Sequence record: SRR20825006_666
Reading direction: 5' to 3' (one strand)
Length of the DNA stretch: 51,364 nucleotides
The translations under genes were made by a program, and so were the position numbers. The notes beneath the pieces are model-generated. The model saw only the letters and a program-made list of their open reading frames with translations. It was not told the origin of the DNA and searched no databases. Positions within the stretch are counted from its first letter, which is position 1. Each line of letters begins with the position of its first letter. Positions 1-51,364 of the stretch are shown here, in pieces.

Positions 1-1238
1 CGAGCCGCGTGCGCGACATGTTTGAGCAAGCCAAAAAGAATTCACCATGTATCATCTTTATTGACGAGATTGATGCTGTGGGCCGTCACCGTGGTGCCGG
101 TTTTGGCGGCGGCAATGATGAGCGCGAACAGACATTGAACCAGTTGCTGGTTGAAATGGATGGCTTTGAAGAGAATGAAAGCATCATCTTGATTGCGGCG
201 ACCAACCGTCCTGACGTTTTGGACCCTGCTTTGCTGCGTCCGGGCCGTTTTGACCGACAGGTTGTTGTCCCAAATCCAGACGTGACAGGCCGCGAACAGA
301 TTTTAAAAGTTCACGTGCGCAAAGTGCCATTGGCGCCTGATGTGGATTTGAAAATTCTTGCGCGTGGTACGCCGGGCTTTTCTGGTGCGGAAATCATGAA
401 CTTGGTGAACGAATCGGCATTGTTGGCTGCGCGTCGCAACAAGCGTTTTGTGACGATGGTTGAATTTGAAGATGCCAAAGACAAGATCATGATGGGTGCG
501 GAACGTCGCACGCTTGCCATGAAGGAAGATGAAAAGCGGAATACGGCTTATCACGAAGCGGGCCACGCTTTGGTGTCACTTTTGATGTCCAACGTGTTGG
601 ACCCGATCCACAAAGCCACCATTATTCCACGCGGTCGTGCGCTTGGTATGGTGATGAGCTTGCCTGAGAACGATCAATATTCATTCTCCAAAGAAAAGGC
701 ATTGGCTCAGCTTGTGTTGGCATTTGGTGGGCGTGAAGCGGAGATCCATAAATTTGGGCCGGAGAAGGTAACTTCTGGCGCAGCTGGTGATATTCAGGGT
801 GCAACCAAATTGGCGACCTCTATGGTCACCGAATGGGGTATGTCTGAAAAGCTGGGTCGTGTGCTTTATAAATCTGACCCTCAAGGCATTTATGGCCCCG
901 CTAATGTGGATCATATGTCTGATGATACTGCGCGTTTGATTGATGAAGAAGTGCGGTCTTTGGTGGAAGAAGCTGAAACCAAGGCGCGTAATTTGATCAA
1001 TGAGAATGAGCAATTGTTTGAAGATATTGCGCAGGCATTGCTTGAGTTCGAAACATTGACAGGTGATGAGTTGCGCGCATTGCGTGATGGCAAAAAGCCT
1101 ACACGGTCTGACGATGACAACACACCAACCGCAAAAGCAACAGGTGTGCCGCGTGCGGGCAAAGCAGTGCCGAAGAAAAAGCCAAACGATGATGGCAAAG
1201 GCACTGAAGGTGATGCGGAGCCGCAGCCAGAAAATTAG
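1..1238 (+). CDS. ftsH: ATP-dependent zinc metalloprotease FtsH (5'-partial)
   Basis: Walker [32 protein letters not shown], Zn motif HEAGH; frame is open from the window start. Confidence 0.98.
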
Positions 1239-1265
1239 ATCGATCTAGTTCTAACTGCGAATTTG

Positions 1266-1290
1266 AAAGAGGCCTTCGGGCCTCTTTTTT
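1266..1290 (+). terminator. Intrinsic terminator of ftsH
   Basis: AAAGAGGCC-TTCG-GGCCTCTTT stem with C(UUCG)G loop, followed by a T-run. Confidence 0.9.
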
Positions 1291-1341
1291 ATTGTGTAGT
1301 CGGGTGCTAATATTTGCCCATTGGGAGCAGGAGATTACCAC

Positions 1342-1974
1342 ATGCCATCATTTGAAATTTTACTCGCGTTTTTTATCACGACTGCGATGTTTTCCTATTT
1401 GCCGGGGCCAGCAATGATTTATGTTTCCGCGCAAACAATTGCACGCGGACAATGGGCCGGGTTTATGGCTGCGCTTGGCGTTCATTTGGGCGGCTATGCT
1501 CATGTGCTGCTCGCCGCATTTGGTTTGGCTGCGTTGCTGACGGCTGTGCCTGCTCTTTATGTGGTCGTTAAAATCGCTGGTGCGGCTTATCTGGTTTATC
1601 TGGGTGTGATGATGATCGTTCGTCGGGAGAAAAAAGTTCACGACAGCGAAGCGCCACAAACGAAGAGTGCAAAACGCGCGTTTTTTGAGAGCATCAGCGT
1701 TGAGGTGCTCAATCCCAAAACCGCATTGTTTTTCGTGTCGTTTCTACCGCAATTTGTGTCGATTGATGCGAGCTTGCCGATTTGGGCGCAGATGGTGATT
1801 TTGGGCATCATTGTCAATGTGATGTTTTCAAGCGCGGATTTGGTGTGCGTACTTTTTGCGGGTTGGGTGCTAAAACGGTTAACGGGTCCAAGTGCCCGCT
1901 CTGCATGGCTTCAGCGGATTGGCGGAACATTTTTGATCGGCCTTGGCGCAAAATTAGCCTTGGAAAGGTCTTGA
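1342..1974 (+). CDS. LysE/RhtB family amino acid exporter
   Basis: PGP motif near N-terminus, GAAYLVYLG, LNPKTALFF; hydrophobic; GGAG RBS before ATG 1342. Confidence 0.9.
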   Translation: MPSFEILLAFFITTAMFSYLPGPAMIYVSAQTIARGQWAGFMAALGVHLGGYAHVLLAAFGLAALLTAVPALYVVVKIAGAAYLVYLGVMMIVRREKKVHDSEAPQTKSAKRAFFESISVEVLNPKTALFFVSFLPQFVSIDASLPIWAQMVILGIIVNVMFSSADLVCVLFAGWVLKRLTGPSARSAWLQRIGGTFLIGLGAKLALERS

Positions 1975-2081
1975 CCAAACGGCTAAAGGTATTATTGCCA
2001 TAATTTAGTTTTGGTTTTTGTTTAATAAGCATTTTTGATTTCGACATCGATAGGTCAAGCCTATCGCAATTGGATGGGTGT

Positions 2082-3425
2082 ATGGCACGGAAATATTTTG
2101 GAACAGACGGTATTCGCGGCTTGGCCAATGGGGAAAAGCTCACGCCGGAATTGGCATTGCGTGTTGGGCAAGCTGCAGGCATGGCCTTTCGACGCGGTGA
2201 CCACCGCCACCGGGTGGTGATTGGCAAGGATACACGTCGTTCTGGCTATATGCTTGAATATGCGCTTACTGGTGGCTTCACATCAGTTGGTATGGATGTG
2301 TATTTGCTGGGTCCGGTGCCGACGCCTGCCGTTGCAATGCTCACACGGTCTTTGCGCGCTGATTTGGGTGTGATGATTTCCGCGTCGCACAATCCATTTG
2401 AAGATAATGGCATCAAGTTTTTCCAACCGGATGGCTTTAAGCTTTCTGACGAGGTGGAAGAAAAGATTGAAGAGCTCGTTGAAAAGGGTGTTTCTGCGGG
2501 TTTGACCCAAGGTGTTGATATTGGCCGTGCGAAACGGATCAATGAAGTGACCACCCGTTATACCGAGTTTGCCAAGCGGACTTTGCCGCGCAACGCAGAC
2601 TTTACAGGGCTAAAAGTGGTGGTGGATTGCGCCAATGGTGCCGCATACAAAACCGCGCCAGAAGCTTTGTGGGAGTTGGGTGCTGAAGTTATCGCCATGG
2701 GTGTGGAGCCGGATGGCTTCAACATCAACAAGAATTGCGGTTCAACGTCACCAAAAGCATTGTGCATGCGCGTGATCGAAGAAGGGGCCGACATCGGCAT
2801 TGCTCTGGATGGTGACGCGGACCGCGTGGTGATTGTGGACGAAAAAGGCCAGATCATTGATGGTGACCAATTGATGGCGGCGTTGGCGCTTTATTGGCAC
2901 GAATTGGAGCGGTTGAATGGCGGTGGCATGGTGGCGACCATCATGTCTAACCTTGGGTTGGAGCGTTGCCTTAGCGATAACCAATTGCGGTTGGAACGCA
3001 CGAAAGTTGGCGACCGTTATGTGCTCGAGCGCATGCGTTCAGGCGGTTATAATCTGGGTGGTGAGCAATCTGGTCATATTATTTTGTCTGATTTCTCAAC
3101 AACGGGTGATGGCTTGGTTTCTGCACTTCAAGTGATGAGCCTTATACAAAAGCGCAATAAGCCCGTTTCAGAAGTGTGCAAAATGTTTGAGCAAGTGCCG
3201 CAGCTTTTGACCAATGTCCGTATTAGCGGCGGCACGCCTTTGCGTGATGACCGGGTGATCAAAGCGATTGCTAGCGGTGAACAAAAACTCGGCGCTTCAG
3301 GTCGTTTGGTTATCCGCCCATCAGGCACAGAACCCTTGATCCGGGTGATGGGCGAGGGGGACGACGAAACTCTTGTGAAGCAAGTTGTTGGCGAAATTGC
3401 CCACGTGATTGAGGGAATCGCTTAG
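2082..3425 (+). CDS. glmM: Phosphoglucosamine mutase
   Basis: [11 protein letters not shown], active-site SASHNP, DGDADR metal loop, GGEQSGH, RPSGTEP. Confidence 0.97.
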
Positions 3426-3444
3426 GCAAGCGCCCAACGGATGA

Positions 3445-4380
3445 TTATGCTGAAGGCGGCGGTGGATACTGCCGCTTTTTTCTTTTCCTAGGTCGTATCA
3501 CACCTTCTGAAATGCCTACGCCTAACAGAATAATGCCGAATCCAACAAATTGCAGGAGGCTGAGTTGTTCTTGGAACAATACGGCACCAAAGATAATGGA
3601 TGCGGCAGGAATGAAGTAATTCGACTGGGTTACAAATGCCGCACTTGTACGGTCCAGCAGCACATAGAGGACAATAGTTGTGGCCCAAGTGGGTAACAAC
3701 GCCAAATAGATCACGCCGGCCCATGCACCCATATTGGGAGTGTTGGGCACAGGTTCAAAAATGAGTGCGCATATTGAGGCCGTAATGGCTGCAAAAATCA
3801 GCACGCCCAGTGACTTTGTCATGGCGGGCATTTCCAAAACGCGTCTGGAAATCAGCGAATTGCTGGCATAGCCCGATGTGGCAATAATCAACAATATAAA
3901 CGGCAGCAGCGAGAAGGCGACAGCGGCCGCTTCTTGATTATTGTTGCCCAAAATAACGGCGGTGACGCCAAGAAAACCTGCAGCTAAGCCCATAACCCGC
4001 AATAGTGTTGCTTTTTCCTCCGGCAAAAAAACGAGTGATAAAAGCATGACTTGGATCGGCACAGTAGCCATCATCAGGCCAGCGATTGAAGAGGGCAAAA
4101 ACTGGGTTGCATAGTTGATCAGCATGAAGGGCATTGCGGTGCCTAAGGCCCCCATAGCGGCGCATGCAATCCACTCTTTTTTGGTGTTTGGCAGGCAAAT
4201 ATTGCGCCAAAATGCAAATAAACCCATTAAAATTGCAGCAATTGTCAACCGCATCGCGGCGATCCACATGGGCGGAATATATTCGACAATATATTTGATG
4301 CTCACAAAGGAGCTACCCCACACAAGTACCAGAAATAAAAGCAAAATCCAGTCGCCAAATGTGCGTGATTGCTGAGCCAT
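3445..4380 (-). CDS. DMT/EamA family transporter
   Basis: About 10 TM helices, VWGSSF, two EamA repeats. Confidence 0.9.
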   Translation of the reverse strand: MAQQSRTFGDWILLLFLVLVWGSSFVSIKYIVEYIPPMWIAAMRLTIAAILMGLFAFWRNICLPNTKKEWIACAAMGALGTAMPFMLINYATQFLPSSIAGLMMATVPIQVMLLSLVFLPEEKATLLRVMGLAAGFLGVTAVILGNNNQEAAAVAFSLLPFILLIIATSGYASNSLISRRVLEMPAMTKSLGVLIFAAITASICALIFEPVPNTPNMGAWAGVIYLALLPTWATTIVLYVLLDRTSAAFVTQSNYFIPAASIIFGAVLFQEQLSLLQFVGFGIILLGVGISEGVIRPRKRKKRQYPPPPSA

Positions 4381-4467
4381 AATAGATCCTGAATAAAGTG
4401 GAATATCGATAAGAAGAGAATCTAACTATATCAAAATATTCAAAAAAAATTAGGGTTAAATTTTTAG

Positions 4468-4483
4468 GTTAAGTGCGTTTTAA
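4468..4483 (-). promoter_or_regulatory. CtrA binding site (TTAA-N7-TTAAC)
   Basis: GTTAA-gtgcgtt-TTAA on +, i.e. a perfect TTAA-N7-TTAAC on -, about 60 bp upstream of the OMP gene. Confidence 0.65.
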
Positions 4484-4545
4484 GAAAGAGCACGCATACT
4501 CCTTCTCGGAAAGTCAAGAAAAGTGGCTTGCGTAGAAGGATTAGA

Positions 4546-5247
4546 ATGATGCTTAAGTGGATTGGTGCTGCGTTGTTTGCAGCTGCCTCAATGTTTGGAA
4601 CAAGCGCGTTGGCCGCCGATTGGCCACAGCCTGAACCAGAATATCCTGAATTGCCAGAAGTAGATTACGGCCTTTCCGGTGCGTTTTATTTGCGTGGTTC
4701 TGTTGCGGGTAACGCAATGTGGGCGCGTAATGTAGAGTTTTGTCCATGTCCAAACTCGGCCACGCCGACTGATATGGGCTGGGGTTACAGCTTTGGTGCA
4801 GGTGCTGGTTATGAATTTGGCAACGGTTTCCGTACGGATTTGACCGTTGACTGGTTGCGGAACACTGGTTTGACCGCCAATGGCTATTCAGCTGATTTGC
4901 GCTCAACTGTTGCTCTTGCAAACGTTTATTATGATTTTGATTTGGGCGGCATGGGCCTAAGCGCTGACGGTGGTTGGCAGGGCTATGTTGGTGCAGGTTT
5001 GGGTAAAGCTTGGCACTATACATCAGCGACCCACGCGACAAACCCTGATCTTACAGCTGGTGCTGGTAACCGCTCTTGGGCTGGTGCTGTGATGGCTGGT
5101 GTTGCCTATGATATGGGCGCTGCTGTTGCTGATATTGGGTACCGTGCATTGTGGCACAAAGGGTTCTCAACTCAAGGCTCTGGCATGTGGGTGCAGGATG
5201 CAGTTGCGCACGAAATTCGTGCAAGCATTCGCTATCGCTTCTATTAA
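4546..5247 (+). CDS. Outer membrane beta-barrel protein, Omp25/RopB-like porin family
   Basis: Signal peptide ending ALA|AD, GAGYEFGNGFRTDLT, LANVYYDF, YVGAGLG strands, C-terminal aromatic RYRFY; usual position between glmM and serC. Confidence 0.88.
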   Translation: MMLKWIGAALFAAASMFGTSALAADWPQPEPEYPELPEVDYGLSGAFYLRGSVAGNAMWARNVEFCPCPNSATPTDMGWGYSFGAGAGYEFGNGFRTDLTVDWLRNTGLTANGYSADLRSTVALANVYYDFDLGGMGLSADGGWQGYVGAGLGKAWHYTSATHATNPDLTAGAGNRSWAGAVMAGVAYDMGAAVADIGYRALWHKGFSTQGSGMWVQDAVAHEIRASIRYRFY

Positions 5248-5267
5248 GCGCAACGCACATTCAAATT

Positions 5268-5299
5268 TAAAAACCCCGGTCCTTGCGCCGGGGTTTTTA
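5268..5299 (+). terminator. Intrinsic terminator of the OMP gene
   Basis: TAAAAACCCCGG ... CCGGGGTTTTTA inverted repeat. Confidence 0.85.
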
Positions 5300-5370
5300 T
5301 TTGGCCGACTCCAATTTTGTCCGACAATAAAAAATATTGACGCCGATGATAAATGCAACTATTCCGGTCA

Positions 5371-5422
5371 GTGGGCCACCCCTCCCCAACGAGGGGCGCC
5401 TATCTGAAAGGGTAGTGACATG
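5371..5422 (+). promoter_or_regulatory. serC leader RNA motif (alphaproteobacterial cis-regulatory element)
   Basis: Hairpin CCCCTC-CCCAAC-GAGGGG just upstream of the serC RBS (GAAAGG); upstream GTGGG could pair with the loop. Confidence 0.6.
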
Positions 5423-6580
5423 ACAGATATTTTGAAGCCGGACGTGCGCCCGGCGAATCCCAGATTCTCATCTGGGCCGTGCACAAAGCGTCCAAACTGG
5501 ACGGCTGAATTTCTCAATGACAAATTGTTGGGTCGGTCCCACCGTGCCAAGCCCGCCAAGGCTCGCATTCAATATGCGATTGATTTGACGCGCGAATTGC
5601 TCAATGTGCCTGATGATTATCGCATCGGCATTGTGCCTGCTTCTGACACTGGTGCTGTTGAAATGGCCCTTTGGTCTATGCTCGGCGCGCGCGGCGTTGA
5701 TATGTTGGCGTGGGAAAGCTTTGGCGCTGGTTGGGTGACCGATGTGGTCAAGCAACTAAAGCTGGACGATGTACGCGTTTTGGATGCTGATTATGGTCAA
5801 TTGCCTGATCTTACCCAAGTCGACTGGACGCGCGATGTTGTTTTCACTTGGAATGGTACAACTTCTGGCGTTCGCGTGCCCAATGCAGATTGGATTGCTG
5901 CGGACCGCGAAGGTTTGAGCATTTGCGATGCAACGTCAGCAGCGTTTGCGCAAGAACTAGATTTCACCAAGCTCGATGTCACCACTTTTTCCTGGCAGAA
6001 AGTGCTCGGTGGCGAAGGTGCACACGGGGTGATTATCCTTTCTCCACGTGCTGTAGAGCGTTTGGAAGGTTATACGCCTGATCGTCCATTGCCAAAAATC
6101 TTCCGTCTCACCAAAGGCGGCAAATTGATTGAAGGCATTTTTGAAGCGGCGACCATCAACACGCCATCACTTATGGTGATTGAAGATGTGATTGATGCGA
6201 TGGAATGGGCCAAAACATTGGGCGAGAACGGGCTGCAAAAGCGGGCCGATGCGAACTTCAATTTGCTCAATGCATGGATTGAAGCAACAGATTGGGTGGC
6301 CAATCTGGCTGAAGTGCCTGAAACTCGGTCAAACACGTCGGTGTGTTTGAAGATCGTTGATCCCGACATTGCTGCGCTTGATGCAGATGCGCAAGCTGCC
6401 TTCGCCAAGGCAATTGCAACGCGTTTGGACAAAGAAGATGTGGCCTATGATATTGGCGCATATCGTGATGCGCCAGCTGGACTACGCATTTGGGCAGGTT
6501 CAACGGTTGAAACTTCTGATCTTGAAGCCCTGACCCATTGGCTAGATTTTGCCTTCGCGGCAGAAAAAGCGGCGCTTTAG
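5420..6580 (+). CDS. serC: Phosphoserine aminotransferase (Methanosarcina/alphaproteobacterial type)
   Basis: FSSGPC, GRSHR, SDTGAVE, WNGTTSG, DATSA, PLP Lys in SWQK; directly upstream of serA. Confidence 0.96.
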
Positions 6581-6600
6581 GCGCCTCCTAAAGTGAGACC

Positions 6601-6627
6601 GGTTGGCGGAATGCCGCCAACCTTTTT
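6601..6627 (+). terminator. Terminator-like hairpin between serC and serA
   Basis: GGTTGGCGG-AATG-CCGCCAACC followed by TTTTT. Confidence 0.65.
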
Positions 6628-6657
6628 CCCAAAATTTTGAAATTTATGGAGGCACTT

Positions 6658-8241
6658 ATGCCTAAGGTTCTTGTTTCTGACAAATTGAGCGAAACAGCAG
6701 TACAGATTTTCCGCGACAATGGCGTCGAAGTTGATTTCTTGCCAGACGTTGGCAAAGACAAAGAAAAATTGCTTGAGATTATCGGGCAATATGATGGCTT
6801 GGCGATCCGCTCTGCCACCAAAGTTACCGAGAAGATTATTGCTGCCGCTGACAATCTCAAAGTGATTGGTCGTGCAGGTATTGGCGTGGACAATGTGGAT
6901 ATTCCAAACGCTACCGCCAAAGGCATTATTGTGATGAATACGCCGTTCGGCAATTCCATCACGACCGCCGAGCACGCCATTTCTCTGTTGCTGTCTTTGG
7001 CGCGCCAAATTCCAGCTGCTGATGCATCAACTCGTGCTGGCAAATGGGAAAAGTCCAAGTTTATGGGTGTCGAGGTGACGGCCAAAACACTCGGCATTAT
7101 CGGTTGCGGTAACATTGGTGCCATTGTGGCGGATCGTGCTCAAGGCCTTAAAATGAAGGTCATTGCGTTTGACCCATTTCTTACGCCGGAGCGTGCGCTT
7201 GATCTTGGTGTTGAGAAAGTGGAATTGGACGAGTTGTTGGCCCGCGCTGACTTTATCTCATTGCACACACCATTGACCGACGCGACACGCGGCATCATCA
7301 GCGCTGAAAACATTGCGAAGATGAAAGATGGTGCGCGTTTGATCAACTGTGCCCGTGGTGGCCTTGTTGATGAGGCGGCATTGAAAGATGCGCTTGAGAG
7401 CGGCAAGTTGGCGGGCGCGGCCATGGACGTTTTCGAGGTTGAGCCAGCAACAGACAATTCATTGTTTGAGGCGCCAAATCTGATCGCAACGCCGCACCTA
7501 GGCGCGTCCACAACTGAAGCTCAGGAAAACGTGGCCCTGCAAGTCGCAGAGCAAATGAGTGCTTATTTGATGCATGGGGCCATCTCTAATGCATTGAACT
7601 TCCCATCTATTTCCGCTGAAGAAGCGCCGAAATTGATGCCATTTGTGAAATTGGCTGAAATGTTGGGTAGCTTTGCGGGTCAGTTGACGGAAAGTGGCAT
7701 TAAGGGCGTGCGGATTGAGTTTGAAGGCCACGTGGCTGATCTCAACACCAAGCCGATGGTTTCTGCCTTGCTCACAGGTGTTTTGAAGCCTTTGTTGGGC
7801 GATGTGAACATGGTATCTGCACCAGTTCTGGCGAAGGATCGTGGCATGCATGTTGAAACGGTCAACCGTGAGCAACAGGGCGCTTATGAAAACTATATCC
7901 GCCTGACGGTGATCACAGAACGGCAAGAACGTTCCGTTGCGGGCACCGTGTTTGCCGATGGCAAGCCACGTCTGATCCAAGTGAAAGGCGTGAACATGGA
8001 AGCGGAGATTACACCGTCCATGCTTTACATCACCAACGAAGATAAACCTGGCTTTATTGGTCGCCTAGGCACATTACTGGGCAATGAAGATGTGAACATC
8101 GCCAACTTCAATTTGGGGCGCGTGGAAAGTGGCGGCGATGCGATTGCGCTGATCAATATTGATGGTGACTTGAGCGACGCCCAAGTGAAAACAATTTCAG
8201 CCCTTGAAGGGGTGAAGCAGGCTAAACCACTTAAATTCTAG
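6658..8241 (+). CDS. serA: D-3-phosphoglycerate dehydrogenase (long form with ASB and ACT domains)
   Basis: GRAGIGVDN, GCGNIG NAD motif, NCARGG, TPHLGAST, C-terminal NEDKPG ACT domain; GGAGG RBS. Confidence 0.97.
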   Translation: MPKVLVSDKLSETAVQIFRDNGVEVDFLPDVGKDKEKLLEIIGQYDGLAIRSATKVTEKIIAAADNLKVIGRAGIGVDNVDIPNATAKGIIVMNTPFGNSITTAEHAISLLLSLARQIPAADASTRAGKWEKSKFMGVEVTAKTLGIIGCGNIGAIVADRAQGLKMKVIAFDPFLTPERALDLGVEKVELDELLARADFISLHTPLTDATRGIISAENIAKMKDGARLINCARGGLVDEAALKDALESGKLAGAAMDVFEVEPATDNSLFEAPNLIATPHLGASTTEAQENVALQVAEQMSAYLMHGAISNALNFPSISAEEAPKLMPFVKLAEMLGSFAGQLTESGIKGVRIEFEGHVADLNTKPMVSALLTGVLKPLLGDVNMVSAPVLAKDRGMHVETVNREQQGAYENYIRLTVITERQERSVAGTVFADGKPRLIQVKGVNMEAEITPSMLYITNEDKPGFIGRLGTLLGNEDVNIANFNLGRVESGGDAIALINIDGDLSDAQVKTISALEGVKQAKPLKF

Positions 8242-8290
8242 GTGTATTGAAATTCAGCCGGTGCGCGCTGCAGCGCGCATCTAATGAGAG

Positions 8291-8333
8291 CAGGGAAAGC
8301 GTGGTTGAGCAGGCTTTCCCTGTTTCGTTTTTT
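8291..8333. terminator. Probable terminator between convergent serA and slyX
   Basis: CAGGGAAAGC ... GCTTTCCCTG stem followed by a T-rich tract; a second palindrome lies at 8262-8279. Confidence 0.6.
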
Positions 8334-8341
8334 AGTCGTGC

Positions 8342-8554
8342 TTAATAGTGCGGTGGGCGGTCTACGATCTCGCCACCGCCATTGTCGATTTCTTCCATTT
8401 GGGCATAGAGCTTGGCAATTTCGCGATTGAGTTTATCGAACTCAGTCCATTGCTTGGTGATGGTTTGGTTCAAATCTTCAATGGTTTGATCCTGATAGGC
8501 AATGCGCATTTCCAACGCTTCGACGCGTTCTCGCAAATTCTTATTTTCACTCAT
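8342..8554 (-). CDS. slyX: SlyX family protein
   Basis: RVEALEMRIAYQDQTIEDLN and C-terminal PPHY signature; start set at ATG 8554. Confidence 0.92.
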   Translation of the reverse strand: MSENKNLRERVEALEMRIAYQDQTIEDLNQTITKQWTEFDKLNREIAKLYAQMEEIDNGGGEIVDRPPHY

Positions 8555-9530
8555 TGCTACCCTCTTTCTTGGCTTCGCGCTTTTTGGCGGAGCGCACCGC
8601 ATATTCTGCCATGGTGATCCCGGCAACAATAAAGATTGCCGCCACAAAGTGATAGCTTTGCAAGGCTTCGCCCAAAATGATCACTGAGAGAAGTGCGCCA
8701 AAGAGGGGCAAGGCATTGATGAACAGGCTGGCGCGGTTGGCGCCGATCATTTCCACGCCACGGGCATAAAATAGCTGTGAGAGAATAGAAGGAAAAAGGC
8801 CGGTATAGATCACCAAAACCCAGCCGAGCGGTGTGATTTTTGGGATTGCGGCAACAAACTCTGGCAGGCCACCCAGAAAGAGCTGGTAAAAAATTGCGCC
8901 TAGGGTCGCGAAGAAGAAGGTGACCGCAAGAAAGGTCATCCAATGGATGGTTGGGCGATAGCGTAGGCAAACCGAATAGGCGGCATAAATCACGCAGGCG
9001 ATGAGTACGAGACCATCACCAATATTGATGTCCATGCGGGCAAGCCGCATGGGATTGCCTGCTGTTGCCACATAAATTACGCCGACAAGCGTCAACACAA
9101 CGCCCAAAAGCTGCAATGGGTAGGCGCGTTGTTTGAACAGGACAAAATTGGCCATCATCACCATCATGGGAATGGAGGCTTGCTCAATCGCGCCATTGAC
9201 GGCAGTTGTGTGTTGTGCCCCAAGATAGAGAAATAGATTAAAACCGGAGAAGCCTACAGCACCGTAAAATGCCAAAAGCCAGAAGTTTTTCAGCAATATA
9301 GGCAAGTCTTTACGCAAATGCGGCCAAGCAAAAGGCAGGATGACAAGAAAGCCAAGCGTAAACCGACCTGCAATTAATGAGGTCGGGGAAATGTCGTCCA
9401 CGGCGAGTTTGCCGGCAACCATATTGCCGCCCCAGAACAGCGAGGTGAGCACCAAAAGCAGATAGGGCTGATTAAACAGTTGATGGAACGGATTTTTTCT
9501 TACGTTTACTGCGGATTGTGGTTTTGTCAT
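8547..9530 (-). CDS. DMT/EamA family transporter
   Basis: FWGGNMVAGK, two EamA repeats, GANRASLFIN. Confidence 0.9.
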   Translation of the reverse strand: MTKPQSAVNVRKNPFHQLFNQPYLLLVLTSLFWGGNMVAGKLAVDDISPTSLIAGRFTLGFLVILPFAWPHLRKDLPILLKNFWLLAFYGAVGFSGFNLFLYLGAQHTTAVNGAIEQASIPMMVMMANFVLFKQRAYPLQLLGVVLTLVGVIYVATAGNPMRLARMDINIGDGLVLIACVIYAAYSVCLRYRPTIHWMTFLAVTFFFATLGAIFYQLFLGGLPEFVAAIPKITPLGWVLVIYTGLFPSILSQLFYARGVEMIGANRASLFINALPLFGALLSVIILGEALQSYHFVAAIFIVAGITMAEYAVRSAKKREAKKEGSNE

Positions 9531-9696
9531 AGGTTCACTTTTGCTATATCAGCTTCGCTTATCAGGTTTTGAACCGGTTCTAAACACCCAAATGGACCGA
9601 AAGATCAGCTTTTGTGGGCATTGGGTATATAATTTGGGCATTATTCTGTCCCAATCCTGTGCCAATAAAAGTGGTCGTGAAGGAGAATTAAGTTAA

Positions 9697-10989
9697 ATGG
9701 CAAATGTTGTTGTGATCGGCTCCCAATGGGGCGATGAAGGCAAGGGCAAAATTGTTGACTGGTTGAGCGAGCGCGCTGACGTTGTTGTGCGCTTCCAAGG
9801 TGGTCACAATGCCGGCCATACCTTGGTGATCGATGGGGTCACTTATAAAACAGCATTGTTGCCATCTGGCGTTGTGCGCCCGGGCAAATTCTCCGTTATC
9901 GGCAATGGCGTGGTGGTTGATCCGCACCATTTTGTGAAAGAGCTGGCATTGTTGCGCGGCCAAGGCGTTGAAATTTCGCCAGAGAATTTGATGGTGGCCG
10001 ACAATGCGTGCTTGATCCTTTCGCTGCACCGTGAGCTGGATAGTTTCCGTGAGAACTCAAATGCAGGTCTGAAGATCGGCACCACAAAACGTGGCATGGG
10101 CCCAGCTTATGAAGATAAGGTAGGTCGTCGGGCTATTCGCGTGGCTGATTTGGCTGATCCAGAAATTTTAAAAGCGAAGATCGAGCGCTTGTTGCGTCAC
10201 CACAATGCGCTACGCCGCGGGTTGGGCATTGATGAAGTGAAAGCTGAAACCATCTATGATGAATTGATGGAAGTTGCTGACGAATTGCTGCCGTTCTCTG
10301 GTCGCGTTTGGGAAAAGCTCAATCAGATGCGTCGCGATGGCAAGCGCATTTTATTTGAAGGCGCGCAAGGCGCGTTGCTTGATATTGAGCATGGCACCTA
10401 TCCATTTGTGACATCATCGAACACCATTGGTGGGCAGGCTGCTAATGGTTCTGGCTTGGGGCCAGGTGCGTTGGACTATGTTTTGGGTATCACCAAAGCC
10501 TACACAACACGCGTGGGCGAGGGGCCTTTCCCAACTGAGCAAATCAATGAGATTGGCGAATATCTTGGTGAAAAAGGCCATGAGTGGGGCGTGAACACAG
10601 GGCGTAAGCGTCGTTGTGGCTGGTTTGACGCTGTTTTGGTGAAGCAAACGGTTCAGGTTTCTGGCATCAATGGCATTGCGCTGACCAAGCTTGATGTATT
10701 GGATGGCATGAAAGAGATCAAAGTGTGTGTTGGCTATGAATTGGATGGCGAGCGCATTGATTATTTGCCATCGACCATGCAGGGGCAGGCCAATGTTCAG
10801 CCGATTTATGAAACCTTAGAAGGCTGGCAAGGCACAACTGCTGGGGCGCGGTCTTGGGCTGATTTGCCAGCGGAAGCGGTTAAATATGTGCGTCGGATTG
10901 AAGAGCTGATTGGCACGCCTGTTGCCGTTCTATCCACATCCCCAGAGCGTTTAGACAGCATTTTGGTGCATGACCCTTTTCAAGACTAA
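9697..10989 (+). CDS. purA: Adenylosuccinate synthetase
   Basis: [40 protein letters not shown]. Confidence 0.98.
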
Positions 10990-11005
10990 GTTTTTTTCGC
11001 TACAA

Positions 11006-11020
11006 CTAATAAAGGGTTAA
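11006..11020 (+). promoter_or_regulatory. Near-consensus CtrA box
   Basis: CTAA-taaaggg-TTAA, 28 bp upstream of ATG 11049. Confidence 0.45.
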
Positions 11021-11048
11021 GACCCAACGGAATGAGTATAAGTAGCTG

Positions 11049-13382
11049 ATGGCAGATTATAGAGAGCTTTTGCGCCGGGCGATTGACGCCTTGCCGGAGA
11101 ATAACGGCACAGCCCGTCGGGCTGTTTACGAAAAGGCGCGTTCGGCGCTGGTGACGCAATTGCATGCGATTGAACCGCCTATTCCTGCGCGGGAAATCAC
11201 CCAACATCGCTTGACGCTAGAAGACTGCATTCGCCAAGTTGAGCAAGAGGCAACTGAAAAGCTTTTGCAGGGCCTTTCTCATCGCGAGCAAGAAGCTACA
11301 GTTGAGCAGGCCGTGCCAACACCTTCTATGCCAGAAGAGGTTGCGGTTGCGCAGCAACCTGCTGCGACAGTTGAGGAGCCTGAAGCAGAAGTTGAGGCTG
11401 AGGTTGAAACTGCTGTTGAGACGGAAACACCTGCAGTTGACGAGGTAGAACCTGCAGAAGAGACTTCGACAACAATCGAAGAATTTGTTGATGAAGCCGA
11501 GCAAGCACCAGAAGAAGCGGAATATGCTGCAGAGCATGTGACCAGCGATGATGGTGCTGACGATAGTTTTGAGCACGCGCCGATTGACGAAGAGTTTTCT
11601 GTAGAAGAACAAGATGCGTCGAGCGTGGTTGATGATCATCAACCTGACGAGGTAGAGGCGCCGGAGGAACAGACTGAGGCTGTTGTCGAAGAAGCGCCAA
11701 TTTCTTCGCAAGTGGATGTTGAAGAGCCTGAAGACCAGTCAGATGTGTCTGACGAAGATGCATCTGAGCCTGAAGTTGCAGACGTCGAAGAAGATGCTCA
11801 GGAAGAAGAGCTTGTCAGCGAAGCAGAGCAGGCGTCGGTTGATGACGAGACTGCAGATGATGACGATGAAAACAGCGATTTGGTGGCGCAGTTGGAAGAG
11901 CTTGGGGATGATACGCCAAGTGAATATACCGCCAACAGTGTAGACGATGTTATTGCGCAAGCGCGCGCTGCGGCGGGCCTTAACGCCCCAACACCTAATG
12001 TTGTGAGCGCAGAACCTGTTGCCAATAACAATGTTGAGGCGGCGCTTTCCAGTGTGCGGGAAGTCGATGTCGATCCCGAAGATCTGCGCCAATCCGATGA
12101 GGATGATGACGACGCGCAAGCGGCAATTGATCGCGCTTTGCTGGCGTTGGATCGTGAAGCTGAGGGTAAACATGAGCCTAGCGCTGATGAAGCGCTGTTG
12201 AGCGAAACGTCAAAAGGCGCAATTGCAGCGGCTGCTGAAAAAGAGACGAGCAAGCCAGAGCTTGTCGAAGAGAGTGAAGACTTTGTTGAGGATGAGCAAT
12301 CAGGCGGCGGTGGCGGCTTGTTGGTTTTCCTTGGCGTGTTTGTTTTGTTGATTGGCCTATTGGGTGGCGGCACTTATTGGGCCTGGCGCGAAGGTTATGT
12401 GAACCTTGATCCAGTGTTGGCGCAGGTTGGGTTGAGTGATTTGATTTCAAATCCAACAAATGGGGACACAGGCGACACCCCACAGCCGACAGACACAAAC
12501 AATACTGAAACACCTCCGCAAACAAATGTGCGCGATGTGACACCGGCTAATACCGGCAACAACACTGCACCGAGCACAAGCGACACAGGCGGTGAAGCGC
12601 CTCGTTTGACACCAGAAGAGCCATCTGACCAAACAGATAGCGCGACTACCGACACGGCAACCACCGACGATAGTGCAGCCGCCACTGGCACTGACACGCC
12701 AGCAACGGATGCGCCGACGGATGATGCATCAGGCACTGATACGGCTACTGCTTCAGATGATGCTCGCTTGCCTAGCGAAGATGACAGTGCGCCGGCGGAA
12801 GACACGACGGAAAATCCGTTGAATGTTCAGGACCCGACTGCGCAAGCAACTGCTGGTTCACAATCCTTATTGATTGAAGAACAAACAAGTGGTGCTGGCG
12901 GCGCCGTTCCATTTTCTGGACAAACCCAATGGACACGTGATGTGGATGAACTGGGAATTCCAACGATCCGCGCATCAGCGTCTATTCCTGCGCGTAACTT
13001 GTCCGTTGATATGCTGATCCGCAAAAATAGTGATGAGGCGTTGCCTGCTAGCCATTTGGTTGAAGTGAACTTCACGGTTACCGATAGCTTCCTTGGTGGC
13101 AGCATTGCCAGTTTGCCTGGCGTGTTGATGAAAGATCAGGAATTGGCGCAAGGCACGACTTTGGTTGGCGCATCCGTACGGATCGTCGATAACTCATTCC
13201 TGTTCGCTATGAGTGGTTCAGAAAATGATGTTGCGCGTAATCTTGAACTTCTCGGCCAAAATGGCTGGCTCGATTTGCCTCTGATTTATGGCACTGGTCG
13301 CAAAGCGATTTTGACCTTGGAAAAGGGCACGGCAGGCACTCAAATCTTTGAAGAAGTGCTGGCCGAATGGGCTGCCAACTAG
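11049..13382 (+). CDS. Conserved Rhizobiales bitopic membrane protein with a very long acidic disordered region, probable RgsA (polar growth/septation) homolog
   Basis: Conserved N-terminus MADYRELLRRAIDALPENNGTARRAVYEKAR, E/D-rich linker, single TM near aa 425-447, T/D/P-rich linker, folded C-terminal domain; position directly after purA recalled from Sinorhizobium. Confidence 0.65.
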   Translation: MADYRELLRRAIDALPENNGTARRAVYEKARSALVTQLHAIEPPIPAREITQHRLTLEDCIRQVEQEATEKLLQGLSHREQEATVEQAVPTPSMPEEVAVAQQPAATVEEPEAEVEAEVETAVETETPAVDEVEPAEETSTTIEEFVDEAEQAPEEAEYAAEHVTSDDGADDSFEHAPIDEEFSVEEQDASSVVDDHQPDEVEAPEEQTEAVVEEAPISSQVDVEEPEDQSDVSDEDASEPEVADVEEDAQEEELVSEAEQASVDDETADDDDENSDLVAQLEELGDDTPSEYTANSVDDVIAQARAAAGLNAPTPNVVSAEPVANNNVEAALSSVREVDVDPEDLRQSDEDDDDAQAAIDRALLALDREAEGKHEPSADEALLSETSKGAIAAAAEKETSKPELVEESEDFVEDEQSGGGGGLLVFLGVFVLLIGLLGGGTYWAWREGYVNLDPVLAQVGLSDLISNPTNGDTGDTPQPTDTNNTETPPQTNVRDVTPANTGNNTAPSTSDTGGEAPRLTPEEPSDQTDSATTDTATTDDSAAATGTDTPATDAPTDDASGTDTATASDDARLPSEDDSAPAEDTTENPLNVQDPTAQATAGSQSLLIEEQTSGAGGAVPFSGQTQWTRDVDELGIPTIRASASIPARNLSVDMLIRKNSDEALPASHLVEVNFTVTDSFLGGSIASLPGVLMKDQELAQGTTLVGASVRIVDNSFLFAMSGSENDVARNLELLGQNGWLDLPLIYGTGRKAILTLEKGTAGTQIFEEVLAEWAAN

Positions 13383-13386
13383 CTGA

Positions 13387-14004
13387 TTAGACCGCGTGCA
13401 GCTTTCCCTCTTTGAGGGTGAGTTGCCGCGTTGCTAACTCCGTCAAATCTTTCTGGTGATGGCTGACCAAGATTGTGTGCCAATCGTTCTGTTTGACAAG
13501 TTTGCGCACTAGCGAACGCATTTCGTCCGCAGTTTGATCATCAAGTGCGGAGAAAGGCTCGTCTAACAATAGGATGGGTCGGTTACGTCCCAAGGTGCGT
13601 GCAAGTGCAACACGCTGCTGTTGGCCGCCTGAAAGCTCAGCACAAAGGCTTTTTTCAAATCCCTCTAGATCGACCTGTTTCAGCAGTTCATCTGCCCCAC
13701 TGGGCTGTTCTAAGCCTAATTCGACGTTCTTTTTGGCGGTGAGGTGCTCAAAGATATTGTCTTTTTGGAAAAGGATCGAGATCGGGCGGTGCTCCGTTCT
13801 CAGCGCACTTAGTTCCTCTCCATTCAGCAGAATTGATCCGCTACTTGGGCGAAGAAATCCCGCAATCAGGTCCAACAAGGTTGATTTGCCAGAACCGCTT
13901 TTGCCGGAAATACCCAATATTTCGCCTGCTTCCACGTTTAACGAAAAGTCATATGCCGGGGCGTTGGGACCGTATGAAAAATGTAGTTGATTTATATTAA
14001 GCAC
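13387..14004 (-). CDS. thiQ: Thiamine ABC transporter ATP-binding protein
   Basis: GKSGSGKS, LSGGQQQR, LLLDEPFSALD; last gene of thiBP operon; GTG start. Confidence 0.93.
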   Translation of the reverse strand: MLNINQLHFSYGPNAPAYDFSLNVEAGEILGISGKSGSGKSTLLDLIAGFLRPSSGSILLNGEELSALRTEHRPISILFQKDNIFEHLTAKKNVELGLEQPSGADELLKQVDLEGFEKSLCAELSGGQQQRVALARTLGRNRPILLLDEPFSALDDQTADEMRSLVRKLVKQNDWHTILVSHHQKDLTELATRQLTLKEGKLHAV

Positions 14005-15682
14005 GGCGATTGATCCTGAACAGGTGGGGCAGTGCCCAAAAACTTAAAATGACAAGCGCCAGCAAAATGGCGGCAACAAGAGCTGCATCGTTGGAGCGAT
14101 AGCTGCCAAGGGCGCGATACATAAGCCAGGGCAGGGTTGAAAATTCGTCGGTGCCGAATAAGGCAATTACGCCAACGTCGCCGAGAGAAAAGGTGAAGCC
14201 GAGAGCGAACACATATCCCGCTTCGCGACGAGACAAAGGCCATTCGATATAGCGGAAACGTTGCCAGCCAGACATATTGAGCGACATGGACAATTTGCCA
14301 TATCGGTTGGCGAGTTTCTCAAATGAAGGCGTAAGAGCTGCGCTGGCCAGTGGCAGGGCCAAAAGCGCGTTCGCCAAAATCAATACCCAGACACCAACAG
14401 ATTGCGTGGGGAGGGCGAGATGTCGCGTGATCAAGAAAAAACCGAGCCCAAGCACCATCGCTGGCATGGCCATATAGGCAAAGATTGGCGCGCCTAAGAT
14501 CATTCTAAACAGGCGCGGGAAACGGGCTGTGCCCAATTTCTCAGCGCGTTTGAGCTCGGCGCGAGCTACTGCCAGAAGTGTTGCCAAAACTAATGTCAGG
14601 CTGGCGCTTACACTCGCAATGGTCAGACTTGCTTGCAATGCATTCAAGAATTTCTCTTTGGCCAGATAGGGCAGAAGTGCTGGTGAAATCGCTTTTTGAA
14701 TGATTGCGAACAGCGGGGTGAGATAATATGCAGCAACTATCAGCAGCAGGATGGTGAGAGCCCATTTTGACGGGCCGAACGCTGGCCAAATATTTTGTGT
14801 GCCCGGCTTGCCGATCATCATGCTTTTGGTGTTCCAATTGGCGGCAGGCACAATGATGATCAAGCAAAAAAGCAACTGGCTTGCGGCCAACAAGGCCGCG
14901 CGGTTCAAATCAAAGTCGAGCTTTACGGCTTCGAAAATGGCCACTTCGAAGGTGGCATTGGCAGGGCCGCCACCTAGCAAGAGCACCAAGGCAAATGAGG
15001 TAAAGCACATGAGGAAAATGGTTGCAGCCAATCCCGGGATGGCCGGTTTTAGGGTGGGCCATTCCACATAGATAAATCGTGCGAAGGGGCTAAGATTGAG
15101 GGATCGACCCAGTTTCAGTTTTGTTGTTGGCGTACTGGCAAGACGATCGTAAAATAGACGCGCCGCGAACGATCCATTTAGAAGCGTATGCGCCATTAGA
15201 ATGCCGACAAGGCCAAAGATCGAAAAATTGAGGTCTTGATCAAAGAGAGTTTTTGAAGCGGTGCGAAGCCAGCCCGCGCGGCCCCAAACGGCCAGCAAAC
15301 CAAACGCTACGATAATCGTGGGCAGCACCAAGCCTGCAGACATTAAGGCGATGGCGAAGTTTTTGCCGCGAAAGTTCAAGCGGTAAAGCGCAACGGCAGT
15401 GAAGATGCCAACAATTAGGGAAAACAGAACAGATAGGGCTGCCTGTATCGTACTCATGCGGAGCAAATGCCAGATATTGGCGCTCAACGCACTTTGGTTC
15501 GAGGGCAGGTTCTGCGCGGCATTAACAATGACGAACAGCACTAGAAAGATGGTTGCAAAAACGAAAAAAGTGATCGCGAGACCACTGATAAACCGCCAGT
15601 TGATGGGCGAATGCGCCGCCGCTTTATGCGGCGACGCATTGATTGATTTTGATTTATTGGCCGATTGCGGCAAAGAAGTCAT
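13997..15682 (-). CDS. thiP: Thiamine ABC transporter permease
   Basis: Duplicated permease domains, LLLGGGPANATFEVAI, SLGDVGVIALFG; start at ATG 15682 is estimated. Confidence 0.93.
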   Translation of the reverse strand: MTSLPQSANKSKSINASPHKAAAHSPINWRFISGLAITFFVFATIFLVLFVIVNAAQNLPSNQSALSANIWHLLRMSTIQAALSVLFSLIVGIFTAVALYRLNFRGKNFAIALMSAGLVLPTIIVAFGLLAVWGRAGWLRTASKTLFDQDLNFSIFGLVGILMAHTLLNGSFAARLFYDRLASTPTTKLKLGRSLNLSPFARFIYVEWPTLKPAIPGLAATIFLMCFTSFALVLLLGGGPANATFEVAIFEAVKLDFDLNRAALLAASQLLFCLIIIVPAANWNTKSMMIGKPGTQNIWPAFGPSKWALTILLLIVAAYYLTPLFAIIQKAISPALLPYLAKEKFLNALQASLTIASVSASLTLVLATLLAVARAELKRAEKLGTARFPRLFRMILGAPIFAYMAMPAMVLGLGFFLITRHLALPTQSVGVWVLILANALLALPLASAALTPSFEKLANRYGKLSMSLNMSGWQRFRYIEWPLSRREAGYVFALGFTFSLGDVGVIALFGTDEFSTLPWLMYRALGSYRSNDAALVAAILLALVILSFWALPHLFRINRRA

Positions 15683-16664
15683 CAATATATTTCTTTGTGT
15701 TCTGACCCACTGTTTCATCGTCCAAAATGAGGCTGTTCTCTTTTGGCAATGGGGTATCAAACCCTTCAGGCAAGCCATTGTCCAGCGGCACAACTGGGAA
15801 CATCCAGTTGGTTGTTGGGATAATGCTTTGCCCAGCTTGGCTGACCAAATAGGTCAGGAAGTCATTGGCCAGCTGCTTTTGGTCTGAGCTTTCCAAAATG
15901 CCCGCCAATTCAATTTGCACGTAGTGACCTTCTTCGAATTGGGCCGCCAGATATTTGCTCTCCTCTTCAGCTATGCGGTGGTAAGAAGGGGAGCTGGTGT
16001 ATGACAAGACCATATCCGCTTCGCCTTCAAGAAAAAGGCTGTAAGATTCAGACCAGCCTTTCGTAACGGTCAGAATATTAGGCGCAATGTCGGCCCAAAG
16101 CTTGTCAGCTTGGTCGCCCTTTGCGGCTTGCATCCAAAGCACAAGGCCAAGGCCTGGTGTGGAAGAGCGGGGATCTTGGATGGCAATTTTGAATTCTTCG
16201 CTCAACGCTGCCAATTCTTCAAATGACGACGGTGGTGTTTCGATTTTGCTGCTGTCATAGACAAATGCGAAATAGCCATAGTCGAAGGGCACAAACTGGC
16301 TTGAGGCATAATCAACAGGCAATTCAAGCGCTGAGAGATCAACATTGTGATCAGCGAACAATTCGGTATTTTTCGCTTCTGCGGCCACACTTGTGTCGAG
16401 ACCTAGAATGATGTCGGCTTCAGTGCCAGGGCCTTCTAATTGTGCTTTGCGCAATGCACCAATTGATGAATCGGCACCAACAAAATCAACTGTACATTCG
16501 CAGCTTTCTTCAAAGCCGGCTTTGAGTTGTGGGCCCGGGCCCCATTCTGCGGCGAAGCCATCATATGTGTAGATGGTGAGTGTGGGCTTATCTTGTGCTG
16601 CGGCTGCAGATACAAGGGTTGAAAAGCCTACAAGCGCCGCAAGTCCGATTTTTTGAAAAGACAT
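15654..16664 (-). CDS. thiB: Thiamine ABC transporter substrate-binding protein
   Basis: Signal peptide, YTYDGFAAEWGPG, PFDYGYFAFVYD, DPRSSTPGLG; preceded by a TPP riboswitch. Confidence 0.96.
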   Translation of the reverse strand: MSFQKIGLAALVGFSTLVSAAAAQDKPTLTIYTYDGFAAEWGPGPQLKAGFEESCECTVDFVGADSSIGALRKAQLEGPGTEADIILGLDTSVAAEAKNTELFADHNVDLSALELPVDYASSQFVPFDYGYFAFVYDSSKIETPPSSFEELAALSEEFKIAIQDPRSSTPGLGLVLWMQAAKGDQADKLWADIAPNILTVTKGWSESYSLFLEGEADMVLSYTSSPSYHRIAEEESKYLAAQFEEGHYVQIELAGILESSDQKQLANDFLTYLVSQAGQSIIPTTNWMFPVVPLDNGLPEGFDTPLPKENSLILDDETVGQNTKKYIDDFFAAIGQ

Positions 16665-16739
16665 TTATTTCTCCTTAGAAACAGGACATATTGCGATCGT
16701 GCTTGAAAGGGGAAAGTCGAAGTGGGGAACATTTGTTCC

Positions 16740-16830
16740 TTTTCGCTCAAACTCCCTCCGCCAGCATGACCTGGTTCAGGTTCAATGGGTAAAATCTCAG
16801 CTCAAATGAGCACCCCAGTGAGACAGGGCC
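16740..16830 (-). promoter_or_regulatory. TPP riboswitch (THI element)
   Basis: Minus strand reads CTCACTGGGGTGCTCATTTGAGCTGAGATTTTACCCATTGAACCTGAACCAGGTCATGCTGGCGGAGGGAG, containing the GGGG, CUGAGA, ACCC, ACCUGA and GCG-AGG core. Confidence 0.95.
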
Positions 16831-16866
16831 AACCTATCTGAAATGTCATAAGATTCAAGAACCAAT

Positions 16867-17577
16867 ATGCCGCAAGATTCCACCATTTCATCGTCGCTGA
16901 CCTTTGATCGTCCGCTTATCGTTTTGGGCGGTGGTTTTGTGGATGAGGCATTGTTGAAGACCTTGGCTGCACGAGGCTATCCCGTTGTCGCTGCTGATGG
17001 TGCCGCCCATGTTGCGCTGGCTGCTGGCGTGCCCTTGGTGGCGATTATTGGCGATATGGACTCATATGACCCAGACCCGGATTTGTCTGCCGATACCCAG
17101 ATTGTCGAAGTTGCGGAACAAGCCACCACGGATTTTGAAAAGTGCCTCTATAAAACTTCAGCGCCGCTTTATATTTGTTTGGGGATGATGGGGAAGCGCT
17201 TTGACCATAGTTTGGCTGCGCTGCATGCGGCACAAAAATATGGTGCGGAGAAAAACCTGATTTTGATGGATCAGACTGACGTTATCGCGGTTGTTTCTGG
17301 CGCTGTTGAGTTTTCCGTGCCTGTGGGTACTCGGGTTTCTGTTTATCCATTGGCACCGACGCAAATGGAATATTCATATGGTTTGGAATATCCGCTCAAT
17401 GGCTTAACCTTGGCGCAAGGCGAATTGATCGGTACATCAAATTGCGCCAATAAAAATCAGGTCAAAATTGTACAAGACAAGACGGCACCAAAGCCCTTTT
17501 TGTTGATTCTGCCCAACGAATATTTAGACGCTTTAATTGAAATCGAGACTCATCATGTATCAGCCACCAGCATTTAG
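16867..17577 (+). CDS. thiN: Thiamine diphosphokinase
   Basis: VAADGAA, IIGDMDS, EQATTDFEK, GKRFDH, GLEYPL, GTSN. Confidence 0.93.
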   Translation: MPQDSTISSSLTFDRPLIVLGGGFVDEALLKTLAARGYPVVAADGAAHVALAAGVPLVAIIGDMDSYDPDPDLSADTQIVEVAEQATTDFEKCLYKTSAPLYICLGMMGKRFDHSLAALHAAQKYGAEKNLILMDQTDVIAVVSGAVEFSVPVGTRVSVYPLAPTQMEYSYGLEYPLNGLTLAQGELIGTSNCANKNQVKIVQDKTAPKPFLLILPNEYLDALIEIETHHVSATSI

Positions 17578-18184
17578 AGAAGATCGCCCGGAAGTCATTG
17601 AAGAATTGGTGCGCGCGCATCCTTTGGGATTGCTCACGGTAAATGGCAGAGAAGTGCCAATTGTGCACCATTTGCCCATGATCTGGGTGAATGATGGTGA
17701 TGATGCAAGCCTCTTGATGCATCTGTCGCGTGGAAATGATCTGATCAAGCATGTTGGGGATGGGCAAAAGGCGCTCGCGATTTTCCAAGGGGCAACGCAT
17801 TATATCACGCCGAGCTGGTATCCGGGCAAAAGAGAACATGGCAAGGAAGTACCAACCTACAACTATATGGTGGCGCATCTAGAGGGGACGTTGCACTTTC
17901 ACCAAGATGCAAGTTGGTTGTTGGATCATTTGACTGGCTTAACCGATCAAATGGAAAAGGGGCGTGAAACGCCTTGGAAAGTCAGCGATGCGCCAGATGA
18001 TTATACGGCACGCCAGCTTAAAGGCATTTATGGCGTTGAATTGCGCATCACCAAAATGTTGGGCAAGTGGAAAGCTAGCCAGAACCGCGCTGTTGAAGAT
18101 CGGCTTGCTGTCGTGAATGGATTGCAGCGGGAAGGTAGTGATGAGGCCCAGCGCATGGCCGACCTCATCGAATCAAAGCCATAA
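17555..18184 (+). CDS. PaiB-like FMN/heme-binding split-barrel protein (negative transcriptional regulator family)
   Basis: MYQPPAFRE, HYITPSWYP, VPTYNY, GKWKASQNR. Confidence 0.9.
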   Translation: MYQPPAFREDRPEVIEELVRAHPLGLLTVNGREVPIVHHLPMIWVNDGDDASLLMHLSRGNDLIKHVGDGQKALAIFQGATHYITPSWYPGKREHGKEVPTYNYMVAHLEGTLHFHQDASWLLDHLTGLTDQMEKGRETPWKVSDAPDDYTARQLKGIYGVELRITKMLGKWKASQNRAVEDRLAVVNGLQREGSDEAQRMADLIESKP

Positions 18185-18193
18185 GCGCCTCGG

Positions 18194-19066
18194 TTATGCG
18201 TTTTCCAGCATGGCGCGTTTGACTTCAGCCTGCACCTTTTCGAAAGCACGCACTTCAATTTGACGGATACGTTCGCGTGATACGTCAAATTCTTGGGCCA
18301 GCTCTTCCAGTGTAAGTGGCGGCTCTTTCAAACGGCGGGCTTCAAAAATCTTTTGCTCACGCTCGTTCAGAACGCCCATAGCGTCACTGAGCAACTGCAT
18401 GCGCTCGTCATATTCTTGGCTGTCGCCGAGCACTTTTTCTTGGCTTGGCGCTTCATCCACCAACCAATCTTGCCATTGTGAGGCACCTTCATCTGAACGC
18501 ATTGGTGCGTTTAGAGATGCGTCGCCGGTCAGCCGCTCATTCATTGAAATCACATCATCTTCGGACACATCCAAAGTTGTGGCGATTTGTTTGACCTGAT
18601 CGGGATGCAGCGCGCCATCTTCTAGCGCGGCCAGTTGGCCTTTTACTTTGCGCAAGTTGAAGAACAGGCGCTTTTGCGCGGCGGTGGTGCCGATTTTCAC
18701 CAAAGACCATGAGCGCAACACATATTCCTGGATCGAGGCGCGAATCCACCACATGGCGTAGGTAGCCAAGCGAAAGCCCTTATCGGGTTCAAACCGTTTC
18801 ACAGCCTGCATCAAGCCGACATTGCCTTCTGAAATCACTTCTGAGATGGGCAGGCCGTAGCCGCGATAACCCATGGCAATTTTGGCCACCAGCCGCAAAT
18901 GCGAGGTGATCAGCTTTTGAGCTGCTTCTGGATCTTCATGCTCTTTATAGCGCTTGGCGAGCATAAATTCTTCGTCCGGTTCCAGCATTGGAAATTTACG
19001 AATTTCCTGCAAATAGCGGGACAGGCCGCTATCGGACGATAAGGTTGGCAAATTAGACTGGGCCAT
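18194..19066 (-). CDS. rpoH: RNA polymerase sigma-32 factor
   Basis: SHLRLVAKIAMGYRGYGL, RpoH box QKRLFFNLRK, VSRERIRQIE. Confidence 0.97.
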   Translation of the reverse strand: MAQSNLPTLSSDSGLSRYLQEIRKFPMLEPDEEFMLAKRYKEHEDPEAAQKLITSHLRLVAKIAMGYRGYGLPISEVISEGNVGLMQAVKRFEPDKGFRLATYAMWWIRASIQEYVLRSWSLVKIGTTAAQKRLFFNLRKVKGQLAALEDGALHPDQVKQIATTLDVSEDDVISMNERLTGDASLNAPMRSDEGASQWQDWLVDEAPSQEKVLGDSQEYDERMQLLSDAMGVLNEREQKIFEARRLKEPPLTLEELAQEFDVSRERIRQIEVRAFEKVQAEVKRAMLENA

Positions 19067-19170
19067 ATAGCACCCTCACTCCTATGACAATCGCCATTTA
19101 TGCTTTGCGCATCAAACGGCAATGCAGCGCTTCGACAATCGAACACGCTCAAATCATTCCATTGGACAGT

Positions 19171-19198
19171 ATATAGGTTCGATATAGGGGTTTTCATC
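19171..19198 (-). promoter_or_regulatory. Putative sigma-32-type promoter of rpoH
   Basis: Minus strand GATGAA-N15-CCTATAT, close to the rhizobial CTTGAA-N15/16-CCTATAT consensus. Confidence 0.4.
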
Positions 19199-19251
19199 CC
19201 CTAAAAATGAAAAAATATCATGCAAATTTGCATTTATTGTGAAAAATGACC

Positions 19252-20262
19252 CTAAATTTCAGCTTGAAGTGTATTTTCCAACTCTTGCATATCGTCGGGT
19301 AAAGGTGCGGTGAAGGTCATTTTTTCACCGCTGATTGGATGTTCGAATCCCAGCAAGGCGGCGTGTAGTGCTTGTCTGCCGAGTGCTTTTAACGCTTGCT
19401 GGGCAGGCATTGGCAGATTGCGCATTTTGCTTTCCATGCCCGCGCCATAATTTGTGTCGCCTAAAAGCGGATGACCAATGTGGGTCATATGCACGCGAAT
19501 TTGATGGGTTCGTCCTGTTTCCAAGCGGCACTTGACCCGCGAAACGGTCCATTTGTGGCCGCCAAATGTGTGGTCCAACTGGAAATGGGTGATGGCATTT
19601 CTACCACCAGTTTTCAAAACTGCCTGCTTGATGCGGTTTTTGGGATCACGGCCAATTTGCGTTTTGATGGTGCCGTTTGCCGGTCGCGGCTCGCCCCAAA
19701 CTAGGGCGAGATACTCTCTTTCCAACGGTCCTGTGCGCCCATGGTCCGCGAATTGCGCGGCAAGGTGGTTGTGGGCCTGTTCAGTTTTCGCCACAACCAT
19801 AACGCCGGTAGTGTCTTTATCCAGTCGATGGACAATGCCCGGGCGCTTTACGCCGCCGATGCCGGAAAGGCTGTCCCCACAATGATAGAGCAGCGCATTG
19901 ACCAATGTGCCGTCTTCGTTGCCAGCGGCGGGGTGCACCACCATGTCGGCAGGCTTATTGACGACGATAAGCGCATCATCTTCGAACAATATATCCAGGC
20001 TGATTTTTTGCGCTTCTGGCGTTGCATCAATTGGTTGGGGCAAATTGAGGCAAATTTGCTGATCTTGTTTGACGCGGTATTTCGGCTCGCTTATGGTCGC
20101 GCCATCAATTGTGAGGGCATTTTGCTTGATCAGATCTTGGCAGCGTGAGCGGCTTATATCTTGAGCAAAATGAGCCACCACAACATCCAAGCGCTTTCCG
20201 GCCCACTCGGCGGAAACCGTAAAGTCTAGCACTTGTTGCGCGTCCGAGGAGCATGCGGTCAT
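19252..20262 (-). CDS. rluD: RluA family pseudouridine synthase (RluD-like, with S4 domain)
   Basis: GKRLD S4 domain, NKPADMVVHP, catalytic GIVHRLDKDTTG, TGRTHQIRVH, RQALHA. Confidence 0.93.
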   Translation of the reverse strand: MTACSSDAQQVLDFTVSAEWAGKRLDVVVAHFAQDISRSRCQDLIKQNALTIDGATISEPKYRVKQDQQICLNLPQPIDATPEAQKISLDILFEDDALIVVNKPADMVVHPAAGNEDGTLVNALLYHCGDSLSGIGGVKRPGIVHRLDKDTTGVMVVAKTEQAHNHLAAQFADHGRTGPLEREYLALVWGEPRPANGTIKTQIGRDPKNRIKQAVLKTGGRNAITHFQLDHTFGGHKWTVSRVKCRLETGRTHQIRVHMTHIGHPLLGDTNYGAGMESKMRNLPMPAQQALKALGRQALHAALLGFEHPISGEKMTFTAPLPDDMQELENTLQAEI

Positions 20263-20617
20263 GTCAAATAACACTCCGAATTCAAATGAGGATCAAGAAC
20301 CGCTTAGCCCTGAAGCTGAAGCAGTGATCAAACGTGCACGCCGCTCATTTGGTGTGTCGATGATGATCATGTTGGTTGGCTTTATGGCGGTTGCTGGCGC
20401 GCTTGTCTATCGGGTCACGCAAAATTCTGCTGCCAATCAATATCAAGCCCAAACAATTGCATTGCCGCAAGGGGCGGTGGTTAAGTCTGCTGTGGCTCAA
20501 TCAGGCACCATCACACTAACACTTGAGGTCAATGGCGAAGCGATGCTGCGCATTGTGGATGCGAAGTCTGGCCTTGTGTTGCAAGATGTGCGCTTTTCAC
20601 CAGAGCTTGCTGAATAG
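20261..20617 (+). CDS. Small conserved single-TM hypothetical protein
   Basis: Acidic N-terminus, basic patch, TM helix ending ALVYR, beta-rich C-terminus; divergent from rluD as in other Rhizobiales. Confidence 0.8.
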   Translation: MSNNTPNSNEDQEPLSPEAEAVIKRARRSFGVSMMIMLVGFMAVAGALVYRVTQNSAANQYQAQTIALPQGAVVKSAVAQSGTITLTLEVNGEAMLRIVDAKSGLVLQDVRFSPELAE

Positions 20618-20629
20618 CTGAAGCTTAAA

Positions 20630-21787
20630 TTATTGATGGCCGGCGACGCGCTTAAGCGCGTCCATACGGTCTGATACGCGACCGGATTTAGCTTCACGCT
20701 CTTTTTCTGGGCTTTCCAACTCTTCTAAACCATCATCGGCATATTTGCGCACGCGATCAAACAGGCTCTCTTCTTGTTCGCCAGCTTCATGAGCGTCATT
20801 GGCGTAAACGATGTGGCTGATGTCTACAGCGATATCTTCCAAACGACGACGCATGGCATCGTGATCGGCATTCTTGCGGTCAAAGTTTGATAGAATATCT
20901 TCTTCGATATCTTTGATCCGTCCACCTATATCCTCAAGCTCATCTTCTAGCGAAAGCTCGCGCGCGAGACTTGGCGCATCTGCCTGTGCATTTGTTGAAG
21001 GTTTGTCGCTGGATGGATTTTCTTCGTTTAGGCCTTCTTCCGAGAGCCGCTTAAACCGCTCAGCAGTGATGCGGATTTGGGCTTCCGCTTCATCGATTAG
21101 GTCAGGGATGCCTTTATCCAACAAATCTTGCGCCGAAAGTTTGTATTTCGCCTTGATTTGCTTGATCTGTTCAATGCTGGCTTTGAAACGCTTTTCAATA
21201 TTATCTGCACGCTGCTTTTGCACCTGCACAGCGTTCAATAGATTGCCCGTATCTTGATCATAGTCGCCCGTCAGCTTGGCTTCATTGAAGGCAGAAATTG
21301 TCGCGGAATTGGCGATATTCGCCACGGCGCGGGCTTCGTCCAACTCTTGAATTTTGTCGGCTAAATCGCGTTCACGCGCGCGCAGGCGCTGAGAAAGATT
21401 GGTGGTTTCCACCTCATAGGCGCGCACTTGGTCGCGTAAAGTTTCGTTGCGTTCTTCAAGCTCGTCAGCAATGGAAATGGCTTCGTCATATTCGCGGGTT
21501 TGAAGCTCAAGCGTTTCGCGCATTTCGGTGAGTTCGTTCAAATGCGCGGCGCGTTTGTTGCGAAGATCGTCTAGCTGTAGTTCAAGCTTGCGCATATCGA
21601 GCGCGTATTTGGCGCGAAGCTGATCTTTTTCAGCTTTAAATTCGGTAAGGGTAACGGGAGTGGCAGCGGCAATGCGGCGCTTGGTTAGGCGCACGGCACG
21701 GCGCCAAACAGACGGCATGATCAACAGCGCAAGAATTGATGCTGATAGAAAGCCTAAAGCGGCAAACATCAAATTCTCGATTAACAT
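20630..21787 (-). CDS. Membrane-anchored long coiled-coil protein of unknown function
   Basis: N-terminal TM (FAALGFLSASILALLIMPSVWRRAVRLT), conserved PVTLTEFKAEKDQLRA, extended heptad repeats; GGGAG RBS before ATG 21787. Confidence 0.8.
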   Translation of the reverse strand: MLIENLMFAALGFLSASILALLIMPSVWRRAVRLTKRRIAAATPVTLTEFKAEKDQLRAKYALDMRKLELQLDDLRNKRAAHLNELTEMRETLELQTREYDEAISIADELEERNETLRDQVRAYEVETTNLSQRLRARERDLADKIQELDEARAVANIANSATISAFNEAKLTGDYDQDTGNLLNAVQVQKQRADNIEKRFKASIEQIKQIKAKYKLSAQDLLDKGIPDLIDEAEAQIRITAERFKRLSEEGLNEENPSSDKPSTNAQADAPSLARELSLEDELEDIGGRIKDIEEDILSNFDRKNADHDAMRRRLEDIAVDISHIVYANDAHEAGEQEESLFDRVRKYADDGLEELESPEKEREAKSGRVSDRMDALKRVAGHQ

Positions 21788-21870
21788 GCACCAACTCCCT
21801 GAAGCTGCACGCTTGGTCTGCGCGCGCGTCATTGACTTATTCTTATATGGTGCAGTTTACAAGAAATAAC

Positions 21871-21921
21871 AGCCTAGGTCACCACTATGTCGCTAAATAG
21901 TTAATTGCGGTGACCGAGGCT
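21871..21921. other. Inverted repeat/hairpin between eipA and the coiled-coil gene
   Basis: AGCCTAGGTCACC ... GGTGACCGAGGCT (12 of 13 bp) with inner ACTAT/ATAGT. Confidence 0.6.
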
Positions 21922-21942
21922 AATGTTGTGAAAGCACAAGGC

Positions 21943-22515
21943 TTATAGCGGATTCCAAGTGGGCTGTTGCGTGAACTTCAAATAGCCAACATTCACGCCC
22001 AAACGGGCACCCACGCCTGAACGGATCGGCACGATATAGACGTCTTTATATTTCATCACCGTCATGCCTATGCCGCCTACCATATAGGCTGAACCTTCAA
22101 CGCCTGGATAACGGCCATAAATGGCGTTGGTTGAAGGAAGGTTATACACCAACATCATGGTTTTTGAGCCATCGGCACCAATATCGAAACCAAGCGTTGG
22201 CCCTTGCCAGAATAGCGGGTGGTTGCCAGCGTTTTTGGTATAGAGTTGCCCTTCGCCATAGCGCACGCCGCCAAATAGGGCTGCGGAGCCTTCCTGGCCA
22301 AGAATGTAGCCGTTTGGCAAACCATATTGAGACACGGCGCGTTCGACCACAGAGGCGAGGCCCTGCGAGACTTTGCCGAAGAATTGGCCGCCTGCATTCA
22401 CAAGCTCATCGGTTGAATAATTGTCCGAGAGCGCGCCAGATTGCGCATGGGCGCTGAGTGGTGCGAAGGCTAGAGTGAGGAATATTGAGATTATTAAAGC
22501 GAAGCGTTTCACCAT
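21943..22515 (-). CDS. eipA: Envelope integrity protein EipA (DUF1134)
   Basis: Signal peptide, GLPNGYILGQEGS, GVRYGEG, WQGPTLGFD, IRSGVGARLGVNVGYLKF, TWNPL; next to chpT/ctrA. Confidence 0.9.
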   Translation of the reverse strand: MVKRFALIISIFLTLAFAPLSAHAQSGALSDNYSTDELVNAGGQFFGKVSQGLASVVERAVSQYGLPNGYILGQEGSAALFGGVRYGEGQLYTKNAGNHPLFWQGPTLGFDIGADGSKTMMLVYNLPSTNAIYGRYPGVEGSAYMVGGIGMTVMKYKDVYIVPIRSGVGARLGVNVGYLKFTQQPTWNPL

Positions 22516-22647
22516 TGCACTAGTGGTCCTTTGGCTTTTTTGCTGCTTTAGCCTCCCCCGCAGAAGGTTTAAAGCAAAAGAGTGGTATTGCATTAACCTT
22601 GGCGACACCCCTTGGTGTTAAGGTATTGCCGATTGCAACCAGAATAG

Positions 22648-23178
22648 ATGCAAATCAAGGCAATGATGCGGCAATTCGGTAAACAAACATTAACGATAAA
22701 GGGGCTTTGGGGCATTTTCTTCGTGCTTTTGAGCAGCTTTATTTTCACCACACCGCTTTCTGCCAGCACAGAGCGCTATATTCTCGACATCTACGTCACC
22801 AATCCATTGTCCGGCTCCGCAATTGAGGGCATGGACCCGGTTAGCTATTTCACTGAAGATGAGCCGCTGGTTGGTTCCCCCAGATTTGAATATGAGTGGG
22901 AAGGCGTGTCCTGGTTTTTTGCGACTGAGGCCAACAAGCAAGTGTTTATGGCGTCGCCAGAATCTTACGCGCCGCAATTTGGCGGTTATGGCTTAGCCGG
23001 TGTTGCACGTGGATATTTGTCTAAGGGCAATCCGCGCATTTATGTGATCCACAATCAGCGTCTTTATCTGTTTTATTCGCCAGGTAACCGCGAGGCCTTT
23101 CTGCTCGAAAAAGCTGCCATGTTGAATTATGCGCTGCAAAATTGGGATGGGTTGAAGGTTCGTCTTGCCCGTCGCTAG
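22648..23178 (+). CDS. YHS domain-containing (seleno)protein family member, exported; start uncertain
   Basis: AIEGMDPVSYF, WFFATEANKQVF, PESYAPQFGGY, RLYLFYS. Confidence 0.82.
   Translation: MQIKAMMRQFGKQTLTIKGLWGIFFVLLSSFIFTTPLSASTERYILDIYVTNPLSGSAIEGMDPVSYFTEDEPLVGSPRFEYEWEGVSWFFATEANKQVFMASPESYAPQFGGYGLAGVARGYLSKGNPRIYVIHNQRLYLFYSPGNREAFLLEKAAMLNYALQNWDGLKVRLARR
22679..22694 (+). promoter_or_regulatory. Near-consensus CtrA box in the eipA/YHS divergent region
   Basis: GTAA-acaaaca-TTAAC; extra TTAAC half sites at 22593 and 22617. Confidence 0.5.
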
Positions 23179-23304
23179 GCGAAAAATCACAAGAAATTAA
23201 GCATTCAGTGTTGCCCCGCCATTATGTGCGGGTAAAACTTGGGGCTAGCGAATCGCGCCAAAACACAGGCATGTGGCGCGTTCAACCAGCTTTAAGGAAT
23301 GAAA

Positions 23305-23955
23305 ATGGCGGATATTGTGCAAGTGAGCGGACCTGACCTAGCGGCCATGCTGTGCTCAAAGGTGTGTCACGATTTGATTAGTCCGGTGGGGGCAATCGGC
23401 AACGGTTTGGAAGTGCTTAGCGATCCAGATCAGGCTGAAATGGCGGATTTTGCACAGGAATTGATCAACAATTCTGCAAAGCAGGCGCGGTCTAAACTTG
23501 AATTTGCGCGATTGGCATTTGGCGCATCTTCCACACAAGGCACCGAGATTGATACGCGCGACGCTGAAAAAGTGGCCCATGGCTACATGGACGGCGAAAA
23601 GGCTGATCTTGAGTGGACCATTGAGCCCGTGCTTTTGCCAAAGAACAAGGTGAAGTTGCTGCTCAACATGCTTTTGATTGCAGGCAGCGCGGTGCCACGT
23701 GGTGGCAATATTGTGGTGAGCCTTGATGATGCCGCTCCCGAAGATCAGGGATTTAAAATTCGCGCGACGGGACCAAAGACATTTATTCCGCGCGGTAATG
23801 TGGCCTTGCTTAATGGCACGCCAGAAGATGGCCGCATTGATGCGCAAGTGATCCAGCCCTTCTATACAGGGCTTTTAGCACGGGAAAGCGGGTTGAAAAT
23901 TCGGCTCGAATTGGTTGACGAAGCTGTTGAGTTTGACGCTTACGCTGCGAAGTAA
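23305..23955 (+). CDS. chpT: Histidine phosphotransferase ChpT
   Basis: LAAMLCSKVCHDLISPVGAIGNGLE, ARLAFGA, KLLLNM, PRGG; in the ctrA locus. Confidence 0.95.
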   Translation: MADIVQVSGPDLAAMLCSKVCHDLISPVGAIGNGLEVLSDPDQAEMADFAQELINNSAKQARSKLEFARLAFGASSTQGTEIDTRDAEKVAHGYMDGEKADLEWTIEPVLLPKNKVKLLLNMLLIAGSAVPRGGNIVVSLDDAAPEDQGFKIRATGPKTFIPRGNVALLNGTPEDGRIDAQVIQPFYTGLLARESGLKIRLELVDEAVEFDAYAAK

Positions 23956-23976
23956 ATTTATCTAGCTACAAGCATT

Positions 23977-24015
23977 AAACGGCCCCTAAGTACGACTACT
24001 TAGGGGCCGTTTTTT
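23977..24015 (+). terminator. Intrinsic terminator of chpT
   Basis: 16-bp stem AAACGGCCCCTAAGTA-cgac-TACTTAGGGGCCGTTT plus T-run. Confidence 0.9.
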
Positions 24016-24030
24016 CAATGTGTCATTAAC
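24015..24030 (+). promoter_or_regulatory. Near-consensus CtrA box upstream of the che operon
   Basis: TCAA-tgtgtca-TTAAC. Confidence 0.4.
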
Positions 24031-24087
24031 CGTTCTGGCGCACGCTAATCATCTATTTAGTATGATTTTACCCTGGTGTGTGTGCCC

Positions 24088-26754
24088 ATGGACGAGTTAC
24101 TTAGCGATTTTATTGTTGAAACAGGCGAAAGCCTTGAGCAAATCGACGCGGCATTGGTCGCGTTTGAACGGCAACCAGATGATCAGGCCATATTGCGGCA
24201 AGTGTTTCGGCTGGTGCACACCATTAAAGGCACTTGTGGATTTTTGGAGCTGGGTCGCTTGGAAGCGCTAACCCATGCGGCTGAGAATTTGATGGGGCGG
24301 TATCGGGACGGTTTGTCCGCAACTGCCGAGGGTGTCAGCACGATTTTGCAGGTGATCGACCAGATCAAAGCGCATTTGGTTTTTATGCAAAATAATGAGG
24401 GGGCTGAACCTGAAGGCAATGACCAGCAGTTAATCGATGTCCTTAATCGGCTGGCCGATGGTGCGCCGGAGGAGGATGATCAATTCGGTGAGGAAGCGCC
24501 TTATCAGTCTGTTGTAGGACCAGAAATTGTCGCAAGAACGCCATTAGATCCGCTTGAAGAAGCATTCCGCAATGCACCTGGGCCGGACGACCCTTTGCCG
24601 TCAGTTGCGCCTTCAACCGCTTCCGCAGTTCAGGAGCCTGTTTTGAACAAAGAGCCGGCGCATATGGCAGCACCAAGTGCTATACGGGTGCAACTTGGCG
24701 TGCTGGAACAATTGATGACCATGGTGTCAGAGCTGGTGCTGACACGAAATCAGCTGATGGCGGTAAGCCGTGAGCATGAGGATGCGCGGTACCATACGCC
24801 GTTGCAGCGATTATGTTCTGTTACTGCGGAGTTGCAAGACGGGGTGATGAAAACCCGGATGCAGCCCATCTCTGCCTTGTGGCAAAAAATGCCACGCATT
24901 GTGCGAGATTTAGGCAAGGAACTGGGTAAACAAATCTCCCTTGAAATGAGCGGTGAAGAAACCGAGCTTGACCGGCAGGTGTTGGAGCAGATCAAGGACC
25001 CGCTGACGCATATGATCCGTAATGCGGTCGATCATGGATTAGAAACGCCAACAGATCGGTTGGCTGCGAAAAAGCCTGAGATTGGACGCATTGAGCTGAA
25101 TGCTTTTCATAAGGGCGGACAAATCGTTATTGAAATTCGCGATGATGGTCGCGGGTTGGATGCGCAAAAGTTAAAGCAAAAAGCGCTTGAGCGTGGCTTG
25201 GCCACACAGAGCGAACTCGACAATATGTCAGACGCACAGGCGCATCAATTGATCTTCCATCCCGGTTTTTCAACTGCTGAAGCAGTGACTAGCGTTTCCG
25301 GTCGCGGTGTGGGGATGGACGTTGTGCGCACCAATATTGAAATGATTGGTGGCACAATTGAACTGCAATCGACCCCGGGCGAAGGCACCATTGTTAGCCT
25401 CAATATTCCGCTGACCCTTGCAATTGTGCCAGCCTTGATTGTGGCCAGTCATGACGAACGGTTTGCCGTGCCGCAGCGCGCTGTGCGTGAATTGGTGCGG
25501 CTAACGCCTCAACATGCAGGTAACAATACGTCACATGATGAAGATGCTGCCTACCTAGAAGAGATGAATGGGGCGCAGGTTTTACAACTGCGCGATCAGC
25601 TTTTGCCTGTATTGCGGCTTGATGCAGCGTTGGGCGTTCAGATGGACCCTTCGCCACAGGACAGTGCGGACACTGGTTTTGTTGTGGTTTTGGAAATTGG
25701 TACGTTTCGCTTTGGCCTCTGTGTGGATGCAGTGTTCCACACAGAGGAAATTGTTGTGAAGCCGATGGTGGGTGCGTTGAAAGACTTAAAGCACTTTTCC
25801 GGCACGACAATATTGGGCGATGGCAGCGTGATCATGATTTTGGACGCGCAAGGTTTGGCGAGTCTGATCACGCAAAATGAACTGAGTGAGCATAGCGATG
25901 CTCATCAAAACGTGCAGGCTGACCTTACCTCTAACGAGCAGATAGAATTGCTGTGTTTTGCGCTTGAAGGGGCGGGGCGAAAAGCTGTGCCGCTGTCGCT
26001 TATTCATCGCTTGGAATTGATCGATTTAAACCAGATTGAGCAGGTCGGTGGTCGCTTTACGCTTCAATATACCGAACGATTGATGCCGATTGTGTTTTTG
26101 CAAAAGCCTGACCCATCATCTTGGAATGGTGTGCGGCAAAAGCCGCTTCTCGTTTTCGAAGATCATGGTTTTTTGCTTGGCGTTGTGGTTGATCAAGTGC
26201 TCGATATTTGTAAAGCGCCGCCGCATTATGATTTGGACGGGGCAGGGGCCGGATATTTGGGCTCAGCCATTCTTGATGGCAAGGCCACCGAAATTTTGGA
26301 TTTGGCATATTTCATGGCGCAGGAACATCCAAAACTGTTTGAGCGGCAGGGGCAAACTGCAAGCCCGCAGCGTCAGCGTTTGCTATATGCCGAAGACAGC
26401 GCCTTCTTCCGCAATATGCTGGTGCCCATTTTCCAAAGCGCGGGCTTTGACGTGACGGTCTGTCATGATGGCATGGAGGCCATGGAGCGGGTTAAAGGCG
26501 GCGAAAGCTATGATCTGATCGTCACCGATATTGAAATGCCACGCATGGATGGATTTGGGTTGGCGAAATCGATCGCCGATGCACCAAACGTGTCCAAAAC
26601 ACCGATCATTGCTCTCACGTCCTATGACGAGCCAAAGGCTCGTGATCAGGCAAAGGCTTTGGGCATGTCGGCCTATATAGCCAAAAATGATCGCGCGCGG
26701 TTAGACGATACATTGAGTCAGATGCGCAATCGCCTGGAGAAGGATGTGGCCTAA
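24088..26754 (+). CDS. cheA: Hybrid chemotaxis kinase CheA (Hpt, dimerization, HATPase, two CheW domains, REC)
   Basis: FRLVHTIKGTCGFL, HMIRNAVDHG, DDGRG, SGRGVGMDVV, C-terminal receiver VTDIEMP. Confidence 0.95.
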   Translation: MDELLSDFIVETGESLEQIDAALVAFERQPDDQAILRQVFRLVHTIKGTCGFLELGRLEALTHAAENLMGRYRDGLSATAEGVSTILQVIDQIKAHLVFMQNNEGAEPEGNDQQLIDVLNRLADGAPEEDDQFGEEAPYQSVVGPEIVARTPLDPLEEAFRNAPGPDDPLPSVAPSTASAVQEPVLNKEPAHMAAPSAIRVQLGVLEQLMTMVSELVLTRNQLMAVSREHEDARYHTPLQRLCSVTAELQDGVMKTRMQPISALWQKMPRIVRDLGKELGKQISLEMSGEETELDRQVLEQIKDPLTHMIRNAVDHGLETPTDRLAAKKPEIGRIELNAFHKGGQIVIEIRDDGRGLDAQKLKQKALERGLATQSELDNMSDAQAHQLIFHPGFSTAEAVTSVSGRGVGMDVVRTNIEMIGGTIELQSTPGEGTIVSLNIPLTLAIVPALIVASHDERFAVPQRAVRELVRLTPQHAGNNTSHDEDAAYLEEMNGAQVLQLRDQLLPVLRLDAALGVQMDPSPQDSADTGFVVVLEIGTFRFGLCVDAVFHTEEIVVKPMVGALKDLKHFSGTTILGDGSVIMILDAQGLASLITQNELSEHSDAHQNVQADLTSNEQIELLCFALEGAGRKAVPLSLIHRLELIDLNQIEQVGGRFTLQYTERLMPIVFLQKPDPSSWNGVRQKPLLVFEDHGFLLGVVVDQVLDICKAPPHYDLDGAGAGYLGSAILDGKATEILDLAYFMAQEHPKLFERQGQTASPQRQRLLYAEDSAFFRNMLVPIFQSAGFDVTVCHDGMEAMERVKGGESYDLIVTDIEMPRMDGFGLAKSIADAPNVSKTPIIALTSYDEPKARDQAKALGMSAYIAKNDRARLDDTLSQMRNRLEKDVA

Positions 26755-27209
26755 TGGAAGATGATCATATGCAAATCGTTTGTTTTGAAGTGTGTGGCCA
26801 GCTTTTTGGTGTTGATGTTGCTTGGGTTAGCGACGTGCATAAGCTGGACAGGCTAACCCCGGTGCCGAAAGCGCCGCAAATTGTGGCTGGTGTACTCAAC
26901 TTGCGCGGGCGGATTGTTTTGGCGTTAAATTTGGGGCAATTTTTGCGCTGCGCGTCGGCGGAAAAATCAGCCAATTTAATGATAAATGTTCAGTTTTTAA
27001 ACGAATCGTATGGATTTTTGGTGGATAGTGTCAGCGACGTCGTCTCGCTTACGTCAGCGCAATTGCAACCTTGTCCGCAAAATTTTGATCCGAAATTGGG
27101 CGGGTTTGCTCAGGGTACAGTGCGTTATAAGGGGCGGCTGATGACTATGTTGAAAGTGGATGGCATGATACAAAGCATGCTATCGCACGATTTATTGCAT
27201 TGCGCGTGA
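26754..27209 (+). CDS. cheW: Chemotaxis coupling protein CheW
   Basis: TPVPKAP, GVLNLRGRI, GFLVDSVSDV; start overlaps the cheA stop. Confidence 0.93.
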   Translation: MEDDHMQIVCFEVCGQLFGVDVAWVSDVHKLDRLTPVPKAPQIVAGVLNLRGRIVLALNLGQFLRCASAEKSANLMINVQFLNESYGFLVDSVSDVVSLTSAQLQPCPQNFDPKLGGFAQGTVRYKGRLMTMLKVDGMIQSMLSHDLLHCA

Positions 27210-27223
27210 TCCGGGGGAAAATT

Positions 27224-27589
27224 ATGAAAACCTGCCTTATTGTTGATGACAGCTCCGTTATCCGAAAGGTTGCGCGTCGGATTTTAGAAGAAATTGGTTT
27301 TGAGGTGGATGAGGCTGAAGACGGCCAAGAAGCCTTTGAGAAATGCACCAAAAATATGCCTGATACCATTTTGCTGGATTGGAATATGCCAGTTATGTCC
27401 GGGCTCGAATTTTTAAAGAAATTGCGGTCCTACGTTGGTGGTGAAATGCCGAAAATTGTGTTTTGCACCACTGAGAATGATGTGGGCCACATCGCCATGG
27501 CGCTCAAAGCCGGGGCGGATGAATATATGATGAAGCCTTTTGATCGTGAGATTTTGGAAGGCAAATTTCTGGGACTTTACCAGAATTAG
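27224..27589 (+). CDS. cheY: Chemotaxis response regulator CheY
   Basis: LIVDDS, LLDWNMP, FCTTEN, YMMKPF; single receiver domain in the che operon. Confidence 0.93.
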   Translation: MKTCLIVDDSSVIRKVARRILEEIGFEVDEAEDGQEAFEKCTKNMPDTILLDWNMPVMSGLEFLKKLRSYVGGEMPKIVFCTTENDVGHIAMALKAGADEYMMKPFDREILEGKFLGLYQN

Positions 27590-27616
27590 GGCTTAGCCCA
27601 ACCAGGAGTGAAATTG

Positions 27617-28714
27617 ATGGTAGGTCACGAACCGACCGCGACTTCAGCGGGGGCGGCACGGGTGATGCTTGTCGACGATTCAGCGATTGTGCGCGGCTTA
27701 ATGCGTCGTTGGGTCGATGCTGATGGCCGCCTTAAAATTGTCGGTACGGCCTCTAATGGGGCAGAAGCCATTGATTTGGCGAAGAAAATGCAGCCTGATC
27801 TCATCATTCTAGATTTGGAAATGCCCGTTATGGATGGGGTGTCGGCCTTGCCGCATTTGCTGAAGGCATTGCCCCAATGCAAAATTTTGGTGGCTTCCAC
27901 ACTTTCAACGCGAAATGCAAAGATTTCACTGGAGGCGATAAGACTTGGGGCAACTGACTATTTGGCAAAGCCAGGTGTGGGGTCAATTTCTAAAAGCGAT
28001 TTCGAGCGTGAGTTGATGGCCAAACTCCATGCGCTTGCACCGAAATCGACTACCAGAAATAAGCCGATCTCACTTGGTCAGCAACAATCTGCGCTTTCCC
28101 CGTCGCAGCCGATAACTGGCCTAACCTTGGTGGCGTCCACTGGTGGGCCACTTGCGATTTCGCAGTTGATGCCGCATTTGCGTGCGTTTCGTCAGCAAAT
28201 CAGTGTCTTTGTAGTACAGCATATGCCTGCGCATTTTACGCCTTTGTTAGCGAAAGATTTATGTACCCTTAGCCATTTCGATGGTGGCGAGGCGGTTCAT
28301 GGGCAGGCAATATCGACTGGTCAGCTATATGTTGCGCCAGGTGATTATCATATGCGGCTAGCATCAGAAACAACTGGATTAGAACTTCATTTGGATCAAT
28401 CGCCACCTGTACATTTTTGTCGTCCAGCCGCTGATCCTTTTCTCACAAGCTTTGCTAAACATTATGGCCCGCAAGGTGCAGTTTGCGTGCTTACAGGGAT
28501 GGGCAGCGATGGTGCGGCTGGCGCCTTGGCTGTGCGGCAAGCTGGCGGTTGGGTGTTTGCTCAAGATCAGCAATCTTCCGCGGTTTGGGGTATGCCGGGA
28601 GCGGCGGTTGCCAATGGGAGTGCTCATAAAATTATTGGACTAGCTCAACTTGGTCATGAGCTGGAAACTATGCTTTCTCAATCTGCCGGGCAAAAGGTTG
28701 GTCGATATGCTTGA
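27617..28714 (+). CDS. cheB: Chemotaxis methylesterase CheB
   Basis: REC domain (LDLEMP) plus catalytic triad motifs ASTGG, QHMP, LTGMGSDG. Confidence 0.94.
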   Translation: MVGHEPTATSAGAARVMLVDDSAIVRGLMRRWVDADGRLKIVGTASNGAEAIDLAKKMQPDLIILDLEMPVMDGVSALPHLLKALPQCKILVASTLSTRNAKISLEAIRLGATDYLAKPGVGSISKSDFERELMAKLHALAPKSTTRNKPISLGQQQSALSPSQPITGLTLVASTGGPLAISQLMPHLRAFRQQISVFVVQHMPAHFTPLLAKDLCTLSHFDGGEAVHGQAISTGQLYVAPGDYHMRLASETTGLELHLDQSPPVHFCRPAADPFLTSFAKHYGPQGAVCVLTGMGSDGAAGALAVRQAGGWVFAQDQQSSAVWGMPGAAVANGSAHKIIGLAQLGHELETMLSQSAGQKVGRYA

Positions 28715-29516
28715 TCAAAGTGTTCAGGCCATAGGTCAGTTTATGCAGGCAAAGGCGGGCATTAAGCTGTCGGCGAACAAAATTTATATGATAGAAGCAC
28801 GCCTTGAGGCGGTGGTTAAACGCTTTGGCTTTGCGCATATCGATCATTTGGCTGCAAGTTTGCCGCAGGCCTTAGGCGAGGTGCAGCAGGCGGTGGTGGA
28901 TGCGCTCACCACAAATGAAAGTTTCTTTTTTCGAGACCAAAAACCCTTTGATGCTTTTGAGCGGGATTTGCTGCCGGAAGCTGTTGAGCGCGCGCGGGAT
29001 GAGAATCGGCCTGTGCGTATTTGGTGCGCTGCGGCGGCAACGGGGCAAGAACCTTATAGTCTCGCGATGCTGTTGGCGGAAAAGAAGCATCGCTGGTTGA
29101 ATGTGGGTGCGGAAGTGGTGGCTACCGATTTAAGTCAAACCGCACTTGCACGCGCCAAGTCTGGCTTATTTACTCAATTTGAGGTGCAGCGGGGCTTAAG
29201 TGCCCAGCGCTTGGTGCAGTTCTTTACCCAACAAGATGGCGAATGGCATATTGCGCCTGCATTGCAACAAATGGTGCAGTTTGAGCCGCATAATCTGCTG
29301 CACAACCCAGCACGGCTGGGCCGGTTTGATATGATTTTTTGCCGCAATGTTTTGATTTATTTTGACCTAGAGACCAAGCAACGCATTCTCGATTATCTTG
29401 CGCAGCAGCTGCCAACTGGCGGTGCCTTGGTGTTGGGCGCATCCGAAACGCTGGTGGGGGTGACCAACCAGTTTGTTGCATCGCCAGAAATGCCTATGGT
29501 TTTCCAGTTGGTCTAA
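28707..29516 (+). CDS. cheR: Chemotaxis methyltransferase CheR
   Basis: TTNESFFFRD, IWCAAAATGQEPYS, FCRNVLIYF, LGASE. Confidence 0.95.
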   Translation: MLDQSVQAIGQFMQAKAGIKLSANKIYMIEARLEAVVKRFGFAHIDHLAASLPQALGEVQQAVVDALTTNESFFFRDQKPFDAFERDLLPEAVERARDENRPVRIWCAAAATGQEPYSLAMLLAEKKHRWLNVGAEVVATDLSQTALARAKSGLFTQFEVQRGLSAQRLVQFFTQQDGEWHIAPALQQMVQFEPHNLLHNPARLGRFDMIFCRNVLIYFDLETKQRILDYLAQQLPTGGALVLGASETLVGVTNQFVASPEMPMVFQLV

Positions 29517-29535
29517 TCTCGCCAGTGCCGCAAAT

Positions 29536-29877
29536 TTACTCTGCTTTCTCCAAATGTTTGGCCCATTCTTTGCTGAAACCGCCCAGCGGTTTCAGTTGAT
29601 GATAAAGACGGGTGCCCAACTCCGTGGTTGCGTATCCGCCTTCAGCACGATGAATAAACCCCGCAGCCTGTAGTTCCTTCAGCCGTATGTTCAACGCGGC
29701 TGGGGAAATTGTTTCGCATTCCTCCTGAAGCTTTCGAAAGGTACACGGCCCGATTTCTGTGAGTGTCCACAAGACCCCCATTGCCCAGTGCCGACCGAGC
29801 AAATCGAACAGGGCCATAATCGGGCTTCCGCTTTTTGAGCCGCGCACGGGCTGGCCGGGTCTTGGTATGTCGATCAT
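29536..29877 (-). CDS. HxlR (DUF24/MarR-like) winged-helix regulator
   Basis: PIMALFDLLGRHW, ISPAALNIRLKEL, YATTELG. Confidence 0.9.
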   Translation of the reverse strand: MIDIPRPGQPVRGSKSGSPIMALFDLLGRHWAMGVLWTLTEIGPCTFRKLQEECETISPAALNIRLKELQAAGFIHRAEGGYATTELGTRLYHQLKPLGGFSKEWAKHLEKAE

Positions 29878-29878
29878 T

Positions 29879-29951
29879 TGCTCTTCTTTCTATAGCATTT
29901 GGTCTTGCTATAATTTTTATAGCATTGTAGTTTGCTATCTAATTAATAGCA
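29879..29951. promoter_or_regulatory. Three tandem palindromic operators TGCTAT-N7-ATAGCA with a 27-bp period
   Basis: Copies at 29879-29897 (TGCTCT variant), 29906-29924 and 29933-29951. Confidence 0.75.
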
Positions 29952-29970
29952 AATGATAGAGGCGAGACCA

Positions 29971-30891
29971 ATGACCAAGACAGAAAAATATGAAATTCGT
30001 GATGATCGTTTCAAACGCAGCGTCCAGCTCGACGAACCAATTGAAAGAATTTGGACAGGTGGGAAATGGGTTGAAGGACCAGTTTATTCTCCGGCATTTC
30101 GCTGCTTGATCTGGAGCGATATTCCAAATGATCGGCGGTTGCGATGGGATGAGTTGACGGGAAGCGTTGGCGATATCCGAAGCGGGCTTGGTTGCTACAC
30201 CAACGGTTCGACCCTTGATCGGCAAGGCCGCATTGTAGCGTGCGAGCATGGCACGCGCAGCGTCACTCGGATCGAGCATGATGGATCCGTGACTACGCTG
30301 ACCAGTCGATACAAGGGTAGCCGCTTTAACAGTCCAAATGACGTGGTGGTTCGATCAGATGGCACAATTTGGTTCAGTGATCCGGCTTATGGAATTGAAT
30401 CTGATTATGAAGGCTTTCAGGCGGCTTCAGAGCTTGATGGTGAGCATGTGTATCGTCTTGATCCGGCGACCGGTGATCTAACACAGGTGACCACAGACTT
30501 CGCCTGCCCAAATGGACTGGCCTTCTCCTTGGATGAGCAGACACTTTACATTGCGGATAGCGGTGGCACCCGATACTCCAATGGCGGGCGGCATATCCGA
30601 AAATTCACGGTTGGTTCTGATGGCAACCTGTCAGGCGGTGAGGTCTTTGCTGCATGTGAAGAGGGTGTTTTCGACGGATTCCGCATTGATACGCAGGACC
30701 GCATTTGGACAAGCGCAAGAGACGGTGTGCATTGCTACCATCCTGATGGCACATTGCTGGGAAAAATTTTTGTGCCCGAAGAAGTGTCTAATGTCTGTTT
30801 TGGCGGGCCCAAATTCAATCGACTGTTTATCACCGCGTCGACCAGCGTCTACACGGTGCTGTTGCCAACATCTGGTGTGCGCCTGTTCTAG
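29971..30891 (+). CDS. SMP-30/gluconolactonase family lactonase
   Basis: WVEGPVY, WSDIP, ACEHG, NSPNDV, PNGLAFS, DGFRID, SNVCFGG. Confidence 0.93.
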   Translation: MTKTEKYEIRDDRFKRSVQLDEPIERIWTGGKWVEGPVYSPAFRCLIWSDIPNDRRLRWDELTGSVGDIRSGLGCYTNGSTLDRQGRIVACEHGTRSVTRIEHDGSVTTLTSRYKGSRFNSPNDVVVRSDGTIWFSDPAYGIESDYEGFQAASELDGEHVYRLDPATGDLTQVTTDFACPNGLAFSLDEQTLYIADSGGTRYSNGGRHIRKFTVGSDGNLSGGEVFAACEEGVFDGFRIDTQDRIWTSARDGVHCYHPDGTLLGKIFVPEEVSNVCFGGPKFNRLFITASTSVYTVLLPTSGVRLF

Positions 30892-31004
30892 TAGTGGCTG
30901 GCGCAGTATAGATTGGTCGCAAGCGACATTGTTTATAGAGCTTCTTTTTACCCTACGCGGGAACCTGTCTGCTGCGTCCTCACTTGCTGACTCATCGTTT
31001 TGCC

Positions 31005-31032
31005 AAAAATAAACCCCGCCGAAGCGGGGTTT
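31005..31032 (-). terminator. Intrinsic terminator of ctrA (possibly bidirectional)
   Basis: AAACCCCGC-TTCG-GCGGGGTTT-ATTTTT on the minus strand. Confidence 0.85.
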
Positions 31033-31061
31033 GAAATTTGGGTTGAAAGCAGATGCTAAGA

Positions 31062-31763
31062 TTAGGCGCTTTCTGAGAGTTCGTTCTCATCTGGCTCGCG
31101 CAACACATAGCCGCGGCCCCAAACGGTTTCGATATAGTTCTTGCCGCCTGTGGCCACTGAAAGCTTCTTGCGCAGCTTACAGATGAACACGTCAATAATT
31201 TTGAGTTCTGGCTCGTCCATGCCGCCATAAAGGTGGTTCAGGAACATCTCTTTGGTGAGGGTTGTGCCCTTACGCAGGGACAACAATTCGAGCATTTGGT
31301 ATTCTTTACCGGTGAGGTGAACACGCTGGCCGCCAACTTCAACGGTTTTTGTGTCCAAATTCACGGTCAAATCGCCAGTGCGAATAACTGACTGCGCGTG
31401 GCCCTTAGACCGGCGCACAACTGCATGAATACGTGCAACCAATTCATCCTTATGGAATGGCTTGGTCATGTAATCGTCGGCGCCGAAGCCGAGGCCGCGT
31501 ACTTTATCTTCAATGCCAGCAAGACCTGAAAGGATCAGGATCGGCGTTTGCACTTTCGCTACACGCAATGTGCGCAACACTTCATAGCCGCTCATGTCGG
31601 GCAAGTTCAGATCAAGCAGAATGATGTCATAATCATAAAGCTTACCCAGATCCACGCCTTCTTCACCAAGGTCAGTGGTGTACACATTGAAACTTTCTGA
31701 TTTGAGCATCAGCTCAATACTCTGCGCTGTGGCGCTGTCATCCTCAATTAGGAGTACCCGCAT
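31062..31763 (-). CDS. ctrA: Cell cycle master regulator CtrA
   Basis: [73 protein letters not shown]. Confidence 0.99.
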
Positions 31764-31830
31764 GTCGTTCCCCTTATTCCTGTCCCGTCTTGGAACCTTT
31801 ACCAACGACACCTTCGCGATGCCCCTGATC

Positions 31831-32135
31831 GTTAACAAATCCTACTGGATATTGATTCAACCCTAATATGAAATAGTTAACAAAGTTTAATTCAGTTCTG
31901 CAATATGCATTTACACTTATCACATAATTAGATTAAGTAATTGAAAAATATGATAAAAATGATGGTTATCAACTTAATAATTTAGTTTAAGAAAGTATTG
32001 TAACCGACTCTTGCGACTCGGGGAATTGGCGATGAATCTGTGGGAAAAGCTGTTGGGCAAAAACTGAAATTTTTTTGCCGATTTCACCGTAAAATAGTGA
32101 ATCCGGGTTAAGGAATCGTTAGCATTAACCGAATC
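31831..32135. promoter_or_regulatory. ctrA/fliI divergent promoter region with CtrA boxes and CcrM GANTC sites
   Basis: GTTAA-N6-TTAA at 31876-31890, GTTAA-N7-TTAG at 32107-32122; GANTC at 31854, 32006, 32015, 32034, 32099, 32113, 32131. Confidence 0.75.
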
Positions 32136-32152
32136 ACAAGGATTGGGGCGAC

Positions 32153-33484
32153 GTGAAATCACTCATCGCAGATATTGCGGCCATGGATGCCGAGGAAGTT
32201 TATGGACGGGTGAAAACCGTGCAGGGCTTGCTGGTGGAAATTATTGGCCCGGTGCGTGAGTTGCGCGTGGGTGGACGCGTTGCGATTGAAACGCGCGGCG
32301 GCGATCGCGTGATGTGCGAAATTGTCGGCTTTCAGGATGATCATGCGCTTTGTTTGCCTTTTGGCGCGCTGGAAGGGGTGCGCCTTGGGTGCAAAGCCAT
32401 CTTTTATTCTCATGGTGGCACGGTGCAGCCGGATGAAAGTTGGCTTGGCCGCGTGGTCAACGCCAAAGGCGAGCCGATTGATGGCGGTGGCCCAGTTATG
32501 CGTGGCGCGACTTCTTATAATCTACGGGCATCGCCGCCTGCAGCGCATGATCGGGCGCGCGTTGGCAACCCAATAGATTTAGGCGTTAAGGTGCTCAACA
32601 CCTTTACCACCTGTTGCGATGGGCAGCGGATGGGCATCTTCGCCGGGTCTGGCGTAGGTAAATCTGTGCTCATGTCTATGTTGGCGCGCAACACCGATGT
32701 TGATGTGGCCATTATTGGCCTGATCGGCGAGCGTGGTCGTGAGGTTCAGGAGTTTATTGAAGATAATTTGGGGCCGGAGGGGCTGAAGCGCGCCATTATC
32801 GTGGTGGCGACTTCTGACGAGCCAGCGCTTATGCGGCGGCAAGCTGCTTATATGACGTTGACCCTTTCGGAATATTTCCGCGATCAGGGCAAGCGCGTTT
32901 TGTGCATGATGGACAGTTTAACCCGCTTTGCTATGGCCCAGCGTGAGATTGGCTTGGCCACGGGAGAACCGCCTACTGCAAAGGGCTATCCGCCCACCGT
33001 TTTCACGGAATTGCCAAAATTATTGGAACGGGCGGGGCCAGGGTTAAAAAATTCTGGTTCTGTTACCGGACTTTTTACCGTTTTAGTAGAAGGTGATGAT
33101 CATAATGAGCCCATTGCGGATGCCGTTCGCGGGATTCTTGATGGTCACATTGTGATGGAACGGGCGATTGCCGAGCGGGGAAGATACCCGGCGGTAAACG
33201 TTTTGAGGTCTATTTCACGCACCATGCCTGGGTGTGTGCCGACTGAATTTCAGCCGGTATTGACCAAGGCAAGGGAATATATGTCGGTTTATGCCGATAT
33301 GGAGGAATTGATCCGTTTGGGGGCATATCGCTCAGGGTCAGATCCGAAAGTGGATGACGCCATTTCCATTGCGCCGGCGCTCGATGCGTTTTTATCGCAG
33401 CGTCAAGATGAGCGGGTGAACCTTTTAGAAGGGTATCAAGCGCTTGAAGAAATTGTTGCCCGCGTTGGGGGCAGTGAACAATGA
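32153..33484 (+). CDS. fliI: Flagellar export ATPase FliI
   Basis: [45 protein letters not shown] start. Confidence 0.96.
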
Positions 33485-33512
33485 CGGCTTGGTTGGGTAA
33501 GGAGTACAAGTC

Positions 33513-33926
33513 ATGAAATCACGGAATGAGAGCCTCATTCGGTTGAAAAAATTTCAGGTGGACGAAAAGCGTCGCACCGTAATGCAAATTGAAATGATGG
33601 TGGCCGACTTTGAGCGGATGGCTTCCGAGCTTGATCAGCAGATCGAGGTGGAGCACCAAAAAACCGGCATCACCGATATGGATCATTTCGCCTATTCCAC
33701 CTTTGCCAAGGCGGCCAAAACCCGTCGCGACAATTTGATGGCCTCTGCTGATGAAATGCGCGAAAAGCTTGAAGCTGCGCAGGACGAATTGGCAGAAGCA
33801 GTGGAAGATTTGAAAAAGGTGGAACTGCTCGACCAGCGCGAACATGCGCGCGAAGCGGCAGCAGAAACTAAGCGCGAACAAGCCGAAATGGATGAAATCG
33901 CCCTAATGCGGCAGCACCGCCGCTAG
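33513..33926 (+). CDS. fliJ: Flagellar export protein FliJ
   Basis: SLIRLKKFQVDEKRR, HFAYSTFAKAA, EQAEMDEIA; follows fliI. Confidence 0.9.
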   Translation: MKSRNESLIRLKKFQVDEKRRTVMQIEMMVADFERMASELDQQIEVEHQKTGITDMDHFAYSTFAKAAKTRRDNLMASADEMREKLEAAQDELAEAVEDLKKVELLDQREHAREAAAETKREQAEMDEIALMRQHRR

Positions 33927-33968
33927 GCAAAAGTCGCAACAAAGACCAATGATCTTACCCAGATTGGG

Positions 33969-34002
33969 AAAGGTTGCACGGCACAAGCTGTGCGACCTTT
34001 TT
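33969..34002 (+). terminator. Terminator of fliIJ
   Basis: 14-bp stem AAAGGTTGCACGGC-acaa-GCTGTGCGACCTTT with two G-U pairs valid on +, then Ts. Confidence 0.75.
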
Positions 34003-34215
34003 GGCGTTGGGGGACGCCAAACAATATGCAGATTTGATTGTTGCTCCTACAGAAGCGCTATGCGCTCAACGAACTCCGGTGAGCGCACCCGGGCTGAATT
34101 TAGCCGCAAATTGTTCATGAAGTTTGCCAGTTAAAACGAGCCTGTATTCACCCATTTATATTTTGGATAGATTATGCTAGTTAGTTGAAAATTATAATTT
34201 TTTGAATGTATTTTT

Positions 34216-35256
34216 ATGTCAAAAAAATCTCAGTTCGCGAATTCATCATCCAATTCGGGCGCAAGTATACTGTTTTATATGTTGTGTTTATTGTTGTTGG
34301 TCGTGTTGGTCGGGATGTATTTTCTTCAATCGCAGCGTATGGAGGAGCTTGAAAGCAAATACATTAGTCTACAGTCTTCGGTAGCTAAGATGCCGAAGGT
34401 CATGCAAGCCGAAAATTTGGAGCAAGAAATCAGATCTGATCGGCGGATTGAGGAACTTGAAGCGCGGATGATTGAGCTCAGCGAAGCTGCTCGACAGCGA
34501 CGAACGGAGGAATTCGTGTTGTTGAACAACCAACTCGGTGTCTTGAATGGCTTAGTCGCGAGGGTTGAAGGGCGTGTTTCATCGACTGAAAATCAGATTG
34601 CCAATGGATATAAGGCGAGTATTGATGCGATTAAGAAAATTGAACAGGGCTTGGAGTTTGTTGAGGCCAATATTGTAGAAAGAATGTCTAAACTACAAGG
34701 TGATTTCCAATCTGACACGGCACCTCAATCAGAGTTTGAAAATCTCATAGAATTCAAGCAGTTATCATTGGAGTTGGATGAGCGGGCCCTTGATGATGTT
34801 GGCCATAAAATATCCAATGATGGGCGACCCCTTTGTATTCTCGGCGTGCGCGTTGCTGTTACGAATAACTCTCCCAATTCGCAGAGGGTGAAATATTCCG
34901 AAGTGAGAATGCCTAGTCCGTTTGGCGCAAGGCCCTTCATATCGACGGATAGATGGCACGACAACTTTAGAAAAGATTATACTTGGGTAATGCTTGGCTA
35001 CCAGACAATGAGTATGCGATTTGGATACGCCATTGATAAAGAAAGTGCTCGGCAGCTTCTGAGTCCAATTGATCCCAAAACACTTAGAACGCATTTTGAT
35101 AAGCCTCATCTTTTTCAAGTTGAGGTGTTTTATCCGGTGGATAACGATGTCGACTCGACAGTAGCGACCTTCAAGTTTCCATTGACGGAAAAAGCAGTTA
35201 AATGTCTTACAAAAGTAGCTCGAGACGACATCGATCAATCCTTTCTGCCAATGTAA
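34216..35256 (+). CDS. Hypothetical membrane-anchored protein with coiled coil and beta-rich C-terminal domain
   Basis: 346-aa ORF, TM at about aa 17-36, heptad-rich aa 40-165; AT-richer than neighbours; hairpin at 35261-35286 after the stop. Confidence 0.75.
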   Translation: MSKKSQFANSSSNSGASILFYMLCLLLLVVLVGMYFLQSQRMEELESKYISLQSSVAKMPKVMQAENLEQEIRSDRRIEELEARMIELSEAARQRRTEEFVLLNNQLGVLNGLVARVEGRVSSTENQIANGYKASIDAIKKIEQGLEFVEANIVERMSKLQGDFQSDTAPQSEFENLIEFKQLSLELDERALDDVGHKISNDGRPLCILGVRVAVTNNSPNSQRVKYSEVRMPSPFGARPFISTDRWHDNFRKDYTWVMLGYQTMSMRFGYAIDKESARQLLSPIDPKTLRTHFDKPHLFQVEVFYPVDNDVDSTVATFKFPLTEKAVKCLTKVARDDIDQSFLPM

Positions 35257-35640
35257 GTGCAAAACCCAATAATGATTGAGGTTTTTTCTACTTCATTTCA
35301 CATTTTGGCCCGGGCATGGCATTGATATGAATTGCTGTGTTCAAACTTACTTCGAAAATAGTGGGCAGGTCTCGATAGTCAACAAAAAATCCAAAGAGCT
35401 CGCTGAATAAGACCCGCTGAGTGTCACTGCCCCTGAAAATCTTTTTAAGATTGTGAAGTGTGACAGCGGGATGATATGTGTGTTGCGGTTAAAAGAGACG
35501 TGGCAACTGTGAGGGTGACGCGCGATTGAGTAATTGAGGTTGCACTCTATTCATCAAGTCCGCGTGAAGCCATTGCATCAGCCTTTGAGCGCCCTATGCT
35601 GATCCCAAATGTTGCAAAGGAAACGCAAAGAGGCGGCTTA

Positions 35641-36672
35641 ATGACCAACTCCACAAACAACTCCGTCGAAGAAGACCAGACCGACGCCGCCTCACGGCGC
35701 AAAAGCGGAGAGTTTGTGCGTGGGGTCAGTGGATTTCGGGATCAAATTGGCGAGGCGGATTTTCCGGCTGAGCCGGGGCGCTATCATTTGTTTGTGGCGC
35801 TCAATTGCCCTTGGTGTCATCGGGTGATTTTGGCGCGTAATGTGTTGGGGTTGCAGGATGTGATCTCTATGGATGTGGCGTTTCCCAATCGCACGGGAGA
35901 AGATGATCCAGCTGGGGCGGGCTTATGGGAATTTAGCCCCGATCGGATTGCCAGTTTAACGGGCGAGACTTTGTCTGAATGCACGCGTGAGACGGCGACG
36001 GGTGAGGGCTTTCGGATAGCGAAGGATATTTATCGCGCCGAGGGGGCAAGTGAGCAATCGGTGCCTATTCTTTATGATAAGTACTCCAAGCGCATTGTGA
36101 ATAATGAGAGTGCGGAGATTATTCGCATGTTAGATCGGCATGCGGTCGCGCTTGGTAGTGCGTTGGATGATCAACAACGCCCGGTGCTTTATCCAGAAGA
36201 TGATGATCTGCGTGATGAAATTGATCAGCTCAATGAGCTGATTTACACCAACATCAATAATGGGGCCTATAAGGCGGGCTTTTCATCTGATCAAGCGGTC
36301 TATCAAAATGCGTTTGAAGCCTATTTTGAGACATTGGCCAGCCTCAATGATTTGCTGTCTGATGGGCGGCCATTTCTCACAGGCGATGTTTTTACCGATG
36401 CGGATTTACGGCTGTTCCCCACGCTCTACCGTCATGACCCGGTTTATTATGTGCGCATGAAATTGAACGGCGCGAAAATTCTCGATTATCCTTATTTGTG
36501 GCAATGGCTCTGCCGCGTCTATGCGCTGGAAGGTGTGGCGGAAAGTGGATCGCTGATCCATTGTCGCCAAGGCTATTTTGGCCGCTCATGGAATAATGTG
36601 GTGCCACTTGGTCCCTTTATGCCGAAGCCTTATCCCGAAGCTTATCGTGATCCGGGCTTAGCCAGATTTTAG
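35641..36672 (+). CDS. Glutathionyl-hydroquinone reductase (Xi-class GST, YqjG-like)
   Basis: GEFVR, FPAEPGRYHL, CPWCHR, VPILYD, IVNNESAEIIRM, INNGAYKAGF, ADLRLFPTL. Confidence 0.9.
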   Translation: MTNSTNNSVEEDQTDAASRRKSGEFVRGVSGFRDQIGEADFPAEPGRYHLFVALNCPWCHRVILARNVLGLQDVISMDVAFPNRTGEDDPAGAGLWEFSPDRIASLTGETLSECTRETATGEGFRIAKDIYRAEGASEQSVPILYDKYSKRIVNNESAEIIRMLDRHAVALGSALDDQQRPVLYPEDDDLRDEIDQLNELIYTNINNGAYKAGFSSDQAVYQNAFEAYFETLASLNDLLSDGRPFLTGDVFTDADLRLFPTLYRHDPVYYVRMKLNGAKILDYPYLWQWLCRVYALEGVAESGSLIHCRQGYFGRSWNNVVPLGPFMPKPYPEAYRDPGLARF

Positions 36673-37209
36673 TGGTGCAAGATAAGGGGCCATGATCGCG
36701 CTGATCTCAGCGCCAGTGTTAGCAGCGCTATAGGTCGGCCTCGGTGGGCGGGCTTCGTGATCAACCTCGCGGTGAACCCATTCGCGTTCTTCCAATGCTT
36801 TTAAGGCTTGGGAAAGGGCACGATCTGTTATGGGGTCGAGGGCGCGCTGTATATCGTTGAAATGATGGGGCGTGTGGGTGATGGCGAGCACGGGCAATGT
36901 CCAAGACTTGCGCAATAAATCACGATGCTCTTTGCCTGCCAAAGTCGAAATCTTGTGTGAGATTTCTGCGCCAATTTTGCCCGGAATTGTTAGGCGAAAT
37001 TCTGGTCGCAATGGATGGCCGTGGCCGGGATTGCGTTCCACCAGGCCAATTTCAATTAATTGCGTCATGCTTTGCGCAAAGGCAGTGCGCCCGGCGCCGG
37101 TTGCTGTCAATAATGGTGCTTGTCTGCCCGGCACACCTTCATGCAGCGCGGCCAAAATTGGCACCGCCCAAGCGCGTGAAGTGATGTTGACAAGCTGTTT
37201 AATGTCCAT
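36658..37209 (-). CDS. Tandem (double) HxlR-type winged-helix regulator
   Basis: Two repeats: SRAWAVPIL...LVERNPGHGHPLRPEFRLT and RKSWTLPVL...ITDRALSQALKALE...PPRPTY. Confidence 0.85.
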   Translation of the reverse strand: MDIKQLVNITSRAWAVPILAALHEGVPGRQAPLLTATGAGRTAFAQSMTQLIEIGLVERNPGHGHPLRPEFRLTIPGKIGAEISHKISTLAGKEHRDLLRKSWTLPVLAITHTPHHFNDIQRALDPITDRALSQALKALEEREWVHREVDHEARPPRPTYSAANTGAEISAIMAPYLAPLKSG

Positions 37210-37248
37210 TATTTATAGTTACCATATTTTTAGACAAAGGAACAAGTC

Positions 37249-37617
37249 ATGTCTCTAATTTCATTAAACGACACCATCACTATCGCGCTTTCGGTTAAAG
37301 ATCGCCATGTTAGCGCAGATTGGTATCAAAACATGCTCGGATTTGAAACCATGTATCACGCAGATGAGGCGGGTTGGTCTGAAGTGAAAACCAACACCAA
37401 AGGCGTTGTGATTGGGCTTGGCGAGCATATGAAAACGGCGCCGGGTAATTGTGTGCCAGTTTTCGGCATTGATGATTTGGATGCAGCGCGCGCGAAATTG
37501 GAAGAGGCTGGTGTGAAGTTTGATGGCGAGACTGATGTTGTGGAAGGCATGGTCAAAACAGCAACATTCTATGATCCAGATGGCAATGCGCTGATGCTGG
37601 CCGAAGATTTGAGCTAG
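37249..37617 (+). CDS. VOC (glyoxalase/bleomycin resistance) family protein
   Basis: LSVKD...WYQNMLGF, FGIDDLD, FYDPDGN. Confidence 0.9.
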   Translation: MSLISLNDTITIALSVKDRHVSADWYQNMLGFETMYHADEAGWSEVKTNTKGVVIGLGEHMKTAPGNCVPVFGIDDLDAARAKLEEAGVKFDGETDVVEGMVKTATFYDPDGNALMLAEDLS

Positions 37618-37627
37618 GGTTGGCAAA

Positions 37628-38035
37628 ATGCGCAAAACTATTCTTTCGATATTGATGGGCGGAGCGCTGGCCAGCGGTGCTGCGGCGCAGACCTTCAACG
37701 AGGCGACCGTCGCAGTGCCAGTTAGTTCCCTTGAACAAGCCAAGGATTGGTATGGCAAGTTTTTGGGCGAAGGTGCTGAAATGATTGAGCCGGCGCCGGC
37801 TGTTCTTGAAATTAGGGCGACGCCGAATATGTGGCTTCAGCTTTACGAAACTGAACAGATGCCGGAAACGGGCGCGGTCATTCGGTTTTTGGTGGATGAT
37901 ATGGCTGCAACGCAGGCGGCCTATGCCGCCAAAGGCATTGATACGGGCGAAGCCATCGAGGTGCCAGCGATTGTGACTTATAGCGAGTTCACCGATCCGT
38001 TTGGTAACCAATTGGGGCTTTACGACTTGCCTTAG
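37628..38035 (+). CDS. Secreted VOC family protein
   Basis: Signal peptide MRKTILSILMGGALASGAAA|Q; VPVSSLEQAKDWY, FLVDD, FTDPFGNQLGL. Confidence 0.85.
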   Translation: MRKTILSILMGGALASGAAAQTFNEATVAVPVSSLEQAKDWYGKFLGEGAEMIEPAPAVLEIRATPNMWLQLYETEQMPETGAVIRFLVDDMAATQAAYAAKGIDTGEAIEVPAIVTYSEFTDPFGNQLGLYDLP

Positions 38036-38068
38036 GCTTCAGGTGGCAGGGCATATGTCCTCCGCCAG

Positions 38069-38431
38069 TTAAACCAAATCAAGCTGGACTGCTTGTCGAA
38101 TATAGTGGGCGATGGCCCTATTTGGATAGTTGTCCAGCTTGCTGACCTTGATGGTGCGCGAATGCTTGCCACTGCCTGTGAGAAGGCCATGCGGATCGTC
38201 AAACTGGGCGCCTTTGGTGAATGAAAATGTGATGCCAGTTTTGGTTGGGCTGATCGCTACAATGTCTCGATTTACACGATAAACGGGTACCGAATAGTAT
38301 TTTTCGGTGCCGCCGCGCATGCGCTGGGTGGCTTCCGGTGCTACTTGTGCCATTTGACCGCAAAAATGTTCCACGATGGGGCGATGATCGGGGGACACAC
38401 GCTGATTCAGAAATGTCTCAAAGTCTGTCAT
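38069..38431 (-). CDS. DUF1801 (YdhG-like) domain protein
   Basis: YSVPVY, FSFTKGAQFDDPHGLLTGSGKHSRTIK. Confidence 0.8.
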   Translation of the reverse strand: MTDFETFLNQRVSPDHRPIVEHFCGQMAQVAPEATQRMRGGTEKYYSVPVYRVNRDIVAISPTKTGITFSFTKGAQFDDPHGLLTGSGKHSRTIKVSKLDNYPNRAIAHYIRQAVQLDLV

Positions 38432-38507
38432 CTATCTGCCCTCCCTTTGCATTCCGCGCCATTATATGTTTGTTCTGGCATGATTGAGAAGCATTAAAGG
38501 TATCCCC

Positions 38508-38921
38508 TTGCGCATCACCGACCAGATCAGCATTGAAGAATGGGAACTATCTGAGCAGTTCACCCGTGCCAGTGGCCCTGGCGGGCAGAATGTGAATAAG
38601 GTCAGCACTGCTGTCGAGCTGCGGTTTGAGGCGGAGCGATCACCTAGTCTGCCTGATCCTGTGAAGCGGCGCTTGAAGCGGTTGGCCGGGCGGCGTTGGA
38701 CGCAGGATGGGGCGCTGATCATTTTTGTGCAGGATACACGTTCGCAGGCGCGCAACCGCGAAATCGCGCGTGAGCGGTTGGCAGCGTTGATCTTGAAAGC
38801 GACCGAAAAGCCCAAACGACGCGTCGCGACCAAGCCAACATATGGCTCGATTAAGCGCCGTATTGCAGCAAAAAAGGCCAGAGGCGAGGTGAAAAAGCTG
38901 CGGGGGAAGGTGGAGGAGTAA
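38508..38921 (+). CDS. arfB: Alternative ribosome rescue peptidyl-tRNA hydrolase ArfB
   Basis: RASGPGGQNVNKVSTAV, RSQARNRE, basic C-terminal tail; TTG start after AAAGG. Confidence 0.95.
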   Translation: MRITDQISIEEWELSEQFTRASGPGGQNVNKVSTAVELRFEAERSPSLPDPVKRRLKRLAGRRWTQDGALIIFVQDTRSQARNREIARERLAALILKATEKPKRRVATKPTYGSIKRRIAAKKARGEVKKLRGKVEE

Positions 38922-39065
38922 GGCGCATAAAGCTAGCAATTGATGCTCATCCACAGTGTGGTTGTAAAAATAATTTTGTGTTTTGTTTTCTTCTAACATG
39001 CTGAAATTTAATTAATCTTTCCTTCTTATTGGCCTGGTTGATCTTGTTGCGAAAACAAATTCCAA

Positions 39066-39119
39066 TTGACGCATTTTAAGTTTGGCTCTATTAGTTCGGT
39101 AAGTTGACGAATTAATAGA
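39066..39119 (+). promoter_or_regulatory. Promoter and ROK-type operator
   Basis: TTGACG-N17-TATTAG overlapped by the palindrome TCTATTAGTTCG-N9-CGAATTAATAGA (11 of 12 bp). Confidence 0.7.
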
Positions 39120-39128
39120 AGTGATTAT

Positions 39129-40343
39129 ATGACCGAAACGGCAAATAATATTCGCAGACTTAATAAATGTAATGTTTTTGAAGTGATTGCTCATGAAGGG
39201 CCAATCTCTCGCGCTGCTATTGCAAAGCGCTTGGGCCTTTCCAAACAGACCTTATCCGAAGTCGCAAAAGAGCTGGAATCCGAAGGTTGGGTGCAGCAAG
39301 TGGGGCTTGAGCGCGGCAATGTAGGCCGCGCGGCTATGAATTTTGAGGTGGTGCCTGACGCGGCCTTTGTGGCTGCTGTGGATTTGGGCGGCACCAAGGT
39401 AAAAGTCGCCATTGCAAATCTGGCGTGCCAGATTTTTGGCGAGGCTACCGAGAAGACCAATCCGAAAGGTGGCGGTGCTGTCGTTGACCAAATTGCGCGC
39501 CTGTGTCGCGAGATGATGGACCAGCATGGATTGCAGCAAGATCGGTTGCGTTTGGCTGTGGTTGGTGTGCCTGGCGTGCCGGATCATGAAAGCGGCGCCG
39601 TGCATATGGCGCCCAACATTCCGCAATTGGATGAGATAGATTTTGCTGGCGAGTTGTCTAAGGCGCTCGGCTTTGATGTGGTTATCGAAAACGATGTGAA
39701 CCTCGCGGTCTTGGGCGAGCATTGGGGCGGTGTGGCGCAACATGTGGACGATTTGGCCTATGTGGCGCTCGGCACGGGTATTGGTGCGGGCATCATCGTC
39801 AATGGCGAATTGGTGCGCGGCAAAAATGGCGGTGCGGGCGAGTTGGGCTATTTGCCGTTCGGTGCGGATCCGTTTGAAGATGCATCATTGCGCCAAGGGG
39901 CGCTGGAACGCGTGACAGCGACAGACGCCATGCGCGACTATTACTTTGAGTTGACGGGCGAAAAGATCGAAGTGCCTGAGATTTTTGATCGGCTTGATCA
40001 GGATGATCATGCGCAAAAAGTATTGGATCGCACAGCGCGCGAAACTGCGCGGGCGGTGGCCGCCATCAGCGCATTGATCGATCCGGAGCAGATTGTCTTT
40101 GGCGGTTCGATTGGTCGCCGGGAAGAATTGTTCTCGCGCATCAAGGCGCAATTTGGTCTGATTACGCGGTCTCCAGTTGAACTTTATATCAGTGACTTGG
40201 GTGGCAAAGCTGCCCTAATTGGCGCAGCCTCCCTGGGCCTAAGCCATGTGCACGCTACCCTTTTGGCGGGTGGCGTGCCGGGCGCCGAAATCACGCTGCC
40301 CCCTGCCAAACTTGCAAAGTTGGGAGTTGTCTCCAATGGCTAA
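39129..40343 (+). CDS. ROK family transcriptional repressor
   Basis: N-terminal HTH ISRAAIAKRLGLSKQTLSE, VDLGGT, ENDVN, GTGIGAG, GAGELG. Confidence 0.93.
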   Translation: MTETANNIRRLNKCNVFEVIAHEGPISRAAIAKRLGLSKQTLSEVAKELESEGWVQQVGLERGNVGRAAMNFEVVPDAAFVAAVDLGGTKVKVAIANLACQIFGEATEKTNPKGGGAVVDQIARLCREMMDQHGLQQDRLRLAVVGVPGVPDHESGAVHMAPNIPQLDEIDFAGELSKALGFDVVIENDVNLAVLGEHWGGVAQHVDDLAYVALGTGIGAGIIVNGELVRGKNGGAGELGYLPFGADPFEDASLRQGALERVTATDAMRDYYFELTGEKIEVPEIFDRLDQDDHAQKVLDRTARETARAVAAISALIDPEQIVFGGSIGRREELFSRIKAQFGLITRSPVELYISDLGGKAALIGAASLGLSHVHATLLAGGVPGAEITLPPAKLAKLGVVSNG

Positions 40344-41583
40344 ATCCGTGCCAGATTTCCGCTCATTCCTTGATGAAACACTCGCTATTGAGCTGCTGCG
40401 TGGCGCTGTCGCCCGCGAGAGCATCACGGGCAATGAGGCGAACTTTGTTGGCTATTTGGATGAGCAAATGTCGGCGCGGAAGCTGGCGCCTGTTTGGGAA
40501 GAGTTTTTGCTCGGTCGTCCCAATATTTTTGGCAAGCGCGCAGGCAGCGGTGGCGGACAAAATCTATTGTTTATCGGCCATACCGATACGGTGCATGTGG
40601 ATGGCTGGCGCGCGCATTGGCAAGGCGATCAGCGCGAAGACCCGTTTGGTGGCGCTATTATCGATGGTGAGATTTGGGGCCGTGGCACGGGCGATTTGAA
40701 GGCAGGGATTTGCACCAGCTTGGCGGCCCTGGACTTGATTGATAAGGCGGGCATCAAGCTGAAAGGCGATGTGAGTTTTGCCTTTATTGGTGATGAGGAA
40801 AGCGGTGAGGAAGGCACGGGCATCAGCGCGGGCATTGACCATCTCACCACCTCACAAAAGTTTTTGGATGCACATAAACCAGATTTCGCCGTGTATGTAG
40901 AGCCAACCCAATTGCAGGTGTTTCCTGCGCAAATGGGCTTTTTCATTGCTGATATCAGTATTAAGGGCAAAACCGCCTACTTTGGCGTGCCTGAGCAAGG
41001 CATTGATGCGCTGAAAGCCAGCCATCAGGTGATGCAGGAAATTTGGACCCTTTCAGAGCAGATGGGCAAAGCGGCCAATCATGATTTGGTGGGCGAAGCC
41101 TTTATTCTGATCACCAAAATTGAAGGCGGCGGCTATATTGCAGTGCCCGGCGACTGCAAATTGTCGCTGATCTGCAAAGTGCTGCCGGGGCAAAGCCTAG
41201 ATGAGGCCGTGACCGCCTTGGAAGCTGCCATTGGCCGCGGCATTACAGACACTGGTTGCAGCTTTGAGATTTCATATCCCGCTGGTCGGGATCACAAGTT
41301 CGGTGGCTCCCCCACTGATATTGACCGTTCAAACCCCGCAATTGATCAATTGTCTCAGGCGCTAGACAGCGCCATGCCAGATCGGGGCGTCATCAATGGC
41401 GCACCCTACTGGTCTGAGGCACCGTTTTTGATCGATCGGTTGGGGTGCCCGACGGTTTATTGCGCGCCAGGCAATATTGCGAACTGCCACACTTTAGAAG
41501 AGCGCGTTTCAATCAATGAATATTTGGCCGGCATAACGGCCTTCGCAGAATTCATCGCACACTATTGTGGCGTGGATGAATAA
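40336..41583 (+). CDS. M20 family metallo-amidohydrolase (ArgE/DapE-like deacylase)
   Basis: GHTDTV, GRGTGDLK, GDEE, VEPT, CHTLEE; complete dimetal ligand set. Confidence 0.92.
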   Translation: MAKSVPDFRSFLDETLAIELLRGAVARESITGNEANFVGYLDEQMSARKLAPVWEEFLLGRPNIFGKRAGSGGGQNLLFIGHTDTVHVDGWRAHWQGDQREDPFGGAIIDGEIWGRGTGDLKAGICTSLAALDLIDKAGIKLKGDVSFAFIGDEESGEEGTGISAGIDHLTTSQKFLDAHKPDFAVYVEPTQLQVFPAQMGFFIADISIKGKTAYFGVPEQGIDALKASHQVMQEIWTLSEQMGKAANHDLVGEAFILITKIEGGGYIAVPGDCKLSLICKVLPGQSLDEAVTALEAAIGRGITDTGCSFEISYPAGRDHKFGGSPTDIDRSNPAIDQLSQALDSAMPDRGVINGAPYWSEAPFLIDRLGCPTVYCAPGNIANCHTLEERVSINEYLAGITAFAEFIAHYCGVDE

Positions 41584-41603
41584 TTTATGGAGGAAGGAAA
41601 CCC

Positions 41604-42653
41604 ATGAAAAACCTAACAAAAATGATGGCAGGTGGCTTGGCCGCTTTGCTGATGGCCAGTGGCGCTTTTGCACAAACCATTGGCCCAAATGGTGAAACAG
41701 CAACCCCTTCAACAGAGGTTGTGGTTGCTGATGGTGATGTTGAAGCGCTGAAAAGTGGTGGCTATTCTGCCGCGCTTGTTTGGCACGATCAGTCTGATTT
41801 TGTGAACGCAGTTACACAAGGTGCGACGGATGAATTCACTCGTTTGGGCATTGAAGTTGTGGCGACAACCAATGCGAGTTTCGATACGGCTAAACAGCGT
41901 TCAGACATTGAAACTGTGTTGACCAAAGAGCCAAACATTGTACTGGCTTTGCCGCTTGATCCAGTTGCTTCGGCCGCTGCATTTAAAGAGGCTGTTGATA
42001 ATGACGTTCAGCTTGTTTTCTTGTCCAACGTGCCTAACGGGTACAAGCATGGTGAACATTATGCTTCCATTGTGACCGATGATTTGTATGCCATGGGCAA
42101 GCAAGCGGCTGATGCTTTGGCGGCTGACCTTGGTGAAACGGGCAAAGTAGGCTGGATCTATCATGATGCGACCTATTATGTGACCAACCAGCGCGACAAC
42201 GCGTTCAAAACCACCATTGAAAACGATTATCCAAACATGGAAATTGTGGCACAGGCTGGCATTTCCGATCCTGCGCGGGCGGAAGATATCGCCAACGCCA
42301 TGTTGCTGAAGCATCCTGATTTGGCTGGTGTTTATGTCACTTGGGCGGGCCCTGCTGAAGGTGTTTTGTCTGCCTTGCGTGCCAATGGCAACAAAACCAC
42401 CAAAGTGGTGACGCTTGATCTTTCTGAGCCGATTGCACTCGACATGGTACGTGGTGGCAATGTGTCTGCCATCGTTGCAGACGAAGCTTATGAGCTTGGT
42501 CGCGCCATGGCCGCATCTGCTGCACGCGGTTTGTTGGGTCAAGAAAGCCCAGCCTTTGTGGTCGCCCCAGCGGTGACTGTGACAGCCGACAATGTGTCAG
42601 AAGGTTGGATGCAATCATTGCATCGCGATGCGCCTGAAAGCGTGACGAAATAA
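41604..42653 (+). CDS. Sugar-type ABC transporter periplasmic binding protein (RbsB fold)
   Basis: Signal peptide AFA|Q, Peripla_BP_4 features, TNQRDNAF; GGAGG RBS. Confidence 0.9.
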   Translation: MKNLTKMMAGGLAALLMASGAFAQTIGPNGETATPSTEVVVADGDVEALKSGGYSAALVWHDQSDFVNAVTQGATDEFTRLGIEVVATTNASFDTAKQRSDIETVLTKEPNIVLALPLDPVASAAAFKEAVDNDVQLVFLSNVPNGYKHGEHYASIVTDDLYAMGKQAADALAADLGETGKVGWIYHDATYYVTNQRDNAFKTTIENDYPNMEIVAQAGISDPARAEDIANAMLLKHPDLAGVYVTWAGPAEGVLSALRANGNKTTKVVTLDLSEPIALDMVRGGNVSAIVADEAYELGRAMAASAARGLLGQESPAFVVAPAVTVTADNVSEGWMQSLHRDAPESVTK

Positions 42654-42662
42654 CCAAACTTT

Positions 42663-42724
42663 GTGTCGCGCCTTATGGGCGCGGCACGCTTCTAGCTTGT
42701 CGATGCGGGGAGGGACCGCGCATC
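42663..42724 (+). other. Intercistronic hairpins after the binding-protein gene (mRNA stabiliser or attenuator)
   Basis: GTGTCGCGCC ... GGCGCGGCAC stem and a second GATGCG ... CGCATC stem. Confidence 0.55.
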
Positions 42725-42740
42725 CAGCGAAACGGATTTT

Positions 42741-43697
42741 ATGATGCAATCGACCATGCAAAAATTACGACAGCTCAATCTATCGCAGTATGTCGTTTAT
42801 ATCGGCTTTTTGCTGATCTTTCTCTTCTTTGCGGTCACGTTGGGGAACGATGGATTTCTGACCCAGCGCAACTTGACCAATATTGTTTTGCAAACCGCGC
42901 CCATCACCATCATGGCTATTGGTTTGGTGTTTGTGTTGGCGGCGGGTGAAATTGACCTGTCCTTTGGCTCAATCGTGGCCGTCGCGGCGCTTGGTAGTGC
43001 CGTTGTGTTGGGCGACTATCCGCTGTTTGTCGGCGTTTTAGCCGGCCTTGGTATCGGTTTGGCGATCGGCTTTTTTAACGGCGTGCTGGTGGCTTATTTG
43101 CGTTTGCCATCATTCCTCGTGACCTTGGCGACCATGGGGCTCTTTGCTGGTGTCGCTCGCTCTATGACTGATCTGCGCTCTGTGCCGGTGCTGAATGAGA
43201 GCTTCGTTAATATGTTTGGCTCGGGCTCTTTATTCGGTGTGCCTTCATTGGTGTTGTGGACCATTGGTGCGGTGGCACTCGGGCACTTTGTGTTCCGCGA
43301 AACCAAGTTTGGTGCCCATGTGCTGGCCACGGGGGACAATGCCCGCGCCGCGCAAGTGACAGGCATTAAGGTGCCGCATGTGCGCTTGCTGGTGATGATG
43401 ATTTGTGGCGGCCTCGCGGGCTTGGCCGGGCTGCTTTATGCCGGGCGGTTGCAAGCGGCGCGCTATACGCTGGGCGAAAGTGATTTGATGACCGTGATTG
43501 CCGCGGTGATCATTGGCGGCACGGCCCTTAAGGGCGGTAAAGGCACCATTGTCGGGGCACTGGTTGGCTCTTTGATGATGGGCATGTTGAACAATGGCCT
43601 GATTTTGATGGGCCTTTCCGTATCTGACCAAATGATTGTCAGAGGCGTGATTATTTTGATCGCGGTGGCGATTTCGCTGCGCGACGTGAACAATTGA
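42741..43697 (+). CDS. Sugar ABC transporter permease (RbsC/BPD_transp_2)
   Basis: GEIDLSFGS, LPSFLVTLA, GDNARAAQVTGI, IAAVIIGGT. Confidence 0.93.
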   Translation: MMQSTMQKLRQLNLSQYVVYIGFLLIFLFFAVTLGNDGFLTQRNLTNIVLQTAPITIMAIGLVFVLAAGEIDLSFGSIVAVAALGSAVVLGDYPLFVGVLAGLGIGLAIGFFNGVLVAYLRLPSFLVTLATMGLFAGVARSMTDLRSVPVLNESFVNMFGSGSLFGVPSLVLWTIGAVALGHFVFRETKFGAHVLATGDNARAAQVTGIKVPHVRLLVMMICGGLAGLAGLLYAGRLQAARYTLGESDLMTVIAAVIIGGTALKGGKGTIVGALVGSLMMGMLNNGLILMGLSVSDQMIVRGVIILIAVAISLRDVNN

Positions 43698-43705
43698 GGT
43701 AAGCC

Positions 43706-44911
43706 ATGTTTTTAGATCTTTTGCGGCGACGTAACCCCAAATTTATCGAAGTGGCCATGGCGTTGCATCAAGAGGGAAAAATCCCCGCCAACGCCTATGT
43801 GTTGGATTTGGATGCGGTGGAGCACAATGCCAAAATCTTGCGCGCTGAAGGCGACAAGCTGGGCATGAAAGTCTTTGCGATGACCAAGCAGGTTGGGCGC
43901 AATTCGGCCTTTTGCCAAGCGTCCATGCGCGGTGGTGTCAATCAAGCTGTGGCGGTGGATGTTGCCTGCGCGGTGGCCTGCAAACGGGCTGGCATGGATA
44001 TTGGCCATATCGGCCATTTGGTGCAGGTGCCTAAATTTGAAGCGGATATGGTGGCCAGTTATTTGCAGCCGCAATATTGGACCGTGTTCAGCCTTGAAAA
44101 GGCACAAGAAGCAGCGGCAGCGGCCCATAAGGCGGGGCGGCAGCAAGATATTTTGGTGCGGATTAAATCCGATGGCGATGTGTTTTACAAAGGTCATGAA
44201 GGTGGCATCAAGGCGAGCGGCATCGTTGAGTTTGCCCACAAGGTGGACGCAATGGATGGTGCACGCTTTGCCGGGATTACGACATTCCCAGCACTCCTGT
44301 TCGATCAAGACACGCACGAAGTGCAGCCTACGCCAAACTTGACCACGCTAGAAAATGCAGCGGCGGCCTTGATTGATGCGGGGTTCACCGACATTGAAAT
44401 CAATGCGCCGGGCACCACGTCTTCAGTTGTGTTGGAGGCGTTGGCCAAAGCAGGTGCAACGCAATGCGAGCCGGGCAATGGCTTGCACGGCACCACGCCA
44501 CTACATGCGATCAAAGATTTGCCGGAACTGCCAGCCGTGCTCTATCTCAGCGAGGTGTCGCACCTGCATGAAGACAAAGCTTATTGCTTTGGCGGCGGGC
44601 TTTATATTGATCCGGTGTTTCCTGATTATGATGTGAAGGCCTTGGTTGGCGGCGCGCCAACGGTGGAAGAAAAGGCGCTTGCCAGCGTCGATATTCCGCC
44701 TACCAGCGCGATCGATTATTACGGCATGATTGATTGCACAGGCAGCGTTCAGCCCAAGTCAGGCGACAGCGTTGTGTTCGGCTTCCGCGGGCAGGCTTTT
44801 GTGAAGCGGGCTTATACGGTTGGCGTCTCTGGCATTTCAACTGGCAACCCAAAGGTCGAGACCATTGAGAATATCTTTGGTCAGGCCGAAAACTGGCCAA
44901 ATCTGAGGTAG
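43706..44911 (+). CDS. YhfX-like fold-type III PLP-dependent enzyme (alanine racemase N-terminal barrel)
   Basis: YVLDLD, PLP Lys in FAMTKQVGRN, GHLVQVP, GITTFP, INAPGTTS, EPGNGLHGTTP, EVSH, FGGGLY, IDYY, FRGQAF. Confidence 0.88.
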   Translation: MFLDLLRRRNPKFIEVAMALHQEGKIPANAYVLDLDAVEHNAKILRAEGDKLGMKVFAMTKQVGRNSAFCQASMRGGVNQAVAVDVACAVACKRAGMDIGHIGHLVQVPKFEADMVASYLQPQYWTVFSLEKAQEAAAAAHKAGRQQDILVRIKSDGDVFYKGHEGGIKASGIVEFAHKVDAMDGARFAGITTFPALLFDQDTHEVQPTPNLTTLENAAAALIDAGFTDIEINAPGTTSSVVLEALAKAGATQCEPGNGLHGTTPLHAIKDLPELPAVLYLSEVSHLHEDKAYCFGGGLYIDPVFPDYDVKALVGGAPTVEEKALASVDIPPTSAIDYYGMIDCTGSVQPKSGDSVVFGFRGQAFVKRAYTVGVSGISTGNPKVETIENIFGQAENWPNLR

Positions 44912-44915
44912 CATG

Positions 44916-45665
44916 ATGGATATTTCAAACAATCAAGCTGCTGATGTGTTGCAGCTCACCAACATCCACAAAGCCTTTGGCGGCGTGGTGGCGATTGAGG
45001 ATTTTTCGCTCAATCTCAAGGCTGGCGAAATTGTTGCCCTAGTGGGTGACAATGGGGCGGGTAAATCGACGCTGATCAAAATCATTTCCGGCGTACATGC
45101 GCCCACCTCGGGCACCATCGCCATTGATGGCAAGGAAACCAGTTTTAAAGATGCTACTGAGGCGCGTGCGTCTGGCATTGAGGTGGTCTATCAGGATTTG
45201 GCGCTGGCGGACGAGCAAGCGGTTTATATGAATATGTTTTTGGGGCGCGAGAAAACCAAGGGGCCGTTTGGCCAATTGGACCGCAAAGGCATGGTGCAGG
45301 AAACCGAAGATTTGGTGAAAGAACTGGATGTGCGCATCCCGTCTGCCAAAACCACGATCCGCAATTTGTCAGGCGGCCAGCGGCAGGGTGTTGCCATTGC
45401 GCGCGCCACCCATTGGGCGACCAAGCTGGTTTTGCTGGACGAGCCAACCGCGGCGCTGGGCGTGGCAGAAACAGCCAAGGTAGAAGAGAACGTCGCGGCC
45501 TTGAAAGAGCGCAATTTGGCGGTGTTGATCATCAGCCACAGCCTTGATCAAGTGTTCCGCTTGTCTGATAGAATTTGTGTTTTGCGGCGCGGTCAACAGA
45601 TTGGTGTGCGCGAAACGGCGAAGACGGATAAGAACGAAATTGTCTCGATGATCACCGGAGTCTAG
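44916..45665 (+). CDS. Sugar ABC transporter ATP-binding protein (single domain)
   Basis: GDNGAGKS, VYQDLAL, LSGGQRQ, LLDEPTAALG. Confidence 0.93.
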   Translation: MDISNNQAADVLQLTNIHKAFGGVVAIEDFSLNLKAGEIVALVGDNGAGKSTLIKIISGVHAPTSGTIAIDGKETSFKDATEARASGIEVVYQDLALADEQAVYMNMFLGREKTKGPFGQLDRKGMVQETEDLVKELDVRIPSAKTTIRNLSGGQRQGVAIARATHWATKLVLLDEPTAALGVAETAKVEENVAALKERNLAVLIISHSLDQVFRLSDRICVLRRGQQIGVRETAKTDKNEIVSMITGV

Positions 45666-45705
45666 GTCCCTAACCCACGCCAATTTACCCACGATCATCG
45701 AGCAT

Positions 45706-45742
45706 AAAGCCGCGCTGTGTTGTCGTCATAGCGCGGTTTTTT
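45706..45742. terminator. Bidirectional terminator between convergent ABC operons
   Basis: AAAGCCGCGCTGTG ... CATAGCGCGGTTTTTT. Confidence 0.75.
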
Positions 45743-46493
45743 ACACCTGCACGTAGGGCCGATCGTCCAAAATATGCACTTTGGCGTCTGTGCCATAAAT
45801 GCGGTGCAAAAAGGCACTGTCCACCACATCGAGCGGGGTGCCTTCTTGGTCAATTTTTCCATCCGCCAACGCCACCACATTGTCGGCATAGCCGCTGGCA
45901 TAATTGATGTCGTGCAACACGATGACAATGGTGCGCCCATGGTGCTCACAGAGCTCGCGCAGAACGCGCATGAGTGAGCGAGACGCGGCAATATCCATAT
46001 TGTTGAGCGGTTCATCCAGTAGCATATATTCTGTGTCTTGCGCATAGGTCATGGCCACATAAGCGCGCTGCCGTTGCCCGCCGGACAGTGTGTCCAATTG
46101 GCGATCAGCCAACTCGTTCAAATCCAGCACCATCAGGGCTTCATCCACCTTGTCCCAATCCTGCTTTTGCATCCGGCCTTTGGCGTGGGGATAACGACCA
46201 AAACTCACCAGCTCGCGCACGGTGAGGCGCGGTTCTAATTGTATCGACTGAGGTAGTATGGAAAGTTTGCGCGCTAAAGCATCGTTGGGTGTTTTGCCAA
46301 CGCTCATATTATCGATCAAGATTTGACCGTCTTGCAATTTCAGCAGCCGGGCGATCAGTGAAAGCAATGTGGATTTGCCCGCGCCATTGGCTCCTACCAG
46401 CGCGGTTACCTTGCCTTTGGGGATGGTCAAATTCAAATCATCCAAGATGGTATGTTGCCCCAATTGATGAGTGAGGTTTCGCACAGAAATCAT
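45741..46493 (-). CDS. Iron-siderophore ABC transporter ATPase (CeuD/FatE/YclP-like)
   Basis: GANGAGKS, FGRYPH, LSGGQRQRA, LDEPLNN, LHDINYAS. Confidence 0.93.
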   Translation of the reverse strand: MISVRNLTHQLGQHTILDDLNLTIPKGKVTALVGANGAGKSTLLSLIARLLKLQDGQILIDNMSVGKTPNDALARKLSILPQSIQLEPRLTVRELVSFGRYPHAKGRMQKQDWDKVDEALMVLDLNELADRQLDTLSGGQRQRAYVAMTYAQDTEYMLLDEPLNNMDIAASRSLMRVLRELCEHHGRTIVIVLHDINYASGYADNVVALADGKIDQEGTPLDVVDSAFLHRIYGTDAKVHILDDRPYVQV

Positions 46494-47434
46494 TTTTTCA
46501 ACCTTTGCAATAAAAGTAGCAAAAAGACGAGACCGCCGACAAAGTCGATCACGACAGCGAGTGGTGTACTAAGGCTCAACATCCGTTCCATAATGGTTTG
46601 TCCGCCCACCAGAATGATGCAGGAGATAAGGCCCGAGCTGAGCAACAACGTGGAGTGATAAGGGCTTGGCGTGAGTAAGTGGGCGATGCTGACGACAAGC
46701 AATCCTAAGAAGGCCACTGGGCCGACGAGTGCTGTGGACACTGACACCAAAATGGCGATCACCGCTAGCGCGAGTAGTTGTACGGCCCGGACATTCTCGC
46801 CCAGATTTACTGCTACATCATAGCCCAACGAGATTACGTCTAGCCGATGGCGGATGGTCCACGCAAAGATCAGACAAGCGATGATGATGGCTACGCCGAT
46901 ATAGAGCAGCTCCGTGTCGAAGTTATTGAAGCTGGCGTAAGATGCGATTTGAATATGGGCATATTCGTTTGGATCGATCATGCGGGTGGCAAAGCTGGTG
47001 AGTGAGCGGAAGAGCGTGCCCAAGATCACCCCCGTCAAAATCATCCGCGTCAGATCGCGGCCATGTTCGAAAATCAACGTGCCGAACAGCAGGAACGAGG
47101 CAAACAGCAAGATTAAAGTGTTGAGAGCGAATAGCCCGTATGTGCCGATGGACAACATGCCTTGGCCGCCAAAAAAGAACACCATCATGGTGATGATCAG
47201 CACATAAAGCGCATCAAATCCCATAATAGATGGCGTGAGGATGCGGTTTTGCGCGATGGTTTGAAACAGCAGGGTGGAGGACGAGACTGCAACGCCTACC
47301 GCGATGATTGCCAGCAATTTTGTACCCCGAAATGCGAGCACAAAATCCCAATTTCCGCGCGAACCGATGGTCATGTAAAGCACCATCGAGAGAGCAAGCA
47401 GCAATGCGAGAAGGCAAAGGCGTTTAACGGGCAT
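46490..47434 (-). CDS. Iron-siderophore ABC permease (CeuC/FatC-like, FecCD family)
   Basis: FQTIAQNRILTPSIMGFD, IDPNEY, LVGPVAFLGL. Confidence 0.92.
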   Translation of the reverse strand: MPVKRLCLLALLLALSMVLYMTIGSRGNWDFVLAFRGTKLLAIIAVGVAVSSSTLLFQTIAQNRILTPSIMGFDALYVLIITMMVFFFGGQGMLSIGTYGLFALNTLILLFASFLLFGTLIFEHGRDLTRMILTGVILGTLFRSLTSFATRMIDPNEYAHIQIASYASFNNFDTELLYIGVAIIIACLIFAWTIRHRLDVISLGYDVAVNLGENVRAVQLLALAVIAILVSVSTALVGPVAFLGLLVVSIAHLLTPSPYHSTLLLSSGLISCIILVGGQTIMERMLSLSTPLAVVIDFVGGLVFLLLLLQRLKK

Positions 47435-48383
47435 GTCGTTCTCGCCCATACAGAATCCACAAAAAGATCAATGCGCCGATAATGCCCATTATGGTGCCGA
47501 CCGGAATTTCAAATGGATAGCGCACCACACGCCCGATAATGTCGCAAATCAGCACGAGGCTTGCGCCGAAAAAGGCCGTGATCGGCAGGGTGAGCCGCGC
47601 ATTGTCACCATAGAGGCGGGACACAATGTTGGGGATCACCAATCCCACAAAGGGGATCATGCCGACGGTGACTACGGTCAGTGCCGTGACGATGGAAATG
47701 GTGATCAGGCCCAGCACCACCACTTGATTATAATTCAGCCCTAAGCTGATGGCTGTGGTACGCCCCATGCCAACAATAGCAAATTGATCTGCGATTAGAT
47801 AGGCGAGCAGCGCAACGATGGCGGCGATCCATAGGGTTTCGTACCGGCCTTGTAAAACGCCAGAAAATTCGCCTGTGGTCCAAATCTCAATATATTGCAG
47901 TAGGTCTGCCTGATAGGCGACAAAGGTGACCCCGGCACCGATGATGCCGCCATAGATCAGCCCTATCAGCGCAATGTAAAGCGGCTTGGTGGCGGGTAGT
48001 TTGATCACGATCAGCATTAGGCCAATGCTTGAGACCAAAGCCATGGTTGCGGCGATGCAAATCTGCACGATCAGCGAAGCGGATGGGAAATAGAGTATGG
48101 CGATTAAAATGCCCAGCATTGCGCCTTGGCCCGTGCCCGCTGTCATCGGTTCCACAAACCGATTGCGCACTAGCAGCTGGATAATGGTGCCGCAAACCGC
48201 AAGCGCGCTGCCGGTGATTAACACGGCCAAGGTGCGTGGCAATCGGCTAACGAGCAGCAATTCGAGCTCTTCGGGATTGAACAGATTATTCGGTTGAAGG
48301 TCGATCACCCCAACAAAAAGGGAAAGGGTGGCGATCACCAAAAGCACCAACAGGGCCATCAATGTTGTCGCCACCCGATTCAT
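47424..48383 (-). CDS. Iron-siderophore ABC permease (CeuB/FatD-like, FecCD family)
   Basis: SRLPRT, RNRFVEP, GEFSGVLQGRYE, IPFVGLVIPN, YPFEIPVG. Confidence 0.92.
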   Translation of the reverse strand: MNRVATTLMALLVLLVIATLSLFVGVIDLQPNNLFNPEELELLLVSRLPRTLAVLITGSALAVCGTIIQLLVRNRFVEPMTAGTGQGAMLGILIAILYFPSASLIVQICIAATMALVSSIGLMLIVIKLPATKPLYIALIGLIYGGIIGAGVTFVAYQADLLQYIEIWTTGEFSGVLQGRYETLWIAAIVALLAYLIADQFAIVGMGRTTAISLGLNYNQVVVLGLITISIVTALTVVTVGMIPFVGLVIPNIVSRLYGDNARLTLPITAFFGASLVLICDIIGRVVRYPFEIPVGTIMGIIGALIFLWILYGRERHAR

Positions 48384-48389
48384 TTGGAT

Positions 48390-49280
48390 TTATTCGCCTT
48401 TAAAGGTGGCTTGAATATCGTCCAAAATGATGTTCATGGACTGGATGCCGCCGCCGGCAATGTAAAGCGGGGCAGATGACAAATAGACGACATGGCCGTT
48501 TTTCCAGGCGTTGGTTTCGTGCACCAATGGATTGTCCAAAGTCTTTTTGGCGCTTTCACCATCTTGGCCAATGGCAGCCAGCCGGTCGATCACGATCAAA
48601 ATGTCTGGGTTGGTGTCTTTGATAAATTCAAAGCTGGCGGCTTCACCGTGTGTGGATTGTTCAACATCCTTGGCGGCTTCTTCCAGATCGAGGTTGGTGT
48701 GCAACCAGCCAAAACGACCACTTGCGCCATAGGCTGAAACTTTTGGCCCGTTGGTCATCAAGATCAAGGCTTTGCCTTTACCGTCCAGCAAGGCTTTGGT
48801 TTCATCCAACTTTGCATTAAACGCGTCCGCCAATTCGTTGGCTTTGTCTTCTTTGCCAAAAATTTTGCCATAGGCATCCAAGCGTTCAAGGCCTTGGCCG
48901 ACAGTATCTTCCCAGATGGTCATGTCGATGGTGGGGGCGATTTTGGTGAAGGCTTCAACATGGGTTGAAGAGCGGCCACCGGCAATCACCAGATCAGCGT
49001 TCAGGGCGGCGAGTGCCTCAAAGTCTGGTTCAAAGAATGAGCCAACTGGTGTTGCGCCTTCAACGGCCCCATCGAGATAGGTCACATAGTGTGGACTTAA
49101 TACGCCGTCAGCTTTCACGCCAAGGGCATCCAGCGTGTCGAGCGCTGAAACGTCGTAGACAGCGATTGTGGCTGGGGTGGCAGGAACTTCGACGTCGCCT
49201 TGATAGGTTTTTACGGTCGCAGTATCGGCGAATGCGGGCGTTGCCAAAAGGGAGGCGGCAACTAAAATTGAGCGTAGCAT
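48390..49280 (-). CDS. Siderophore-binding periplasmic protein (CeuE/FatB/YclQ-like)
   Basis: Signal peptide AFA|D, ALDTLDALG, VGSFFEPD, GGRS, GRFG, HGE, IDRLAAIG, YIAGGG. Confidence 0.93.
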   Translation of the reverse strand: MLRSILVAASLLATPAFADTATVKTYQGDVEVPATPATIAVYDVSALDTLDALGVKADGVLSPHYVTYLDGAVEGATPVGSFFEPDFEALAALNADLVIAGGRSSTHVEAFTKIAPTIDMTIWEDTVGQGLERLDAYGKIFGKEDKANELADAFNAKLDETKALLDGKGKALILMTNGPKVSAYGASGRFGWLHTNLDLEEAAKDVEQSTHGEAASFEFIKDTNPDILIVIDRLAAIGQDGESAKKTLDNPLVHETNAWKNGHVVYLSSAPLYIAGGGIQSMNIILDDIQATFKGE

Positions 49281-49321
49281 TTTGTTCTCCAGAACGGATT
49301 TGTGTGGTGCGACCTTTAAGT

Positions 49322-49378
49322 GGAGCGGATAACTCATAATAAATTGAGAGTCTAGATTAAATATGAGTTTTTTGATCC
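49322..49378 (-). promoter_or_regulatory. Putative iron-responsive operators (imperfect TGA-N9-TCA)
   Basis: GGA-N9-TCA at 49322, TGA-N9-TTA at 49345, TGA-N9-TCC at 49364; AACTCATA/TATGAGTT inverted repeat. Confidence 0.4.
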
Positions 49379-49438
49379 TATTACCTAATTTCTACGCATG
49401 TTGGGAGAACCTTGGTACAAATTTTCTCAAAATAGGGC

Positions 49439-49469
49439 TTGAAGCTCTAGTCACTTGAGGTCCTATCCT
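49439..49469 (+). promoter_or_regulatory. MerR-family (CadR/ZntR/PbrR-type) promoter and operator
   Basis: TTGAAG-19 bp-TATCCT with dyad AGCTCTAGT-C-ACTTGAGGT spanning the spacer. Confidence 0.8.
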
Positions 49470-49503
49470 GATTGCCGACTCATCAAAACGAGATGGAAAT
49501 CTG

Positions 49504-51364
49504 ATGGACCGCATCGAAAAAGAAATGTGCGAATGGACCGTAACCGGAATGGATTGCGGCTCTTGTGCCAACAAAATCAAAACAGCTTTGGACCGTTTGC
49601 CGGGTGTTGAAAATGTTGATGTAGCGCTGATGAATGAGCGCTTGCGGGTGACATTGGATCAAGCCCAAACCCAGCGGCAGGATGTTGAGAAGATCGTCAC
49701 AAAGCTAGGCTTTGGCGTACAAGCGGCGCGCGAAGATAGTGATGCACATGTGTACAAGGAAAACTGCTGCGAGACAGCAGAATTAAGTGAACGCGCTGCA
49801 CCAGCCACAAAATGGTATCAAACCCCAAAGGGCAAGCTGGTCATTGGCTCAGGATTGCTCCTGGCGGTCGCTTGGGCCATCAAATTGATGTCCGGTGCGG
49901 AAATTGGCCATTGGGCATTTATCATTGCCTGCTTGGTTGGGCTGTTTCCTGTTGCCCGTCGGGCGCTGGTCATGGCGCAAACGCGACAATTCTTCACCAT
50001 CGAAATGTTGATGGCCATTGCCGCCACGGGCGCCTTGTTTATCAATGCGGCGGAAGAAGCAGCGTTGGTGGTCTTTCTGTTTGCGGTCGGTGAATTGTTG
50101 GAGGGCGTGGCGGCCAATCGCGCGCGGGAGGGTATCAAGGCTCTCGCAAATTTGGTGCCCAAAACTGCACTGCTGGAAACGGAAACTGGGCCGCAGGAAA
50201 TATCAGCTTCCAGTTTGCGGATTGGCCAAATCGTGATTGTGCGGCCGGGGGACCGATCGCCAGCGGACGGACAGATTGTGGAGGGCCATAGCGGCATTGA
50301 TGAAAGTCCGGTCACAGGCGAAAGTGTGCCGCGTGCCAAAGGGCCAGGTGACGACGTGTTTGCTGGGGCGATCAACACCGAAGCGACTTTGCGAGTGAGC
50401 GTCACCAAAAATCCGGAAGACAACACAATTGCGCGGATTATTCAGTTGGTGCAGGAAGCTGAAAGCGCCCGCGCGCCCACGGAGCGGTTTATTGATCGGT
50501 TTTCCCGATATTATATGCCAGCTATTATTGCTGCGGCAGTGTTGGTCGTGTTGGTGCCGCCGCTGGCCTTTGCTCAAGATTGGGGCACATGGGTTTATCG
50601 CGGTTTGGCGCTGTTGTTGATCGGTTGCCCTTGCGCCTTGGTGATCTCGGTACCAGCCTCCATCGCATCTGCATTGGCCACTGGTGCAAAAAATGGCTTG
50701 CTGATGAAAGGCGGGGCGGTCATTGAGGCCGCAGCAAAGGTCACGCGCGTCGCATTCGATAAAACCGGAACGCTCACCTATGGGCGACCTGTAGTGACAG
50801 ATATTATCCCGCTGCAGGCAGAAAAAGAAGAGGTGATTTCACTTGCGGCCGCGGTTGAGCAAAGCTCAAGCCATCCCTTGGCGCAGGCGATTGTGTCGCG
50901 TGCGAAGGAATTGGGGTTCAACATTGCCAGGTCTAAAGATGAGCAAGCATTGGCAGGTAAAGGCGTGCGGGCCACAATTGAGGGCACAACTGCTTTTGTC
51001 ACCAGTCCGAAATATGCCTTCAGCAAAGGTGCTCTGACCGAAACGGATTTGATGACCGCTGCAAAGATTGAGGCCGAAGGTAAAACCGTGGTTGCGGTAT
51101 ATCGTCATGCACAGGCGCTGGGCTTAATCGCTTTGCGAGATGAGCCGCGTGAGGATGCCCGCTCGGCCATTGAGCAATTGAAGCAATTGGATGTCTCATC
51201 GATCATGCTCACGGGCGACAATCCACGCACCGCATCTGCCATTGCGGGTGACCTTGGTGTGGACTTCCAAGCAGAAATGATGCCGCAGGATAAGCTTGAG
51301 GTGATCAAAGGCCTTACCCAGCATGATCAGGTGATGATGGTGGGCGATGGCATCAATGATGCGC
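49504..51364 (+). CDS. zntA: Heavy-metal P1B-type ATPase (ZntA/CadA-like), 3'-partial; absent from the ORF track
   Basis: Manual translation: MDRIEKEMCEWTVTGMDCGSCA (HMA), TGES, GCPCALVIS, DKTGTLT, SSHPLA, MLTGD, MVGDGINDA at the window end. Confidence 0.93.
   Translation, partial: MDRIEKEMCEWTVTGMDCGSCANKIKTALDRLPGVENVDVALMNERLRVTLDQAQTQRQDVEKIVTKLGFGVQAAREDSDAHVYKENCCETAELSERAAPATKWYQTPKGKLVIGSGLLLAVAWAIKLMSGAEIGHWAFIIACLVGLFPVARRALVMAQTRQFFTIEMLMAIAATGALFINAAEEAALVVFLFAVGELLEGVAANRAREGIKALANLVPKTALLETETGPQEISASSLRIGQIVIVRPGDRSPADGQIVEGHSGIDESPVTGESVPRAKGPGDDVFAGAINTEATLRVSVTKNPEDNTIARIIQLVQEAESARAPTERFIDRFSRYYMPAIIAAAVLVVLVPPLAFAQDWGTWVYRGLALLLIGCPCALVISVPASIASALATGAKNGLLMKGGAVIEAAAKVTRVAFDKTGTLTYGRPVVTDIIPLQAEKEEVISLAAAVEQSSSHPLAQAIVSRAKELGFNIARSKDEQALAGKGVRATIEGTTAFVTSPKYAFSKGALTETDLMTAAKIEAEGKTVVAVYRHAQALGLIALRDEPREDARSAIEQLKQLDVSSIMLTGDNPRTASAIAGDLGVDFQAEMMPQDKLEVIKGLTQHDQVMMVGDGINDA

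Follow-up and report, generated by a model that had tools for sequence, protein, structure and literature searches.

A conserved six-gene operon of Alphaproteobacteria encoding a ROK-family regulator, an M20 enzyme, a CUT2-type importer, and a YhfX-family PLP enzyme

Comparison with described systems

A crystal structure exists for YhfX from Escherichia coli (PDB ID: 4KBX), though our literature search found no paper on YhfX function. Its gene belongs to the set yhfZ-yhfY-php-yhfU-yhfT-yhfX-yhfW-yhfS. Here, we analyzed an operon with a YhfX-family PLP enzyme in a 51,364-nucleotide stretch of DNA from sequence record SRR20825006_666 (hereafter, the window). The two proteins share the same two Pfam domains and match over their full length (E 2.1e-69; residues 1-385 against 2-376), and the predicted structure of the window's enzyme (pLDDT 85, pTM 0.88) gave a Foldseek TM of 0.88 against 4KBX, though the sequence identity is only ~35-39%. 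In both contexts, YhfX is accompanied by a transporter, by a hydrolase, and by a regulator of its own, but the neighbors themselves differ wholly, being ROK, M20, and CUT2 ABC proteins in the window, and YhfZ, PRD, PTE, DUF2620/YhfT, phosphopentomutase-like, and YhfS proteins in the yhf type. In fact, our family scan of the window revealed no YhfZ, PTE, DUF2620, or YhfT, all of which are present in five of five yhf-type loci.

A second described system is the ong pathway of Pseudoalteromonas prydzensis, in which the deacetylase OngB and the fold-type III PLP deaminase OngC are reported to convert N-acetylglucosaminate (GlcNAc1A) to 2-keto-3-deoxygluconate (KDG) (PMC9537276). The ong cluster was reported solely in Gammaproteobacteria and one Betaproteobacterium, so that Alphaproteobacteria lack a known route. 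The window's operon appears to follow the same logic as ong, in which a deacetylase under repressor control frees the amine of a sugar derivative and a fold-type III PLP enzyme then works on this amine, with no phosphorylation ahead of these two steps. In contrast, ong has a D-aminoacylase-type deacetylase and an SSS symporter where the window has an M20 enzyme and an ABC importer, the KdgK and RidA genes of the ong cluster are absent from the window's operon, and the C-terminal domain family of YhfX differs from that of OngC. By family scan, no D-aminoacylase-type OngB, KdgK, RidA, or SSS transporter was found in the window, and none is recurrent in the 80 related loci that we compared.

The canonical N-acetylglucosamine (GlcNAc) system (NagC, NagA, and NagB) is alike in its ROK-HTH repressor, its deacylation step, and, for 17 of the 80 loci, a NagB-II-like gene. 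However, the window's operon has M20 instead of NagA, is without a kinase or PTS, and includes an extra PLP enzyme that lacks a counterpart there.

Organization and conservation of the operon

ORF calling and family scans of the window identified six close-packed genes at 39129-45665, all on the + strand, with an 8-nt overlap between the ROK and M20 genes followed by gaps of 20, 87, 8, and 1 nt. The features are as follows, in 5' to 3' order.

39066..39094, + strand: putative sigma-70-type promoter, with -35 TTGACG (39066-39071), a 17-nt spacer, and -10 TATTAG (39089-39094); read by eye
39087..39119, no strand assigned: operator, presumed site of the ROK regulator, inverted repeat TCTATTAGTTCG-N9-CGAATTAATAGA; repeat search
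39129..40343, + strand: ROK-family regulator, N-terminal winged HTH and ROK sugar-binding domain; family scan
40336..41583, + strand: M20 (ArgE/DapE-like) metallo-amidohydrolase, presumed deacylase; family scan
41604..42653, + strand: periplasmic binding protein, CUT2 (ribose/allose/rhizopine-binding type), Peripla_BP_4; family scan
42741..43697, + strand: ABC permease, BPD_transp_2, monosaccharide type; family scan
43706..44911, + strand: YhfX-family fold-type III PLP enzyme, YhfX-like_C and Ala_racemase_N; family scan
44913..45665, + strand: ABC ATPase, 250 aa, single nucleotide-binding domain; family scan
45714..45737, + strand: terminator-like hairpin 3' of the ATPase gene, a stem of 10 pairs and then a T run; consensus match only

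The M20 ORF opens at 40246, and the start that matches its relatives is the ATG at 40336. The hairpin is common to the six-gene operon and a convergent iron-chelate transporter operon. An earlier note on this DNA had described six co-oriented and packed genes, a PLP enzyme gene between those for the permease and ATPase, and one operon with one operator, and the ORFs, spacings, and inverted repeat bear this out. It also stated that genes for a sugar kinase, isomerase, or dehydrogenase are lacking, which holds within the window, but not across relatives, as 17 of 80 loci have a SIS deaminase/isomerase gene.

The same six genes in the same order are found in 71 of the 80 related loci; of the nine that deviate, six lie at the end of a contig. 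These loci belong to Hyphomicrobiales, Rhodobacterales, Thalassospira, and Geminicoccaceae. The locus L040 carries only the ROK, YhfX, and ATPase genes. Outside the genus, identities are 65-73% for YhfX, 46-58% for ROK, and 51-66% for M20, so that YhfX is better conserved than either of the others. Co-occurrence of the genes in other genomes, which the earlier note had set as a check on its reading, extends beyond these 71 loci to a distant metagenome contig, in which an M20 enzyme, permease, and binding protein that are 43-54% identical lie beside YhfX. The six genes thus form a genuine operon that is strongly conserved among Alphaproteobacteria from the sea and from soil.

Promoter, operator, and ROK regulator

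The putative promoter is absent from our sigma-70 consensus scan because the final base of its -10 hexamer is G, and this hexamer falls within the left arm of the operator. Among 71 related loci, 64 have a TTGACA-like hexamer (one mismatch at most) 22-26 nt 5' of the left arm, a conserved -35 box that puts the -10 within the operator. The two operator arms (39087-39098 and 39108-39119) are each 12 nt long, 92% complementary, and 9 nt apart. Their 25-bp palindrome core, TTAGTTCG-N9-CGAAyTAA, overlaps the -10 region and, when allowing up to 2 of 16 mismatches, is found 31-62 nt 5' of the ROK start in all 71 loci with enough upstream DNA. A single core site is present in the entire nearest whole genome (G001).

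The regulator matches ROK (E 1.1e-48) and MarR_2/HTH (E 2.7e-08) in the family scan, and its orthologs, 46-100% identical, are upstream of M20 in 73 of the 80 loci. Its nearest equivalog model is NagC, though identity as NagC or Mlc was rejected (132.6 bits against a cut-off of 650, and 106.2 against 530). Reading the sequence by eye, we did not find the cysteine zinc motif in the window's regulator. Since the ROK gene is the first of the operon, the regulator is presumed, from sequence, to autoregulate the operon via the putative operator.

ABC importer

All parts of a CUT2 importer are present, namely Peripla_BP_4, BPD_transp_2, and an RbsA/XylG-like ATPase. The binding protein (Peripla_BP_4, E 7e-39) has a signal peptide visible in its sequence, and its best solved relatives are sugar-binding proteins (E 1e-15). 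Its matches to the models for RbsB, AlsB, and the rhizopine binding protein are no better than E ~1e-13. Two tandem binding-protein paralogs are found in 35 of the 80 loci, and these are 55% identical in one of them (L003). For the permease (BPD_transp_2, E 1.6e-39), the GguB, RbsC, and AraH models are all under their cut-offs. CUT2 ATPases usually have two fused nucleotide-binding domains. In contrast, the window's ATPase (ABC_tran, E 6.1e-32) is without this fused form and covers just the first half (~1-240) of the ~500-position YtfR, XylG, AraG, and RbsA models, whereas a distant relative (L135) has a fused 507-aa form. ROK regulators and CUT2 importers typically serve neutral sugars or amino sugars, and are unusual for acid sugars.

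M20 enzyme

The second gene product matches Peptidase_M20 (E 1.8e-25) and M20_dimer in the family scan. Residues H82, D120, E154, E155, E189, and H385, which we take to be the metal ligands and catalytic Glu of the M20 fold, are invariant in 54 of 54 orthologs and align with their counterparts in DapE (PDB ID: 7UOI) and ArgE (PDB ID: 7RSF). The lid-domain His (GxxxH motif) and Asn of DapE/ArgE, presumably substrate contacts, are replaced by Tyr215 and Asp224 in all 54 orthologs, and the lid-domain Arg position is altered as well. These changes fit a substrate other than a standard N-acyl amino acid. Assignment as ArgE or DapE was rejected, as every equivalog is below its cut-off, with the best at 141.7 (428), 138.1 (217.6), and 116.3 bits (297.7).

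Database names such as "alanine racemase" would suggest that housekeeping ArgE/DapE and alanine racemase genes merely sit beside a sugar transporter. We regard this as very improbable, as the M20 enzyme reaches 60-142 bits on the ArgE and DapE models, whose cut-offs are 218-460, the PLP enzyme has a YhfX-specific C-terminal domain and matches none of the alanine-racemase models in NCBIfam, the operon with its transporter is operator-controlled in 71 of 80 loci, and few genomes have a YhfX-family gene (9 of 401 in a phylum sample). The earlier note had likewise taken neither enzyme as housekeeping, a position upheld by these scores and the full-length homology to YhfX (E 2.1e-69).

Since M20 is a peptidase family, the operon could alternatively split an amino acid amide-linked to a sugar or amino sugar, with YhfX as a (D-)amino-acid racemase and the sugar half passing to a kinase and deaminase. 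This would give the SIS deaminase and PLP enzyme each a role, and suits YhfX proteins often being annotated as racemases. Nonetheless, YhfX is without a nearby amidase-type gene in Embleya (L132) and in the locus with only ROK, YhfX, and ATPase (L040), its conservation above ROK and M20 is odd for an accessory racemase, and we know of no free amino acid-sugar amide of known abundance, all of which makes this quite improbable.

YhfX-family PLP enzyme

The PLP enzyme matches YhfX-like_C (PF21279; E 8.2e-24, 84.4 bits, cut-off 27) and Ala_racemase_N (PF01168; E 1e-17, 65 bits, cut-off 24.1). Such proteins are widely annotated as racemases in databases. All 14 family members compared, which cover both context types, have K61 of the motif MxKQxGR. 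This residue lines up with the lysine of the HGK motif in 6QKB and is probably the PLP-binding lysine. Altogether, 57 residues are invariant over both context types, among them K61, H104, E255, H286, Y338, and R361, while a swap in the active-site region distinguishes the window's type (N258/H261) from the yhf type (H258/T261).

By profile, fold, and language-model features, the closest characterized group is that of D-threonine aldolase, D-serine dehydratase, and D-3-hydroxyaspartate aldolase. After 4KBX, the nearest profile is D-3-hydroxyaspartate aldolase (PDB ID: 6QKB; E 0.018); by fold, D-threonine aldolases come next (Foldseek E 8e-16, TM 0.67-0.69), with alanine racemases at 0.59-0.63 and 7DIB, 4V15, 7YQA, and 6QKB at Foldseek ranks 2-11; and 20 of 30 language-model neighbors carry a D-serine-dehydratase domain. 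However, YhfX is 15-17% identical to this group and has C-terminal domain PF21279 rather than PF14031. Moreover, in an alignment by eye, the position of what we take to be the group's His-x-Asp/Cys metal motif appears to be occupied by an invariant FGFRGQAF.

These relatives bear upon our main alternative, an Alphaproteobacterial analog of the ong pathway for oxidized chitin monomers, either GlcNAc1A or a similar 2-acylamino-aldonic acid. Here, M20 would yield glucosaminate (a D-beta-hydroxy-alpha-amino acid), YhfX as ammonia-lyase would convert this to 2-keto-3-deoxygluconate, and housekeeping KdgK and Eda would finish. M20 and fold-type III enzymes normally have alpha-amino acids as substrates, which favors this alternative, as do the closeness of YhfX to 6QKB and the D-threonine aldolases, the D-serine-dehydratase domain among its language-model neighbors, and a GMC oxidoreductase gene that adjoins the YhfX gene on L136. 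G001 also has Eda and a gene resembling KdgK (273 bits, cut-off 400), two enzymes would suffice, in keeping with a one-operon regulon, and OngB and OngC are a precedent (PMC9537276). Yet genes for KdgK, Eda, or RidA are not recurrent across the 80 loci, there is no role for the NagB-II-like gene (17 of 80) or for the ROK kinase and SIS protein of Embleya, the lid domain of M20 differs at its His, Asn, and Arg positions, and ROK regulators with CUT2 importers are, from general knowledge, unusual for acid sugars. On balance, we consider the ong-type route unlikely.

Proposed function and distant contexts

We give a rough probability of 0.65 to an autoregulated catabolic and uptake operon that combines ROK repression, import, M20 deacylation, and YhfX aldimine chemistry. 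Without inducer, the ROK regulator would occupy the palindrome overlapping the -10 of the sole promoter. The binding protein, a permease dimer, and a dimer of the single-domain ATPase would import a neutral sugar-like compound bearing an N-acylated amine, from which M20 would strip the acyl group to yield the primary amine required by the PLP enzyme; YhfX would then form an aldimine with this freed amine and act on the carbon that bears it. That a hydrolase (PTE) is beside YhfX in the yhf context too counts for this explanation, with a PTE-family protein in five of five yhf-type loci and an added amidase in Cetobacterium. Deacylation followed by PLP chemistry on the freed amine, as proposed in the earlier note, fits the gene content, but the pathway is probably not a closed two-enzyme route, given the NagB-II-like gene in 17 of 80 loci and the added ROK kinase and SIS deaminase of Embleya. 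The sugar-amino acid hybrid, opine, or Amadori-like compound put forward in that note would be a candidate substrate class.

This NagB-II-like double-SIS gene is directly 3' of the ATPase gene in those 17 loci and absent from the other 63. In Embleya (L132), one strand encodes a ROK regulator, an APC permease, YhfX, a ROK protein without HTH (kinase type), and a NagB-II-like SIS protein. On metagenome contig L135, YhfX adjoins a CUT2 importer and an M20 enzyme 43% identical to that of the window. Taken together, the deaminase gene and Embleya context point to a hexosamine-6-phosphate end product, which enzymes encoded elsewhere in the window's genome would handle.

Tentatively, and at somewhat below even odds, we favor an N-acyl 2-amino sugar as substrate, which M20 would unmask and YhfX, retaining the amine, would remodel into an ordinary hexosamine of the glucosamine type. 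YhfX might invert C2 (mannosamine-type to glucosamine-type) or carry out a PLP-assisted removal or replacement of the C3 substituent. A housekeeping kinase and glucosamine-6-phosphate deaminase would then yield fructose-6-phosphate and ammonia, this deaminase being NagB-I from elsewhere in the nearest genome or the NagB-II-like operon gene in some relatives. G001 encodes NagB-I above cut-off, so a hexosamine product could be used. The analysis establishes the gene content, its conservation, the operator, the intact catalytic residues, and the link to a deaminase gene, whereas the identity of the substrate, the sequence of the steps, and the chemistry of YhfX are our inference.

Several observations count against this amino-sugar route. 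No kinase gene was found in the 80 Alphaproteobacterial loci or under the operator in G001, the deaminase is lacking in 63 of 80, and the kinase-plus-deaminase context is present in one of four actinobacterial-type loci (L132, but not L135, L136, or L137). Among five operon-bearing genomes searched, NanE is found in one, an AGE-family epimerase in four, and MurQ or MurQ-like genes in all five (only one above cut-off), which leaves no pathway gap for the obvious candidates. YhfX relatives, as D-beta-hydroxy-amino-acid aldolases and dehydratases, suit the ong-type route as well. Moreover, we know of no PLP-dependent enzyme that acts on a free amino sugar, and all characterized fold-type III enzymes known to us use alpha-amino acids. 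It is less likely than not that YhfX proteins are the first PLP enzymes to target a free hexosamine directly at its C2 amine, whether as a 2-epimerase or a C3-substituent "etherase."

The APC permease, kinase, and SIS protein found together in Embleya, which we take to resemble FrlA, FrlD, and FrlB, could instead suggest Amadori/Heyns catabolism of a fructoselysine-like compound, whereby M20 would remove what is left of an N-alpha-acyl group or peptide, the SIS protein would be a deglycase, and YhfX would work at the free alpha-amino acid end; E. coli yhfX, too, presumably adjoins the frl operon. The chance of this is slim, as the SIS proteins score 245-281 bits against NF046059 (NagB-II) but 27 bits against FrlB, the kinase is absent from the Alphaproteobacterial loci, and a racemase-like step has no evident role.

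If true, our preferred amino-sugar reading would mean that uncommon N-acyl amino sugars enter the glucosamine-6-phosphate pathway by a phosphorylation-independent route, and a function for an orphan family spanning E. coli to Actinobacteria. In Alphaproteobacteria, this family has a minimal setting, in which a single regulator and operator go with a single importer and two enzymes. Either outcome would be new, whether PLP chemistry on amino sugars or, for oxidized chitin monomers, a second route that is not homologous to the first, the latter, if true, in a major marine bacterial group. In two culturable strains, Sinorhizobium fredii NGR234 and Ruegeria sp. TM1040, the PLP gene is located on large plasmids, and for the latter the full operon was confirmed.

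Gene organization of the operon

The operon is a well-defined, uncharacterised catabolic module of the amino-sugar type, with its parts arranged along the window as follows.

39129-40343, + strand, ROK regulator with N-terminal winged HTH (domain family scan)
40336-41583, + strand, M20 metallohydrolase with dimerisation domain (ORF open from 40246; the ATG at 40336 is where relatives begin aligning)
41604-42653, + strand, Peripla_BP_4 binding protein with signal peptide (domain family scan)
42741-43697, + strand, BPD_transp_2 permease (domain family scan)
43706-44911, + strand, YhfX-like_C plus Ala_racemase_N protein, the PLP enzyme (domain family scan)
44913-45665, + strand, single-domain ABC ATPase of 250 aa (domain family and NCBIfam scans)
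45714-45737, + strand, hairpin with a T run, 3' of the ATPase gene (terminator-pattern scan)

As the earlier note had it, and as the ORFs and family scans confirm, the six genes are co-oriented and tightly packed, and the PLP enzyme gene indeed lies between those of the permease and ATPase. The first two genes overlap by 8 nt, and the gaps after that are 20, 87, 8, and 1 nt. None of the six proteins reached a curated cut-off in a scan of all NCBIfam models. ROK proteins usually carry GE(I/L)GH and then a cysteine-rich zinc motif. At this position, the regulator (39129-40343) reads GELGY, and since no cysteine-rich zinc motif was visible after it when read by eye, the protein is possibly a ROK variant that lacks zinc.

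Conservation in Alphaproteobacteria

With the PLP-enzyme profile, we found at least 498 confirmed relatives in a species-level genome collection, and the best 80 of these (65-98% identity) provided the loci for comparison. Foremost among the matches listed, the closest named records were Maritalea genomes (PLP enzyme 97-98% identical). All six genes occur in order within 9 kb in 71 of these best 80 of at least 498 loci, so that the co-occurrence anticipated for YhfX neighbourhoods holds; that these are housekeeping genes seems to us very remote. Six of the nine exceptions (L005, L053, L054, L061, L062, and L066) are cut by contig ends, and in L069 the M20 match spans just 197 residues. The other two are decayed versions: L006 (5728-7143 and 13389-14468) has two transposase genes where ROK and M20 would stand, both being lost, along with a fragmentary SIS ORF, and L040 (8549-11955) has only ROK, YhfX, and ATPase, this remnant still having the operator. 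Hosts in the best 80 of at least 498 include Hyphomicrobiales, Rhodobacterales, Thalassospira, and Geminicoccaceae, with some copies being plasmid-borne, and both further alphaproteobacterial matches fetched (L095 and L096) contain the six-gene operon. Among named strains, Sinorhizobium fredii NGR234 has the PLP gene, and in Ruegeria sp. TM1040 the operon corresponds to TM1040_RS01745-RS01770.

Two accessory genes recur in the best 80 of at least 498 loci, and no other family did so across lineages when the flanks were clustered (opposite-strand shadow ORF clusters of the ORF caller were left out). One is a second, tandem binding-protein gene (35/80), its product being 55% identical to the first in the Maritalea myrionectae record L003 (97% PLP-enzyme identity). 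There it lies at 7836-9035, between the first binding-protein gene and that of the permease, and the window, with its one binding-protein gene, has a mere 87-nt gap (42654-42740) at that place; the genus Maritalea has therefore seen either the loss or the gain of a paralogue. The other is a double-SIS gene immediately 3' of the ATPase gene (17/80), whose product is best matched by the NagB-II model (250-281 bits against a cut-off of 430), with GlmS at 125-164 bits and FrlB at 27 bits; catabolism of a glycation product strikes us as quite improbable. Two flanking features are lineage-specific: 9-10 Mesorhizobium loci have a trehalose-type cluster, and five loci have a Pgl-like gene.

A query of window 38800-45800 also matched contigs of a 91-95% identical relative in two seawater libraries labelled RNA (X15 and X16). 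The longest (15.6 kb) holds the whole operon and may be transcript or carried-over DNA, and others of 2.2-2.3 kb run from M20 to the binding protein or cover permease, YhfX, and ATPase. As contigs from such libraries do not prove transcription, we conclude nothing about it from them.

Operator, promoter, and regulon

A repeat search in the window revealed the inverted repeat TCTATTAGTTCG-N9-CGAATTAATAGA at 39087-39119, and related loci gave the operator core TTAGTTCG-N9-CGAACTAA. In all 71 loci with 250 nt of upstream DNA, this core (up to 2 mismatches in 16) lies 31-62 nt 5' of the ROK start. When up to three mismatches were allowed, there were 76 matches in the 1,540,694 nt of the best 80 of at least 498 loci, namely 72 at the operator site, three offset copies, and one elsewhere. 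Because the consensus was built from the same loci, the constant operator-to-ROK distance is the stronger argument. The operator claimed in the earlier note is borne out. A TTGACA-like hexamer precedes the left operator arm by 22-26 nt in 64/71 loci. The window's putative -35 is TTGACG (39066-39071), which puts the putative -10 (TATTAG) inside the left operator arm; this promoter was not listed by a sigma-70 consensus scan.

In G001, the nearest whole genome (3.5 Mb, 98% complete), the sole match to the operator pattern is the operon's own site, with reversed-pattern controls giving one and four matches at up to two mismatches. The regulon would therefore be this operon alone, and the same search of G001 found no further pathway genes under the operator.

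The YhfX family in other bacteria

PF21279 is present in 9 of 401 genomes of a phylum sample and, among 14 control genomes, in E. coli alone. The E. coli-type neighbourhood is found in three matches from other classes and on Bacillus thuringiensis and Cetobacterium somerae plasmids. It comprises YhfZ and a PRD protein, a hydrolase of the PTE family, DUF2620, YhfT, and YhfX, to which YhfS and a phosphopentomutase-like protein are often joined; a cellobiose-type PTS is present in addition at one such locus, as is an amidase at one. An Embleya replicon (L132, 43% identity) combines a ROK regulator, APC permease, YhfX, a ROK protein without HTH, and a NagB-II-like SIS protein, and is one case of a kinase-plus-SIS context beside YhfX.

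The Embleya protein has three metagenome relatives, whose contexts differ from one another. Downstream of a BNR-repeat protein, L135 encodes YhfX and a two-domain ATPase, followed by counterparts of the window's permease (54% identity), M20 (43%), and binding protein (52%), and hence the module is conserved across phyla. Its ATPase (9324-10847) is of the usual fused form with 507 aa, in contrast to the 250-aa single domain of the alphaproteobacterial importers (window 44913-45665). Near YhfX, L137 has CUT1-type permeases and L136 a GMC oxidoreductase and DUF1349. DUF1349 sits beside YhfX both in an alphaproteobacterial MAG (L040, 12501-13082) and in an unrelated metagenome contig of actinobacterial type (L136, 186-1040), which may be coincidence or mark an additional component of the pathway.

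Comparisons of YhfX and M20

In a profile search, the window's YhfX matched E. coli YhfX (PDB ID: 4KBX) with an E-value of 2.1e-69, and its AlphaFold model (pLDDT 85, pTM 0.88) superposed on that structure with a TM of 0.88. Next were D-threonine aldolases and D-3-hydroxyaspartate aldolase (TM 0.66-0.69), the latter being the profile's sole other solved match (E 0.018, PLP lysines aligned), and further down came alanine racemases (TM 0.59-0.63) and decarboxylases. Of 30 language-model neighbours from outside the family, 20 have a D-serine-dehydratase domain and 10 the racemase N domain only. We regard it as improbable that the operon splits a conjugate with YhfX as a true racemase. Over 14 members of both context types, 57 residues are invariant; ABC-type enzymes such as the window's have N258/H261 and yhf-type enzymes such as that of E. 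coli H258/T261.

All 54 M20 orthologues (54/54) share the metal and catalytic residues, and also Tyr215 and Asp224, which stand where DapE/ArgE have a lid-domain His and Asn; the lid Arg position is Lys in 48/54.

Our literature search found no paper on the function of yhfX, nothing on COG3457, and nothing on GlcNAc1A in Alphaproteobacteria; that on glucosaminate or predicted amino acid racemase returned nothing relevant to the YhfX family, of which we take ornithine racemase to be a possible relative.

Proposed pathway

PLP enzymes require a free primary amine. Since YhfX has a hydrolase beside it in either type of context, our most robust proposal (probability about 0.65) is that the hydrolase frees an amine and YhfX acts at that carbon. 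As to the outcome, we tentatively favour, at somewhat less than even odds, that M20 would free the substrate's amine and YhfX would then act on the amine-bearing carbon with the amine retained, giving a standard hexosamine, with a kinase supplied from elsewhere in the genome. This would account for the co-transcribed NagB-II-like gene (17/80, best 80 of at least 498) and the Embleya kinase-deaminase pair, as well as for the type of regulator (ROK) and importer (CUT2) and for the changed lid of M20. We know of no precedent for the PLP chemistry that it demands, which would have an amino sugar as its substrate.

Alternatively, though we think it unlikely, the substrate could be an N-acetyl amino-aldonic acid, with YhfX as an ammonia-lyase yielding KDG. 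M20 and YhfX would then be counterparts of OngB and OngC in the ong pathway, whose clusters are reported to be confined to Gammaproteobacteria and one Betaproteobacterium (PMC9537276), an absence elsewhere with which this agrees. It also agrees with the usual chemistry of the M20 and fold-type III PLP families and with a two-enzyme regulon, but assigns no function to the SIS and kinase genes. Because glucosamine, like glucosaminate, is a beta-hydroxy alpha-amino carbonyl compound of D configuration, the D-threonine-aldolase similarity does not separate ammonia loss from amine retention. Both are feasible in G001, given its NagB-I, KdgK-like kinase gene, and Eda. The remaining probability belongs to an explanation other than those named here.

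Genome-wide checks covered five operon-bearing genomes (G001 and four others, these four having NagB-II-like genes). Eda, NanE or AGE, and MurQ-like genes occur in all five, and a search for missing steps thus did not tell the readings apart. In these genomes, neither N-acetylmannosamine nor N-acetylmuramic acid was found to have a gap in its pathway, which removes support for these as substrates. The earlier interpretation is partly supported: the deacylate-then-PLP logic fits the hydrolase beside YhfX in both context types, and a closed two-enzyme route is probably not the case in view of the SIS gene and the Embleya pair. Through this operon, the orphan YhfX family gains a minimal, experimentally tractable setting.

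Genes flanking the operon

Just 5' of the promoter, an ORF at 38484-38921 (+) has a GGQ motif (ASGPGGQNVNKV, read from the DNA), and its product looks like an ArfB-type peptidyl-tRNA hydrolase. Convergent to the operon at 45741-49337 (-) is a four-gene iron-chelate ABC importer with a FecE-like ATPase, a pair of FecCD permeases, and a Peripla_BP_2 binding protein, for which SstD, a catecholamine-iron protein, is the nearest model. This importer adjoins the operon only in Maritalea loci and lies outside the conserved module.
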